64,000 bases of DNA from Tubulanus polymorphus (GCF_964204645.1 NC_134031.1:9734001-9798000), one strand, 5' to 3'; shown: positions 1-64,000, counted from the stretch's first letter. Translations and numbers: made by a program. Notes: generated by a model from the letters alone, not told the origin.

Positions 1-81
1 ATTCATTAAATATTTTTTCTAACTTCTCTTTTATTTGTGTTTTTGAAATTATTTCTTCAGAGTGTGTTTGAATATTATAAT

Positions 82-711
82 TCATTTTTTTTCTGACTTT
101 ATAAAACTTACTTTCCCAGAGATACTAATTTTTGGATATTCAACATCTGTTATCAAATCTAGTATTTTTTCTATTATTTCATTAAATGTACTATAATCTT
201 CTATTGTTGTACCTTTAAAAAATCTAAATATAATAGCTGCAGGACCAATTTTACTATGTAATGTTTCTAAAATTTCAATTGCATCTTTTATTTCTAGTGA
301 ATCAATATAATTTCTAACATTTTCCATGTAAGGTTTATTTGAAATGGATTTAGTTTTTGAAGTTGGTTTTTTTACTTTTTGAGGTTTATCATCAAAATAA
401 TCTTTTCCTAAAACATTATTACTCAAATTTTGGTGGTATTTTTGTGATTCGAGATGTCTATTATAATTCCTTTTTACTATAAATTCATTACAAACTTCAC
501 ATTTTATTTCATCCACATTCATATTTTCTAATCTTTCTTTTCTTTCATTGGAATTTTCTGGAGTTTCAAAATCTATTACATTTTTTATATGATTTGCAGT
601 TTTTTCATGTCGTGTTTTATGAGATGTATCGATGTATTTTTTACAATATTGACAATAATATTGATTTTTATTAACATTATTGTTTTCTGGTTGGTGTTCA
701 TTCTCCCCCAT
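82..711 (-). pseudogene. N-terminal zinc-finger region of Polinton pPolB (frameshifted near 85)
   Basis: Two C2H2/U1-like fingers (CQYC..H..H, CEVC..H..H); matches ORFs 52384-52728 and 51482-52342 and shows that those two were one frame. Confidence 0.85.
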
Positions 712-796
712 TTATTAGGAAAATAAATTACTTGTGGTGATGAGTGGTGTCTCGCCCTCTCGCCCTCTGGTATGAAACCCACATCTTCCAATTACT
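705..796 (-). repeat. Polinton terminal inverted repeat (family A)
   Basis: Same sequence as TIRs at 26069-26162 and 52720-52812 except for an internal 8-nt tandem unit. Confidence 0.9.
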
Positions 797-2213
797 ATTA
801 CAAATGGTACTTTATTTTTGTAATCATATTTTTTGAATTCTAATATTTTATCCTTTTCATTTGGTAAAACTAATTTACAATAATCATGATTTTCACATAA
901 TTGTTTATGATTTAATAATGCACTTTCAGTTCTGAATTTATGTAAACATTTTCTACATAGATAAATTTTATTATCAAAATCATTTTCTGATTTAAAAAAT
1001 AAATCAATTCTTTTAATCCACATATGATGATTCTCATAATATAATATATCTATAACATCGTTTGAATCATAATCTTTTGATAGGTATAAAGGTTCTAATG
1101 TATAATGTTTTATATTGTTACCTTTTGTATTTGGTAATTTGATTAAATCAAATACATTTATCTTTATATTATTATCTCTTTCTATTTTTGGAATGTTTTT
1201 AATTATAACAGGATACTTATCTATCTTATAATTATTTTCAAATGGTTTATAATGAGTTAATCTAAAACTATGTGTAATATCTTCTGTTGGGTGTAAACAA
1301 CTTATAATTGTCCATAGAAAACATTTATCATCTTCATTTTGTACATTTATTACAGCATTAGTTTTAAATGGTAATTTAATATAACTCGATGCTTCAATAT
1401 CTGGTTCTTTATAATATGATACATTATTTTCATCTATTGGTTTTGATTTAGTTAACTTATTATATTTTGTGTTATAAACATGTAAAGTCATAAATATTAT
1501 TTCATCAAATATTAAACCAGATCCTTCAAAATATTTCTCTTCTATTTTAGTTTTTACTTCATTATAAAATTTATCTAATTTATCATCTATATGTTGTTTA
1601 GATATAATATGTTGTGAATGAGAATTTATATTATATATTGATACAACTGATATACTAATTTTAGGATATTCAACATCAGTTATTATTTCTATTATTTCTT
1701 TCATATTTTCTAAATGTTTTTTATTTTCTTCTAATGTTTTTCTTTTATGAAATTTAAACTCGATAGCTGCTGGGCCAATATCACTTTTAAATGCTTCGGT
1801 TATCTCTATATCTTTTTTATTATACAATAAATTGATATATTTTCTTACATCTTCCATGTATGGTCTTTTATTGTTTAATTTATTTTTTATGTTTTTATTG
1901 TCTTCTGTTTCTTATAATTATCTTTATCAAAATAATCTTCACCTAAAATATCATTATTCTTATTTCTAATATGACTTTTAGATTTTAAATGTTCTTTATA
2001 ATATCTTTTATCACTGAATGATTGATTACATGTATCACATTTGTATGTTTCTTTTTCATTCTTTAATTCATCTAATTTAGTTTCTAATATATCATCTTCA
2101 TATTCTAATTTCAATTTATTCTCTAAATGTGTTTTAGTTTTATTGTGTCTTGATTTTTGGGATTTATCTATATTTATATTACATGTTGGACGGTAGTACT
2201 TATTTGCTTCCAT
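797..2213 (-). pseudogene. Polinton pPolB 5' part (ORFs 1887-2213 and 715-1857)
   Basis: Zn fingers, VINVQNEDDKCFLWTIISCLHP and CRKCL..HKQLC motifs, homologous to 50386-52728; cut just before exonuclease motif I. Confidence 0.85.
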
Positions 2214-2292
2214 TTTAATACTAATATTTTTATTAAAATTGATTTTAGAAGTTATTCATTTATATTTTATTCATATATATGAATATTTTAAG

Positions 2293-2444
2293 AGTAATAG
2301 GGAATAAGTTGTTTCATATCAAAGGTTGAAGGGGCGAGTGAGTAAAAAATAAAAAATAAATTCGAGTTTGTGAGAATTTATTTTTTATTTTTTATGAGAT
2401 CGACCCTTCGACCTTTGGTATGAAACAACTTATTCCCTATTACT
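2293..2444. repeat. 152-bp imperfect palindrome at Polinton terminus
   Basis: AGTAATAGGGAATAAGTTGTTTCATA ... TATGAAACAACTTATTCCCTATTACT, with inner arms AAAAAATAAAAAATAAATTC / GAATTTATTTTTTATTTTTT. Confidence 0.95.
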
Positions 2445-2677
2445 TGCGCGCCATGATTGATGATTGCTATTTCCACCGGTGCTATCTTTAAGTAACTTCA
2501 TGTTTAAAATAGGAAGCACAGTACATCCATAGAAACTACGCGCAGAAAGAGACTGTTATATTATTATCAGAGTTTAACATTTCGTTTCAAAGTTGTTAGT
2601 AGTCAAATCTAATAGATGATGATTTTTATGTGACGAAATTCAGTGGAAAATATGTTAAAATAATAATCAGCAGGAAT

Positions 2678-2870
2678 CCAATAGGGTTTCTGCCAAGGCA
2701 GCAGAAACCCTAATAATAAGAAACACGCGAATCTCAATAGGGTTTTCTGTGATGTAACAGAAAACCCTAATAATCACGCGAATCTCAATAGGGTTTTCTG
2801 TGAAGAAACAAAAACCCTAATAATCACGCGAATCTCAATAGGGTTTTCTGTGAAGAAACAGAAAACCCTA
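2678..2870. repeat. Minisatellite of ~51-bp hairpin-forming units
   Basis: 3-4 copies of CACGCGAATCTCAATAGGGTTTTCTGT..ACAGAAAACCCTAATAAT. Confidence 0.85.
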
Positions 2871-4271
2871 AAAATAAATATAGCTGCAAAGCAGCGATAA
2901 CGGGTTTTCTGAACAGGCGTGTTTTTTCATAATTTGAAAAGTGGGTAATAGAAATATATCAATGCGGGATACGCATTTGATGTGTCAAGTCACACCAATA
3001 CGGTTTGACATAACATAATTTATAGTTATAGTCAAATTGGGGGTTACTCGGGTCGGTTAGTTGTCTGTGGTGTCGAGTAGATTGGTTACCCATCTGTAAA
3101 ATTGGTTACGGAAACGACTCGTCAGCTTGATGAGTTGTATGTATTATGATTGTGCGCCACCTGCATTTTCCGAAATAATGTTCATAGAATTATTCGAAGG
3201 GACGATTGAAATCAATTATCAACGTGCATCCGAATATGTATAGTCCTTGGTAACTTTCCGTTGCAGAGGGCATAGAAAAGATTTTGAAATTATTTAATTA
3301 AAATAAAAATTTTATTTATGAAAAATAAACTATTATGGTCATTACAAATTGAAAATGCATAGTTTATTTTTAAGAACAAGCTTACATAGCTTACAAAATA
3401 CATCACGTAAATTTGAATTTTATAAGTGATGGGTAAAAATCAACGTGTGACAGAAAAAATGTAGTTAATTATTTAACAATATCGAAATATGTGCTCTCTT
3501 TTTAAAATATTGGAGTGATACGCAATTAATCACATGGCCTGTATTAAAAGATAGAACATACAAGTTGGATATTTATAAGTCGAAACATGTGAACAGAAAC
3601 TAAAACTTTGATGTCAGTGACCAGTATGGAATTACACAACGACAATTGGCTTTAAACTCAACAAACATTATTGAAGAATGTTTCAAACAAAATGCTTTAT
3701 ATAACAACATGAATAAACTTGTTTTGCAAAACAAGAAAGTACAAGAACTTTTGAATGGTCGAATTTATTCGCAGTAACTTGTGATTTGGCGATTCTCGGA
3801 GCCATCCGTCTTGATTACGTCACTAACAAGTGGTCACGGCCGTACGCGTGCACTCATTTCTTTGAAAATCTAGCGAGCGGGCACCGGTGCTTATTCTTAG
3901 ACCTTATAGAAATATCAGTCAGAATAGACAGGTTCTAATGATCATAGAGTGCATCGCTGGAGGGTTTCCGATCCATATAATTGAATTTGAATTGGTGCGG
4001 TGGCGCTCTCAACGCGGAAGTTTTTGTCATTCCGAATTTTTCAGGGTAGATGTTAGACCCAATATTCGACTCGTCGCGCATGCGCATTGACTGCCTGGAC
4101 TTAGAAAACTCTTGAAAAGTAACTAAAGATCAGGTTTCGAACACGCAACCACGTGAGCGTATTAAGCATAACGTTATCTCGAGGCGCTAACGATGCTAGC
4201 TTGCCGAAGCACTAATTATAACTACATATAGTCTTACCTTAAGCTACCTTATATAGTAATAAGCTGTAAAG

Positions 4272-4384
4272 CCTCACCTAACCCAACCCTAAAACCTCAC
4301 CTAACCCTAACCCTATAGCCTCACCTTACCCCTAACTAAACCCTCACCTTACCCTAACCCTAAACCCTCTTGATACTAACCCTT
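4272..4384 (+). repeat. Degenerate interstitial (CCCTAA)n-like tract
   Basis: CCTAACCCTAACCCTA interspersed with CCTCACC. Confidence 0.7.
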
Positions 4385-6469
4385 CTGATCTTATCAATTA
4401 AAAAGCCGCCTTTTTGTGTACGACTCGGTTATAGGATATTACATTTACCATTTTTCAGTCGGCGACGGACGTTTATCGTTGTAAGTGATGTAATATGTAA
4501 AAAAATACAGGGAAACCTATCTCAATTTGTTTTTAGCGATGCAGCGGAACTAATAAGGAACATTTCGATATTTAACATGACCGTAGTACACTATCCCTGG
4601 TGGAATAATAAGCTCCACTCGACAAACTCGTTCCTGTGCATTTTTATCTCTGTTTCAGCACACAGCCCCTCTACCATCAATGCCTAACCCCTGTTCGACC
4701 AACTTTGGGCGTTTTCCTTTGAAATATAATCTGAGTTAATGCTGCATCTTTATCATGAAACCTAAGAAAGATTATTCTATTATTTAGGCCTATTCAAATT
4801 TTCTGTCCACTACCACGTGGAAAAAAGACCCAGTCAAAATTGTGCATCACGCTTTGACAAAGAAATTGATTCTAGGATATAAATTTTACGACTCAAACGA
4901 ATTTTTTTCTCAAAAAAGCCGCTTTTAGTTTGATGCAAACGTCATTTGCTTTTCAAATGTGTATCCAGGGCTAGTATCGCAGTAAAAGTGAATGTAGCAT
5001 GTATAATTCCCATCCATCAATTTTGTCTTGTTTCGTATTTTTAGCGAAAATCTCGAAAAGGTCTGACGTCGAGGCAGGTGGTGGCCAGACAAAGACATAT
5101 TCTTGGGAAATATTTAAAGACGCATGGCAAACACACTTATTGTTCACTTTTTTCCTATCCTTATTTTGAAAATGAAGTATTGTAATAAACTATTGATTTA
5201 TTTTTGTTGATCAACGCAACGAGTTTTGTTGTTTTCTTTCGTAATTAACATTTGATTTGGATGGTAATCTTGCGTATGAGTCAGTTTGTCATCGAAGCAA
5301 TACAGTCTAACTTGTTGACGTCTCAGTTGCAGCGGGGCAGGGCGGCCATTATATAGTGGACTTATCCAAATTACACTTACACAGCCCAACGTTTTTCAGT
5401 GTGTAAACTCTGTCGTACTGGGCATTATAAGACAGTGAGGAATTGAGTTTTAGCCACCTGAGCCCGCGGCTTGATTCGAGCAAAAAGACCTTAACTTACT
5501 TCACAGAATTTGATTATGAGTCAAGGATTTTCTGAAATTTTGAATGCTTTCTCTGGTTTTAAGATCTATTCAAATTCAATCTTCAATACATAAAAATAAG
5601 TCAAATAAATTTTTATTTTATTGAAAGAAATTCTAATGAAGACAGATTTTGAAATGAAGGATATATCCAGACAAATAATTACAGCAAAATCAACTGATGA
5701 TCATCAAGGTGAAGTTTTCATTCATCTTCGGCTAATTTGTCTACCCCTGATGATTGAAGCATTTTGGTTACTCGTGCCAATTAGTCAGCCACAGTCGATT
5801 TTCACTCCATCTGACCTCTTTCCATCTGTAATTAAGCAATCAAATGTAAGAATTACTTAGTTAAGGAGCGAAATAAAATATAGATATCTTAGGAGACTAA
5901 TTCAAATCATGAGTTTGTTGTGAAAATCTATTACTACAGTCTCGTAGAGCATAGACACCAAACCACGTGGCATGGTATTTTAAGGGCTATTCAGTTTACT
6001 CCAAAACAAGTCTATGATTAACATTAAAAAAATCTAATGTCACAGGACTCGTGACGCCCATGAATTAGCATCCCATAATAACAATGAATCCAATTCTGCA
6101 TGTACGTTAGCACCGACTGATTACTAATCCAGATATTGCATTACAAAAAAAAACAATTACCCAAAACGTCAAGTACTTACAGCATCTGAGACAGTTGCGC
6201 TTCAGTTAGAGTGTTAAGTTGCGTCTTTGGCTGTCAATGTCGAAAAAGCCTAATTTGAATCATGCATTTGCGCACTGCGGTTTAATATTCCTGCAAGAAT
6301 CCGCAAAGGAATTGAAGACCGTAGTGACCAGTTCATTCAACGAAGAATAGCTGGAAAGAAAGTAATCAAAATAAATTGTCGTGCACATTCAGTGTAAACC
6401 AGGCCATAACTAGCTGCTATTAAGGCATTCCACTTACTCTACCCACTATATTTATATATAGGTTCGCTA

Positions 6470-6786
6470 AAAACAAAGATCAGAGAAACAAATTGCTTGG
6501 GCTAAAGAATAGGGAAGAAGATCTGCTGAATTTAAAAAAAAATAAAAAAGAAAAATTAAATGAACCTACCAATAGTGTTAATAATGTTAATAATTATTCA
6601 CATAATTCTTCTGATGATAGAAACTTTAATAAATATTTTTCTTTTACAACTGCTATATTATTATTTGGGGGTTTATCTTATTATGGTTATAAAAAGAATT
6701 TTTCTAAAAATAATCATAATCATGAAGCGCAGGAAACTAAAATAATTAGAAATGAAAATAAACCTAAGATTAATGAAATGGATTAA
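6470..6786 (+). pseudogene. Isolated remnant of a small Polinton membrane-anchored protein gene
   Basis: RSEKQIAWAKE motif plus hydrophobic segment, homologous to 26979-27374 and 15611-16000. Confidence 0.65.
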
Positions 6787-8167
6787 TATTAGACAGAAAA
6801 TTAGGTAAAATATTTGACTGGGTAAAGACTTACGAAACTTGGTAAGAGATACTTAGGTAATTTTTTGCCTAACAAGAGGACTTCAGAGTCCTGGGGTTCG
6901 AAGAAGCAAAGTCTGATGTACAAATTATAAATCACATACAAGAAAGGCAAATTATGAAAAGAAATTGATATTCCATTAGAGAAGTTTGTTTTAAAATATT
7001 CAATTTGTTTTCCGTTTGCATTGCAAGCGTGGTAATGTTATTGTTTACATCTGACTTCATCGATAAAATGAGGCGCGCAGCTGAGCCTGCCTGTCAATCA
7101 ACATAATTGGTTTACACTAAAAATGCGCTTACTTGAAAGAGTATGCAGTGTATCAATCTAGAATTTTCGGCACAATATCCGATGCTAAATACCTTACTTT
7201 AAAGGTTTATTTGATGTAAATCGGATCAAAAATATTTCTAATATTTTGTTCTTAACTTTTGAAGTGGAAGCTGGTGTCGGCATCAACGTGTGTATGGCTG
7301 TACGTACGGGTACTGGCGCTTTAACAGGCTCAGCATTGATGGTGTATTTATGCGCGAGTAGATGTAATGATTTGTTTTAACCAACCGCTAAATCGGCATT
7401 CATTACGCATGATTTTAGAAAATGATATTATTCAGAGTATTTGAATATATCTATCATGATAATTATAATAATCTTAAGACAAGCGAATTACGTATGTGGA
7501 CCTATTTCATTGAGGCGTATCACTCAATCTGAAAACAAATCTTCCGATCCTGTCACGTGACTTCATGGCTGCAACTTGACGATAGCTTAGGTTCTCCTTC
7601 GAACCAATAAACGGCAGATAAAAAACCGCGACGATGTGATATATGTGGAAAAGATTACAAAACGATGTCAGGATCTCATTGGAAAAAACATTTGGAATCT
7701 AGAAAACATTTAACAAATCTAGAATTAAATAGAGCAAAAGCGCCAATAATTGTTTATAGAACAGAAAATGGAAATTAAATAAATGATGAAAACAAAAATG
7801 AAATAATTGATGAAATTAAAGATGAAATTGTTGATGAAAATAAAAATTGAATAATTGATGAAAATAAAAATGAAATTATTTATTTTGAAAATGAAAATAC
7901 TGAAAATATATTTCCATTTCCAGTTCCCAAAAAACGGAAACATAGAAAATCAGAAACTTTTAGTTTAAATTCACTACAATTTAATGAATTAATAAATGAT
8001 AAATGTAAAAATATTGTTTAATTTTATATGATAAATATAATACCAGATCTTGTTAAAGATTTATATGATAGATATAATGATAAAATCGATTCTGAATATG
8101 AAGGTTATAAAAAATATATGTATAATGTTAAAGATCATTTAAAATATTATATCAAATTATAATTGAT

Positions 8168-8821
8168 ATGTATCATGAAGATATGCATGAATTTTTGAAA
8201 CAACTTGATCCTGATGTTGAAAAAGAAATAGAATATATCGAAACAATAGAAATTATTAAGGAAAATAATCTTACGAAAAAAGATATTACAATGGAAAATA
8301 ATCTCACAGAAAAAGATATTACAAAAGAATATCTTAAAACAAATATTCCAGAGAAATGTAATTTAAATGTCGCAAGAAATCTATTATATAAAACAATAGC
8401 AAATGATATATTTGAAAAGGAATTCATGGAATATTCTCAAGCAGAAGAAATAAGAGAATTATTTAAGAATTTAGTAGAATATTTGAGAGTATTAGATAAA
8501 TTAAAATCATTAAATTATGATTTCTATGTTCCAAAGATGCTTGATTTCTTAAATATTGATGTTTTATTTCCACATTCAGTTTTAAAAGATGAAAAGAAAT
8601 TAAATGACATAAATATGATATGGAATGATTTCACTAGATTAATAAATATAGAAAAATTAGATGAATTCATATTAAGACGCGCAAACTCAAATATGAGTGA
8701 TGAAGTAATATATAAAACTCTAAATCCTCCACCACTAATATTATATCAACCACGCAAAAGTAGACCAATTTATATACAAATGTCTAGTTTAGAAAATACA
8801 GATTATGTAATGAGATCGTGA
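8168..8821 (+). CDS. Hypothetical Polinton accessory protein (3' part of a longer decayed gene starting near 7740 with DENKN-type repeats)
   Basis: 217-aa AT-rich ORF convergent with pPolB, same position as the ZnF gene in the complete element; no motif recognised. Confidence 0.5.
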   Translation: MYHEDMHEFLKQLDPDVEKEIEYIETIEIIKENNLTKKDITMENNLTEKDITKEYLKTNIPEKCNLNVARNLLYKTIANDIFEKEFMEYSQAEEIRELFKNLVEYLRVLDKLKSLNYDFYVPKMLDFLNIDVLFPHSVLKDEKKLNDINMIWNDFTRLINIEKLDEFILRRANSNMSDEVIYKTLNPPPLILYQPRKSRPIYIQMSSLENTDYVMRS

Positions 8822-8905
8822 CAGCAAAGTTATGAAGATTAATTCATTATTGATTCATTTTGAATATTATATTTCATTACTTCCATAAGGCAATGTCTTA
8901 ATTCC

Positions 8906-8908
<3 letters not shown>

Positions 8909-8989
<81 letters not shown>

Positions 8990-9036
8990 TGTGTGTGTGA
9001 TGTGTGTGTGATGTGTGTGTGTGCGTGCGTGCGTGC

Positions 9037-9080
<44 letters not shown>
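8909..9080. repeat. (TG)n-(TA)n microsatellite replacing the deleted intein/pPolB 3' segment
   Basis: Dinucleotide runs join VRSNTS directly to DGIKTLPYG. Confidence 0.95.
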
Positions 9081-9083
<3 letters not shown>

Positions 9084-9960
9084 GTATTACTTCTAACTAT
9101 TCCATGAATATAGAATTCATCATTATTTTTTATTTTATTATATTTTATATACATATATTTTATATATTTTATTTTATTCACAAGTATTCTATAAACCGCT
9201 GATGATTTCATAACATGTATGAATTTAAATGTTTTATGTGAATAAAGTTCTTCACAATATTTCTTTATTCTTTCTAATCATTTCAAATCTTGATTGCATA
9301 AATACCAACAATATTTATTGCAATTAACATATTTATAAGAGAAAAGTGTTAAAAAACTAAGATCCGAGAAACAAATGGCTTGGGCTTAAGAATTTGGATT
9401 AAGATCTGCTGAATTTAAAAAAAAGAAAAAAGAAATATTAAATGAACCTACAATAGTGTTAATAATGTTAATGATTATTCACATAATTCTTCTAATGATA
9501 GAAATTTTAATACCTGCAGATCTATCTCCCATAAAAAATCCTTTAATGAAATATTCTTTTTCTTCTAATGTTTTAGGTCCTATATTAAAGATATTATTAA
9601 TCATTTCATCAAATGACATATGATTCATTCTTGGATAAAATCTTTTATGCAATAATTCATCTCCAATTTTTATATCAGTTGGTTTTATTTCATTACCATT
9701 TTTTCTAATTAAACTATGATCTTCTGTAACATCTACAAATCCTAATTTAGTTCTAACTCTATATATTCTTTTACTTGTTTTATGTCTAATTATATTTTTT
9801 AATTTTTTGTCCAAACATCTATTAATCCATTTCCTTGTATTAACTACTTTTCACCATATGAAATATAAAGTGCATTTTGTTTAATAAGTATTTCTGAAAT
9901 TCTTCTTATTAATATTTGGTTATTAAGTTTTATTAATATTGGGGTGTCAGCTGTTACAGA
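9080..9960 (-). other. Intein, second copy (N-terminal ~2/3, disrupted)
   Basis: SVTADTPIL block A, VTEDHSL block B, FIKGFFMGDRS LAGLIDADG motif; ~170-bp insert at ~9339-9510; 3' part deleted. Confidence 0.9.
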
Positions 9961-11074
9961 ATTGTGATACAATATTTCAATATTATCAACACCAAATTTA
10001 GGTTGTAATGTCGCACAATAAAACTTATACATTAATAATTTTGATAATTCTTAAACTGTTGCCGCAATGAAAACTGGTTTACTGAATTACATTTTGGTAC
10101 GTTCCATTTTAACTGCTGCTAAATTTATATCAAATCTTTTATTTCCTTGATGTTTTGGATTACTTTGTAAATGTCTAATTCGTTCACCATTAGTAACTAA
10201 TTCTATGTCACATCTATTTCTAATATTTTCACAAGTTTTACCATAGAATGCATCATTCATTAACTTGAAGAAATCCTTTTCAAACTCAAATATTGCTATT
10301 GTGCGTTGTTTTGTATTGAATTCTATATATTTAGATAACCAGTTAGATTGTTTAACTTCAATTTATCTATGTACTTTTTTTAAGTATCATTCCCTGTTCT
10401 AAATAAAATTTTAAGATTTTATAATGTACTACATAATTATATTTATTTTCTTGTGTTAACATCAATTTTCAGTGGATCCCATTTTCTTAGGTTTTATTTT
10501 TTTCTGATACTCGCTTTATTCTTCATCAATTACTTTTTTATGGTCTGGGCAATATGGATAATTTTTAGATTAATGTTTTATTTCATTGAGATATTCTAAA
10601 TCAACTATAAAAAAATAACCAATTTCGGTTTTGTCTTTTAATATTTCAATTTTTGATGCCCAATCAATATTTTTATTTTCTTCATCACTAACATCTGTTA
10701 AATCAAAGCCACCATACGGTTGATATTGCATCATAGCCCAACCATAGGGATTATTAGCGTCTACATATATTAATTTGTAATCATCATTTGCTCTAAAATA
10801 TCTATCATCCATAATTCCAGATATTCCACCTCGAATAGCTTTTTCAAATATTAATAATATATCTACTTCTCTAATTAATTCAAGTGTTATATTTGTAAAT
10901 TTTAAACCGCATTGCCAAGTTAAACCTGGACTAGAATAACAATAACACGGATCAATTTCATAATGTTTTAAGTTTTTACAATAATAACATTTTGTTGCTT
11001 TTTTCAAAATTGATTTCATCAAATATTGTCATTCAATTTCATAATATGTGTTTAATTTTTCCATGAATACATTC

Positions 11075-13020
11075 TCATGTTCTAATAGAAAATTACAAAA
11101 TACTTCTATAACATCTTCCCCGCGATAAGAAATATATTAATCTTCAAATAACTCAGGATAATTTGATTTAGTATAAACACCAACAGCAGATGCAGTTTGA
11201 TGAACTTTTTTAATTGTTGAAGTTATAGGTGGATCTTCTATAATATTCTCATCTAATTCATTATTTTAATCTTCTACTTTTAATTTTGCTGTTGTTAATT
11301 TTAGTTTTTTACGATCTTAAATATCATTTATCATTTAAATATTTGTTTATACTTTCAAAATCGGCATATATTACAAATGGAACTTTATTTTTAAATTTAT
11401 TATTTCTAAATCTTAATTTATGATCTTTTTCATAAATTCTTATGTTTTAATAATGTTTTAATAATGTATCTTCTGTTCTAAATGTTAATAAACATTTTCT
11501 ACATAAGTATAATTTATTTTTTTCTCCTCTTTTATAGGATAAATCTAGCTGTTTTATCCACATATAAGGATTTTCGTAATATAATAAATCTATAACATTA
11601 ATATCATCATATTTCCTTGTTAAATATAATGGCTCTAGTTTAAAGTGTAGTATTTTATCACCTTTACAATCACTTAATTTTATCATCTCATAAACATTAA
11701 TTTTCAAATTATTAATTTTTTCGATTTTAGGAATCATTTTAATATTAAATGGGAAACTATTTATTTTAATGTCTTTTTCATATTCCTCGTAATTAGATAA
11801 TCTAAACTATGCGTAGCATCTTCTGTTGGATATTTATAACTTAAGCTTCAACATGTTTTTCATTCTGCGTTGAATTCCATAATTCAACAAATGTCTTTGC
11901 TTTATCCAGTTGATCTAAATATAACTGTAAATCTAGTTTATTAGATTTAATTATATATTCTTTCTTTTCCAAAGGTCTTAAATTTTTCCAATTCCAAATT
12001 AGTTTTTTATCGTATTCATCACTCATATCAAATTTAGAAATCGGCAATCATGTTCTAATAGAAAATTACAAAATACTTCTATAACATCTTCCCCGCGATA
12101 AGAAATATATTAATCTTCAAATAACTCAGGATAATTTGATTTAGTATAAACACCAACAGCAGATGCAGTTTGATGAACTTTTTTAATTGTTGAAGTTATA
12201 GGTGGATCTTCTATAATATTCTCATCTAATTCATTATTTTAATCTTCTACTTTTAATTTTGCTGTTGTTAATTTTAGTTTTTTACGATCTTAAATATCAT
12301 TTATCATTTAAATATTTGTTTATACTTTCAAAATCGGCATATATTACAAATGGAACTTTATTTTTAAATTTATTATTTCTAAATCTTAATTTATGATCTT
12401 TTTCATAAATTCTTATGTTTTAATAATGTTTTAATAATGTATCTTCTGTTCTAAATGTTAATAAACATTTTCTACATAAGTATAATTTATTTTTTTCTCC
12501 TCTTTTATAGGATAAATCTAGCTGTTTTATCCACATATAAGGATTTTTGTAATATAATAAATCTATAACATTAATATCATCATATTTCCTTGTTAAATAT
12601 AATGGCTCTAGTTTAAAGTGTAGTATTTTATCACCTTTACAATCACTTAATTTTATCATCTCATAAACATTAATTTTCAAATTATTAATTTTTTCGATTT
12701 TAGGAATCATTTTAATATTAAATGGGAAACTATTTATTTTAATGTCTTTTTCATATTCCTCGTAATTAGATAATCTAAACTATGCGTAGCATCTTCTGTT
12801 GGATATTTATAACTTAAGCTTCAACATGTTTTTCATTCTGCGTTGAATTCCATAATTCAACAAATGTCTTTGCTTTATCCAGTTGATCTAAATATAACTG
12901 TAAATCTAGTTTATTAGATTTAATTATATATTCTTTCTTTTCCAAAGGTCTTAAATTTTTCCAATTCCAAATTAGTTTTTTATCGTATTCATCACTCATA
13001 TCAAATTTAGAAATCGGCAA
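11075..13020. repeat. 973-bp tandem duplication (11075-12047 and 12048-13020)
   Basis: Near-identical copies; ORFs 11447-11737 and 12420-12710 differ by one residue. Confidence 0.95.
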
Positions 13021-13467
13021 CACGTGATCAATATGAAAGTATTCACCATAATTATCTATATTCATTTTATCGTCGAATTGATATATCATCCATGAGTTGA
13101 GAAATTCATCTGTACAACCCAACAAATTAGATAGTGTTTCTGAATGCTTTTCTTTGTTGAATAATTGTGTTAATCTAGACCTTAAACATTGTTTCAATCT
13201 AAAACTAAGATCTGTTTTATATCTTTCTCTCATATATTCTGTCATATAATCATTATAAGCTTCTCTATTATCTTCTCGATATTGTTTGGTATATAGTTTA
13301 ATACAAGTTTTACAGCAATATTGAAAACCATCTTTGCTAATCTTACGCTTACTAAATTCTGTTAAAACTAATTTATCTAATTCACACTTAGAACACTTCT
13401 TATAGTATATATTTATTACACCAGTGTTATTTGTAATGTTGATGATTTGTGATTGTTCTGGTTCCAT
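12814..13467 (-). CDS. HNH-like endonuclease with N-terminal Cys4 zinc module
   Basis: CSKC...CKTC, then MNIDNYGEYFHIDHVLPISKFD...WNWKNLRPL, resembling the HNH-type family of large DNA viruses and phages. Confidence 0.75.
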   Translation of the reverse strand: MEPEQSQIINITNNTGVINIYYKKCSKCELDKLVLTEFSKRKISKDGFQYCCKTCIKLYTKQYREDNREAYNDYMTEYMRERYKTDLSFRLKQCLRSRLTQLFNKEKHSETLSNLLGCTDEFLNSWMIYQFDDKMNIDNYGEYFHIDHVLPISKFDMSDEYDKKLIWNWKNLRPLEKKEYIIKSNKLDLQLYLDQLDKAKTFVELWNSTQNEKHVEA

Positions 13468-13546
13468 TTTAATATCAAATCTTTTTACTAAATTGATTTT
13501 AGAAGTTATTCATTTATATGTCATTCATATATATGAATATTTTAAG

Positions 13547-13698
13547 AGTAATATGGCATAAGTTGTTTCAGGTTAAAGGTCGAAGGGGCGAGTGAGTAAA
13601 AAATGAAAAATAAATTCGAGCGTGCGAGAATTTATTTTTCATTTTTTATGAGCTCGACCCTTCGACCTTTGGCCTGAAACAACTTACTCCCTATTACT
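13547..13698. repeat. 152-bp terminal palindrome, second copy
   Basis: Homologous to 2293-2444, with paired substitutions in both arms. Confidence 0.95.
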
Positions 13699-15004
13699 AG
13701 TATCTGTCTACTTACTGCCATGTATGTAGTGTAAATACACATATTCATTTCTACGTGACGAGTTTCGGCTATATGGTTTGAGGTTCACGGTCACGTGATA
13801 CCGTGATTATGATACCTTGTTTCTCATTCCCCGGCCGGGTAAGATAAATTACCGGTAAAAATCGTTGGAATAAAATGCTGCCTGTCGGGCCTAGAGCTAA
13901 TACCTTCTTTTTATGATGAAAATAAAATCGACCGGTTGGGTCATTATAAGTAGTATATGGTAACGATTTTACATGTTTAAACTCAGATGCCGAATAGTGT
14001 GAGGCGGGACTCGAACCCTACAACACTCCTAGTCTAGTATCTCGCTGTTCTCGTAAAGCCATGATATCGACTGGTATTCAGGAATATTCTTCCCGCAGTC
14101 AATTTTCGCAAACGGTCCTCTTAACTGGAGATGGATCAAAGAACGCCCGGCTCGGATTGCTATTCTGTGCCTATCGCGCGCTACGCGTGAATCGCTTATG
14201 TAATCTTTTCTGTAAATCTCTTTGAGAATTACGTATTCTCAAGTCCGACATCACCCCACACACGAGGTTGATTTTACGGCAGAGTCGACATGTTTTACCA
14301 ATTTTTAAATAAAGTTAGCACAGGCTAGCGATTTGAAATTAAGAAAGTTAGCATGTAAAGAGTTAAGCGGTTATAATAAGAACTCTACTCGAGTCGCTCG
14401 TGTATGTGTGTATTTAGTTTTCCATTATAACTACCTGTATAGACTTTCAATGCGTTACGTTTGCCGGAATTTCAATTGCGTCATTCAGCTGTTGTTAATG
14501 TCGCAGCGACAGATGTTGTATTATACTTTATTGATTCCTGCATTCCACGCATAACTTGCCGGGCCTCTGAGGCCCGCAGAGGAATGTGGAAATCGATAAT
14601 GATTGTAGAATAAAATATATGAGTTTATGAAATAGTAATTCCACCAGTCGTTTCTTTGAATTTATTTTCAGTTTGAGGATTTATTATCGAGGATTCGAAA
14701 TGACTTATCTGGATAGTTATAATTACTTCTAATAGATAAACAATAGTAGTGAGATAATCTAAATCCTAATTTAAAAAAAAAGTATTTAAAAAACAATAAC
14801 TTCAACTAACCAGTGAATTCTATTATATTTTTAATATTTTCTTTTCAAAAGGAGAATACTTTATATTTTGACTAGATTCAAATAGAAATTCTTTAAATTC
14901 AAATAGCTAGTATCAGTAGTCAATACAAAAATTCTTTAACTTTAACTAGCCAGTATCATTTTATAATACTTATAATATTTTTCTCGCTTTTTTCTCTAAT
15001 ATAA

Positions 15005-15581
15005 ATGTCAAAGAAATCGAGTAAGAATAATACCAACATTGAAAAAACATTAGATGATTTGGGTATTAGTGATAATAAGGATATTTCAACCAAAATTGAA
15101 AATAACATTAATTGTAATATTGATTATGAATACTACTTATATTGTAAGCACCATCTAGAATTATTAATTGCTAGTGGTAAATGTAATCAGTTTATCGGGA
15201 AAATAATAACTTTTCAAGAATTAGACTATGAAACCAGATAAAGTAATAAAATATTTTAAGATCTATGAAGAGTCAAGATTAGCCCGAATAAATGATTCTA
15301 TTTCAGATGATATTATAAAATGTTATTCAAAATTATGTAACCGAGTAATACCAATTGATGTTGAAAATAAATTATATAGTGATTTAAAAAATGACTACTT
15401 AGTTATGACAGAATTACAGAAATGGGTTGGATACGCTTCATTTCAATTAGGTGGAATAATGACATTGATTTCTACTGGAGTTATAACATTTTCTAATATC
15501 AAACCTATAGTATGTAAAGATAAAAGTAATTCAGAAGATGGTGCCATACAGCACCCAAACAGTGAAACAGAAAATGACTAA
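15005..15581 (+). pseudogene. Polinton conserved hypothetical gene (frameshifted)
   Basis: Paralog of 27307-27912 (LYSDLKNDYLVMTEL..FQLGG). Confidence 0.75.
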
Positions 15582-15610
15582 AAATTAACAAATAAATTAA
15601 CTAAAAATAA

Positions 15611-16000
15611 ATGAGTGATGATGGTTCCGTACGGCACCCACACGGTGACATTAAGAAAAAGCCTAGATCCGAGAAACAAATTAAATGGCCAAGAGAATTA
15701 GGTAAAAGATCTGCAGAATTAAAAAGCTAAGAAAAAGAAATTAACTGATATAAATGAGTCACAGACTTTATCTGATATTGATTCAAATAATAATCCATCT
15801 AATTCATCTAATAGTGGAAGAAATAATTACTTATATATTACAATTGGGTTAATCACAATTATTATATTTTCTGGTGTAATATATAAATATAAATCCAAAT
15901 CTAATGATAATGATTCCAATGATAATAAACCTATTATACCAGAAAATAAATCAAATCATAAAGTCATTGAAACTAAATCTAAATTATTATTAATGGATTA
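15611..16000 (+). pseudogene. Small membrane-anchored Polinton protein, decayed
   Basis: KKPRSEKQIKW motif plus a hydrophobic stretch; paralog of 26979-27374. Confidence 0.65.
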
Positions 16001-16007
16001 AAAGAAG

Positions 16008-17090
16008 ATGAAAAAAGAACAATATTTAAGAGAGTTATATTATAACCCAGAAAGTGAAGTATGATATTCTAGCGTTACAGAATTATGGGATAAAATTAGA
16101 TCTGATAAAGAAAATGGTAATATAAAATATAGTGAATTGAAATCATGGTTACAAAATCAACCAACATATCAAATCCATAAGAAAATGGATAAAAATTATT
16201 TAACAAGGAAAGTTATGGTTTCATATATCGATCAACAATGGCAAGCTGATTTAATTGACATGAAGAACTTAGAAGAATACAACAAAGGATATTTCTGGAT
16301 ATAAAATGTTATAGACATATTCAGTAGATACGCATGGTCAATTCCAATCAAAAATAAAACTGGTATAGAAGTGACAAATGCTTTTAAATCAATATTTAAA
16401 GAAGCTATTCCAGATAAGATACAAATACAATTTGATGAAGGCAAAGAATTCTATAACAAACATTTTTAAAAACTATTATCTGATAACGATGTAGAATATT
16501 TTTCAACACACTCAGATAAAAAAGCATCTATTATAGAAAGATTTAATAAAACATTGAAAACTAGAATGTGGAAATATTTTACTGCTAATGAAGCATATAA
16601 ATATATCGATATATAAGATGATTTAGTGAAAGGTTATAATAATTCTAAACATAGTTCTGTAAATATGAAACCTATACAAGCTAGAAAAGAAGATAATTCA
16701 GAAATAGTTTTGAATAATTTATATGGTGCGTTTGTTACACACGATTTTGGAGAACCTAGATTTAAAATAGGACAACATGTTAGAATATCTTAATATAGAA
16801 AAACCTTTTATAAAGGTTATACACCAAATTTTACTGAAGAAATATTCAAGATTAAAAAGATAATATTAACTAAACCTTTTGTTTATGAATTAGAAGATAT
16901 AAAATATGAAGAAATATTAGGTTATTTTTATGAACAAGAATTATCACTTGTACCGAATCCAGATGAAATAGAATACAAAATAGAAAATGTATTGAAAACT
17001 AAAACTCTTGAAGGAAAAAAGTATTCTTTGGTGAAATATAAAGGATATGATGATAAACTTAATGAATGGATTTTATCTAGTAAAATTTAA
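16008..17090 (+). pseudogene. Polinton rve (DDE) integrase with C-terminal chromodomain
   Basis: DQQWQADLID, QFDEGKEF, IERFNKTLK, KYSLVKYKGYDDKLNEW; internal stops. Confidence 0.9.
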
Positions 17091-17097
17091 AGAATAA

Positions 17098-17709
17098 ATG
17101 AATAAAGATTTATTTATATTTGAACCGCATAATATGTTAGTTACTGGAGTTACAAACCGTGGTAAAACACATTTCATATTAGTTTTGTTAGAAACTATTT
17201 ATACGAATCATTTTGATAATATAATATTATTTTGTCCTACTTATGAAATGAATAAAACATATAATAGAGATATAGTTAAGATAACAAAGTTTATTATATT
17301 AGATCCTAAAACAGTAAAAGAAAATTAAGATAATTGTATTAAAATAGCAATTGATATTTATAAAGGATGAAATACATTATTCATTATAGATGATTGTGCA
17401 AATTTACATGATTCAAAAGTTAGAGAAAGTGAGTTATGTTATCTAGCTTTCTCTGGGAGACATTTTGGGATAACAACATGGGTTTTAAATCAAAAATATA
17501 ATTCAATTGTTAAAGAATTTAGGGGGAATATAAGATTTCTAGTTTTATTCTACAATAAAGATAGAAAATCTATGCAACAATCATTGGAAGAAAATCAAAT
17601 TATACCTACTGAATTACATGATGAATATATGAATAAATTAAAGAACAGTAAAAGTTCAAAATTATTACCGAGACTACAATTTCCATATGAATATAAGTTT
17701 ATAAAATAA
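17098..17709 (+). pseudogene. A32-like packaging ATPase
   Basis: Walker A GVTNRGKT, Walker B IIDD, GRHFGI; two in-frame stops. Confidence 0.88.
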
Positions 17710-17744
17710 GATATTTTAAGTATTAATATATTAGATACATATTA

Positions 17745-17851
17745 AGTACATACTTAAGTACGTACTTCAATACGTACTTAAGTACGTACTAAATACCTTA
17801 ATACTTAAAACCCCTTTTTTATTTGATATTATTTTATACAATTTTCAACCA
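17745..17851. repeat. ~110-bp palindrome-rich direct repeat, copy 1
   Basis: TACGTACTTAAGTACGTA palindrome followed by CTAAATACCTTAATACTTAAA..TACAATTTTCAACC. Confidence 0.85.
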
Positions 17852-17886
17852 ATTTATTTTTATTTTTTTAAACTAATATATAATTT

Positions 17887-18087
17887 TTAATTAGGATTTA
17901 TTATACTAAAATCATTATTATTCATTATATCAAAGGGATGAATATAAGGCTCACCAAATAATTTAACACATTCATATATATCATTTAAATTATTATTTAT
18001 CATAGGATTTAAATTTAATACTAAACCTGTTATAAATGAAGAATCATTTTGATTAAATAAATCATTTCGATTGATATTATTACTCAT
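17887..18087 (-). CDS. Small hypothetical protein
   Basis: 66-aa ORF with the TAAATG start context shared by element genes. Confidence 0.45.
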   Translation of the reverse strand: MSNNINRNDLFNQNDSSFITGLVLNLNPMINNNLNDIYECVKLFGEPYIHPFDIMNNNDFSIINPN

Positions 18088-18116
18088 TTATTTTTAAAAA
18101 AAATTTATAAAGTAAA

Positions 18117-18976
18117 TGGATGAAGATCTCAATGATAATTTAGCTAGTAATTTATCTACATATCCGGGATATACAGCACAAGAAGATATTAATACTATGG
18201 ATTCTACAGAACGTGATATGATAATTAATTATCTTACAGAGGATGATAAAATATACAATATATTAATGAAACCCCCCTAAATATGAAACAATATGAATCC
18301 TCTGAAGAGGAAGAAAAAGAAGAAGAAAAGAAGGATAATTTATATGATGAAAAAAAAGATGATGTAAGAATAGACATGGATATATCAGATAATGATAATG
18401 ATGATATTGAGGAAATTAATAATGTTTTTATTGATGAATTAGTTAATGAAACATATATACCTACTACTATTAATAATAATAATAATAATTACACCGAAAC
18501 ACCAACACCATCTGTTAATAGTAAATATACTAATACAGAATATATAAAAATATTAGAAAAAGAAAATGAGTCATTGAAAGAAAAAATAAATGATAGAAAA
18601 ATAACTATAGATGAAATAACAAATAAATTATATAAAAATAAAACACAGGAAGATAAAAAAATACTATTTTAAATTTTACTCAAGCTTGTGATTTTCAATT
18701 TAATAAAAAGGTTTAGATCAATATCCAGAAAATGAGATAAATGATTGATATAATCAAATAATGAATATAAATAATAAAATTAAAACTACTAATTTAATAT
18801 GTTATGTTATAAAAATTATAATACAAATAATAGAGACTATGAGTGTTAATCTTGGGTTAAATGAATTTATGGGTCTATCTAATGAATTAACATTAGATAT
18901 GATAGTAAATAATACAGGACTCGAATGTGAGGAATTAGCACAAGAATATAAATCATTTAATAGTTCTAAATTCTAA
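18117..18976 (+). pseudogene. Hypothetical acidic/coiled-coil accessory gene(s), fragmented
   Basis: ORF pieces 18283-18672 and 18761-18976; TAAATG start at 18117. Confidence 0.45.
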
Positions 18977-19067
18977 TTTTATTTTCCCTTTTACAAATGA
19001 TCTTAGATAGAATGGTTAAAGCTTTAAATAGAAAATTTAGTAGTTTAGTACATGAAAATTATATTAC

Positions 19068-19185
19068 ACATACGTATTGAATACGTACTTAAGTACGTAT
19101 TAAGCACGTACTTAAGTACGTACTAAATACCTTAATACTTAAACCCCATTTTTTATTTACTATTATCTTATACAATTTTCAACCT
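19068..19185. repeat. ~110-bp palindrome-rich direct repeat, copy 2
   Basis: Same as 17745-17851 with two palindrome units. Confidence 0.85.
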
Positions 19186-19188
19186 TTA

Positions 19189-20054
19189 TTACTTTTTGAG
19201 TGTTATATAATTAACATTACTTTCTGAATCACTTTCATCATCACTCTCCGATTCATCATCATACTCTAACAATTTTCTCAAATTCTCTACCGTATCATCA
19301 TCAATAATTGGTTGATTGATATACTTATTAGTTATCCAAGCTGTATCTTTATTTTCTGATTTCAGTTTCATATAATCTTCATTGTCAATACGCTTTCCTG
19401 TAACTATACTTTCATTGTCATCTTTCTTAGTGTTTGACTCCAACATTTCATTTTCAATGTTTGATCCTAATATTTTTTAGCAGCAGATAAATCTAATTCA
19501 TCATTACTAGGTTCCTTAGATAAAAATTCACCTAATAAATCTTTATATAAATTTTTACCGTTTACTTTTTTATTTGAAATAAACTTTGTTACATATCTAA
19601 ATGGGTGTTCTATAAATTCTCTTATACCAACACGCTCTATTACATTAGTAATATGTGTAGCTGTATTCATATGATTATTCCAATTTGATGGACTGTTTGA
19701 AAATTCACCTTTACAGTAGCCACAATAATTTCTATTTTCACTAATTTTTAATATCATTTCATTATTAGGCGTAGAAGGTAAAACGTTATTTGACGTAGAA
19801 GGTAAAACATTATTTGATGTAGAAGGTAAAACATTATTTGATGTAGAAGGTAAAACATTATTATCAATTTCATTACTTAAATTATCAACAACTTTACTTT
19901 TATTATTATCGTTTTCTATTAGTTTAGTTTTATAATTTTTGAAAATAGGATCAAATATCAAAGCTATATTACAAGGTATTACATAATATAAGCCATCATT
20001 AGTTTCATGTGTATCGGTGTATGGAATATGTTTACATACTTTACCTCCTTCCAT
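19189..20054 (-). pseudogene. Hypothetical zinc-finger protein with 8-aa tandem repeat
   Basis: (NNVLPSTS)x4, CGYC..HMNTATH finger and acidic tail; two ORF pieces. Confidence 0.55.
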
Positions 20055-20086
20055 CTATTATAAATTTTTTTATTGAAATTAAAATT

Positions 20087-21329
20087 TTAATACATAACAC
20101 TATTTAATCGAGAATTTACAATATTTAATTGCGCGTCAGATATAATATAAATGTGCATTTTGAAATTTAAGCTTCCTCTTTTCTTTGTCATGAATAATTG
20201 TATTCCATCTTTAGTGTTCTGTAATTTTTTCCCAGAACCATGTAATAAGTTATCTTCAGTTGTTCTAAAATCCAACCATAATGCATATTTATTACCGGTA
20301 TAATAATCAATTTGATTAATATTACAATTTTCAGATGATTTTACTTTTTCATTCATAAAATGTTTTCTAATTTCTGGCCACTGATCTATCATTCTCATTC
20401 CTTGACAAAATGTTTTATTTGCTATTCCTTCGATAGTTATTTCTACTTTTGTTATTTCAGGATTATAATAATTATCAACATTTATTGCGCCATTAGAATA
20501 TGTTGCAATGGTAAAAAATATTAATACACCTTTAATAAATCTTCTTGGGAAGTTAATATTCTCATTAATTATTTCATCATTTGCACTAATAGTAACAGTT
20601 TTAAATTTATCAATATAATCATATAATAATGAAAATCCTTGATTGTATTGAGTTTGAATTGTTAGCAATGTTTTCATCAGTTACTGTGTCATATTCTAAA
20701 CACATATTCGATAATTTATAACCCATATCTTTAACAACACAAGATAATACAATTTCATTTACAGGAGCAAATGTTATCTCAAATATTACATCTTCTTGAT
20801 TGCGTGTTTATACAAAGGTGCATTACTATTTATCAATTCAAAACCTAATGGATATTTATATTTGCTTCCATAAATCTTTTTTATCAAATTATCTATAGCA
20901 TTAGTTGCTACTGCATTATTGGCTTCAGATCTTAATTTATTTTGGTTTTCAGATTGGATGCCTTGAAATATCATATTATTTCTATTTTCTTTTGTAAACC
21001 ATAAATCTTTATAATGCGTAAATAAATTATAATCATCTAATGAGAAAACTGTTTCTGGACCCATCTTTATAGTTAATTTTTTAATCAAATATCTTCCAAC
21101 ATTATCAACAACATAATTATTTTCATGACCAGTTACATTTATATCTGCTGATAAATAAATACTATTTGGAACATAAAAAGTATTTTGTGTTAATCTCGGG
21201 ATTCTAACATAAAGTTTCATCGGGATTAATATTAGAAGGATTACGAGTAATTATATGATGAGATCTTTCTGCTTTAATAGCATTAGATATTCTATGATTC
21301 TTAGAAGGATTTATATAACTCCCACTCAT
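20087..21329 (-). pseudogene. Major capsid protein, frameshifted paralog
   Basis: Highly similar to 29745-30992, in three frames. Confidence 0.8.
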
Positions 21330-21349
21330 TTATTTAACAAAAAAATTAA

Positions 21350-22775
21350 TTATTTATTTTTTATCATATTCACTAACCCAAAAATAATAGCACTTACAAC
21401 TGTAATTAAAAATAAAATAATATGTTCAGCAGCAAAGTTAAGAATATTCCCAGCAGATTTCAATATAAAACCAACAATGGATGCAATAACTCCGGGTAAT
21501 GCTGCAGCAGATTTTTTAGATAGTTCCCATAAATATTTTGCTAATTTTTTTAAACCATCCTTAACTTTATCTTGTATAGAATTATTATCATTCGGGGGTT
21601 TATCTGGTTTATTGGGAGTAGGAGTAGATTTCAATGAATTTGATATTGCTAAGTTGTAAAATACCATAGTTACAGCTGTTAGAATTGAAAGAATTGTTAT
21701 ACCTTCTAACTTAAATAATAATTTTATTCTATCTTTCAATGATATTTCAGAATTTGGTTTTATCAACAAATCTTTAAAAATAACTTTAAATCTATTAATA
21801 ATATAATCATATGATTTTGATAATAATTTAATTTCTTCTTTCTGAAATTCTATGTTATATTCTAAATCATCTTTTTCTTTTTCTAAATATGCATTTCTTT
21901 TTTTAAATTCGATTTCTTCAATAACTTTATTATCTCTATCTAATTGTAATTCTTCTATTTCTTTAATCTTATCAGTTCTATCTTTTCTAAAGTTCTATTT
22001 TTAAAATCTCTTACACTTTTATTATGTGCAAATGTATCAGCTTCATTTCTTATACTAATAATTTCTCTTATTGCTTTATCAGAAAATATATCTAAATCTT
22101 CTAATTCTTGATCTGTTGCATCAAGTAATCCATTTGGTAAAAGTTTTTCAATTGGAACTTTATTTGATTTAAGTTTACCAGAAGTTCTTTCCGGTTCTAA
22201 ATTATTATTGATTGTTTCAAATAAGTCATTAATTCTTTGTTTAAATACTCTTTTATTTTGATTTATTTCTTCTTGTGTTACATCTTCTGGTTCATTACTA
22301 TTAAAACTTATTCTTTTAATTCTAGATGATTCTAAATTACTCAAAGTTGATCCCGCTAATATTTTATCTTGATTTTTATAAGTGATATTAATATAATAAT
22401 CATCTTTTAAATGATAATAATATTCACCATTATCTAAAAGTTTTAATTCTCTTACTAAAAGTCTAGCACCTCTATCATTGATATTATATCCAGAATTTTC
22501 AAATACAGGTTGTAATTTAGAATAAATTCATTATATTCTAAATCTTGTCTTACTAAACCTGGATTTTCATTTTCAGGATTTATTCTCGATCTAGTTCTTC
22601 TATCAAATTCATCTGTTGATGGTGCTTTAGAACCACTATCTGCTAAATTAGAATTATATGCTGATGAATCATCATCGTCAATATTAGATTCTGCATCATT
22701 ATTATATTCATCATTATTATCATCATTATTATTTCCCATGTCTTTCATTGGAATATTGTCTACATTTTCTGCCAT
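21350..22775 (-). pseudogene. Acidic/coiled-coil protein with C-terminal hydrophobic helices
   Basis: ORF pieces 22455-22775, 21955-22344 and 21350-21769; paralog of 31013-32474. Confidence 0.7.
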
Positions 22776-22791
22776 TTACATAATAAAAAAA

Positions 22792-24093
22792 TTAAAATTT
22801 AAAATATAATATTCCTCCGATTACAATTCCTATACAAGTTATAGCAAATTTGGCATTTTCATGGGATTTATTATCATTATCAGTTTTAATTATTTCAAGT
22901 TGATTAATATCAGTTTTACCATTTTCTGTAGTATTATAATCTTTTATTTTAGAATCATTATTTAATTTAATATTCTTAGTTTTAGTTTCTGTTGATTGAA
23001 TATGTTTTTTATTTTGTTCACCTTCCATTAATTTTGGAGCAGTAATAATCTTTTTATTTATATTATTTAATCCAAATGAATTATTCATTGTTGCAGTTTT
23101 AATTAGATTATTATAACCAATTATAAATCCCATCTTTAATACTAAATCATTAGAAATAATTAATAGATTAGGGCCTATACAATAATTTAATCTAATATGT
23201 GATTTATCTAAATAATTTTGATATCTTACAATGTTTTCTGGAATCGATCTATTTTTATCATTATGAATTGAATCTTCAAATAATACTTTGAATTGTTTCT
23301 GTGTATCAAATGATGTGTTATCATTTCCAAATATTGGTCATCTTGTTTCAACTTGCGCACCTAAAATACATATCAAATAAATTCTAATTGATTGATTTAT
23401 TCTTTGTATACCTGATTTTGTAAAACCTTCACTATTTTCTAAAATGAAATTAATCCAACCATTATTATTATCAATTTTATAATTATGATAAGCTCCAATT
23501 CTATGCATATAATCAATTCTTTTTATTTCATACTGTTCACCAATACCTTGCAATTTACCATGCGCTCTAAAATCGGAATTAATATTTATATTAAATTCAT
23601 TACATATTTTATATAACTTAGATAGATTAATATTATTGTCCAATTCTTTAAAATATTTAGATCCGGGCAAAGGACATTCTAATTCATTTAATATTATTCT
23701 GATTTGAAAATATGTGTGAAATCTAAATATTGTGTGAATTAATTTTAAATCAGAATAATTCAAATTTTTGTCTAAGTTATCTAAATGATCATTCCAACTT
23801 ATACCACAACCAGTTGTTGCACAATAAACAGCAAAATTTAATTGATTCTGCCAATATTTCAAATTAGATTTTACTTTATATATATGATATTCATCTCGAG
23901 TAAAAGTAACTTCATATGTATTAAATATATTTTCCATTTTAGAAATAAAAAACTGTGTTTCAGTAACAAAAATTTCTAAACTAGTTGATGAATATAAAAC
24001 TAAATTTTTATATGTAATATCTTCATTAAAATCTATTGCAGGAATATTATATTTAATTGATTTATTATATTGGAAAGCTTTTGGAAACTTCAT
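22792..24093 (-). pseudogene. Conserved Polinton structural-module protein (YWQNQLNFAVYCATTGCG) with C-terminal TM
   Basis: ORFs 23338-24093 and 22792-23133 are in one frame separated by a premature TGA. Confidence 0.75.
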
Positions 24094-24109
24094 TTATATA
24101 ATTAAAAAA

Positions 24110-25055
24110 TTAATAATTCATTAATTCTTTTAATAATTTATCTTGTTCTTCAACTGATATTATCATTTAAACAAATTATATAATCTAGTGTATTTTTTAA
24201 TTTATTAATTTCTTTTATATTAGTTTTAATTTTTTCTTTATTACTTTTAATATTTAATTTTCAACTTATATCAGTTAAAACACTTGAACTTAATCCTAAC
24301 ACACCAATTGATATAGCTAAAGGTGTTAATGGACTGAATATTGCTAGAAATGTTATTACCGAACTAATTGTAACTGAACCACTGATAATAAAATAATATA
24401 TAATTTTACTTTTTAAATATTTTTTCTTTTTTATCTTTAAGTCACTTTCAAATTCTTGCAGAAGCCATTTATTTAACAAAATAATTACGCATTCATATGG
24501 GAGGGATATATTTTTGTTTTTCCAAATAATCAATAGTTAATTTAGATAAAGTAACTGCTAACGTTAATTTTAAGATATCATTTATATCAAATCTATCAAC
24601 ATTAACACTTCCCATTTTAAATACTTTTTTAATACCATTGAATAACCAACAGTTCCAACTGATAGTAAGGCTCCATTATATGATCCAGTTATTATCCACT
24701 TATTATCACTCATTTATTTATCAAAAAAATTACTATCTTCAAAATATTTAGTTATCTTATTTATGATTAATTCAACATTTATTTCATTACTACTTTTATG
24801 ATTATCATATATTTTGGATAATATGTTTTGAATATCATCGATAATTCCATCTTCATTTAATTCATAATATTATAAAGGTGTTTTAATTAAATCAATTACT
24901 TTTTCTACATTATAATTTTCTTAATTAATCATTGATGCATTGTTAAATGATTTACTTTTTATATCAGTAATTACATCATTAAGTTTAATTCTCATTTCTT
25001 TACCATGTTTAAAATCAAACCCAAAACATATACTCGGTCCAACAGTTATATTCAT
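24110..25055 (-). pseudogene. Remnants of small membrane-protein genes with an internal deletion
   Basis: Matches 33896-35375, but ~34250-34790 (the 140-aa gene) is missing. Confidence 0.7.
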
Positions 25056-25071
25056 TTATATAGTGAAAAAA

Positions 25072-25833
25072 TTACTCTTTACATCTTATAACTAATTCAT
25101 TAATTACAGGGAAATTATTTAAATCAATTAAATATCCATTATGATTTCTAATTTCTAATCTAAAATTATTAAATTGAGGAATGCATGGTTTAAAATCACA
25201 TTCTGTTAAATTATAATTTATTTGCGTTCCAAATTCTTTAACATTCTTCAATGGTAAAATGTTTAATAAACCAGAATTACAAGTTATATCTTTAGTTGCT
25301 TCGAATGTTTTTGTAGGATCGATTAAATTGCAATAAATATAAAAATGTGTGTAAGGTATTAAGTTTGGTGTAGTAGCATCAATATTTGTAAAAGATCTAT
25401 CTGGAAGAATTCCTAACAGTTTAGCTATAGGATTTTTTACCATAAATTTATGTTTTTCACTTTTAGACAACCTTATCTTTATTCTATCAGAACTATCACT
25501 TTTGAAAAATCTAATACTAAACCCGGAATTACTACCTAATTTGTGCCAAGCTTTTCTATTAATTTCTTGTGCTAATGTATCTAAATTATATAACCCTGGT
25601 TTTAAATATATATAGGACCTTTCATTTTTACCTTTATCAAAAATTAAAAAGGCTCTATGTTCAATAGTTTTATTCGATATATTGTAAAATGAGTTACATA
25701 AACTTATATTAACTAATTTTAAATCTAAACAATTTTTAATTTCTCTGTCTAATTGTACTAGCAAATTATGTGATTTATAATTTGTAAGTTTTCTAGAATC
25801 TACAAATATTCTGTATTCTTTTAATTCTACCAT
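25072..25833 (-). CDS. Putative minor capsid (penton) protein
   Basis: 253 aa; C-terminal YIYCNLID..LLNILPL..LEIRNHNGYLIDLN pattern typical of Polinton pentons. Confidence 0.7.
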   Translation of the reverse strand: MVELKEYRIFVDSRKLTNYKSHNLLVQLDREIKNCLDLKLVNISLCNSFYNISNKTIEHRAFLIFDKGKNERSYIYLKPGLYNLDTLAQEINRKAWHKLGSNSGFSIRFFKSDSSDRIKIRLSKSEKHKFMVKNPIAKLLGILPDRSFTNIDATTPNLIPYTHFYIYCNLIDPTKTFEATKDITCNSGLLNILPLKNVKEFGTQINYNLTECDFKPCIPQFNNFRLEIRNHNGYLIDLNNFPVINELVIRCKE

Positions 25834-25958
25834 TATTTATAACATAAAAAAATTATCTAATTGTACTAGTAAATTAAGTGATTTATAATTTGTCAGTCTT
25901 CTAGAAACAACAAATATTCTGTATTCTTTTAATTCTACCATTTATTTTACATATTTTC

Positions 25959-26062
25959 TTATTCGAAATCTATTCCATGGTGCCCTGTTTCATTCTTACC
26001 TTTGTATATGAAATAGAAATCTCCAGAACATAATTCTTCTAAATCTTCACTTGATAATCTAT
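25959..26062 (-). pseudogene. 3' half of a 117-aa ORF split by the inner Polinton
   Basis: Joins 52813-53062 in frame across TSD GAAATC: ..YLPDRF-HRLSSEDLEELCSGDFYFIYKGKNETGHHGIDFE*. Confidence 0.9.
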
Positions 26063-26068
26063 GAAATC

Positions 26069-26162
26069 AGTAATTGGAAGATGTGGGTTTCATACCAGAG
26101 TACTAGAGTACTAAACACCACTCATCACTACAAGTAATTTTTTTTCCTAATACATGGGAGAT
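26069..26162 (+). repeat. Left TIR
   Basis: AGTAATTGGAAGATGTGGGTTTCATACCAGAGTACTAGAGTACTAAACACCACTCATCAC; reverse complement of 52720-52812. Confidence 0.95.
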
Positions 26163-26978
26163 AGAAAAGCATTCTTAGCAACAATAAATAACAGAATTAA
26201 ACCAGCAAGTGTTTCAGTGTTTTTAAGGTAAGTTTTAGCAAAATTGCCCTATCCTCGACCTACAGAGTTTTCAGGGGATAAGCATCCCATTATTGAAAGG
26301 CGCCACGGGACGCTTATCCCCCGTCATTTCTACTTACACCCCCGCGACCCACGTCAACCGGGATCTCCTTCAATAATTCGCAGAAATCACATTATATTAA
26401 AGGCGCCTAATGTAATTTCTACCAATCTCGAAATTCGAAACCGAAGGAGAAACCCGGAGAGTGGACGAAGGTGCATTTTCAAAATGCCTCTGCTGGCCAG
26501 AGCTACTCCAGTATGGAATGAATTGCCTTATATACTTAGCTAAAACACCTAATTAAATGTTGTTGGTGCTAAAAAAATATATGAAATATGAAATTATAAA
26601 TTATTCCGAATGAAAAGAGTATAAGAATGAAAACTGATAAATGAATTATGGATTTTTAACTTAATTATGATATAATTTTTAATCAAATTAGTAATCGATT
26701 ACCATGTTAATTGATTAACAAATTCAAATTCAAATATTCATTTTAGCATCACACCCCACCCAGTGCTGCCATCTTTCAATTTAAGAAAAAACTAATAATA
26801 AGAAACGAGTGTAATACAATATTCAAGTAAAAACTTCAAATTAAAAAAACAAAATAAATTAATAAAAATAATGAATATCTAGAATCCGAAATGACTTATC
26901 TGGACAATTTAATTGCTCCGCATAGATAGACAAAAGTAGTGAGATGGTGCCGTACGGCACCCACATGGTGATATTCAA

Positions 26979-27374
26979 TTATTTTTTTTGCTTTTTTTCT
27001 AAAATATTAATCCATTTTTTTATTGTCAATTTTGGAATTTCAGAAGTATTTTCATTTTTAATAGCAGTTGTTTCAGAATTATTAACATCATGAATTTCAT
27101 TTGATTTCTTATACCAATTACACCCAATCAAAATGAATACAATTACAAATCCAACTGTAAAATATAGATATTTATCAAATATTCTATCATTAGAAGGAGT
27201 AGAAATAACAATATTTTCACTATTTTTATTAACATTTTTATTACTTATTTTTTCTTTTACAGCTTTTTTATATTCTTGTGATTTAATTCCTAATTGCCGA
27301 GACCATTCAATTTGTTTCTGTGATCTCGGTTTTTTCTTCACAGTTAATTCCTTCACTTCTTCCACCTCGCTCAT
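26979..27374 (-). CDS. Small membrane-anchored protein
   Basis: KKPRSQKQIEW plus TM YLYFTVGFVIVFILIG; three paralogous remnants in the window. Confidence 0.65.
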   Translation of the reverse strand: MSEVEEVKELTVKKKPRSQKQIEWSRQLGIKSQEYKKAVKEKISNKNVNKNSENIVISTPSNDRIFDKYLYFTVGFVIVFILIGCNWYKKSNEIHDVNNSETTAIKNENTSEIPKLTIKKWINILEKKQKK

Positions 27375-27912
27375 TTATTATAGAAATATTTTTACTTTCA
27401 ATATTTGAAAATGTTATAACCCCAGTTGATAATAATGTCATAAATCCACCTAATTGAAATGATAAATATCCAATCCATTTATTTAATTCAGTCATAACTA
27501 AATAATCATTTTTTAAATCGGAATATAATCTTTTTTCATCTTCAATTGGTAGTATATAATTACATAATTTACTATAACCTTTTACTACATTTTCTGATAT
27601 CGCGTCATTAATTCTAGCTGTTCTCGCGGCTTCATAAATCTTAAATAATCTAATAATTTCATCTGATTTCATTGTGTCTAATTCATTATAAGTTAAATTT
27701 TTACCGACAAAATTTTTACATTTTCCAGATGCTATTAATATTTCTAATTGATGTTTACAGTAAAGATAATATTCATAATTATTATTTGTTGTAACATTAT
27801 TTAAAGCACAATCATCTGGAATTAATTTGTTTTCTGTTATTCCTTAATCATCTAAAGTTTTTTCAATTGGAACATCACCATTTTTAGATTTTATTTTCTT
27901 TTCACCTACCAT
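27307..27912 (-). pseudogene. Conserved hypothetical protein (premature stop near 27845)
   Basis: TAAATG start at 27912 in frame with ORF 27307-27672; paralog of 15005-15581. Confidence 0.7.
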
Positions 27913-27943
27913 TTATATAACAAAAAAATTAGTTGTGATGTTG

Positions 27944-28098
27944 CAACTAGAATTCAACTAGAATGTAACTAGAATTAAACTAGATTAACAAGCTAGTTAA
28001 AATATTGTTAAATCTAGTTGATTTTTGTTACAACTACCAATAACTAGAATTCAACTAGAATGTAACTAGAATTCAACTAGATTAACAAGCTAGTTGAA
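27944..28098. repeat. Intergenic 11-bp AACTAGAAT iteration in two blocks
   Basis: AACTAGAATTCAACTAGAATGTAACTAGAATT..ACTAGATTAACAAGCTAGTT occurs twice. Confidence 0.85.
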
Positions 28099-28099
28099 T

Positions 28100-28708
28100 T
28101 TAAATAAATTCATATTTAAATGGGTGTTGTAATCTAAATAGTAATTTTGATCTTTTAATATTTTTCAACTTATCCATATATTCATTATGTAAATCATGTG
28201 GAATAATATCATTTTCCTCAAGTGCATTTTTCATCGATTTTCTATCTTTATTGTAGAATAAAACTAGAAATCTAATGGTTTCTCTAAAGTCTTTAACAAT
28301 TGAATTATATTTTTGATTTAAAACCCATGTTGTTATCCCAAAATGTCTGCCAGAAAAAGCTTAATAGCATAACTCACTTTCTCTAACTTTTGAATCATGT
28401 AAATTTGCGCAATCATCTATGATAAATAATGTATTTGATCCTTTATAAATATCAATTGCTATTTTTATACAATTATCTAAATTTTCTTTTACTGTTTTAG
28501 GATCTAATATAATAAATTTATTATTTCTAGTAATATTTCTATCATAAGTTTGATTAAATTCATAAGTTGGACAAAATAATACTATATTATCAAAATAGTT
28601 TTCATAAACAGTTTCTAATAAATTTAATATAAAATAAGTTTTTCCACAATTTGTTACACCAGAAATTAACATATTATGAGGTTCAAATATAAATAATTCC
28701 TTATTCAT
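28100..28708 (-). pseudogene. A32-like packaging ATPase (one premature stop at 28361)
   Basis: GVTNCGKT, FIIDD, then AFSGRHFGITTWVLNQ in the same frame. Confidence 0.9.
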
Positions 28709-28717
28709 TTATATATT

Positions 28718-29740
28718 TTTAATCTTACTCGATAATATCCATTCATTAAATTTATCTGGCCATCCAACCCATTTTACTAAAGAATATTTTTTTCTTTTAA
28801 CAGTTTTTGTTTTTAATACTTTTTTCAATTTTATATTCTTGTTCTAGATTTTCAGTAGTTAAACTCAATTCTTCTTCATAAAAATACCCATCAACTTCTT
28901 CACCATTTAAATCTTCTAATCTATAGACATAAGGTTTTGTTGTTATTACCTTTTTTATTTTATATATTTCCCTAGTAAAATTTCGATCGTATCCTTTGTC
29001 AAATATCTTTTTATACTTAGAAATTCTAACATTTTGACCAACTTTAAATTTAGGTTCACCAAAATCATCTACAAGAAATGCTCCATATAAATTACTCCAA
29101 ACAATTTCAGCATTTTCAGGTTTTCTAGCATCAATAGGTTTCATTCCAATAGAAGAATGATAAGAATTATTATATCCTTCTATCAATTTTGGTAAAACAT
29201 CAATCCATTTAAAAGTATTATTTGCTGTAAAATATTTCCACATTCTTGTTCTTAATGTTCTATTAAATCGTTCAACAACTGCTGGTTTTTTATCCGATTT
29301 TGTTGAAAAATATTTAATATTATGATTATCTAAGAGTTCATGAACAAGTGAATTATCAAACTCTTTTCCATCATCAAATTGTATTTTTTCTGGCTTTAGT
29401 TTATCATCCGAAAGACATTTTCTTAAAACATTTGATGTTTGTACAGCATCTTTTCTATAAAGTGGGAAACTCCATACATAACGACTAAAAATATCAATTA
29501 TATTCAATAACCACCAATAATCATCATTATCTTTCTTAACATTTTTTCATATCAATTAAATCTCCTTGCCACTGTTGATCTACATAACTTACCATAGTTT
29601 TACGAGTTTTATGTGTTTTTATGTGTTTTAATTTTTTTCTAACATAAATTCATTTATATCTTTATATTTTACTAAATTTTGTGGGATTATCTTATCTAAT
29701 TTATCTTGTTTTACTTTACTCCATATAATTTTAACTTTAT
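28718..29740 (-). pseudogene. rve integrase plus chromodomain (frameshifted, 5' deleted)
   Basis: QQWQGDLID, IDIFSRY, QFDDGKEF, VERFNRTL, LVKWVGWPDKFNEW. Confidence 0.92.
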
Positions 29741-29744
29741 ATTT

Positions 29745-30992
29745 CTAATATTGAATACTATCTAATTGTGAATTTACAATATTTAATTGTGCGTCAGATA
29801 TAATATAAATGTGCATTTTAAAATTTTTGATTCCTTTATTCTTTGTTATGAATAATTGTATTCCATCTTTAGTGTTCTGTAGTTTTTTTCCAGAACCATG
29901 TAATGAATTATCCTCTGTTGTTCTAAAATCTAACCATAATGCATATTTATTACCGGTATAATAATCAATTTGATTAATATTACAATTTTCAGATGATTTT
30001 ACTTTTTCATTCATAAAATGTTTTCTAATTTCTGGCCATTGATCAATCATTCTCATTCCTTGACAAAATATTTTATTTGCTATTCCTTCGATAGTTATTT
30101 CTACTTTTGTTATTTCAGGATTATAATAATTATCAACATTTATCGCACCATAAGTATATGTTGCAATGGTAAAAAATATTGATATACCTTTAATAGATCT
30201 TCTTGGGAAGTTAATATTCTCATTAATAATTTCATCATTTGCATTAATAGTTACAGTTTTAAATTTATCAATATAATCATATAATAATGAAAATCCTTGA
30301 TTGTATTTAGTTTGAATTATACTTGAAATATTTTCATCAGTTACTGTATCATATTCTAAACATATATTCGATAATTTATAACCCATATCTTTAACAACGC
30401 TAGATAATACAATTTCATTTACAGGAGCAAATGTTATTTCGAATATAATATGTTCTTGAATTGCGTATTTATATAAAGGCGCATTATTATTTATCAATTC
30501 AAAATCTAATGGAATTTTATATTTGCTTCCATTAATCTTTTTTATTAAGTTATCTATAGCATTAGTTACTACTGCATTATTGGCTTCTGATCTTAGTTTA
30601 TTTTGGTTTTCTGATTGGATGCCTTGAAATATCATATTATTTCTATTTTCTTTAGTTAACCATAAATCTTTATAATGCATAAATAGATTATAATCATCTA
30701 ATGAGAAAACTGTTTCTGGACCAATCTTTATAGTTAATTTTTTAATCAAATATCTTCCAACATTATCGACAACATAATTATTATCATGACCAGTTACTTT
30801 TATATCAGCTGATAAATAAATACTATTTGGAACATAAAAAGTATTTTGTGTTAATCTAGGAATTCTAACATATAAAGTTTCATCGGGATTAATATTAGAA
30901 GGGTTATGAGTAATTATATGATGTGATCTTTCTGCTTTAATAGCATTAGATATTCTATGATTCTTAGAAGGATTGATATAACTCCCACTCAT
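29745..30992 (-). CDS. Putative double jelly-roll major capsid protein
   Basis: Intact 415-aa beta-rich ORF, the most conserved gene between paralogous elements; size and position fit a Polinton MCP. Confidence 0.75.
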   Translation of the reverse strand: MSGSYINPSKNHRISNAIKAERSHHIITHNPSNINPDETLYVRIPRLTQNTFYVPNSIYLSADIKVTGHDNNYVVDNVGRYLIKKLTIKIGPETVFSLDDYNLFMHYKDLWLTKENRNNMIFQGIQSENQNKLRSEANNAVVTNAIDNLIKKINGSKYKIPLDFELINNNAPLYKYAIQEHIIFEITFAPVNEIVLSSVVKDMGYKLSNICLEYDTVTDENISSIIQTKYNQGFSLLYDYIDKFKTVTINANDEIINENINFPRRSIKGISIFFTIATYTYGAINVDNYYNPEITKVEITIEGIANKIFCQGMRMIDQWPEIRKHFMNEKVKSSENCNINQIDYYTGNKYALWLDFRTTEDNSLHGSGKKLQNTKDGIQLFITKNKGIKNFKMHIYIISDAQLNIVNSQLDSIQY

Positions 30993-31012
30993 TTATTTAA
31001 CAAAAAAATTAA

Positions 31013-32474
31013 TTATTTATTTTTCATCATGTTTATTTTTTCTTGATATCTTTTTGATATCATATTCACTAACCCAAAAATAATAGCACTTACAACTGTA
31101 ATTAAAAATAAAATAATATGTTCAGCAGCAAAGTTAAGAATATTACCTGCAGATTTCAATATAAAACCAACAATTGATGCAATAATTCCTGGTAAAGCTG
31201 CAGCAGATTTTTTAGATAGTTCCCATAAATATTTTGCTAATTTCTTTAAACCATCTTTAACTTTATCTTGTATAGAATTATTACCTGGGGGTTTATCCGG
31301 TTTATTTGGAGTAGGAGTAGATTTTAAAGCATTTGATATTGCTAAACCAATTGTTGTAAATAACATAGTTACAGCTGTTATAATTGAAAGAATTGTTATA
31401 CCTTCTAACTTAAATAATAACTTTATTCTATCTTTCAATGCTATTTCAGAATTTGGTTTTATCAACAAATCTTTAAAAATAACTTTTAATCTATTAATAT
31501 TATAATCATATGATTTTAATAATAATTTAATTTCTTCTTTCTGTACTTCTAAATTATCTTTTAAATTATTAATTTCTTTTTCTAATCGTAATTCTTTTTG
31601 CCTATACTCTATTTCATCAATTACTTGATGATCTAAATCAGACTTTGATTGTTCTATTTCTTTATTTTTATCAGTTAATTCTTTTTCCAAATACATAATT
31701 TTTTGATCTCTTATACTTTTATTATGTGCAATTTTATCAGATGCAAGTCTTATACTAATAATTTCTCTAATTGCTTTTTCAGAAAATATATCTAAATCTT
31801 CTAATTCTTGATCTGTTGCATCAATTAATCCATTCGGTAAAAATTTTTCAATTGGAACTTTATTTGATTTAAGTTTACTAGTTTTGGAAGTTTTATTCTG
31901 TTCAGAAGTTGTTTCTGTTTCTGATTTCTTTTTGATTAATTCAAATAATTCATTAATTCTTTGTTTAAATACGTCTATATTATCATCTATTTCTTTTTGT
32001 GTAACATCAGTTATTTCATTACTATTATTAATTATTTTAATTTTATCTGGTTTTTAACTTTTCAAAGTTGATTCCGCTAATATTTTTTTTATTATTTTTA
32101 GAAGTGATATCAATATAATAATCACCTTTCAAACGATAATAACATTTACCATTATCTAAAAATTTTAATTGATCTGCTAAAAGTCCAACGTCTTCATCAT
32201 TTATGTTAAGTTTAGATTTTTCAATTAAATCTTCTAATTTAGGTATTTTGTTTAAATTATCTATATCTTGTTTTACTAAATCTGGGTTTAAATTTTCAGG
32301 ATTTAATTGTGATTCTGCATTTTTAATATAATCAGGCATATTTAAATTATTATTATATTCTGGCTCATTACCGTCATTAAAACTTGTTTCACTAAAATCA
32401 GGTTGTTGTTCATCAGTTATGCCAGGTTCATCAAAAGGATCCATTCCAATATCTTCTCCACCCTCTACATCCAT
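31013..32474 (-). pseudogene. Acidic N-terminus/coiled-coil/C-terminal hydrophobic helix protein
   Basis: ORFs 32043-32474 and 31013-31696 linked by a frameshifted middle; two to three hydrophobic helices. Confidence 0.7.
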
Positions 32475-32490
32475 TTATATAATAAAAAAA

Positions 32491-33879
32491 TTAAAATTTA
32501 AAATATAATATTCCACCTATAACAATTCCTATACAAGTTAAAACTAATTTAGTATTTTCATGTAATTTATTATCATTATCAGTTTTAATTATATCATGTT
32601 GAATATTATCAGTTTTAATATTTTCTGTAGTATTGTAATCTTTTATTTTGGAATCATTATCCAATTTAATATTCTTAGTTTTAGTTTCTGTTGATTGAAT
32701 ATGTTTTTTATTTTTTTCACCTTCCATTAATTTTGGAGCAGTAATTATCTTTTTATTTATATCATTTAATCCAAATGAATTATTTATTGTTGCAGTTTTA
32801 ATTAGATTATTATAACCAATTATATTTCCCATCTTTAATACTAAATCATTAGAAATAATTAATAGATTAGGGCCTATACAATAATTTAATCTAATATGTA
32901 ATTTATCTAAATAATTTTGATATCTTACAATGTTTTCTGGAATCTATCTATTTTTATCATTATGAATTGAATCTTCAAATAATACTTTGAATTGTTTCTA
33001 TGTATCAAATGATGTATTTAAATTTCAAATTATTCGGGATCTAGTTTCAACTTGCGCACCTAAAATACATATCAAATAAGTTCTAATAGATTGATTTATT
33101 CTTTGTATACCTGATTTTGTAAAACCTTCATTATTTTCTAAAATGAAATAAACCCAACCATTATTGTTTTCTTGTTTTAAATTATCATAAAATGTCGGTA
33201 ATTTATTGGAATTTAATGTTTCTAAATGCTTAGTTTCTATTTTACCATAACCTAATTTATTACTATAGATATTATAAAAACTATTAGATGGTATGGGAAG
33301 TGCACAATATTCTGGAATCTTTTTAGGGCAAGGAAGTGATCTTATTGTTCCAATTTTTGTTCTAAAATCAGAATTATTTATATCTATATTAAATTCATTA
33401 CAAATTTTATAACACTTTGATAAATTAATATTATTATCTAATTCTTTAAAATACCTAGATCCTGGTAAAGCACACTCTAATTCATTTAATATTATTCTGA
33501 TTTGAAAGTATGTATGAAATCTAAATAAACTTTGAATTAATTTATATTTAGAATTATTCAAATGATCATTCCAACTAATTCCACATCCTGTTGTTGCACA
33601 ATAAACAGCAAAATTTAATTGGTTCTGCCAATACTTCATATTAGATTTTAATAACCATTGTTTTTCATCTTTCAATTTTTTAAAATTAATTAAATAGACA
33701 TGAAATATATTTTCCATCTTTGCATTAAAATTATTAGTTTCAGTAACATAAATTTCTAAATTAGTTAATGAATCTAAAACTTCATTTCTATATGTAATAT
33801 CTTTATTAAAATCTATTGCTGGAATATAATATTTAATTGATTTATTATATTGGAAAGCTTTTGGAAAACTATCTACCAT
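32491..33879 (-). pseudogene. Conserved structural-module protein with C-terminal TM
   Basis: ORFs 33025-33879 and 32491-32832 share one frame (1389 nt) with premature stops. Confidence 0.75.
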
Positions 33880-33895
33880 TTATATAATTAAAAAA

Positions 33896-34330
33896 TTAAT
33901 AATTTATTAATTCTTTTAATAATTTATCTTGTTCTTCAACTGGTATGTGACCATTTAAACTCATTATATAATCTAGTGTATTCTTTAATTTATTAATTTC
34001 TTTTATATTAGTTTTAATTTTTTCTTTATTACTTTTTATATTTAATTTTGAACTTATACCAGTTAATACACTTGAACTTAATCCTAATACACCAATTGAT
34101 ATAGCTAAAGGTGTTAATGGACTGAATATTGTTAGAAATGTTATTACAGAACTAATTGTAACCGAACCACTTATAATCAAATAATATATAATTTTACTTT
34201 TTAAATATTTTTTCTTTTTTATCTTTAAGTCACTTTCAAATTCTAATATTTGTTTTTCTAAATATATTTTTAATTTAGTTTTATTTATATCATGAGGAAT
34301 AATATCAATATTATCAACTTTATCTTCCAT
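33896..34330 (-). CDS. Two-TM small protein
   Basis: 144 aa, central hydrophobic hairpin flanked by coiled coils. Confidence 0.7.
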   Translation of the reverse strand: MEDKVDNIDIIPHDINKTKLKIYLEKQILEFESDLKIKKKKYLKSKIIYYLIISGSVTISSVITFLTIFSPLTPLAISIGVLGLSSSVLTGISSKLNIKSNKEKIKTNIKEINKLKNTLDYIMSLNGHIPVEEQDKLLKELINY

Positions 34331-34349
34331 TTATTTAGAAAAAAAATTA

Positions 34350-34772
34350 CTAATTAGTAAATTTATATGCTACAAATATAACAATAACTGTTCCACCTAA
34401 AATCCAAATTATTTCATATTTCTGTTGTTCTTTAATTGGGGTATAATAATCTGATAATTTAGGTTTGTATAGATGTAATTTTTCTTTATTGGTTACCGCG
34501 TTATATAAACTCATTGCATCAATAACTGATTGAAAATCTCTATGTGAAATCTTCTGATCATATAATTCCTTGTTAATATAATCCATATAGTTTTGTCTCT
34601 TTTCTCTATATTCTTCTGCTGCTTTATTATATTTCTCTAATGCTAAGTTATGTCTTCTTTGTTCTCCTAATGAACTATTTTTATCAATATGCTTAAATAA
34701 ATAACCACCACCAGTAAATGCTAAAGCGTTAACAATTGCCGATCCTACAATAGTTACAATTGCAGAAGCCAT
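34350..34772 (-). CDS. Small protein with hydrophobic termini
   Basis: 140 aa, MASAIVTIVGSAIVNALAFTGGGYLF start and C-terminal TM. Confidence 0.7.
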   Translation of the reverse strand: MASAIVTIVGSAIVNALAFTGGGYLFKHIDKNSSLGEQRRHNLALEKYNKAAEEYREKRQNYMDYINKELYDQKISHRDFQSVIDAMSLYNAVTNKEKLHLYKPKLSDYYTPIKEQQKYEIIWILGGTVIVIFVAYKFTN

Positions 34773-34796
34773 TTATTTAGCAAAATAATTATGCAT

Positions 34797-35018
34797 TTAT
34801 ATGGGAGGAATATATTTTTGTTTTTCCAAATAATCAATAGTTAAATTAGGTAAAGTAACTGCTAATGTTAATTTTAAGATATCATTTATATCAAATCTAT
34901 CAACATTAACAGTTCCCATTTTAAAAACTTTTTTTAATACCATTGAATAACCAACAGTTCCAACTGATAGTAATGATACATTATATAATCCAGTTATTAT
35001 CCACTTATTATCACTCAT
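34797..35018 (-). CDS. 73-aa hydrophobic protein
   Basis: TAAATG start; paralogous remnant at 24500-24713. Confidence 0.65.
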   Translation of the reverse strand: MSDNKWIITGLYNVSLLSVGTVGYSMVLKKVFKMGTVNVDRFDINDILKLTLAVTLPNLTIDYLEKQKYIPPI

Positions 35019-35037
35019 TTATTTATCAAAAAAATTA

Positions 35038-35375
35038 CTATCTTCAAAATATTTAGTTATCTTAGTGATGATTATTTCAACATTTATTTCATTACTAGTT
35101 TCATTTGTACATATTTCAATTATTATTTTTTTAATATCATCGATGATAAAATCTTCATCTAATTCATAAAATCTTAAAGATTCTCTAATTAAATTAGTAA
35201 TCTTTTCTACATTTAAAGTTTCTTTATCTATTGTTTTTTCATACTTAAATGTTGCTTAATTAGAAAATACAATATTTTTGATTTGTGTAATTACATCATT
35301 AATGTTAAATTTCATTTCTTTCTCACGTTTAAAATCAAATCCAAAACATATACTCGGTCCAACAGTTATATTCAT
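35038..35375 (-). pseudogene. Small hypothetical gene (MNITVGPSMF..)
   Basis: TAAATG start, disrupted; paralog at 24733-25055. Confidence 0.55.
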
Positions 35376-35391
35376 TTATATAATGAAAAAA

Positions 35392-36180
35392 TTACTCTCT
35401 ACATCTTATAACTAATTCATATATCACAGGAAAGTTATTCAAATCAATTAAATATCCATTATGATTTCTTATTTCTAATTTAAAATTATTGAAATGTGGA
35501 ATACAAGGTTTGAAATCACATTCAGTTAAATTATAATTTATTTGAGTTCCAAATTGTTTAACATTTTTTAGCGGTAAAATGTTTAATATACTAGAATTAC
35601 AAGTTATATCTTTAGTTGCTTCAAATGTTTTTGTTGGGTCAATCAAATTGCAATAAATATAAAAATGCGTAAAAGGTATTAAATTTGATATACCGTATAT
35701 GTTTTCAACAATATATGTATCTGGAGGAATTCCTAACAGTTTAGCAAAAGGTTTTTTTACCAAGTAAGTATGTTTTCTTATCATAAAATAAAGAGGTTTA
35801 TAATAATCATCATCAAACTTTATTTTAATTTTATTAGAGCTCTCACTTTTTATGAATTTAATATTAAATTTAGAATCACTACCTAATCTAATGCGAGCTT
35901 TTCTATTAATTTCTTGCTCTAATGTTTCTAAATTATATAATCCTGGTGTAAGCATAAGTTGAATTAATTTTTCTTCAAGTTTATCATAAATAAAAAAGCT
36001 TCTATGTTCATCAGTTTTATCCGATATATTGTAAAATGAGTTACATAAACTTATATTAACTAATTTTAAATCTACACAATTCTTGAATTCTCTATCTAAT
36101 TGTACTAGTAAATTATGAGATTTATAATTTGTAAGCCTTCTAGAATCAACAAATATTCTGTATTCTTTTAATTCTACCAT
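35392..36180 (-). CDS. Putative minor capsid (penton) protein
   Basis: Intact 262 aa; paralog of 25072-25833. Confidence 0.7.
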   Translation of the reverse strand: MVELKEYRIFVDSRRLTNYKSHNLLVQLDREFKNCVDLKLVNISLCNSFYNISDKTDEHRSFFIYDKLEEKLIQLMLTPGLYNLETLEQEINRKARIRLGSDSKFNIKFIKSESSNKIKIKFDDDYYKPLYFMIRKHTYLVKKPFAKLLGIPPDTYIVENIYGISNLIPFTHFYIYCNLIDPTKTFEATKDITCNSSILNILPLKNVKQFGTQINYNLTECDFKPCIPHFNNFKLEIRNHNGYLIDLNNFPVIYELVIRCRE

Positions 36181-36248
36181 TATTTATAACATAAAAAAAT
36201 TACCGCTCATCACTAAAAATTGATTTTAATAAAATTTTTCCTAAATAA

Positions 36249-37362
36249 ATGGATGAGAAGATACCATGTGAAATTTGTGGTGAACTTCTAAGAAAAAGTA
36301 ATATGGCTCGACATATGAAAAAACATGATGAAAATTATAAACCCCCTAAACTAAACTGCCCAAAATGTAATAAATTATTCTCAAGAAATTATGTTAAAAA
36401 ACATTCAGAGAAGTGTAAAATTAATGGCGCAACGGCTAATGTTGATAGTAACGAAAGTAATAGTAATTCTGCTGAAGTTGAATCTGAAATTATTTGGAAA
36501 AGACCTTTCTTATTCTATGACAAGGATAATATAAAAGATCATTTCTGTAAGCCTTGTCGAATAAAATATAGCCCTGAAAATATAGAAGATTGGGAGAATC
36601 ATCAATTTCGTAAAGCACATATAGATAAAATTTCTAATAAATTTGAAACTGAATTCAATGAAAGAAAAAATAATTTATTAGAAAAAATAAAATATGAGAA
36701 AACGTTACCAGATAATAAAGAAACAGTTGAAAAGTTAGAAAAACAATATAATGAATTAACAAGAAAAACATATTATTGTAAATATTGTAAATTGATTATT
36801 ACAACAAGTAATTCAAATCTACATAATAGAACAATAAAACATAAAGAAAACGTAAGAAAATACCAAGAGCTTAATGAAGATCTATTACCAATAAATTATA
36901 AACGAAAATGTCCACAATGTAGTTATGCGGCATTAAGACAAGAAGGTACTGTGTTATTTTGTAATGAATGTGGATGGCAAAAGAATTTATGGAGTGAAGA
37001 AAAAACTAGAAATTTTCTCATAGATCCAAATTTAAATTATCTAGATGAAATTTTTAAAACATTTTCTATAGAAGATCATACACCAGAATATATGCAACGG
37101 CATGAAAAAATGAAAATAATAGAAAATAAAAATGGTGAAATAACTAAAAAAGATATTATAAAAACAATTATTCCATCAACATTTAACACAAAACAAAAGA
37201 AAATATATTTATATTTATTATTTAACGATTATTATGAAAAACCTAAATTAACAGAAGAAGATATGAAAAATATAAAAAAAATATTCAAACAAATGTTAAT
37301 GTATTATTTGGAAAATAGAATAACAGATTCAATAAATTATGAATTCTTTTTAAATAAGATTG
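36249..37362 (+). pseudogene. Multi-zinc-finger protein, interrupted by Gypsy (continues 47438-47652)
   Basis: Four C2H2/C2HC-like fingers plus CPQC..CNEC ribbon; frame continues KIVNYLNIDII after the LTR element is removed. Confidence 0.8.
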
Positions 37363-37708
37363 TGTGATAGAGTGAAAATTATTTACTGTAAGCTGGCGCC
37401 CCTCTATGGGTGTTCGTGGAATCACGGTTGACTTCCTGGAGGTGTTGTCAGTCTTTAGAATTCTGCCATATAGGCAGGATATTCTGTGATTTTGGAATAA
37501 AGTTTCTTGTACATATACAACGAAAACTTTATCTTATTTAGTCCGCAGTTCCTGGAGAGAAGAAACGGCTGGTCAATCGCCCCGACAGTTGGTGGTTGTG
37601 ATATGGTAGCAGTTCCCCCGTCAAACTAGTCCTGAAATCTTGGTTGCGGAGTGGGAGTCTCCACGAAATATCTTCGCCCAACGATCTGGAGGATCCCGCT
37701 CTGTGACA
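37363..37708 (+). repeat. 5' LTR (346 bp, internally deleted)
   Basis: TGTGATAG..TGTGACA; matches both ends of the 3' LTR. Confidence 0.95.
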
Positions 37709-37710
37709 TT

Positions 37711-37728
37711 TGGCGCCCGGTATGGGAC
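37711..37728 (+). promoter_or_regulatory. Primer binding site, tRNA-Lys-like
   Basis: TGGCGCCCGGTATGGGAC, 2 nt after the LTR, resembling the Lys PBS TGGCGCCCGAACAGGGAC. Confidence 0.75.
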
Positions 37729-38569
37729 CCGACGAGGAATGATTGCCGACGCCAACCAGCCAAAGAATATTATGATCTCCTGCGTCGTAAATCCGATCCT
37801 AAATTAAGCGACCTGAAGGGTTTTCGGGGATCAGCGTAGAAAAAAAAACAAAAACAAATTGTGAGTACGGGATAAATTGCGTGTTCGGGAGTTTCGATTG
37901 GAATGAAAATATTAAATATATATATCAGCTATACTGAATCGATATAAGCGCCACTCTAGAGTCGGTGGTGCATATTCGTTTGTGAATTGTGTTGTCCCGT
38001 GATAAATCTGTCGTATTGTTGTCACGTGTTGTACTGTGAACGTATTTGTGTGTTGAGTCAGTGGTTAAAATAAAAAAAAAAAAAACATCCGGAAAGGATT
38101 AGTGTTGGTGTTTCGTTTACATTTGGCATGATTGAAGAATTCATACACATTGGAATTGGATTGCCGTCATTTTACCCGTGATATAGTTCAGCTACGGAGA
38201 GTTTGATCTGTAAAAAAAAAACTATCATGGACATTAATTTTCTTTCGTTTCTTGGATTGAAATGATTAAAGAATAGATTTGATAATTCATAGATCTTAGT
38301 GCTGATTCTTAGTATTTGATTACCAAAGATATATTGAATCAATAAGTTGGCGGGTTAGTTAAATCAAAATTTGTTGGTAACTTGAATCATAATGTGTTAT
38401 TAACTACATTTTTTTTTTTTTGGTGGTAGTTCCGTTTTCTTTCTTTTGTTTTCGTATCTTGTGTGTTTGTCTTAATGTTTGTCTGTTGAAAGTGTTTTGT
38501 ATATGTTTATGTGAAATTCGTAATCATCATTAGTGAACGTTATAATTTGTCTGTGATTTCAGAAGTATT

Positions 38570-39963
38570 ATGGCGTTGCATGAGAGTTCTGTCTGGGTCG
38601 GTGGTTTATCTGGGGTTGAGGAACCGTTACAGTTCTGTCGGAATTATTTCCAAGAATGTGGAAAAATTATAGCCACCAGCTTAGGTCACGACGGGGTATT
38701 TTTAATTTTTGAGAGTTCCCGGGCTACGAGACGAGCAGTACGTGCAAACGGGTTGAATGTAAACCATTTGGGTGGCAATTTCACTATTCAGGTAAAAACG
38801 TTAGAGCCCGCCCAAGAGAGGTTTCTTAAGGAATTGAAGGAAAATACAGCCTGTGAGCTAGCATTAGACGATATGGTGAAAACTTTTAGTTCGATGCCCC
38901 CTCGGGTACAGAGTCGCCTAGTAGATAAGCTGGTGACTGAGAGCAAAGGGGCTTCGCCACAAATGAAATATGAACCGGATGGGTTTGGGGCGTCGTATCT
39001 CGAAAATAACAGACATGATCCTTTGATGACCCCCAAACAATCTCAAATACCGTTCTCGGTTGCGGCTGTCCCCCTTCAAAACACGCGTATTGGGCAATTC
39101 TCAGGAAATGATAATAAAGGTGAAATAACCTATGTACAGTGGAAACAAGAGGCTGTAGCTTTAGTTAGAGACGTGACAGTATCTGAAGCTGCTTGTTTGA
39201 GGGCGATGCGGTCTTCGTTACGCGGTAGTGCGCTTCGTGTACTGACAAATTTGTATCACAATGAGGAGATGCTTTCACCCCGGATCGTGCTCAACAAGAT
39301 GGATCTCATGTTCGGAGAGGTTTTGGGTGCCGAGGAAATGCTGGTTAAATTTCACTCAGTTCAGCAACAGGACGGGGAGTCGATAGCTGACTTTGCGTGT
39401 CGCCTGGAGGAAGTCGCTTCCAAAGTAAAATCAGCAGGGGAAGGGGATGTTAAATTACCGAGGATATGTTAAAAGGGCAATTTTGGCGAGGTATTACATC
39501 CACATCGCTAAAAATGGCCATACGTTTGTATAAAGAAAAAGAATTTACCTTCCAGAAAATTGTAACTATGGCTCGAAAGGTGGAGAGTGAGAATGGAATG
39601 GAAACGACTCGGGAGGAAAGGTGGTCACCCAGACGGAAGGGGAGACCAATTTCACATCAAGCAAATACTCACGTAACTTTGAAAGTAACAGAAAAGGATG
39701 ATCTTTCGGAGAAGCTGAGGGTTATGCTAGATAAGTTAACTCGGATGGAACGTGAAATGAACGACCATCGAAAACAATTAGAGCAGCTGACCTGGAAGCC
39801 TGGTCGGTGGCGCAGTGGACCACGGGATAGGCCACCAGTACCGTTGGAAGAGCGAATCTGCTATAATTGTGGAGAAAAGGGGCATTTAAGATACACCTGT
39901 CCTAAGCAGGGAAACGAATACAAGCCTGTCAGTGGAGGCGCTGCACAGGCGAAAAAACCATAA
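38570..39963 (+). pseudogene. gag: Gag (RRM-like N-terminus, PNMA-like capsid, CCHC knuckle), one frameshift near 39465
   Basis: FSG..YVQW..SLRGSAL, QQQDGESIADF, CYNCGEKGHLRYTC. Confidence 0.9.
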
Positions 39964-39972
39964 GTAGCCTCA
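39909..39972 (+). promoter_or_regulatory. -1 ribosomal frameshift signal (G GGA AAC plus stem/pseudoknot)
   Basis: Heptamer in gag frame; -1 frame open into the protease; stem GCCTGT/ACAGGC 8 nt downstream. Confidence 0.8.
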
Positions 39973-39980
39973 CTCAGCAA

Positions 39981-40605
39981 TTGATAGGGGCACCCAATGA
40001 GCATTTGATTACAGTAAATGGGGTCCCATGCAAAGCTCTATTAGACTCGGGGTCAATGGTTTCCACTGTATCGCGGAAATTTCTTCAAGATAATGTTTCG
40101 CCTGTACCGGTGGTTCCTATTTCAGATTTAATCCCTTCTTTACAGGTGAAAACTGTCTCCGGGGAAAATTTACCATTTGAAGGGTATACTGAATTGGATG
40201 TAGAAATTGATGGAGAGAGTATAGCAATTTTAGCTCTCGTAGTCCCTCCCACAGAATATCATGACAATGTGCCGGCATTAATTGGGACCAATGTTTTACG
40301 ACGTTTGCGGAACCAGTATTTGTATAGGGACAAAGGCTCTAATCCTTTGGTTCGAACCACGCAATCCTCTTTTGTTCCGCCCAATTCAGAAGTGACTCTT
40401 CATGGAATCGTCCGTAATTCAGCGATGGATAGTCTCGTGATGTCAGATGCCACCGATGTGAGGGTTCCAGGGAGCCTGACTATCATTCCTACCGTCGCCA
40501 ATCTTTCCGAGACTCGATGTTGCCGCGTAGCGATCAGAGTGCGGAATTCAAGCAGCAAGGGAGTAACGATTCCAAGTAAGTCTCAGTTGTGTCGGTTAAT
40601 TTGTG
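39981..40605 (+). pseudogene. pol: Pol 5' part: aspartic protease
   Basis: ALLDSGSMVS, LIGTNVL; cut by the DNA transposon. Confidence 0.92.
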
Positions 40606-41223
40606 CAGGGAAGTGTGATGAGATGGAATACGGACGCTATTGTGCAGCTCTTGTCGAATGTGCGTTGTAATTGCCCTAAAGCCGATAACGGTTCGTCGGC
40701 GAGCGCTTTGTTACGTAACGCGCCGATAAGCGATAACCAGCGAGATCGGGAATCTCCGTAATAATTCAGTTGTTTCCGAATATCGGTTTTTCATCCCATA
40801 ATAAACTTATATAAAGATTCCTCTGTAAACTGGTTAAACTCAACACCTGATTTCCCCTCATCAATTTTAGTCGATCAACTTGTATTCACAATTGTCTTAA
40901 ATTTAAGTGCCCCCTAGTTTGTCTCTTAACTGCTTCTCTTTAATCTGTTTTAGCGTGTAACTGTTTCTACGTTAATTTTCCTTTAGTTAGTATCATCTCT
41001 GATTACTTGAATTAGTCTCTTTGTCTCTGGATTGTATATATCTCTCATAATTTCTGTAGTATTCATTATTTCTGAAGATGACTATTAGGACATAGACGAA
41101 ACGTTGAATAAACTACTAACATTTTTGGACTTTTTCGTTATCATTGTGGGATTCTCTCTACATCGCTTCAGACGGATATAGTGTTTTATCAATCGTGATA
41201 TCGGTTCTTTCCGCTGTATTAAA

Positions 41224-41900
41224 ATGGCAACGGTTGTCAACGAAATTATAAATGATGAGGATTTTGACGATCTATTCTTTGATAGTGACGAATTGGTTCA
41301 GATCCATACGGAAATATTACGGGAATCCTCTGGATCAGGATCAACTAATTCGGCCGATTCTAGTGAGTGTTATTCCTTTTGAATCAATGAAATATCGGAA
41401 TAGTTTCTACCTAATTGCAGGCACTTTATTCTTTCCTTTTCTTTTTCATATAGGTACTTCTCAGGCTCAGCTGACCAGAGACTGCGATCTGAACACGAGA
41501 AAACACACATACAGGTATTTCTTACATTTATTTTTATAATCAATACAATCCTTTTAGGTTATAAAATAATAAACGAATACAGAAAATAATATATAAAGAT
41601 AATATAAAAAATCCAGATAAGTACATGTTAAAATAATAATCATTATTATTATTTTCGCAGGAACACTATATATTTGGAAAAGGCTATGACTGAAGTGATT
41701 AACCATCGAGTATTTAAATTCAGTTCAAATGGAATGGCAGCAGTACATAATGGAAAATCGATCGATAAAATTTTGACTACAAATACGTCGCCGTCCAGAC
41801 TTGGAATTAACCAGTGGTTTACAAAAATTCAAGATACATTATGTTCCGCCATTCACATAAGCACTGCGAAAGATTTGGATAAAATGTGGGCAAAGTTTCA
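41224..41900 (+). pseudogene. Three-exon truncated gene inside the transposon
   Basis: Exons 41224-41362, 41454-41514 and 41661 onward join in frame via GT-AG introns (MATVVNEII...DKMWAKFH). Confidence 0.6.
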
Positions 41901-42134
41901 TGTTGTGATAGTCACAGGGACAGTTTTTTTAACGTTTTTGTTCTTACGCCATTTTTGTAATTTGACACGACACATATTACAGATATATATCGGGTACTGT
42001 TCAGTATCATCATCAAAATCAATGTTGAACAACTCCTTCACATGGCTTTTGAAATTATTTTTATCGATAGGACGACGATCCGGAGGTTTCGCATTTTTTC
42101 CACACAATCGACAAAGATCCATGACTAAAAACAA
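41898..42134 (-). pseudogene. N-terminal Cys4 zinc domain of a probable transposase (RAG1 N-terminal/Chapa-like)
   Basis: LCRLCG...LFNIDFDDDTEQYPIYICNMC. Confidence 0.6.
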
Positions 42135-42833
42135 GAAAAGGTTAATTAAATGAGATTGCTGATGCTATTTAGGCAGCTTGGTTTATATGGGGGACAATAA
42201 TTTGTAGGCCTAATGTAAGCGTTATTAAGTAACATTATTATGTAGTAAATACACATTTTAAAGATCATACTTCGTGTATATGTTTGTGTCGTAACATAGC
42301 AACATGACGTCAGAAACGAAAGCTGCGCGAGTCTGGGCCGAAATATTTGATATCTTCAAGGCCCAAATAACGCTAAACCCGGAATCGGAACGAACTGGCA
42401 AAAACATATGTTTAACACATAAAAACAGACTTTAATCACAATATAAATACTTAATGTTCCGATTCCGGGTTTCGGAGATATAGAAGAATAAAAATACATA
42501 CCTTTTTGGACAAATTTTACGAGAAATTGTTGAATTTCAACCGATTTTCTAAAGAAAAATATGTGTATACACAGCCACTTCCACGTGGTTCAATGAACTG
42601 CAGTGCGCATGCGTAGTATCGATCGCAGAACATTTATCGGGCTAAAACTATTGCGGGTTGTTCTGCGACCGAATCAAAGTTGATGTTGACTGGTGTTCAG
42701 CTGGTAACACACACTCGATAAGCGTAGCTTACTGCTGTTGCGGTAACCTTTGATGTACGGGCTGAATTGAATAGCCTACATCCGGCAATTAAAAGCGTCC
42801 GTATTCCATCTCATCACACTTCCCTGATTTGTG

Positions 42834-45800
42834 TAAATGAAGTCGCAAACTGTGCTACTATTCCAGATGCAAGTGGGGTCAACGAAAAAAGCATCGATGA
42901 AGTCTCAGATGATGAGTTTCTAAAGAGTATCGATCTCACGGGTGTTCAAACGGAAGAGGAGGAAGGAATGCTCCGTGAACTTTTACTCAAATGGAAGAGG
43001 GTTTTTGCTGTCAAGGACTTGGATCTAGGGACGACTCAGGTTTACGAACATCGGATTCGTCTCACGGACGACACACCTATAAACCAGAGATATCGGCGTA
43101 TACCACCTGGAATGGTGAATGAAGTGCGGGAACATATCCGTTTAATGTTGCAGGCAGGGGTAATTCGCCACTCGGTTAGTCCATACTCAAGTCCGGTAGT
43201 TTTGGTCCGTAAAAAGAATGGGGAACTCCGTTTCTGCATCGACTACCGTGAACTTAATAAAAAGACCATACCCGATCGATACAGCCTGCCTCGTATCGAC
43301 GAAGTATTGAACAACCTCGCGGAATGCGATCATTTCACTGTGATCGACTTAAAATCGGGGTATTGGCAGCTTAAGATGGCCGAAAGAGATCGCGAAAAAA
43401 CGGCTTTCAATGCAGGACCAGGATTTGGATTCTACGAGTTCGAAAAAATGCCGTTCGGGCTTACCGGCGCGCCTGCATCGTTTCAACGGCTTATGGAACG
43501 AGTCCTTGGGGAATTAAATCTACGGACGTGTATTGTCTATATGGATGATATAATTGTATTCTCCAAAGGAGCGAAACAACACATCGAAAGGTTGGAGGAG
43601 GTATTCGCTTGCTTGGAGAGAGCTGGTTTGAAAGCTAAACCCTCTAAATGTGTCTTCATGAGACCCGAGGTTCTTTATTTGGGACACAAGATATCGAGTA
43701 GGGGGATAGAGACAGACCCTTCCAAGATTAGCACGATTCGCGAATGGAAACGACCGGAGACCGTGAGGGAAGTGCGGTCTTTTCTAGGATTCGCAGGGTA
43801 CTATCGGAGATTTGTACCTGATTTCTCTCGGAGTGCAAAACCTCTCACGGATCATTTGAAAGGAATCCCAAAGGATTGCGGTCGAAATAAAAAACTCGAC
43901 GAACGACTCGTATGGGGTGATAAAGAAGAGGCAGCATTCAATTCATTAAAAGAATCGTTGATGAATCCTCCTGTTTTAGGCTTCGCAGACTACTCACGTC
44001 CTTTCATACTTCGCACGGACGCTTCAACAACGGGTCTCGGAGCCGTTCTTTATCAAGAACAGAACGGTGAGCGCCGGGTTATCGGTTTCGCGAGTCGGTC
44101 TCTCAAGGAATCTGAGACACGATACCCGATACATAAGTTGGAGTTTCTCGCCCTCAAATGGGCCGTAACCGATGTGTTCCATGATTATTTATACGGGCAT
44201 TTCTGCACCGTGGAGACCGACAATAATCCTCTGACCCATGTTCTGCGAGCTGCGAAATTAGATGCCGTCAGTCACCGTTGGCTGCAGGCACTGTCGGTGT
44301 ACCAATTAGACATCGTCTATAAGCCAGGGAAGAGCATGAAAGATGCTGACATTCTTAGTCGTCGTGTGGAGGCTGAGGTAGTCCAAGCATTCTGCGCTTC
44401 AGCTCATGCAGAGTCCATCCCTCCGTTGAGGGATGACACAGGTATTGTATTTCCCGAAGGCGATCCCGTGACCTTGCAGAATTCTGACTCAGTACTCAGG
44501 AAAATAAAAACCTGCTTAGAGGAGAAAGTTAGATTCGTCCCTATGAATAGAGAGGAGCAGAAATATGTGAAGTATATGTCGTCACTAGCGTTAGAGGATG
44601 GGGTCATCGTGCGAAGGAAACAAGTCGACGGAAAGGAAGTGACTCAAGTGCTGATGCCACCAGATAAGAGGGATGAGATATTATTTCATGCGCACGATGC
44701 GCTCGGTCATATCGGTCGTGATAAAGTTTGGGGAATAATTAATTCCCGTTTCTTATGGCCTGGGATGTTTGCCGACGTCGAAAGATATCTGAAAGGTTGT
44801 CGCCGCTGCGCTGTGAATAAAAGTCAAGAACACCGTGCGCCTCTAGAGTCAATATTAACGACGGAACCCTTAGAAATGCTATGTATGGATTTTCTGAAGC
44901 TAGAGCCGGCATGTGGATTTGAAAATCTGCTGGTGCTCACTGACCATTTTTCGAAATTTTCAGTTGTGGTGGCCACGAAAAACCAACTAGCTAAAACGAC
45001 TGCCAAAGCTATTTACGACAATTTCATTTTGAGATATGGCATACCAATGAAATTACATAGCGATCAAGGACGAAATTTCGAAAGCCAGATAGTGAGAGAA
45101 TTGTGTCAGCTGCTTAAGATTGAAAAAAACCGCACGACCCCGTACCACCCTCAAGGGAACGGGTGTGTAGAGAAAATGAACGGAACTCTATTACGACGCT
45201 TGGCTTTACTTGAGCCACTTCAGAAAACCAAGTGGAAGGACTCTCTGCAGACGGTCGTTTGGCAGTACAACTGCACCCCGCATGCCACGACAGGGTTCTC
45301 GCCGTATCAGTTACTCTTTGGTAGAGAGCCTCGTTTACCTCTGGACAGCATTTTCGGAGTTGATAAATTGAGGTGTCGCACAAAGTTTGGAGAGCAGATA
45401 CAAGAGGAAATCGCCCATGCGTGGAAGACTGCTCGACAACGAATGGAGAGTGCTGCTGACAGGTCGGGATGGTATTACGACGCGAAGATTAGGGGTGGAG
45501 TCCTTCAACTCCAGGACTTGGTTTTGGTTAAAAACGTCGGTCCCTCATCGCAAGGTAAATTATCAGATCGCTGGTTGGATGAGGAATTCGTAGTTGTAGC
45601 CCGTCCAGATGATGATTTTCCTGTCTACACCGTCGAGAGTATGAAGACCGGGAAACGAAGAACTCTTCATCGCAATATGTTATATCCCCTGGCTTATCCC
45701 CTCCGAAAGACTATGGCATATGAAGAATCGGAGAAAGGCAAGAGGATTGGTCAGTCAGGTAAACGCAAGATCAGCGTTGGGTTTGGACAGGATTCGGATC

Positions 45801-46216
45801 GGTCGGATTCCGATGAGTCTTTCGATGGGATTGAGGAGATGGACCTTTTGGTAACTGTACCTGATGAAAAAGCAGAGACAATAGTCGTGGAGGCCGATGT
45901 GCCTATTCAACCAGAACAGTACCGGACTGAGATCGCGGAATCAGCGATGGACGTTCCTGTGGATGACGGCGTAGGAGCAGACAACTCTTCTAATGACGGA
46001 GTTGAAGAACAGCCGCCTCGTCGATCGACTCGATTACGTCAAGTACCTGCTCGTTTTGCGAACAGTGATTTTGTGTTATCAGGTGGAACGGTGAAGGAGA
46101 AAGTTCCAGATTGGCAGAGACGAGTCGAGTCCCTTATGGAAGTGGCTAGGGATAGCGCAATTACGTCGAATCCTTTACTTCTCTCGTCACTGATAAATTT
46201 GATTCAAAATGGTTGA
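42834..46216 (+). CDS. pol: Pol 3' part: RT, RNase H, integrase (open frame)
   Basis: MPFGL, YMDD, TDAS, TDNNPL, H..H..CRRC, MDF..HSDQG..EKMN. Confidence 0.97.
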
Positions 46217-46627
46217 TAACTAATAAAGAAATAAGGGTTTTAATGCACACGTTGTTATATGTTGAAGTTGTTTTATTCTAGATGTTTATCTCTTTAGTGA
46301 ATGATCTGAAAGAGATGAGAATTTCGTTAATGGAACGTTCGTCTTTTTTAAAAAAAAAAGGAAAAAAGCGGAGGGGCTTGTTGAAAAAATGACCATGTCT
46401 TTTGATGCGTGCTCAAGGCTTCATTCGTCTAGGGTAAAAATGTTGGAAATTTACTAATATGGGATGAATTGAAATTATCTCGTTTGGCGGATAAAGATTC
46501 GTTAAGGATGGGTCTTGTATATTGATTTTTGACTCTCATGCAGTGCTTCGGGTGTTAATTTAGTGCAGTTTCATATTGACAGGGTCTGGAAACTTGTTTT
46601 TCTTGTTTTTCGAAAGTAAGGTGAGAG

Positions 46628-47433
46628 TGTGATAGAGTGAAAATTATTGACTGTAAGCTGGCGCCCCTCTATGGGTGTTCGTGGAATCACGGTTGACTTC
46701 CTGGAGGTGTTGTCAGTCTTTAGAATTCTGCCATATAGGCAGGATATTCTGTGATTTTGGAATAAAGTTTCTTGTACATATACAACGAAAACTTTATCTT
46801 ATTTAGGTAAGTTTGTCTTACGTAGATATAATATTATGCTGTTTTTATAGGCCTTGTCATTGAAATTAGATGTGTTATATGGAATTGTTGAAATTCCTTT
46901 ATGAAATCAAATTTCCCGCCATTTTTGTATGCTAATTAACTAGGTTAGAAAGTGGTCTTATCTTCGGTCTTCTATCAGAATATCGTAATGTAAATATTTA
47001 ATGTTTGAAAATTGAGATATAAATTGGTCGAAAAAGCTGATTATTAAGTGTGATATATATAATATGTAAGTTACTCTATTGTTTTGTGGATAATTTAATG
47101 AAGATGTTGGGAGATATCGTTCTCCTTGGGTGGAGATAATATGTATATAAATTAATAGATATTGAGATGTGGTCAGTCTTTAGAATTCTGCCATATAGGC
47201 AGGATATTCTGTGATTTTGGAATAAAGTTTCTTGTACATATACAACGAAAACTTTATCTTATTTAGTCCGCAGTTCCTGGAGAGAAGAAACGGCTGGTCA
47301 ATCGCCCCGACAGTTGGTGGTTGTGATATGGTAGCAGTTCCCCCGTCAAACTAGTCCTGAAATCTTGGTTGCGGAGTGGGAGTCTCCACGAAATATCTTC
47401 GCCCAACGATCTGGAGGATCCCGCTCTGTGACA
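46628..47433 (+). repeat. 3' LTR (806 bp) with internal 95-bp direct repeats
   Basis: Preceded by purine tract GAAAGTAAGGTGAGAG; repeats at 46712-46806 and 47172-47266. Confidence 0.95.
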
Positions 47434-47649
47434 ATTGTAAATTATTTAAACATAGATATTATAATTCCATTTGATGAATTAACAAACAAAAAGAAACAGA
47501 GAGCGAGATGAAATGTGGTACAAGATAGAACTTTATTTAAATGAGAAAAATGAAATGGAAGAAGAACCTAAACAAATTATACAAGAACAATTAAATGAAA
47601 ATGAAGAAGCCAATAGTGATTTCGAGTATGATGATATTGATTTTATGTT

Positions 47650-50600
47650 TTAATGGCCATAAGGTAATGTTTTTATACCATCATCTAAAATATGCCTTTT
47701 ATCATCAAATGGATTTAAACTAGTTTTTTCAACTTCATTAATGTACATCTCGTGATCTTCTGATCTTAAACAATTCATTTTGTGTTTCATTACAATTGAG
47801 TTATATAAACACTTTATATAATCTTGAAATTCTATATGTTTATCAACCACATGTTTTGTTATTCCTTTTAACTTTCTAGCTTCATGATCTTTTGTTCTAT
47901 AACTATACATTTTACTTCTTATCCCAACAAATTCAATCATTTCATCACCCCCTAATTCATCTTTAAACTTACCAGGAATCTTTTTATTATCATTGCTAAA
48001 TAGTTCATGATCTTTGGGATAATTGCTAAAATCAAAATGATGTTTTAATGTTTTTAAGTCTTTTGTTATATCATTTGTCTTGTGATCAGTGATTTTTAGT
48101 ATGTAGGCGTCCGTATTTTTGGCTATTAATGGAAATCCACAGTTAAATGTACCATCTTCAGTTGATAAATCATAAACATAGTCAGTTGGGTTATATATTT
48201 CAAATAAATCTTTAACTTCTTCTGTTAATTCTTTTTCTACATGCCTTAAATTAAAACAATTTGGTTTAGATTTAATTAATTCTATATTCATATTAAATCC
48301 TAATGAACTGCATAATATATTTAATCCTGATATAGCAACTTTTCCTTTTTGAGCTAAAGATATTGTTTTGAAACTTTTTGAACCATCTGCTGCATAGAAT
48401 CCAATGAAGAACCATTTTCTTAAATTATCTCTTGCATTTAATACATAATCTGGAACTATCTTTTCTTTTGTTGAAGTATTACTTTTCACTATTGCATGAA
48501 TATAGAATTCATCATTATATTTTGTAGCAAAATCTTTAGGATTATTTACAAATATTCTATAAACCGCGGATGATTTCATATGATCCATGATTCTAAATGT
48601 TTTATGTGAATAAACTTCTTCGCAGAATTTCTTTATTCTTTCTAATAATTTCAAATCTTGATTGCGTAAATACCAACGATATTGAGTGCGATTAACATAC
48701 ACCAACACCAACAACAACAACATCATTTATACACACCTGCTGAACCATCTCCCATGAAAAATCTTTTGATAAAATATTCTTTTTCTTCTAATGTTTCAGG
48801 TTCTATGTTATAAATATTATCAATTATTTCATCAAATGACATATGATTCATTCTTTGGAAAAATCTTTTATGTAATAATTCATCTCCAATTTTTATATCA
48901 GTTGGTTTTATTTCATCACCATTTCGTTTAATTAAACTATGATCTTCTGTAACATCTAAAAACCCTAATTTAGTTCTAACTCTATAGATTTTCTTATTTG
49001 TTTTATGCCTAATAATATTCTTTAATTTTTTCCATCCATTTCTTGTCCAAACATCCATTAATCCATTTATTTGTATTAATTCTTTTTCACCATATGAAAT
49101 ATAACATTCATTTTGTTTTGGAATTATTTCTGAAATTCTTCTTATCAATATTTTATCATTACATTTTAATAATATTGGGGTATCAGCTGTTACAGAATCA
49201 AAATATAATATTTCAATATGCTTTTCCCCAAAAAGTGGTTGTAAAAAATTATAAAAAAAATCATACATTAATAATTTTGATACTTCTAAAACAGTTGAAC
49301 CAATGAATATAGGTTTATTAAATTTCATTGACGTTCTTTTTAATTTAACTGCTGTTAAATAATCTTCAAATCTTTTATTTCCTAAATGTCTAGGACTTGA
49401 TTGTAAATGTCTTAATCTTTCAGAATTATTTACTAATTCAATATCATTTCTATTTCTAATATTTTCACATGTTTTACCATAAAAACTATTATTCATTAAT
49501 TTGAAGAAATCTTTTTCAAAATCTGTTTTTGATATTGCTCTCTGTTGAGTATTAAAATCTATATATTTTTCTAACCACTTCGATTGATTAAATTCACTTT
49601 CTTTAATATCATTCCTTGTTTTAGATAAAATTTTAACATTCTATAATGAACAATATAATTGTATCTATTATTTGAGTAAGTATTAATTTTTCTGTAAAAA
49701 CATGATCTTTCGGTTTTATTTTTTTCTGGTATTCACTTAAATAACTATCATCTGCGGTTAAATGTTCTGGGCAATAAGGTAAGTTTCTTGTTTTAAACTT
49801 TATATTTTCAGGATATTCTAAATCAACTACAAAGAAATAACCAATTGGTGCTTCATCTTCTAAACTCATAATTGCACTTTCCCAATTAGTTTTATCATCA
49901 TTTTCAACTTCTGTTAATATAAATTTTTATATGGTTGAGGTTGCATCATTGCCCAACCATATAAATTATTGGCGTCAATATATAATAATTTATATTCATC
50001 ATTTGCTTTAAAATACCTATCTCCCATAACACCACTAATTCCACCTCTTATTGATTTTTCAAATAATAAAACCATGTCTGGTTCTTTTAATAAATCTAAT
50101 TCTACATTTGTATATTTTAAACCACATTGCCAGGTTAAACCAGGACTAGAGTAGCAATAACAAGGATTAACATTAAAATGATTCAAATTAACTTCTCTAA
50201 ATTTTTCAAATATGTCAGCCAATATCATAACATCTGATTTTAAATATAAATCAACTAATTCGCCATGATTTTTCATCTTAAAATGGTTCCAAATATTTAA
50301 TGTTCTATTAAACACTTCGTCTTTCACATACTCCTCTTTTAATTGATCATAAAATTGATCTTTTAATAATTCTGTTACATTAAAATCATTGTGTTTTATA
50401 AAATGAATATGGAATTGCGCCTTTATATCTCAATAATTTAAAATCTTGGTCATGTGGATAATAATATCGAGTTATAACAAAATCATTATCAACTAAACTT
50501 TTTGATAAATTATCTAATGAACTTGCTAGAAATCTATAAGAATCTAAAAATCTAATGCAACCAAATTGAAATGAAATATAATTTTCAGATGTTTTAGCTA

Positions 50601-52728
50601 ATAGTTTAAAATCATATTTTCGTACATTTACACCATTCATAGCATTATATTCTTCTATTTCTTGATTAATTGCGCCCAATTTCCTTGATAATTGTTTTAT
50701 AAATAGATGGGTATCATAACCTGATAAATTATGAAATAATATTGGTACGAAATTTACTTTTTTAGCTTGTAAATTACAATCTTCATGAGCAGCTCCACGA
50801 TATTTTGAATTTAAATGATCGTGATCTCTAACTTTTTTATCAAATGAATAAAAACGTTTTTCACAATAACAACAATGAGTTGCATTATTAAAATCAATTT
50901 CATCTTCTTTTGTCATAACTATTCTTTTATTTTTGTTTAATAATTTTGCAAAATCACTTTCTAATTCAATCATTTTATCACAAAAATCATTAACTACATT
51001 TTCACCTCTAAAAGAAATATATTGACTTTCATATAATTCGGGATAATTTGATTTGATGTAAATTCCATAAGCAGCAGCTCTTTGATGAACTTTTTTAATT
51101 GTATTTATAATTAGTGGGTCTTGTATTGTGTCTTCATTTAATTCATTTCCTTTATCCATTGATTTTAATAATTGCTTTTTGTTATATATTTCTTTTCTAT
51201 CTTGATCAGTTAATTCTTTATTCAACGATTCAAAATCCCCATAAATTACAAATGGAACAATATTCTTAAATTTATGATTAGTAAATTTCAATTTATAATC
51301 TTTTTCTGTTGGCATTATTAATTTACAAAAATCTTTATTATCACATAATTTTTTATGTTTTAATAATGTATTCTCAGTCATAAATTTAGATAAACATTTT
51401 CTACATAGATAAATTTTACAATGATCACTTTCTGTTCTAAAGAATAAATCAATTTGTTTTGACCACATATAATGTTCATTTTCATCTTTTTTTGTAATAT
51501 AACAAATCTATAGCATTTTCATCATCATAATATTCTGTTAAATATAAAGCTTCTAATGTATAATCTTTAATATTTTCACCTTTTGTCTTTGGTAATTGCA
51601 TTAATTCGAATACATTTATTTTTAGATTATTAACTTTTTCTATTTTAGGAATCATTTTTATAGTTACTGGATATTGATCAATTTTATATAATGTTTCATA
51701 TTTCCGGTAATTTGTTATTCTAAAACTATGCGTCATATCTTCTGTTGGGTGTAAACAACTAATAATTGACCATAGAAAACATTTATTATCTTCATTTTGA
51801 ACATTCATTACTGCTTTTGTTGTAAATGGTAATATAATATAAGATGATGCTTTAATATCCTTTTCTGTTGTAAAGTTTGAATCATTTTTAAACATTTTAT
51901 TACTTTTTGATGTTTTATTTCTTTTTGTATTATAAACATTTAAATCTAAATATATAATTTCATTCAATGTTAAGCCAGAACCCTCAAAATATCTTTCTTC
52001 AATATGACGTTTAAATTCATTAAATATTTTTTCTAACTTCTCTTTTATTTGTGTTTTTGAAATTATTTCTTCAGAGTGTGTTTGAATATTATAATTCATT
52101 TTTTCTTCTGACTTTATAAAACTTACTTTCCCAGAGATACTAATTTTTGGATATTCAACATCTGTTATCAAATCTAGTATTTTTTCTATTATTTCTTTAA
52201 ATTTACTATAATCTTCTATTGTTGTTCCTTTAAGGAATCTAAATATAATAGCTGCAGGACCAATTTTACTACGTAATGTTTCTAATATTTCAATTGTATC
52301 TTTTATTTCTAGTGAATCAATATAATTTCTAACATTTTCCATGCAAGGTTTATTTGAAATGGATTTAGTTTTTGAAGTTGGTTTTAGTTTACTTTTTGAG
52401 GTTTATCATCAAAATAATCTTCTCCTAAAACATTATTACTCAAATTTTGATGGTGTTTTTGTGATTCGAGATGTCTATTATAATTCCTTTTTACTATAAA
52501 TTCATTACAAACTTCACATTTTATTTCATCCACATTCATATTTTCTAATCGTTCTTTTCTTTCATTGGAATTTTCTGGGGTTTCAAAATCTATAACATTT
52601 TTTATATGATTTGAAGATTTTTCATGTTTAGATTTATTAGATTTATCGATGTATTTTTTACAATATTGGCAATAATATTGATTTTTATTAACATTATTGT
52701 TTTCTGTCTGGTACTCACTCTCTCCCAT
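47650..52728 (-). pseudogene. Protein-primed family B DNA polymerase (pPolB) with ZnFs, EndoVII-like domain and intein; several frameshifts
   Basis: ExoI YGDFES, CCYC..RDHDH..RGAAH..CN, ExoII FHNLSGYD, ExoIII YLKSDV, A YIDANNLYG, B KLMNNSFYGK, C YFD|TDA, KMYSY, PFDDKR. Confidence 0.96.
48115..49196 (-). other. Intein with LAGLIDADG homing endonuclease (352 aa after removing a 26-nt insert)
   Basis: Block A SVTADTPIL, B VTEDHSL, C FFMGDGS, E FFIGFYAADGS, F YVYDLSTEDGTF, G LIAKN followed by T. Confidence 0.95.
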
Positions 52729-52812
52729 TTATAAGGAAAAAAAATACTTGTGGTGATGAGTGGTGTTTAGTACTCTAGTACTCTGGTATGAAACCCACAT
52801 CTTCCAATTACT
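52720..52812 (-). repeat. Right TIR (includes pPolB ATG)
   Basis: Reverse complement of 26069-26162; followed by GAAATC. Confidence 0.95.
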
Positions 52813-53062
52813 GAAATCTATCCGGTAAATATGTTCTGAATTTATATTCATTTCCTTTTAATCGTTCATATTCTAAGTGGATAACTAATTTACTACCATA
52901 TTTGTTAGTAACTGTAACAATATTTGTAATTAGATATTTCTTATGGATTGTTAATTCTTTTAACTTCTTAAACTTATAATCTACTGATTTGATATTTGAA
53001 GTATCTTTTATTCTATCTAGAAATGATTTGTTTTTCCCACTATGTGCTTGTTTACTCTCCAT
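52813..53062 (-). pseudogene. 5' part of the split 117-aa ORF of the outer Polinton
   Basis: Joins 25959-26062 in frame. Confidence 0.88.
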
Positions 53063-53091
53063 TAATAATACATATTTTTATTAAAATTTTA

Positions 53092-53576
53092 TTAACACGC
53101 TAGAATCCTTTTCATAATCTCATTTTCTTTTGTTTCTTCTCTTTTAAATCTTAAGTATTCATCTAAATTACAACCATATGCAACTGTATGAATTCCATCA
53201 TCTAAAATATATCTTTTATCATCAAATGGGTTTAGACTTATCTTTTCTATCTCTTCAATAAACATTTCATGATCTTCAGATCTTAAACATCTCATCTTGT
53301 GTTTTCTAACTTCTTCATTGAATATACAATTGATGTAATCTTTGAAATGAATATTCTTTTCAACAACGCTTTTGGTAATTCCTTTTAACTTTTTAGCTTC
53401 GTGTTCTTCAGTTTTATAACTTTACATTTTAGATCTAATACAAATTCTATCATTTCTTCACCACCTAATTCATCCTTAAACTTCCCAGGAACTTTATTAT
53501 TATCATTGCTAAACAATTCATGATCTTTAGGATAATTACTGAAATCAAAATGATGTTTTAAATCATCTGTTAACAC
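53092..53576 (-). pseudogene. pPolB C-terminus of the outer Polinton (5' truncated)
   Basis: HFDFSNYP..PGKFKDELGG, SLNPFDDKRYIL. Confidence 0.9.
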
Positions 53577-53724
53577 ATTATTATTCGAAAATGGAATTAT
53601 TAAATTCGTGGAATCAGTTGTAAAGCTGAAAAAAGAAATACGGTTATGATTGGGCCAGGATTAAGACAAAGCAATAAGTAACCTGGCAGACTAGGTTGAG
53701 GCAAATGTATGATTCATCAGTGAA

Positions 53725-53888
53725 ACACTGACCGAGGCTACAATATTGTAACCTAGGTCGGTTGACTTGCGCGGATTTATCTGCATACACTGACCGAGGC
53801 TACAATATTGTAACCTAGGTCGGTTGACTTGTGCGGATTTATCTGCATACACTGACCGAGGCTACAATATTGTAACCTAGGTCGGTTT
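53725..53888. repeat. 62-bp tandem repeat, ~2.6 copies
   Basis: ACACTGACCGAGGCTACAATATTGTAACCTAGGTCGGTT units with internal palindrome. Confidence 0.9.
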
Positions 53889-54207
53889 ACTGCATTATAT
53901 TTGCAGTATTCACTAATCCAAGATTAAGATCAGTCAGTTAACTTAATCAGTTTTTGAAGTTATTGCTGGTCCGATATCAGTCGGTTGATTTGTAGTTTTG
54001 ACTAACGAGGAATCCAAAAGTGTTTCAGTCAAACGTCTCCTATCATTGATGAATGACTTGAACAGTTAGGAATGTACATCGTTCACATTCCAAATTAACG
54101 GTTTAAAAAAAGTTTAAGTGAAAGCCTTTTACTTATATTGCGCAATTGCCATGATTGATACGAAAACGTTTCTAGAATCGGATGACAATTTATATAGAAT
54201 TGGAGTC

Positions 54208-56810
54208 AGATGTGCATTGTTTTGGGGGTGTTCGAACTTCGCTGAATCACTGAATCGTTGATTATTATATTAATTTCGCTGATTTGAATTTACGCTGAAT
54301 CCATGCACATTTTACATATTCTAAAGAAAATGTTTCATTTGACCGATTCATTGATAAATTTCGTTACATATATTCTATAAAAATTCAGTTCGATTACGGT
54401 AACGAATTTATTTTGCGGAGAGCGGTAACGGCTTACGTCATCGGTACTTCGATGTAGTCTTACGGCTTTAATAGGGATTCGCCCTGGGGACCCGAGTTTC
54501 AGATATGACAGAAAAATATATAAAAAATCGTGACGATTGTAAGTTGAGGCAACGATTGAAATGAAATCATTTGACTGCTGGATGTAATCACAAATAACAA
54601 ATAAACTGACGCCGAAATAGTCTACCTTTCAATTCAGTTGGTTTTCCATAGAAGCTGTTTAAAGGAGTCTACTGCTGAAAAGTGACTGTTGTAAAACATC
54701 TGATGTGCTAGTGTTCTAGCATTTTGATAGTGCACACTGGCATTAGATGTGACTGTAACCAACCGATTGTAAACAGCGACTTAGTGATAGTAACTCCTAC
54801 CACAATAGCTACTCTCAAAACACATCGTTTCTAAAAGTCAACTAGTGAAAAATGACCATTTTGAGATGGCACGGTAATTTCCTGTTCAAAATAGCCACAT
54901 CTGTTAAAGATTTGCAGTGATACGTGACAGGGTCAACGGTACTGTTAAACCCCATATGCTTTGTATACAGAACTCTGTATGCTTTGAATACAGTTTTGTC
55001 AATAGAAATCCTAGTTTCTGAGTTGCTAAGAACCCCCTAAATTATATCACGCTCAACAAAATGGGAATAACCAATAGGAAAACTATTGATTTATATAACA
55101 TCATTATGGATTAAATCCGTTAAAACAAGTATTGTGCTAAATCTAATTTGGAATTTTATGATTTTTGTTTTATATTTGCGATTATAAAACATGCTGGTGC
55201 ATTCATACTGTCATAAATCTTTGATTCTGTAGAAATGAATTTGTCTTCAAGGATATAAGGAGACGAAAATAAAAAATAAAATCATATGTTCATGAAATGG
55301 ATTATGTCTTTAGATCTCTTTACTTGGATGAAAGACTACAAAAAATTTTCCCAAACAATGTATCTAAAATACTAAGAATTAACCTACAATTATTGTTTAT
55401 TTCGATACAATCAATTTTTAAGTAATCCATGTGGTGTTCACTTTGTCACGCTGTTCTCTGCTTGTTCGTTTATGAATATTGAACCCTTTTATCGTTTGTT
55501 AGAATTGATATACCTTAACCGAAATTTCATTTCATAGTTATACAGTTGGTTGAAATGATATTACAACTTCTAATATAAGATCAAAATAATAGTGCATTAT
55601 ATTATAATCTAATACCCATTACTTACTGAGCGTATGCTAGTGAGAATAAGCCTAACAATTATCATTATTGATTGAATAAATACTGAAATAAATTCAGTTG
55701 AGATGTTCTCGAGGTTTTGAAATCAGTTATTCCAATTTGATGAAAAAAACCTCTTCTGGTCTAAGTAAAAGAATGCAAGGCTGAAATTTCAGTTTCACAT
55801 GCTTTCCTACTTTGTTGAGTAAATTGTTTGTATAGGTTATCAAAAGCCCAGCAGCAGCTATCAGTCAACAGGTGAATTACACTGGCTAACTAGACAGTGA
55901 TTGATGAACGAATAAACAAACCACCAATGACCACCAAAAATAATGACCTCTTAATAGTATTTAACTTAGCACCTCAAAACTCTATTTGAAGATGCCAATG
56001 AAATAAAATGCCAATGAATCGCTGAATTTTAAGGTGCTTTATCAGTTTTTTTCCAATATAACTCATTTTCTCAAATTATCGTAAAATAAAAACTACTTTT
56101 ATATCAGTGGCACCATATTCTACGACAGAAGTGCATTCATAGTAAGAGTAATGTTACCAATACGTTGAATTGGAAGTGAATGCAGGCTAGGACCAACAAA
56201 GGTGCCGATTTAAGATGCCTATATACAGAGAATCTCTTCCGTAGCGACTGACACGGTTGCATATACCTTCCACGGCGACATGTAAATAATTTTCTATCTA
56301 AACGACTACATTACCCGAAGTAGTCAAATAGAACACTAATCCGATAAATGAAGAAATACCGCAATAAAATTTTATACGATGACATTTAATTATCAAAATT
56401 AAACCACAACAACGTTCGGATTTGCAGTGACTGCCATCTGACTTAAAGCTCAAATCACTGGAATGTCTACATTCCACCTGATGATGGCCGTTAGTCAACA
56501 GTCAAAACGTTGCGGTTTCATCTCAACACATGTTATCATATTAAGAGTTCTATTACGGTATTTCTTCATTCATGACCCCACGGTGAAGATCACCTAAGGC
56601 CGTTACCGTTATCCAAATGAAATCTTGAACACTATACGAAATTTCTTATTTCTATTAAATTCGGCCTCAGTTCGGAAGATTTCTTTAGAATGCATTGATA
56701 GATCCACATAAATCCATTATAGATACAGCATATTTAATTTTTTTAAATCAACGATTCAGCGAAATTAATATAAAATCATGGGAGGTTCGAACACTCAAAA
56801 ATGCACATCT
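54208..56810. mobile_element. Possible old non-autonomous element with long imperfect inverted ends
   Basis: AGATGTGCATT/AATGCACATCT, GTGTTCGAAC/GTTCGAACAC, TATATTAATTTCGCTGA/TCAGCGAAATTAATATA, CGGTAACGGC/GCCGTTACCG; no TSD seen. Confidence 0.5.
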
Positions 56811-56895
56811 TAATTTATGATGCAAAGACATCCAGACCCCCGTTGAAAATAAACCACCATTTCAATAATGAGAGGTTAGCCTGAATTTATGATTA

Positions 56896-57453
56896 TATTG
56901 GGGTGATAAATTAGTAGTTTGCATAGAGGGAGGGAAGCCAGAGTTCAGGGCAGTGGCTGAAGTTAGTAAACAACCTACGTAGCTGCTTACGTCGCCCATA
57001 AGACACTGAATAGAAGATAGGTGAAAGTGACGTGAGTATCTGCGTAGGGTTGCTGGTTATAGCGGCAGCCTTGAGCTCTGGTATGGCTAGGAAGTAAACA
57101 AGTAATAAACTCGTGACGTATAACATATGTAGAAGTATACGCCACGAGTAACATGAAATAATATAAAAAGGGAGGGTCAGCACAGTAAGGGGAAGAGAGA
57201 TGCTAGAGTGGCGGGGAAGCCTAAAAATACGAGCTGTAGGAAGGAATAAGAATTGTGCGGGAAAATAAAGAAAGAACGTAGACCCACGAGAAGAGTTGTT
57301 ATTATTCCGGAGTCAGAGGGATATCACTTATCGGATTAATCGGAACCAACAACGACAACACGAGGGGAGAACGCAACGTGGCCCCCACAACAATTGGTTG
57401 AGAAACTCAACCCCACAACATTGTTGGAGAACCGGAAGCAACCCCACAACAAT
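56896..57453 (+). repeat. ~560-bp repeat, inverted copy 1
   Basis: Near-identical reverse complement of 61621-62209; ~30-bp CCCCACAAC subrepeats. Confidence 0.92.
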
Positions 57454-58994
57454 TACGCTTCTAATTTAGAAATTAAAATGCAGACATGCTTGAAAATAGC
57501 TGCATTTGTTAATATCGAATTCTTCATTAAACTAATATCGCCATAAAAAGAAGGAAATTTCGATTCATCGTAAAACTCCATAACCAATGACAATTAACTA
57601 ATTTACACCAATCTCGATTTTTATTGGTTAGACTATCTTCAGAGCTTAACTGAGTCACTCAAAATACAACTATACCCCAAACTATAGCGTGAGAATAGAA
57701 TTTTCCACTAGTTTCTCAGTGTGTTCATGTTGTCACGTATCGCCGCAAATCTTAAGTAGCTACTAAGTAAAAGTAGACGTTTAGGCTCAAATGTGCGATA
57801 GACATGTTCTTGGATTCAGAGAACAATACATAGACATGGGGCCAGGCCCTCATCCACTTTTCTAACATAATTTTTTTCATCGCCTGCTGTTAAAGGATAC
57901 CAGTGTAAAACCGTTATTGTCGTATTTCTGCATAGCGTTACATTCTGAAATTCTTCATCAGTTCGTGGGCTTAGATAGATTTTAACCTTCATTTTATACA
58001 TTAGATATTCTTAGCCTCCTTGAATCTATTGTAATCGTTATTATCCTTTTTACATAAAACATGCCTGAAATTGTGAGCATATACCATTCCTAATTTCAAC
58101 TAAGAAAGTGCTCAGAAAGCACCTAAACGCATCTCATTCTTCAAAGACCACACCCCTTTTGTGCCTTACCCACCTGTGGCCCTTCTCCAAAAGCTAGATT
58201 CTCGAACATTTATCTAAATTACTCAATGGCATTTATTTCAAGTCTGCCCCCCCCCCCCCGCGATCATGCCATTCTCCAAAAGCATCTTCTTTTCAGTTTG
58301 GATTCGCTTGCCAGATTCCCTAAATAGCGACATGTGCTTCAGATTTGCAGTGATACGTGACAATATAAACAGCGTATAAACAGTAGTGCAAAACTGTATG
58401 CAAACGCTATATAGTTTTCAGGGCAGTTAAAATCTAAAGATTCTGAATATGCTCTTTGAGGATGTGAAGTATATGAGCGATAAAACTCTAACTGATAACC
58501 ATCGAGCTAAATCTGTTTGTATAATGTGATAAGTTTTGAAGTTTTAAGATTAATCGAAATTGCCTTTACTTCATGGCAATAATTTAATGAAAATTCAATT
58601 GGAAGAAATGCAGCTTTTTCAAGTATAGGTCAACATTATTTTTGATTATTTTTGCCATTAAAATGGTTTATATTCTGAAAAATCTCCCAGTAAATACCCC
58701 CCCCCCCCCCCCCGGTAAAAATCTCCTCTAGGCAAATGTCAATGGCAATTTTGAAAAGCTTAAATCGTTTCAAAAATTTCAAATCTTCCGTGTTGTTTTT
58801 CCCAACATTCATCTTGAATAATCTGTGACTTTTACTAAGCTGCGTACATATAAGATGACATAATTCGTGACTTTTAGCAAGCAACATGCATAAAAATGAT
58901 GATATTATCAGACGTAAGATGAAAACCCACTCTTTAAAAATTAAAAGAAATCTAAAATCGAGAATTATTTATTGAAACAATCTAAAATTTAAGA

Positions 58995-59037
58995 ACGCGA
59001 CGTTTCGATCTCACACTAGAGATCATCGTCAGGTGTG
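58995..59037 (-). ncRNA. Minimal type I hammerhead ribozyme (Penelope-associated type)
   Basis: Minus strand CAC-CTGACGA-t-GATCTC(tagtgt)GAGATC-GAAAC-GTC. Confidence 0.7.
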
Positions 59038-59099
59038 AGATATTGACTAAAAACAGGGGTATATATAATTTTTAAGGATATATAAATATTTAAGGAATT

Positions 59100-60290
59100 T
59101 TGAATGTTGTAATAAAGTCCAATTTAGGGCCATGCGAAGTTTTTTAGGAACCGGGAAACACTCCTCCCTTGCCAGTATTGAAGGTGATATGGGGTGGACT
59201 TCTGTTTCTATCAGACACAAAATCGAAGTTTTACGTATGTGGTTTCGCTTATGTGGGATGCCTGATGATAGGCTTACTAAACGTTTATTTCTGTATAACA
59301 CCGTAGATATTTAACTAAATTTAGTCTAAATTAACAGCGCATTTTAGGTCTAGTTATGAATTCTATTTCTTATTTTACAAATATTGTCTTATTTTCATTG
59401 ATGTTACTTAGGGGGCAGGATGTTAGTCAGTTTTGGACTGTCAGACTGTTTGTTTGTTTTAGAAATGTACTTGAAGTGTCAGTCAGTTTGTATTGTTTTG
59501 ATAACTGCCTTCTGGTCTCTGCCACCCTTGGTGTCTTATGTAATAGTATCCTGGTTGAAAATTTGTTGAAAGAAATCAGAGATTCGAGTTGGAGCTTTTG
59601 AGCGGGTTGGATGTCCAGCCTCGTCTCTTCGATATATCGAAGAAAATAAAGTGAAATTTACGGTTTGAAGTTTTAAGAACGTTTTCTCGTCGTTGCTTCC
59701 TGATCGTCGACTTGTTAATTGGTGTAGTTTTGCGAAAAATGTCTTCGCCGAATGTCATATGGACTATTTTCATTGTAATATTAATTTATGTAGCTTAACC
59801 CCGTATCAAGTAAAAACTGTTTCTAATGATGCTAAGAAATCCTTGTGTAGAAATCATGCCTCTATATGGTCTATGGAGGTAGCCTCTCTACCCAAATTAA
59901 GAACATACAGGTTATTCAAACGTACATTTGGCACTGAAAAGTACGTTAAGAGAAACGTATCAAGGAAAAATAGATCAACTATTGCAAGACTGAGAAACGG
60001 ATCTTATCCGATAAACATAGAGCTAGGAAGATATAGGAACCTACCAGCGGAAGAGAGACTATGCCCTTCTTGTCCTGAGCGAGTAGTCGAGACAGAAATT
60101 CACTTTCTGTGTGAATGTCTAGCATATGGTGATTACCGTATTACATTGTTCGATTAAATCAAGATATTGATATGGATATTTTATCCACTACAAACCAATT
60201 GTCCTTGATTCTAGCGAATGATCACATTAATAATCACGTCTGTAAGTTTGTAAATGAGGCGTCCATTCTGCGTAATGCACCGCCATAATG
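59100..60290 (+). pseudogene. 3' end of non-LTR retrotransposon ORF2, interrupted at ~59300-59690
   Basis: GDMGW..RLTKRLF; KLRTYRLFK..IELGRY..RLCPSC..ETEIHFLCEC (CCHC). Confidence 0.8.
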
Positions 60291-60369
60291 CATTTAACCA
60301 ACAGAACTTTTTGTCTTGTAAGCCTATATAGGCTGGCTTTTATTTATGTATAAAAGATAACAACAAACT

Positions 60370-60567
60370 AACACACACGCACGCACGCACAAACACGCAC
60401 AAACACGCACAAACACAAACACACAAACACACACAAACACAAACACACACAAACACACACACACAAACACACACACACAAACACACACACACACAAACAC
60501 ACACACACAAACACACACAAACACACACACACAAACACACACAAACACACACACACACACACACACT
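60370..60567. repeat. (CA)n microsatellite
   Basis: Imperfect dinucleotide run. Confidence 0.95.
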
Positions 60568-61060
60568 CAAATGTGAATTTCAAAGATGGATGTTGAGAGT
60601 TGATGAAGTCAATAAAAGAGTTAAGATCAAAATCATCAGAAACTAAGCACAGAATGTCATGAACACATCTAATCCAAAAGTTAGGTTTAGAGCCAGCGTA
60701 ATTGGGAAGAATTTCGGATTCGAAATGTTCGAGGAAAAGATTAGCCAAAATGGGGGATTATGGGTTTCCCATAGCGTAACCGAAAATTTTTTCATAGAAT
60801 TTGTCTTGGAATTGGAAGTGTAGATTTTGTACAGCGCTCCAAAAGTTCAAGTAAGCAATCTACAGGAATCGGGAAAACAAGATTGGAGTCCGGGAGTTTT
60901 CTTCTTAATAAATTGAGAGTTGGTTCCAATGGTATATTTGTAAACAAGGATATAGCGTCGAAAGATATAAATTGTTGGCCATCAGGTTTGAGATTTTTGA
61001 GTTTGTCTAAAAGATCCATATGGTGCCGAATGTGAGAATCAGAAAAAGTACCCAGGGCCG
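60568..61060 (-). pseudogene. Penelope-like reverse transcriptase fragment
   Basis: ISFDAISLFTNIP, GYAMGNP, LANLFLEHFE, WIRCVHDIL (decayed RYVDD), HPSLKFTFE. Confidence 0.8.
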
Positions 61061-61620
61061 GGGAGTACTTAAGCCAGATATTTGGACGTAGTTTTTATTC
61101 TGAAGAAATCTTGTTTAAAAGTATTAGTTAAATATTTATGTACCCTGTGTTAAAAGTATCAGATGGAGAGGCCCGTGTACTTCTTCACAAAAATACCATT
61201 TTGACCTTTCAAGGAGATCGGTGTGCAGCAAAGATATACGCGTTACCTCCGCTATGAGATTTTCAGGCAGGTGGGGAATTCGGGTCACCCGGGTCACTCA
61301 TGAACACTGTACTATAACGTCCAGACATCCATCTAAACGAGGTACCAGGTTTATAGTATCCAGGCAGCAGGCGAATCATTTGGGTCACCTGCAATGTACT
61401 ATAACCATTAGCACTGCTATGCTTTAACCGACCAACAGCTGATAGGGTTCATCAGAGCATCCAAACTTTAATCTCCAGAAATCTATCTACTGTTTTATAA
61501 GCAGTGGATGCCATGTGTCCCTCTAATCGCCTTCATCAACGCAAACATTAAAAAAATGTGACGATTTTAACTGCTAAATCTGCCAGCGATCACTCGATAC
61601 CGTTACTTTTCATAGTTGAT

Positions 61621-62209
61621 ATTGTTGTGGAGTTGCTTTCGGTTCTCCAACAATGTCGTGGGGTCGCTTTCGGTTCTCCAACAATGTTGTGGGGTTGAGT
61701 TTCTCAACCAATTGTTGTGGGGGCCACGTTGCGTTCTCCCCTCGTGTTGTCGTTGTTGGTTCCGATTAATCCGATAAGTGATATCCCTCTGACTCCGGAA
61801 TAATAACAACTCTTCTCGTGGGTCTACGTTCTTTCTTTATTTTCCCGCACAATTCTTATTCCTTCCTACAGCTCGTATTTTTAGGCTTCTCCGCCACTCT
61901 AGCATCTCTCTCCCCCTTACTGTGCTGACCCTCCCTTTTTATCTTATTTCATGTTACTCGTGACGTATACTTCTACATATGTTATACGTCACGAGTTTAT
62001 TACTTGTTTACTTCCTAGCCATACCAGAGCTCAAGGCTGCCGCTATAACCAGCAACCCTACGCAGATACTCGCGTCACTTTCACCTATCTTCTATTCAGT
62101 GTCTTATGTGCGACGTAAGCATCTACGTAGGTTGTTTACTAACTTCAGCCACTGCCCTGAACTCTGGCTTCCCTCCCTCTATGCAAACTACTAATTTATC
62201 ACCCCAATA
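61621..62209 (-). repeat. ~590-bp repeat, inverted copy 2
   Basis: Matches 56896-57453 with one extra 31-bp subrepeat. Confidence 0.92.
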
Positions 62210-63279
62210 CTATCCTCCTCCCCAGACGATTGGTCCCCAATCGCCAAAAATTCACAAGACCCTATTGTAGTTTCCCAAAAAAAATCTTTTCAAAAGTGTA
62301 CAGGCTTCAGAACATCATTTATAAGCAACATCTCTTACAACTTTAAGCCAGCCGCAGGGTAATGAAAATTACATAAAACCTTCAGAACATCAAGACTAAT
62401 GATACACAACCACCATTCCGTACATCAATTTACAACACCTGTAAAGTAGCCATAAATCACAATTTCTGACCCTTTCCCCTATTATCCCATCCCGCATAAC
62501 TTCTACCTAAACTAAGCAACACACCCCACTCATCATCAGTTCATCTTATTCATCAACGAGACCTACATGGACCCCATAGAATTTTACGGTAAGCCAAAAA
62601 AATTTCTAAATACTTATAAACTTAACACACGAACTTTATCTAAGTGAAAGCAATCATCTACAAATATCAAATATGAGACTCTTTTCATCAGTAATATATA
62701 ACAATTATGAGGCATGTACATCTGTATATTGACCTTACATTTAATGAGAACAAGCCTATACAATTGTAGTCATGCAAAAAAACATATCAAACACAACTTC
62801 CCAAATAGCTTTCATAGACAATCACCCATTTCTCTATATCCACATTCATGTAGTCTAATAATTTAACAATATATGACCAACCACTTCAACTTTCTGACTC
62901 TTCTCGTTCTCGTTGTCTTTACCAAAAAAAAAAATAATCAGTGTGTGCAGCCTAATTTGTCTTTAAAATTACCATTGCAAACACGTCAATTTCCCACTGT
63001 CCAAACTATCAGCCGTTACCTTAACCGACATCAGATGATTTGTCAAACCTGTCCCGACCCCAATCAACGACGTAAATTAATACAGATGCCAGATACATCA
63101 TTTAGTTGATTATCGTGTGCCCAGCACATGTTGGCAACAGACAGCTTCAACAATTAATGAATAATTTCATAATAATTCTAAGTGCATTTTATAAAGATGA
63201 GCCGAAATTTATGCAAAAATGGATATACTGATCAGATACATCCGAATCGCCGAGATGTCAGCTGCTAGTCCCCACCCAT

Positions 63280-63570
63280 TGCCTCAGAAAGCAAAAGTTA
63301 GGGAAAATTCCTCTGGACACTACTCATTCAGTGCCATTCAAACAGCCGATTCTCAAAAATTAACTTTCACTCCTGGGCCTATGGTCTTCCAAACCACCCA
63401 CATCTGATATTCGAATTGTTCTAATTCCTTCCCGCAAATCAGGGGATATAACCCCACATGTAAAACGGCCGACGCATCATCCTGTATATAAACCGGTCAA
63501 GACGGACTGAAAGTTCGGGAAAAAAAACATAGCGCTCACACATCCCTGCAATCTACGACCATTCAGTTAA
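63280..63570 (+). pseudogene. Possible highly decayed Penelope-like C-terminal/GIY-YIG remnant
   Basis: Frameshifted traces of G-IY..C..Y.GQ..LK.R.K.H; weak. Confidence 0.3.
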
Positions 63571-64000
63571 GATACCCAATCTACCGAATAATACTTATCA
63601 TACTTATTGTATTACGCAATGAGCAACCCTTTACTTCTAAAAAACCAATCCCCTGAATGGCCATTTCAGCATACCTAACAAATAGCTGTATCGTGACATT
63701 TCTCATTTCCGTATCATCCCCCATGTCACGCCTTACCGGAGTAAAATAAAATCAATGGATAAATAGGGAACCGGCCGACGAATCACCCATTTGGTATTTC
63801 TTGATATTCGACCCTAATAATGTCCAACATATATATCCAATCTTTCCCAGAGGCTAGCCACTAAACATTATACTGTTTCAAAGGATCTTCAGAATTAATC
63901 CTTCGGGCTATAATCCCCCGTTTTATTCCGGACCATCCCTAGAGCATCCCTTACTCTTCATCCAGGTCCCTGGTCCACCTTAATTCATCTCATATAAACT

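Follow-up and report, generated by a model that had tools for sequence, protein, structure and literature searches.

The window, by which we mean the whole 64-kb stretch of DNA that was analysed, is a nest of decayed Polinton-like elements with a GC content of ~20–26%. A polymerase gene and the elements around it were placed as follows:

47650..52728, minus strand: protein-primed family B DNA polymerase (pPolB) of the endonuclease VII (HNH) insertion type, in several frames (PF03175; eight segments against the unbroken pPolB P0001; motifs Exo, A and B placed)
53173..53618, minus strand: further fragment of a pPolB C-terminal region, which stops short of motif C (70–71% to the C-extein)
28797..29546, minus strand: retroviral-like integrase (rve; PF00665, 32.9 bits, cut-off 32.6)
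28361..28708, minus strand: packaging ATPase of A32 type, partial (PF04665, E 2e-7, above cut-off)
29745..30992, minus strand: candidate double jelly-roll major capsid protein of 415 residues, of the same Polinton family (an Atlas lead)
37362..47437, plus strand: Ty3/gypsy LTR retrotransposon inserted in the Polinton just beyond the polymerase (RT, RNase H and integrase; PNMA-type gag; LTR repeats; 4-base target duplication)
9080..10974, minus strand: another pPolB copy, in a more advanced state of decay, that carries the same intein (at ~9960–9080, cut off by microsatellites)

The polymerase matched PF03175 above the cut-off (E 4e-8), its endonuclease VII domain (PF02945) stayed below it (E 0.005), and it is 63–79% identical to P0145–P0147. 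The capsid candidate has Atlas feature scores of 0.97–0.98 with capsid-bearing clusters, at family shares of only 10–24% and a low recognition value; it had no Pfam match, and its single-sequence fold reached a pLDDT of 32. The gypsy element lies between the polymerase and the integrase/ATPase/capsid block, and the linkage of the polymerase to integrase and ATPase across 27–37 kb is read from gene order. In raw reads filed under the same species label (run X5, of which ~12% was read), 191 reads diverge from the window at 47434, and beyond that point they resemble the stretch that precedes 37362. This indicates that other copies exist without the gypsy element and that the polymerase and the block on the left of that element belong together; read depth over the adjacent gypsy end was 4–25. 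A search for terminal inverted repeats and a 6-base target duplication gave no inverted match between the likely ends of this nested and decayed cluster. The initial annotation had spoken of an animal-type Polinton polymerase, and the Polinton part of that reading is borne out by PF03175, the rve integrase and the A32 ATPase, a gene content that supports a Polinton as the host of the polymerase.

Several other features of the nest were recorded. A block of Polinton virion genes is present in two copies (20079–25855 and 29737–36202, 83–93% alike), and a third, inverted and partial block at 15038–17702 includes an integrase tail that bears a chromodomain. Just upstream of polymerase-like genes lie long, imperfect palindromes and a tandem repeat of 62 bases (2293–2444, 13547–13698, 17701–17822 and 53725–53891), which may be origins or the ends of elements. 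A small Cys-rich frame (41898–42164) between the protease and RT regions of the gypsy element has a zf-AD match (E 3e-7) and is probably a nested DNA-transposon fragment.

The minus-strand stretch 49640–47650 corresponds, in its translated frames, to the end of the DNA polymerase in two open pieces. An insert of 1,082 bases (49196–48115, minus strand) divides motif C of the protein-primed enzyme as YFD|TDA, and its parts are:

49197..49205, minus strand: N-extein junction, first half of motif C (YFD; frame ...EILYFD), where P0145–P0147 have an uninterrupted YFDTDS
48726..49196, minus strand: intein piece 1, with Ser1, blocks A and B and endonuclease motif 1 (TIGR01445; 68% to the P0001 intein)
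From 49196, minus strand: SVTADTP, intein start with Ser1
48950–48939, minus strand: TEDH, block B
48761–48744, minus strand: FFMGDG, endonuclease motif 1
48115..48725, minus strand: intein piece 2, with endonuclease motif 2, the block F Asp and block G ending in Lys-Asn (LAGLIDADG_3; P0001; P0420)
48399–48382, minus strand: FYAADG, endonuclease motif 2
48177–48160, minus strand: VYDLST, block F
Ending at 48115, minus strand: AKN, intein terminus
47650..48114, minus strand: C-extein from the +1 Thr (TDAY, 48114–48103) up to the polymerase stop codon (73–79% to P0145–P0147)
48700..48730 (approximate): frame break in the endonuclease domain, at a GT-rich simple repeat (frames; read depth)

The window intein has Ser1, the block B TxxH, the block F Asp, a terminal Asn, a +1 Thr and two LAGLIDADG motifs, so that both the intein splitting catalytic motif C and the complete set of splicing blocks, as the initial annotation had them, could be placed residue by residue and agree with pPolB relatives that have the same junctions. 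Piece 1 scored 34.1 bits against TIGR01445 intein_Nterm (cut-off 24.5, E 4e-8), and pieces 1 and 2 are 68% and 58% identical to the intein of P0001; given this score and these matches, the intein identity of the insert is not a matter of chance. Pfam matches of the separate pieces were weak and below cut-offs (Intein_splicing E 0.014, LAGLIDADG_3 E 0.003). Piece 2 is 76% identical to P0420, the two pieces are 42% and 34% identical to the mimivirus PolB intein, and the block B residues T84, E85, D86 and H87 are invariant across 38 aligned intein rows. The insertion point is uninterrupted in the homologues P0145–P0147, P0137, P0139 and P0241–P0246, the first three of which read YFDTDS and are 71–79% identical to the exteins that flank the insert. 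With a GC content of 25% against 21% and 27% for the exteins, the insert is intermediate and uninformative on origin. At the level of sequence, these comparisons confirm the insert as a real intein of a known mechanistic class at a known site (pol-c, between Asp and Thr-Asp); the pol-c site YGD|TDS is, as had been proposed, the same as D|TD here, following its definition in the text available of PMC549080.

The copy in the window is itself most likely inactive, judging from breaks in both intein and polymerase. The insert is not a single open frame and does not read continuously with its exteins, unlike the inteins of P0001, P0002 and P0131–P0133; raw-read depth (run X5) falls to 22–24 per direction at 48655–48711, against 52–141 elsewhere in the insert; endonuclease motif 1 carries a non-conservative substitution relative to all five unbroken relatives; and the polymerase aligns to P0001 only as separate segments. 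Decayed in this way, the copy is a relic of an intein family, not a working element, and of the self-splicing homing element first proposed for this locus the family is real and the activity of this copy is not upheld. Between the two window copies the intein pieces are 89% and 88% alike, and the N-exteins 76%.

Both copies are interrupted within ~10 bases of one spot just past endonuclease motif 1 (48700–48735 and 9352–9512): in the first the interruption is the simple repeat, in the second it is ~160 bases that match 6469–6631 (91%), part of another Polinton gene. The record P0421 likewise begins near this spot, which may be a hot spot for breaks that are repaired from a template. The second polymerase copy also contains a 973-base tandem duplication, 99.9% identical, at 11075–13020.

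A search with intein piece 1 returned 378 proteins among 638 candidates, the top two being pPolBs (P0001, 68%; P0002, 54%); the other matches, in the best 120 of the 378, were nearly all RNA-primed PolBs, plus three topoisomerases. Searching with P0001 added P0131, P0132 and P0133, and searching with piece 2 added P0420, P0421 and P0422. The same intein, at the same site D|TD, was present in five unbroken pPolB cluster representatives (P0001, P0002, P0131, P0132 and P0133; inteins of 337–354 residues), and in the broken or partial records P0156/L052, P0420, P0421 and P0422. LAGLIDADG_3 (PF14528) was above its cut-off in all five unbroken relatives, and both endonuclease motifs retain their Asp in all five. 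Intein_splicing (PF14890) passed in one of the five and TIGR01445 in two, and the mimivirus intein itself scores right at the cut-off. Intact pPolB alleles (the five unbroken relatives) and intein-free ones (P0145–P0147 and six members of the P0132 cluster) were both recovered. Presence in several pPolB lineages supports the view that the pPolB intein was not a single event. Four of the unbroken relatives (P0001, P0002, P0131 and P0133) come from metagenome collections, on contigs of 5–13 kb, and may represent free viruses or protist elements.

Other searches gave fewer pPolBs. A pattern built on the C-terminal motif of the intein hit 57 loci, of which 49 matched a giant-virus PolB reference, seven were fragments with no extein match listed and one was a pPolB (L052), and the motif was on this count rejected as specific to pPolBs; 13 of 15 viral contigs found with this pattern bear GVMAG names. 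Locus scans of viral contigs gave three weak pPolB loci with a window piece and none with P0001, P0132 or P0002. The best 150 matches of a profile search over 50% representatives were almost only RNA-primed PolBs and topoisomerases, a search in which intein-free representatives may hide pPolB members. All Atlas matches for the intein were below 0.9 and serve as leads only.

Modelled from the 38-row alignment, the P0001 intein reached a pLDDT of 86 and a pTM of 0.87. Its best solved matches in Foldseek were the TliVMA intein (E 2e-17), PI-PkoII, PI-PfuI, PI-SceI and I-DmoI (rmsd 3.3–3.5 to the last), and its best viral model matches were giant-virus polymerases. The model predicts a Hint plus LAGLIDADG fold, for this unbroken relative rather than for the window copy.

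The penultimate residue of the window intein is Lys, not His, which the initial annotation had taken as a departure from the usual ending. Among RNA-primed PolB motif-C inteins Lys is the commonest penultimate residue (186 of 308 rows, against 106 with His, redundant rows included) and the mimivirus PolB intein also ends in Lys-Asn, so that Lys cannot be called unusual in this family. In the pPolB motif-C rows His prevails (10 of 12, with one Lys and one Ser). These counts suggest that a penultimate His is not obligatory in this motif-C allele family.

To place the intein among its relatives, we compared two trees. In a FastTree tree of 203 rows (198 full-length inteins, left from 290 after removal of those 70% alike, plus five fragments), nine pPolB or fragment rows formed one group (support 99). 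An IQ-TREE subset of 66 rows under LG+G4 (39 from the neighbouring clade, 10 random ones and outgroups) was rooted on inteins from a different PolB site. It recovered the nine pPolB rows as a single clade (100/99), which falls within a larger group (97/96; 53 rows) to which mimivirus belongs. Neither tree includes P0421 or the second window copy. P0326, a compositionally odd sequence with a long branch from a 5.4-kb contig, was sister to the pPolB clade (99/96), and the fork carrying this clade is open at the base. In both trees the pPolB clade has RNA-primed PolB inteins on either side, and these outnumber the pPolB ones among parsed motif-C rows (308 vs 12); of the best 150 profile matches, a single fragment (P0378) fell in with the pPolB clade. 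Forcing the clade to a basal position cost 21 log units (p-AU 0.048, under a simple model with three fragment rows left out).

The relatives are giant-virus-like by Pfam (PF00136), by name (P0100, mimivirus) and by contig label (13 of 15 GVMAG). They include P0311, which has a C4 zinc finger, and a eukaryotic polymerase delta may be among them. Closest kin are inteins of the same PolB site, and the few topoisomerase II inteins that also score group apart. A phage or prokaryote donor was rejected: a phage collection gave one weak match (27%) and prokaryote genomes gave none, in searches sensitive to close relatives only and seeded with these inteins, so that distant cellular inteins are thinly sampled. 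Among the inteins sampled, the closest kin are giant-virus-type PolB inteins rather than cellular or phage ones. The trees support a kinship of the pPolB inteins with giant-virus PolB motif-C inteins, and a transfer from a giant-virus-type RNA-primed PolB into a pPolB is likely but borderline: of the proposed crossing from an NCLDV-type PolB, the kinship stands through the group shared with mimivirus, and the direction hangs on the AU value.

Signs of homing were sought in the exteins. On a tree of 27 extein rows (intein and flanks dropped; the single window gene contributes two rows, as separate pieces), intein presence needs nine changes, at least five of them forced by starred branches, in counts that do not tell gain from loss, and presence is no more clustered than with shuffled labels. 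The most distant carrier is P0002, whose N-terminal 1,050 residues cannot be aligned to P0001 and whose extein branch is 4.5 long. It is a different polymerase class, with a strong PF03175 match, no endonuclease VII match and what we take to be a VSR-like motif, and despite this distant polymerase its intein is nested among the other pPolB inteins (100/91).

Of the 136 members of the P0132 cluster, 15 were listed, on contigs that range from 57 kb to 1 Mb; seven of these carry the intein, six span the site without it and two are fragments, with exteins 94–99% identical whether or not the intein is present. In the interval from -10 to +50, which was picked after the alignment had been inspected, 10 of the 60 positions carry fixed differences between intein-bearing and empty alleles; none of the 1,131 positions elsewhere does. 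Because the seven members with the intein are near copies of one another, a single event may account for the tract. The flanks of intein-bearing P0132 look like those of the more distant intein-bearing P0156 and P0422, not like those of its own empty sisters, and the six empty members show three different motif-C sequences. Such a pattern is the trace expected from co-conversion of flanks during homing, or from escape from homing; the tract could instead reflect loss by conversion. In run X5, most of the insert has a depth of 52–141 per direction, against 150–389 for the majority of extein bins, and the four joints listed comprise 77 reads that pass over the insert; together these indicate that both allele types coexist under one species label. 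From the patchy extein tree, the nesting of P0002, the flank tract, an intein closer than its extein and the coexisting alleles, we infer that the family probably homes.

The host is likely an animal, a reading we draw from the company the elements keep: a PNMA-type gypsy gag (E 5e-14), the zf-AD domain (E 3e-7), long CA microsatellites and what are presumably LINE- and Penelope-like fragments at 59–61 kb, which had no Pfam match. Whole-genome reads under a single species label also cover the intein family deeply. The 64-kb window showed neither a host gene nor telomeric repeats that would hint at the host. Of the animal germline placement first proposed, the linkage of intein and Polinton holds, and the animal host is suggested by neighbouring elements only.

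We are confident in reading the locus as a decayed LAGLIDADG intein in motif C of a Polinton pPolB, with predicted splicing and homing, a likely single acquisition from a giant-virus-type PolB and likely later spread in what are likely animals. From motifs and fold, an unbroken precursor would be translated and Ser1, aided by the block B Thr and His, would form an ester; the +1 Thr would take this over, the terminal Asn would cyclise, and the exteins would be joined with the Asp-Thr-Asp of motif C restored. Only exact splicing would then yield a working polymerase, and an element that lost its intein by a sloppy deletion would not survive. Once released, the intein is predicted to cleave motif C in the DNA of an intein-free Polinton copy that shares its nucleus or is met in a co-infection; repair templated on the copy with the intein would then insert it together with some flanking bases. 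As the site is the catalytic Asp motif common to both polymerases, an endonuclease from an RNA-primed PolB would have had a target in the protein-primed one. With somewhat less assurance, though we lean towards it, we propose that a homing intein clade crossed from giant viruses to Polintons, jumped from one deep pPolB class to another and is still spreading among animal germline copies, with the intein-free motif-C variants as escape alleles.

Against such spread stands the idea of one ancient entry into pPolB followed by vertical inheritance and many losses, with no recent homing. It would account for the pPolB inteins forming one clade and for the many decaying copies, and the change counts are blind to gain and loss; yet the intein is more alike than the extein between the two window copies, the very distant polymerase of P0002 carries a nested intein, the endonuclease Asp kept in all five unbroken relatives is not expected of pure drift, and allele-type differences are confined beside the site, where P0132 flanks look like those of P0156 and P0422. 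We regard purely vertical descent as improbable. The direction of transfer bears on a different alternative, in which transfer ran in reverse or from an older common source and the giant-virus motif-C inteins are either the sister group or the recipients of those in pPolBs. An AU value of only 0.048 and a fork open at its base leave it some room, but the RNA-primed PolB inteins far exceed the pPolB ones in number and diversity and flank the pPolB clade on both sides in both trees, and we consider this alternative unlikely.

The intein might also be real and mobile in a host that is not an animal (a protist, a fungus-like organism or a symbiont), to which we give a similarly small chance. The PNMA-type gag, zf-AD, long CA microsatellites and presumed LINE/Penelope-like fragments fit an invertebrate genome, and the depth of the family in reads of one species label speaks against such a host as well; in its favour are a window without a host gene and the giant-virus inteins known from algal and labyrinthulid nuclear scaffolds in the main text of PMC10710043. 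That an assembly chimera or contamination joined a giant-virus intein to a Polinton polymerase is scarcely credible: among the reads and contigs listed none spans the whole stretch, but raw reads cover all 30 bins, the window has a second intein-bearing copy, and unbroken natural proteins from several sources share the same junctions, independent evidence by which a chimera is refuted. The preferred reading remains a Polinton intein that probably homes.

The closest known system is the mimivirus PolB intein (pol-c or position III; P0100), described in the available text of Ogata et al. 2005 (PMC549080), where the pol-c site is reported for archaea and mimivirus. It shares the D|TD motif C site, Ser1, the block B Thr and His, two LAGLIDADG motifs, the Lys-Asn end, the +1 Thr and a length of ~350 residues. 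Mimivirus and other Nucleocytoviricota PolB inteins have RNA-primed hosts, whereas the window intein sits in the protein-primed polymerase of an integrating Polinton; the pPolB inteins form a clade of their own apart from these, with many target copies within one nuclear genome. Archaeal PolB inteins (PI-PkoII, 2cw7; the Nanoarchaeum split Pol intein NEQ068) and TliVMA have the Hint plus LAGLIDADG layout in common with it but differ in their cellular archaeal hosts and in an identity of 14–19% in the fold matches.

A nuclease domain within a Polinton pPolB has precedents. HNH and VSR insertions were described by Jeong et al. 2023 (PMC10748475), and one sentence of Krupovic et al. 2024 (PMC11071308) suggests that such nuclease insertions stem from intein invasions; the passages of both papers on these insertions name no Hint domain or splicing residues. 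The window polymerase also has an endonuclease VII-like insertion (below cut-off), and the full intein at the catalytic motif is separate from this HNH insertion. Viral polymerase inteins on nuclear scaffolds, with viruses as carriers as here, were reported in the main text of Gallot-Lavallee et al. 2023 (PMC10710043), for endogenous giant-virus polymerases of Klebsormidium, Tetrabaena and a labyrinthulid, alongside Anaeramoeba inteins, but in non-animal hosts.

In the literature within reach, with InBase, Repbase and most subscription papers outside it, we found no intein in a Polinton, Maverick, adintovirus or protein-primed polymerase, in line with the novelty that the initial annotation had left open to a search. 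"Intein" and "LAGLIDADG" have zero occurrences in the main text and supplement of PMC10748475, "intein" has none in the text and supplement of PMC8502044, and "Polinton", "Maverick", "metazoa" and "animal" have none in the main text of PMC10710043; for this last paper the negative covers the main text and two supplements, and its SI appendix and two datasets may bear on novelty. The parts available of PMC12220804, PMC3671162, PMC13768754 and PMC5718144 mention inteins only in general. A survey (PMC5784728) states in its available text that inteins are absent from metazoan genomes, with a count of zero in its supplement, and lists viral inteins only from large DNA viruses. What we describe is, on sequence grounds, a known class of intein at a known site, in a type of host gene and probably a kingdom of hosts for which we found none described.

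If the reading holds, the pPolB inteins would be true inteins in metazoan nuclear DNA and an exception to this stated absence, a selfish element preying on another selfish element. Their clade would document that giant viruses and Polintons exchanged DNA inside a shared cell, as did two deep pPolB classes. One genome with many near-identical copies with and without the intein would let homing, co-conversion and escape be read from sequence alone, and would make testable the long-standing question of why inteins fail in animals. The family also offers inteins evolved in eukaryotic, probably animal, cells.

Two further groups of relatives were noted. A cluster of 55 members on long contigs (P0422–P0436) has frames that hold little beyond the intein, with ~10 residues before and 4–7 after it, and these are possibly inteins detached from the polymerase in non-autonomous elements. 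Related inteins also occur in type II topoisomerases at D|TDG and at a second PolB site, N|SxYG (P0017, P0048, P0065, P0379, P0399, P0405 and P0419), which suggests that the family moves between sites with like motifs.
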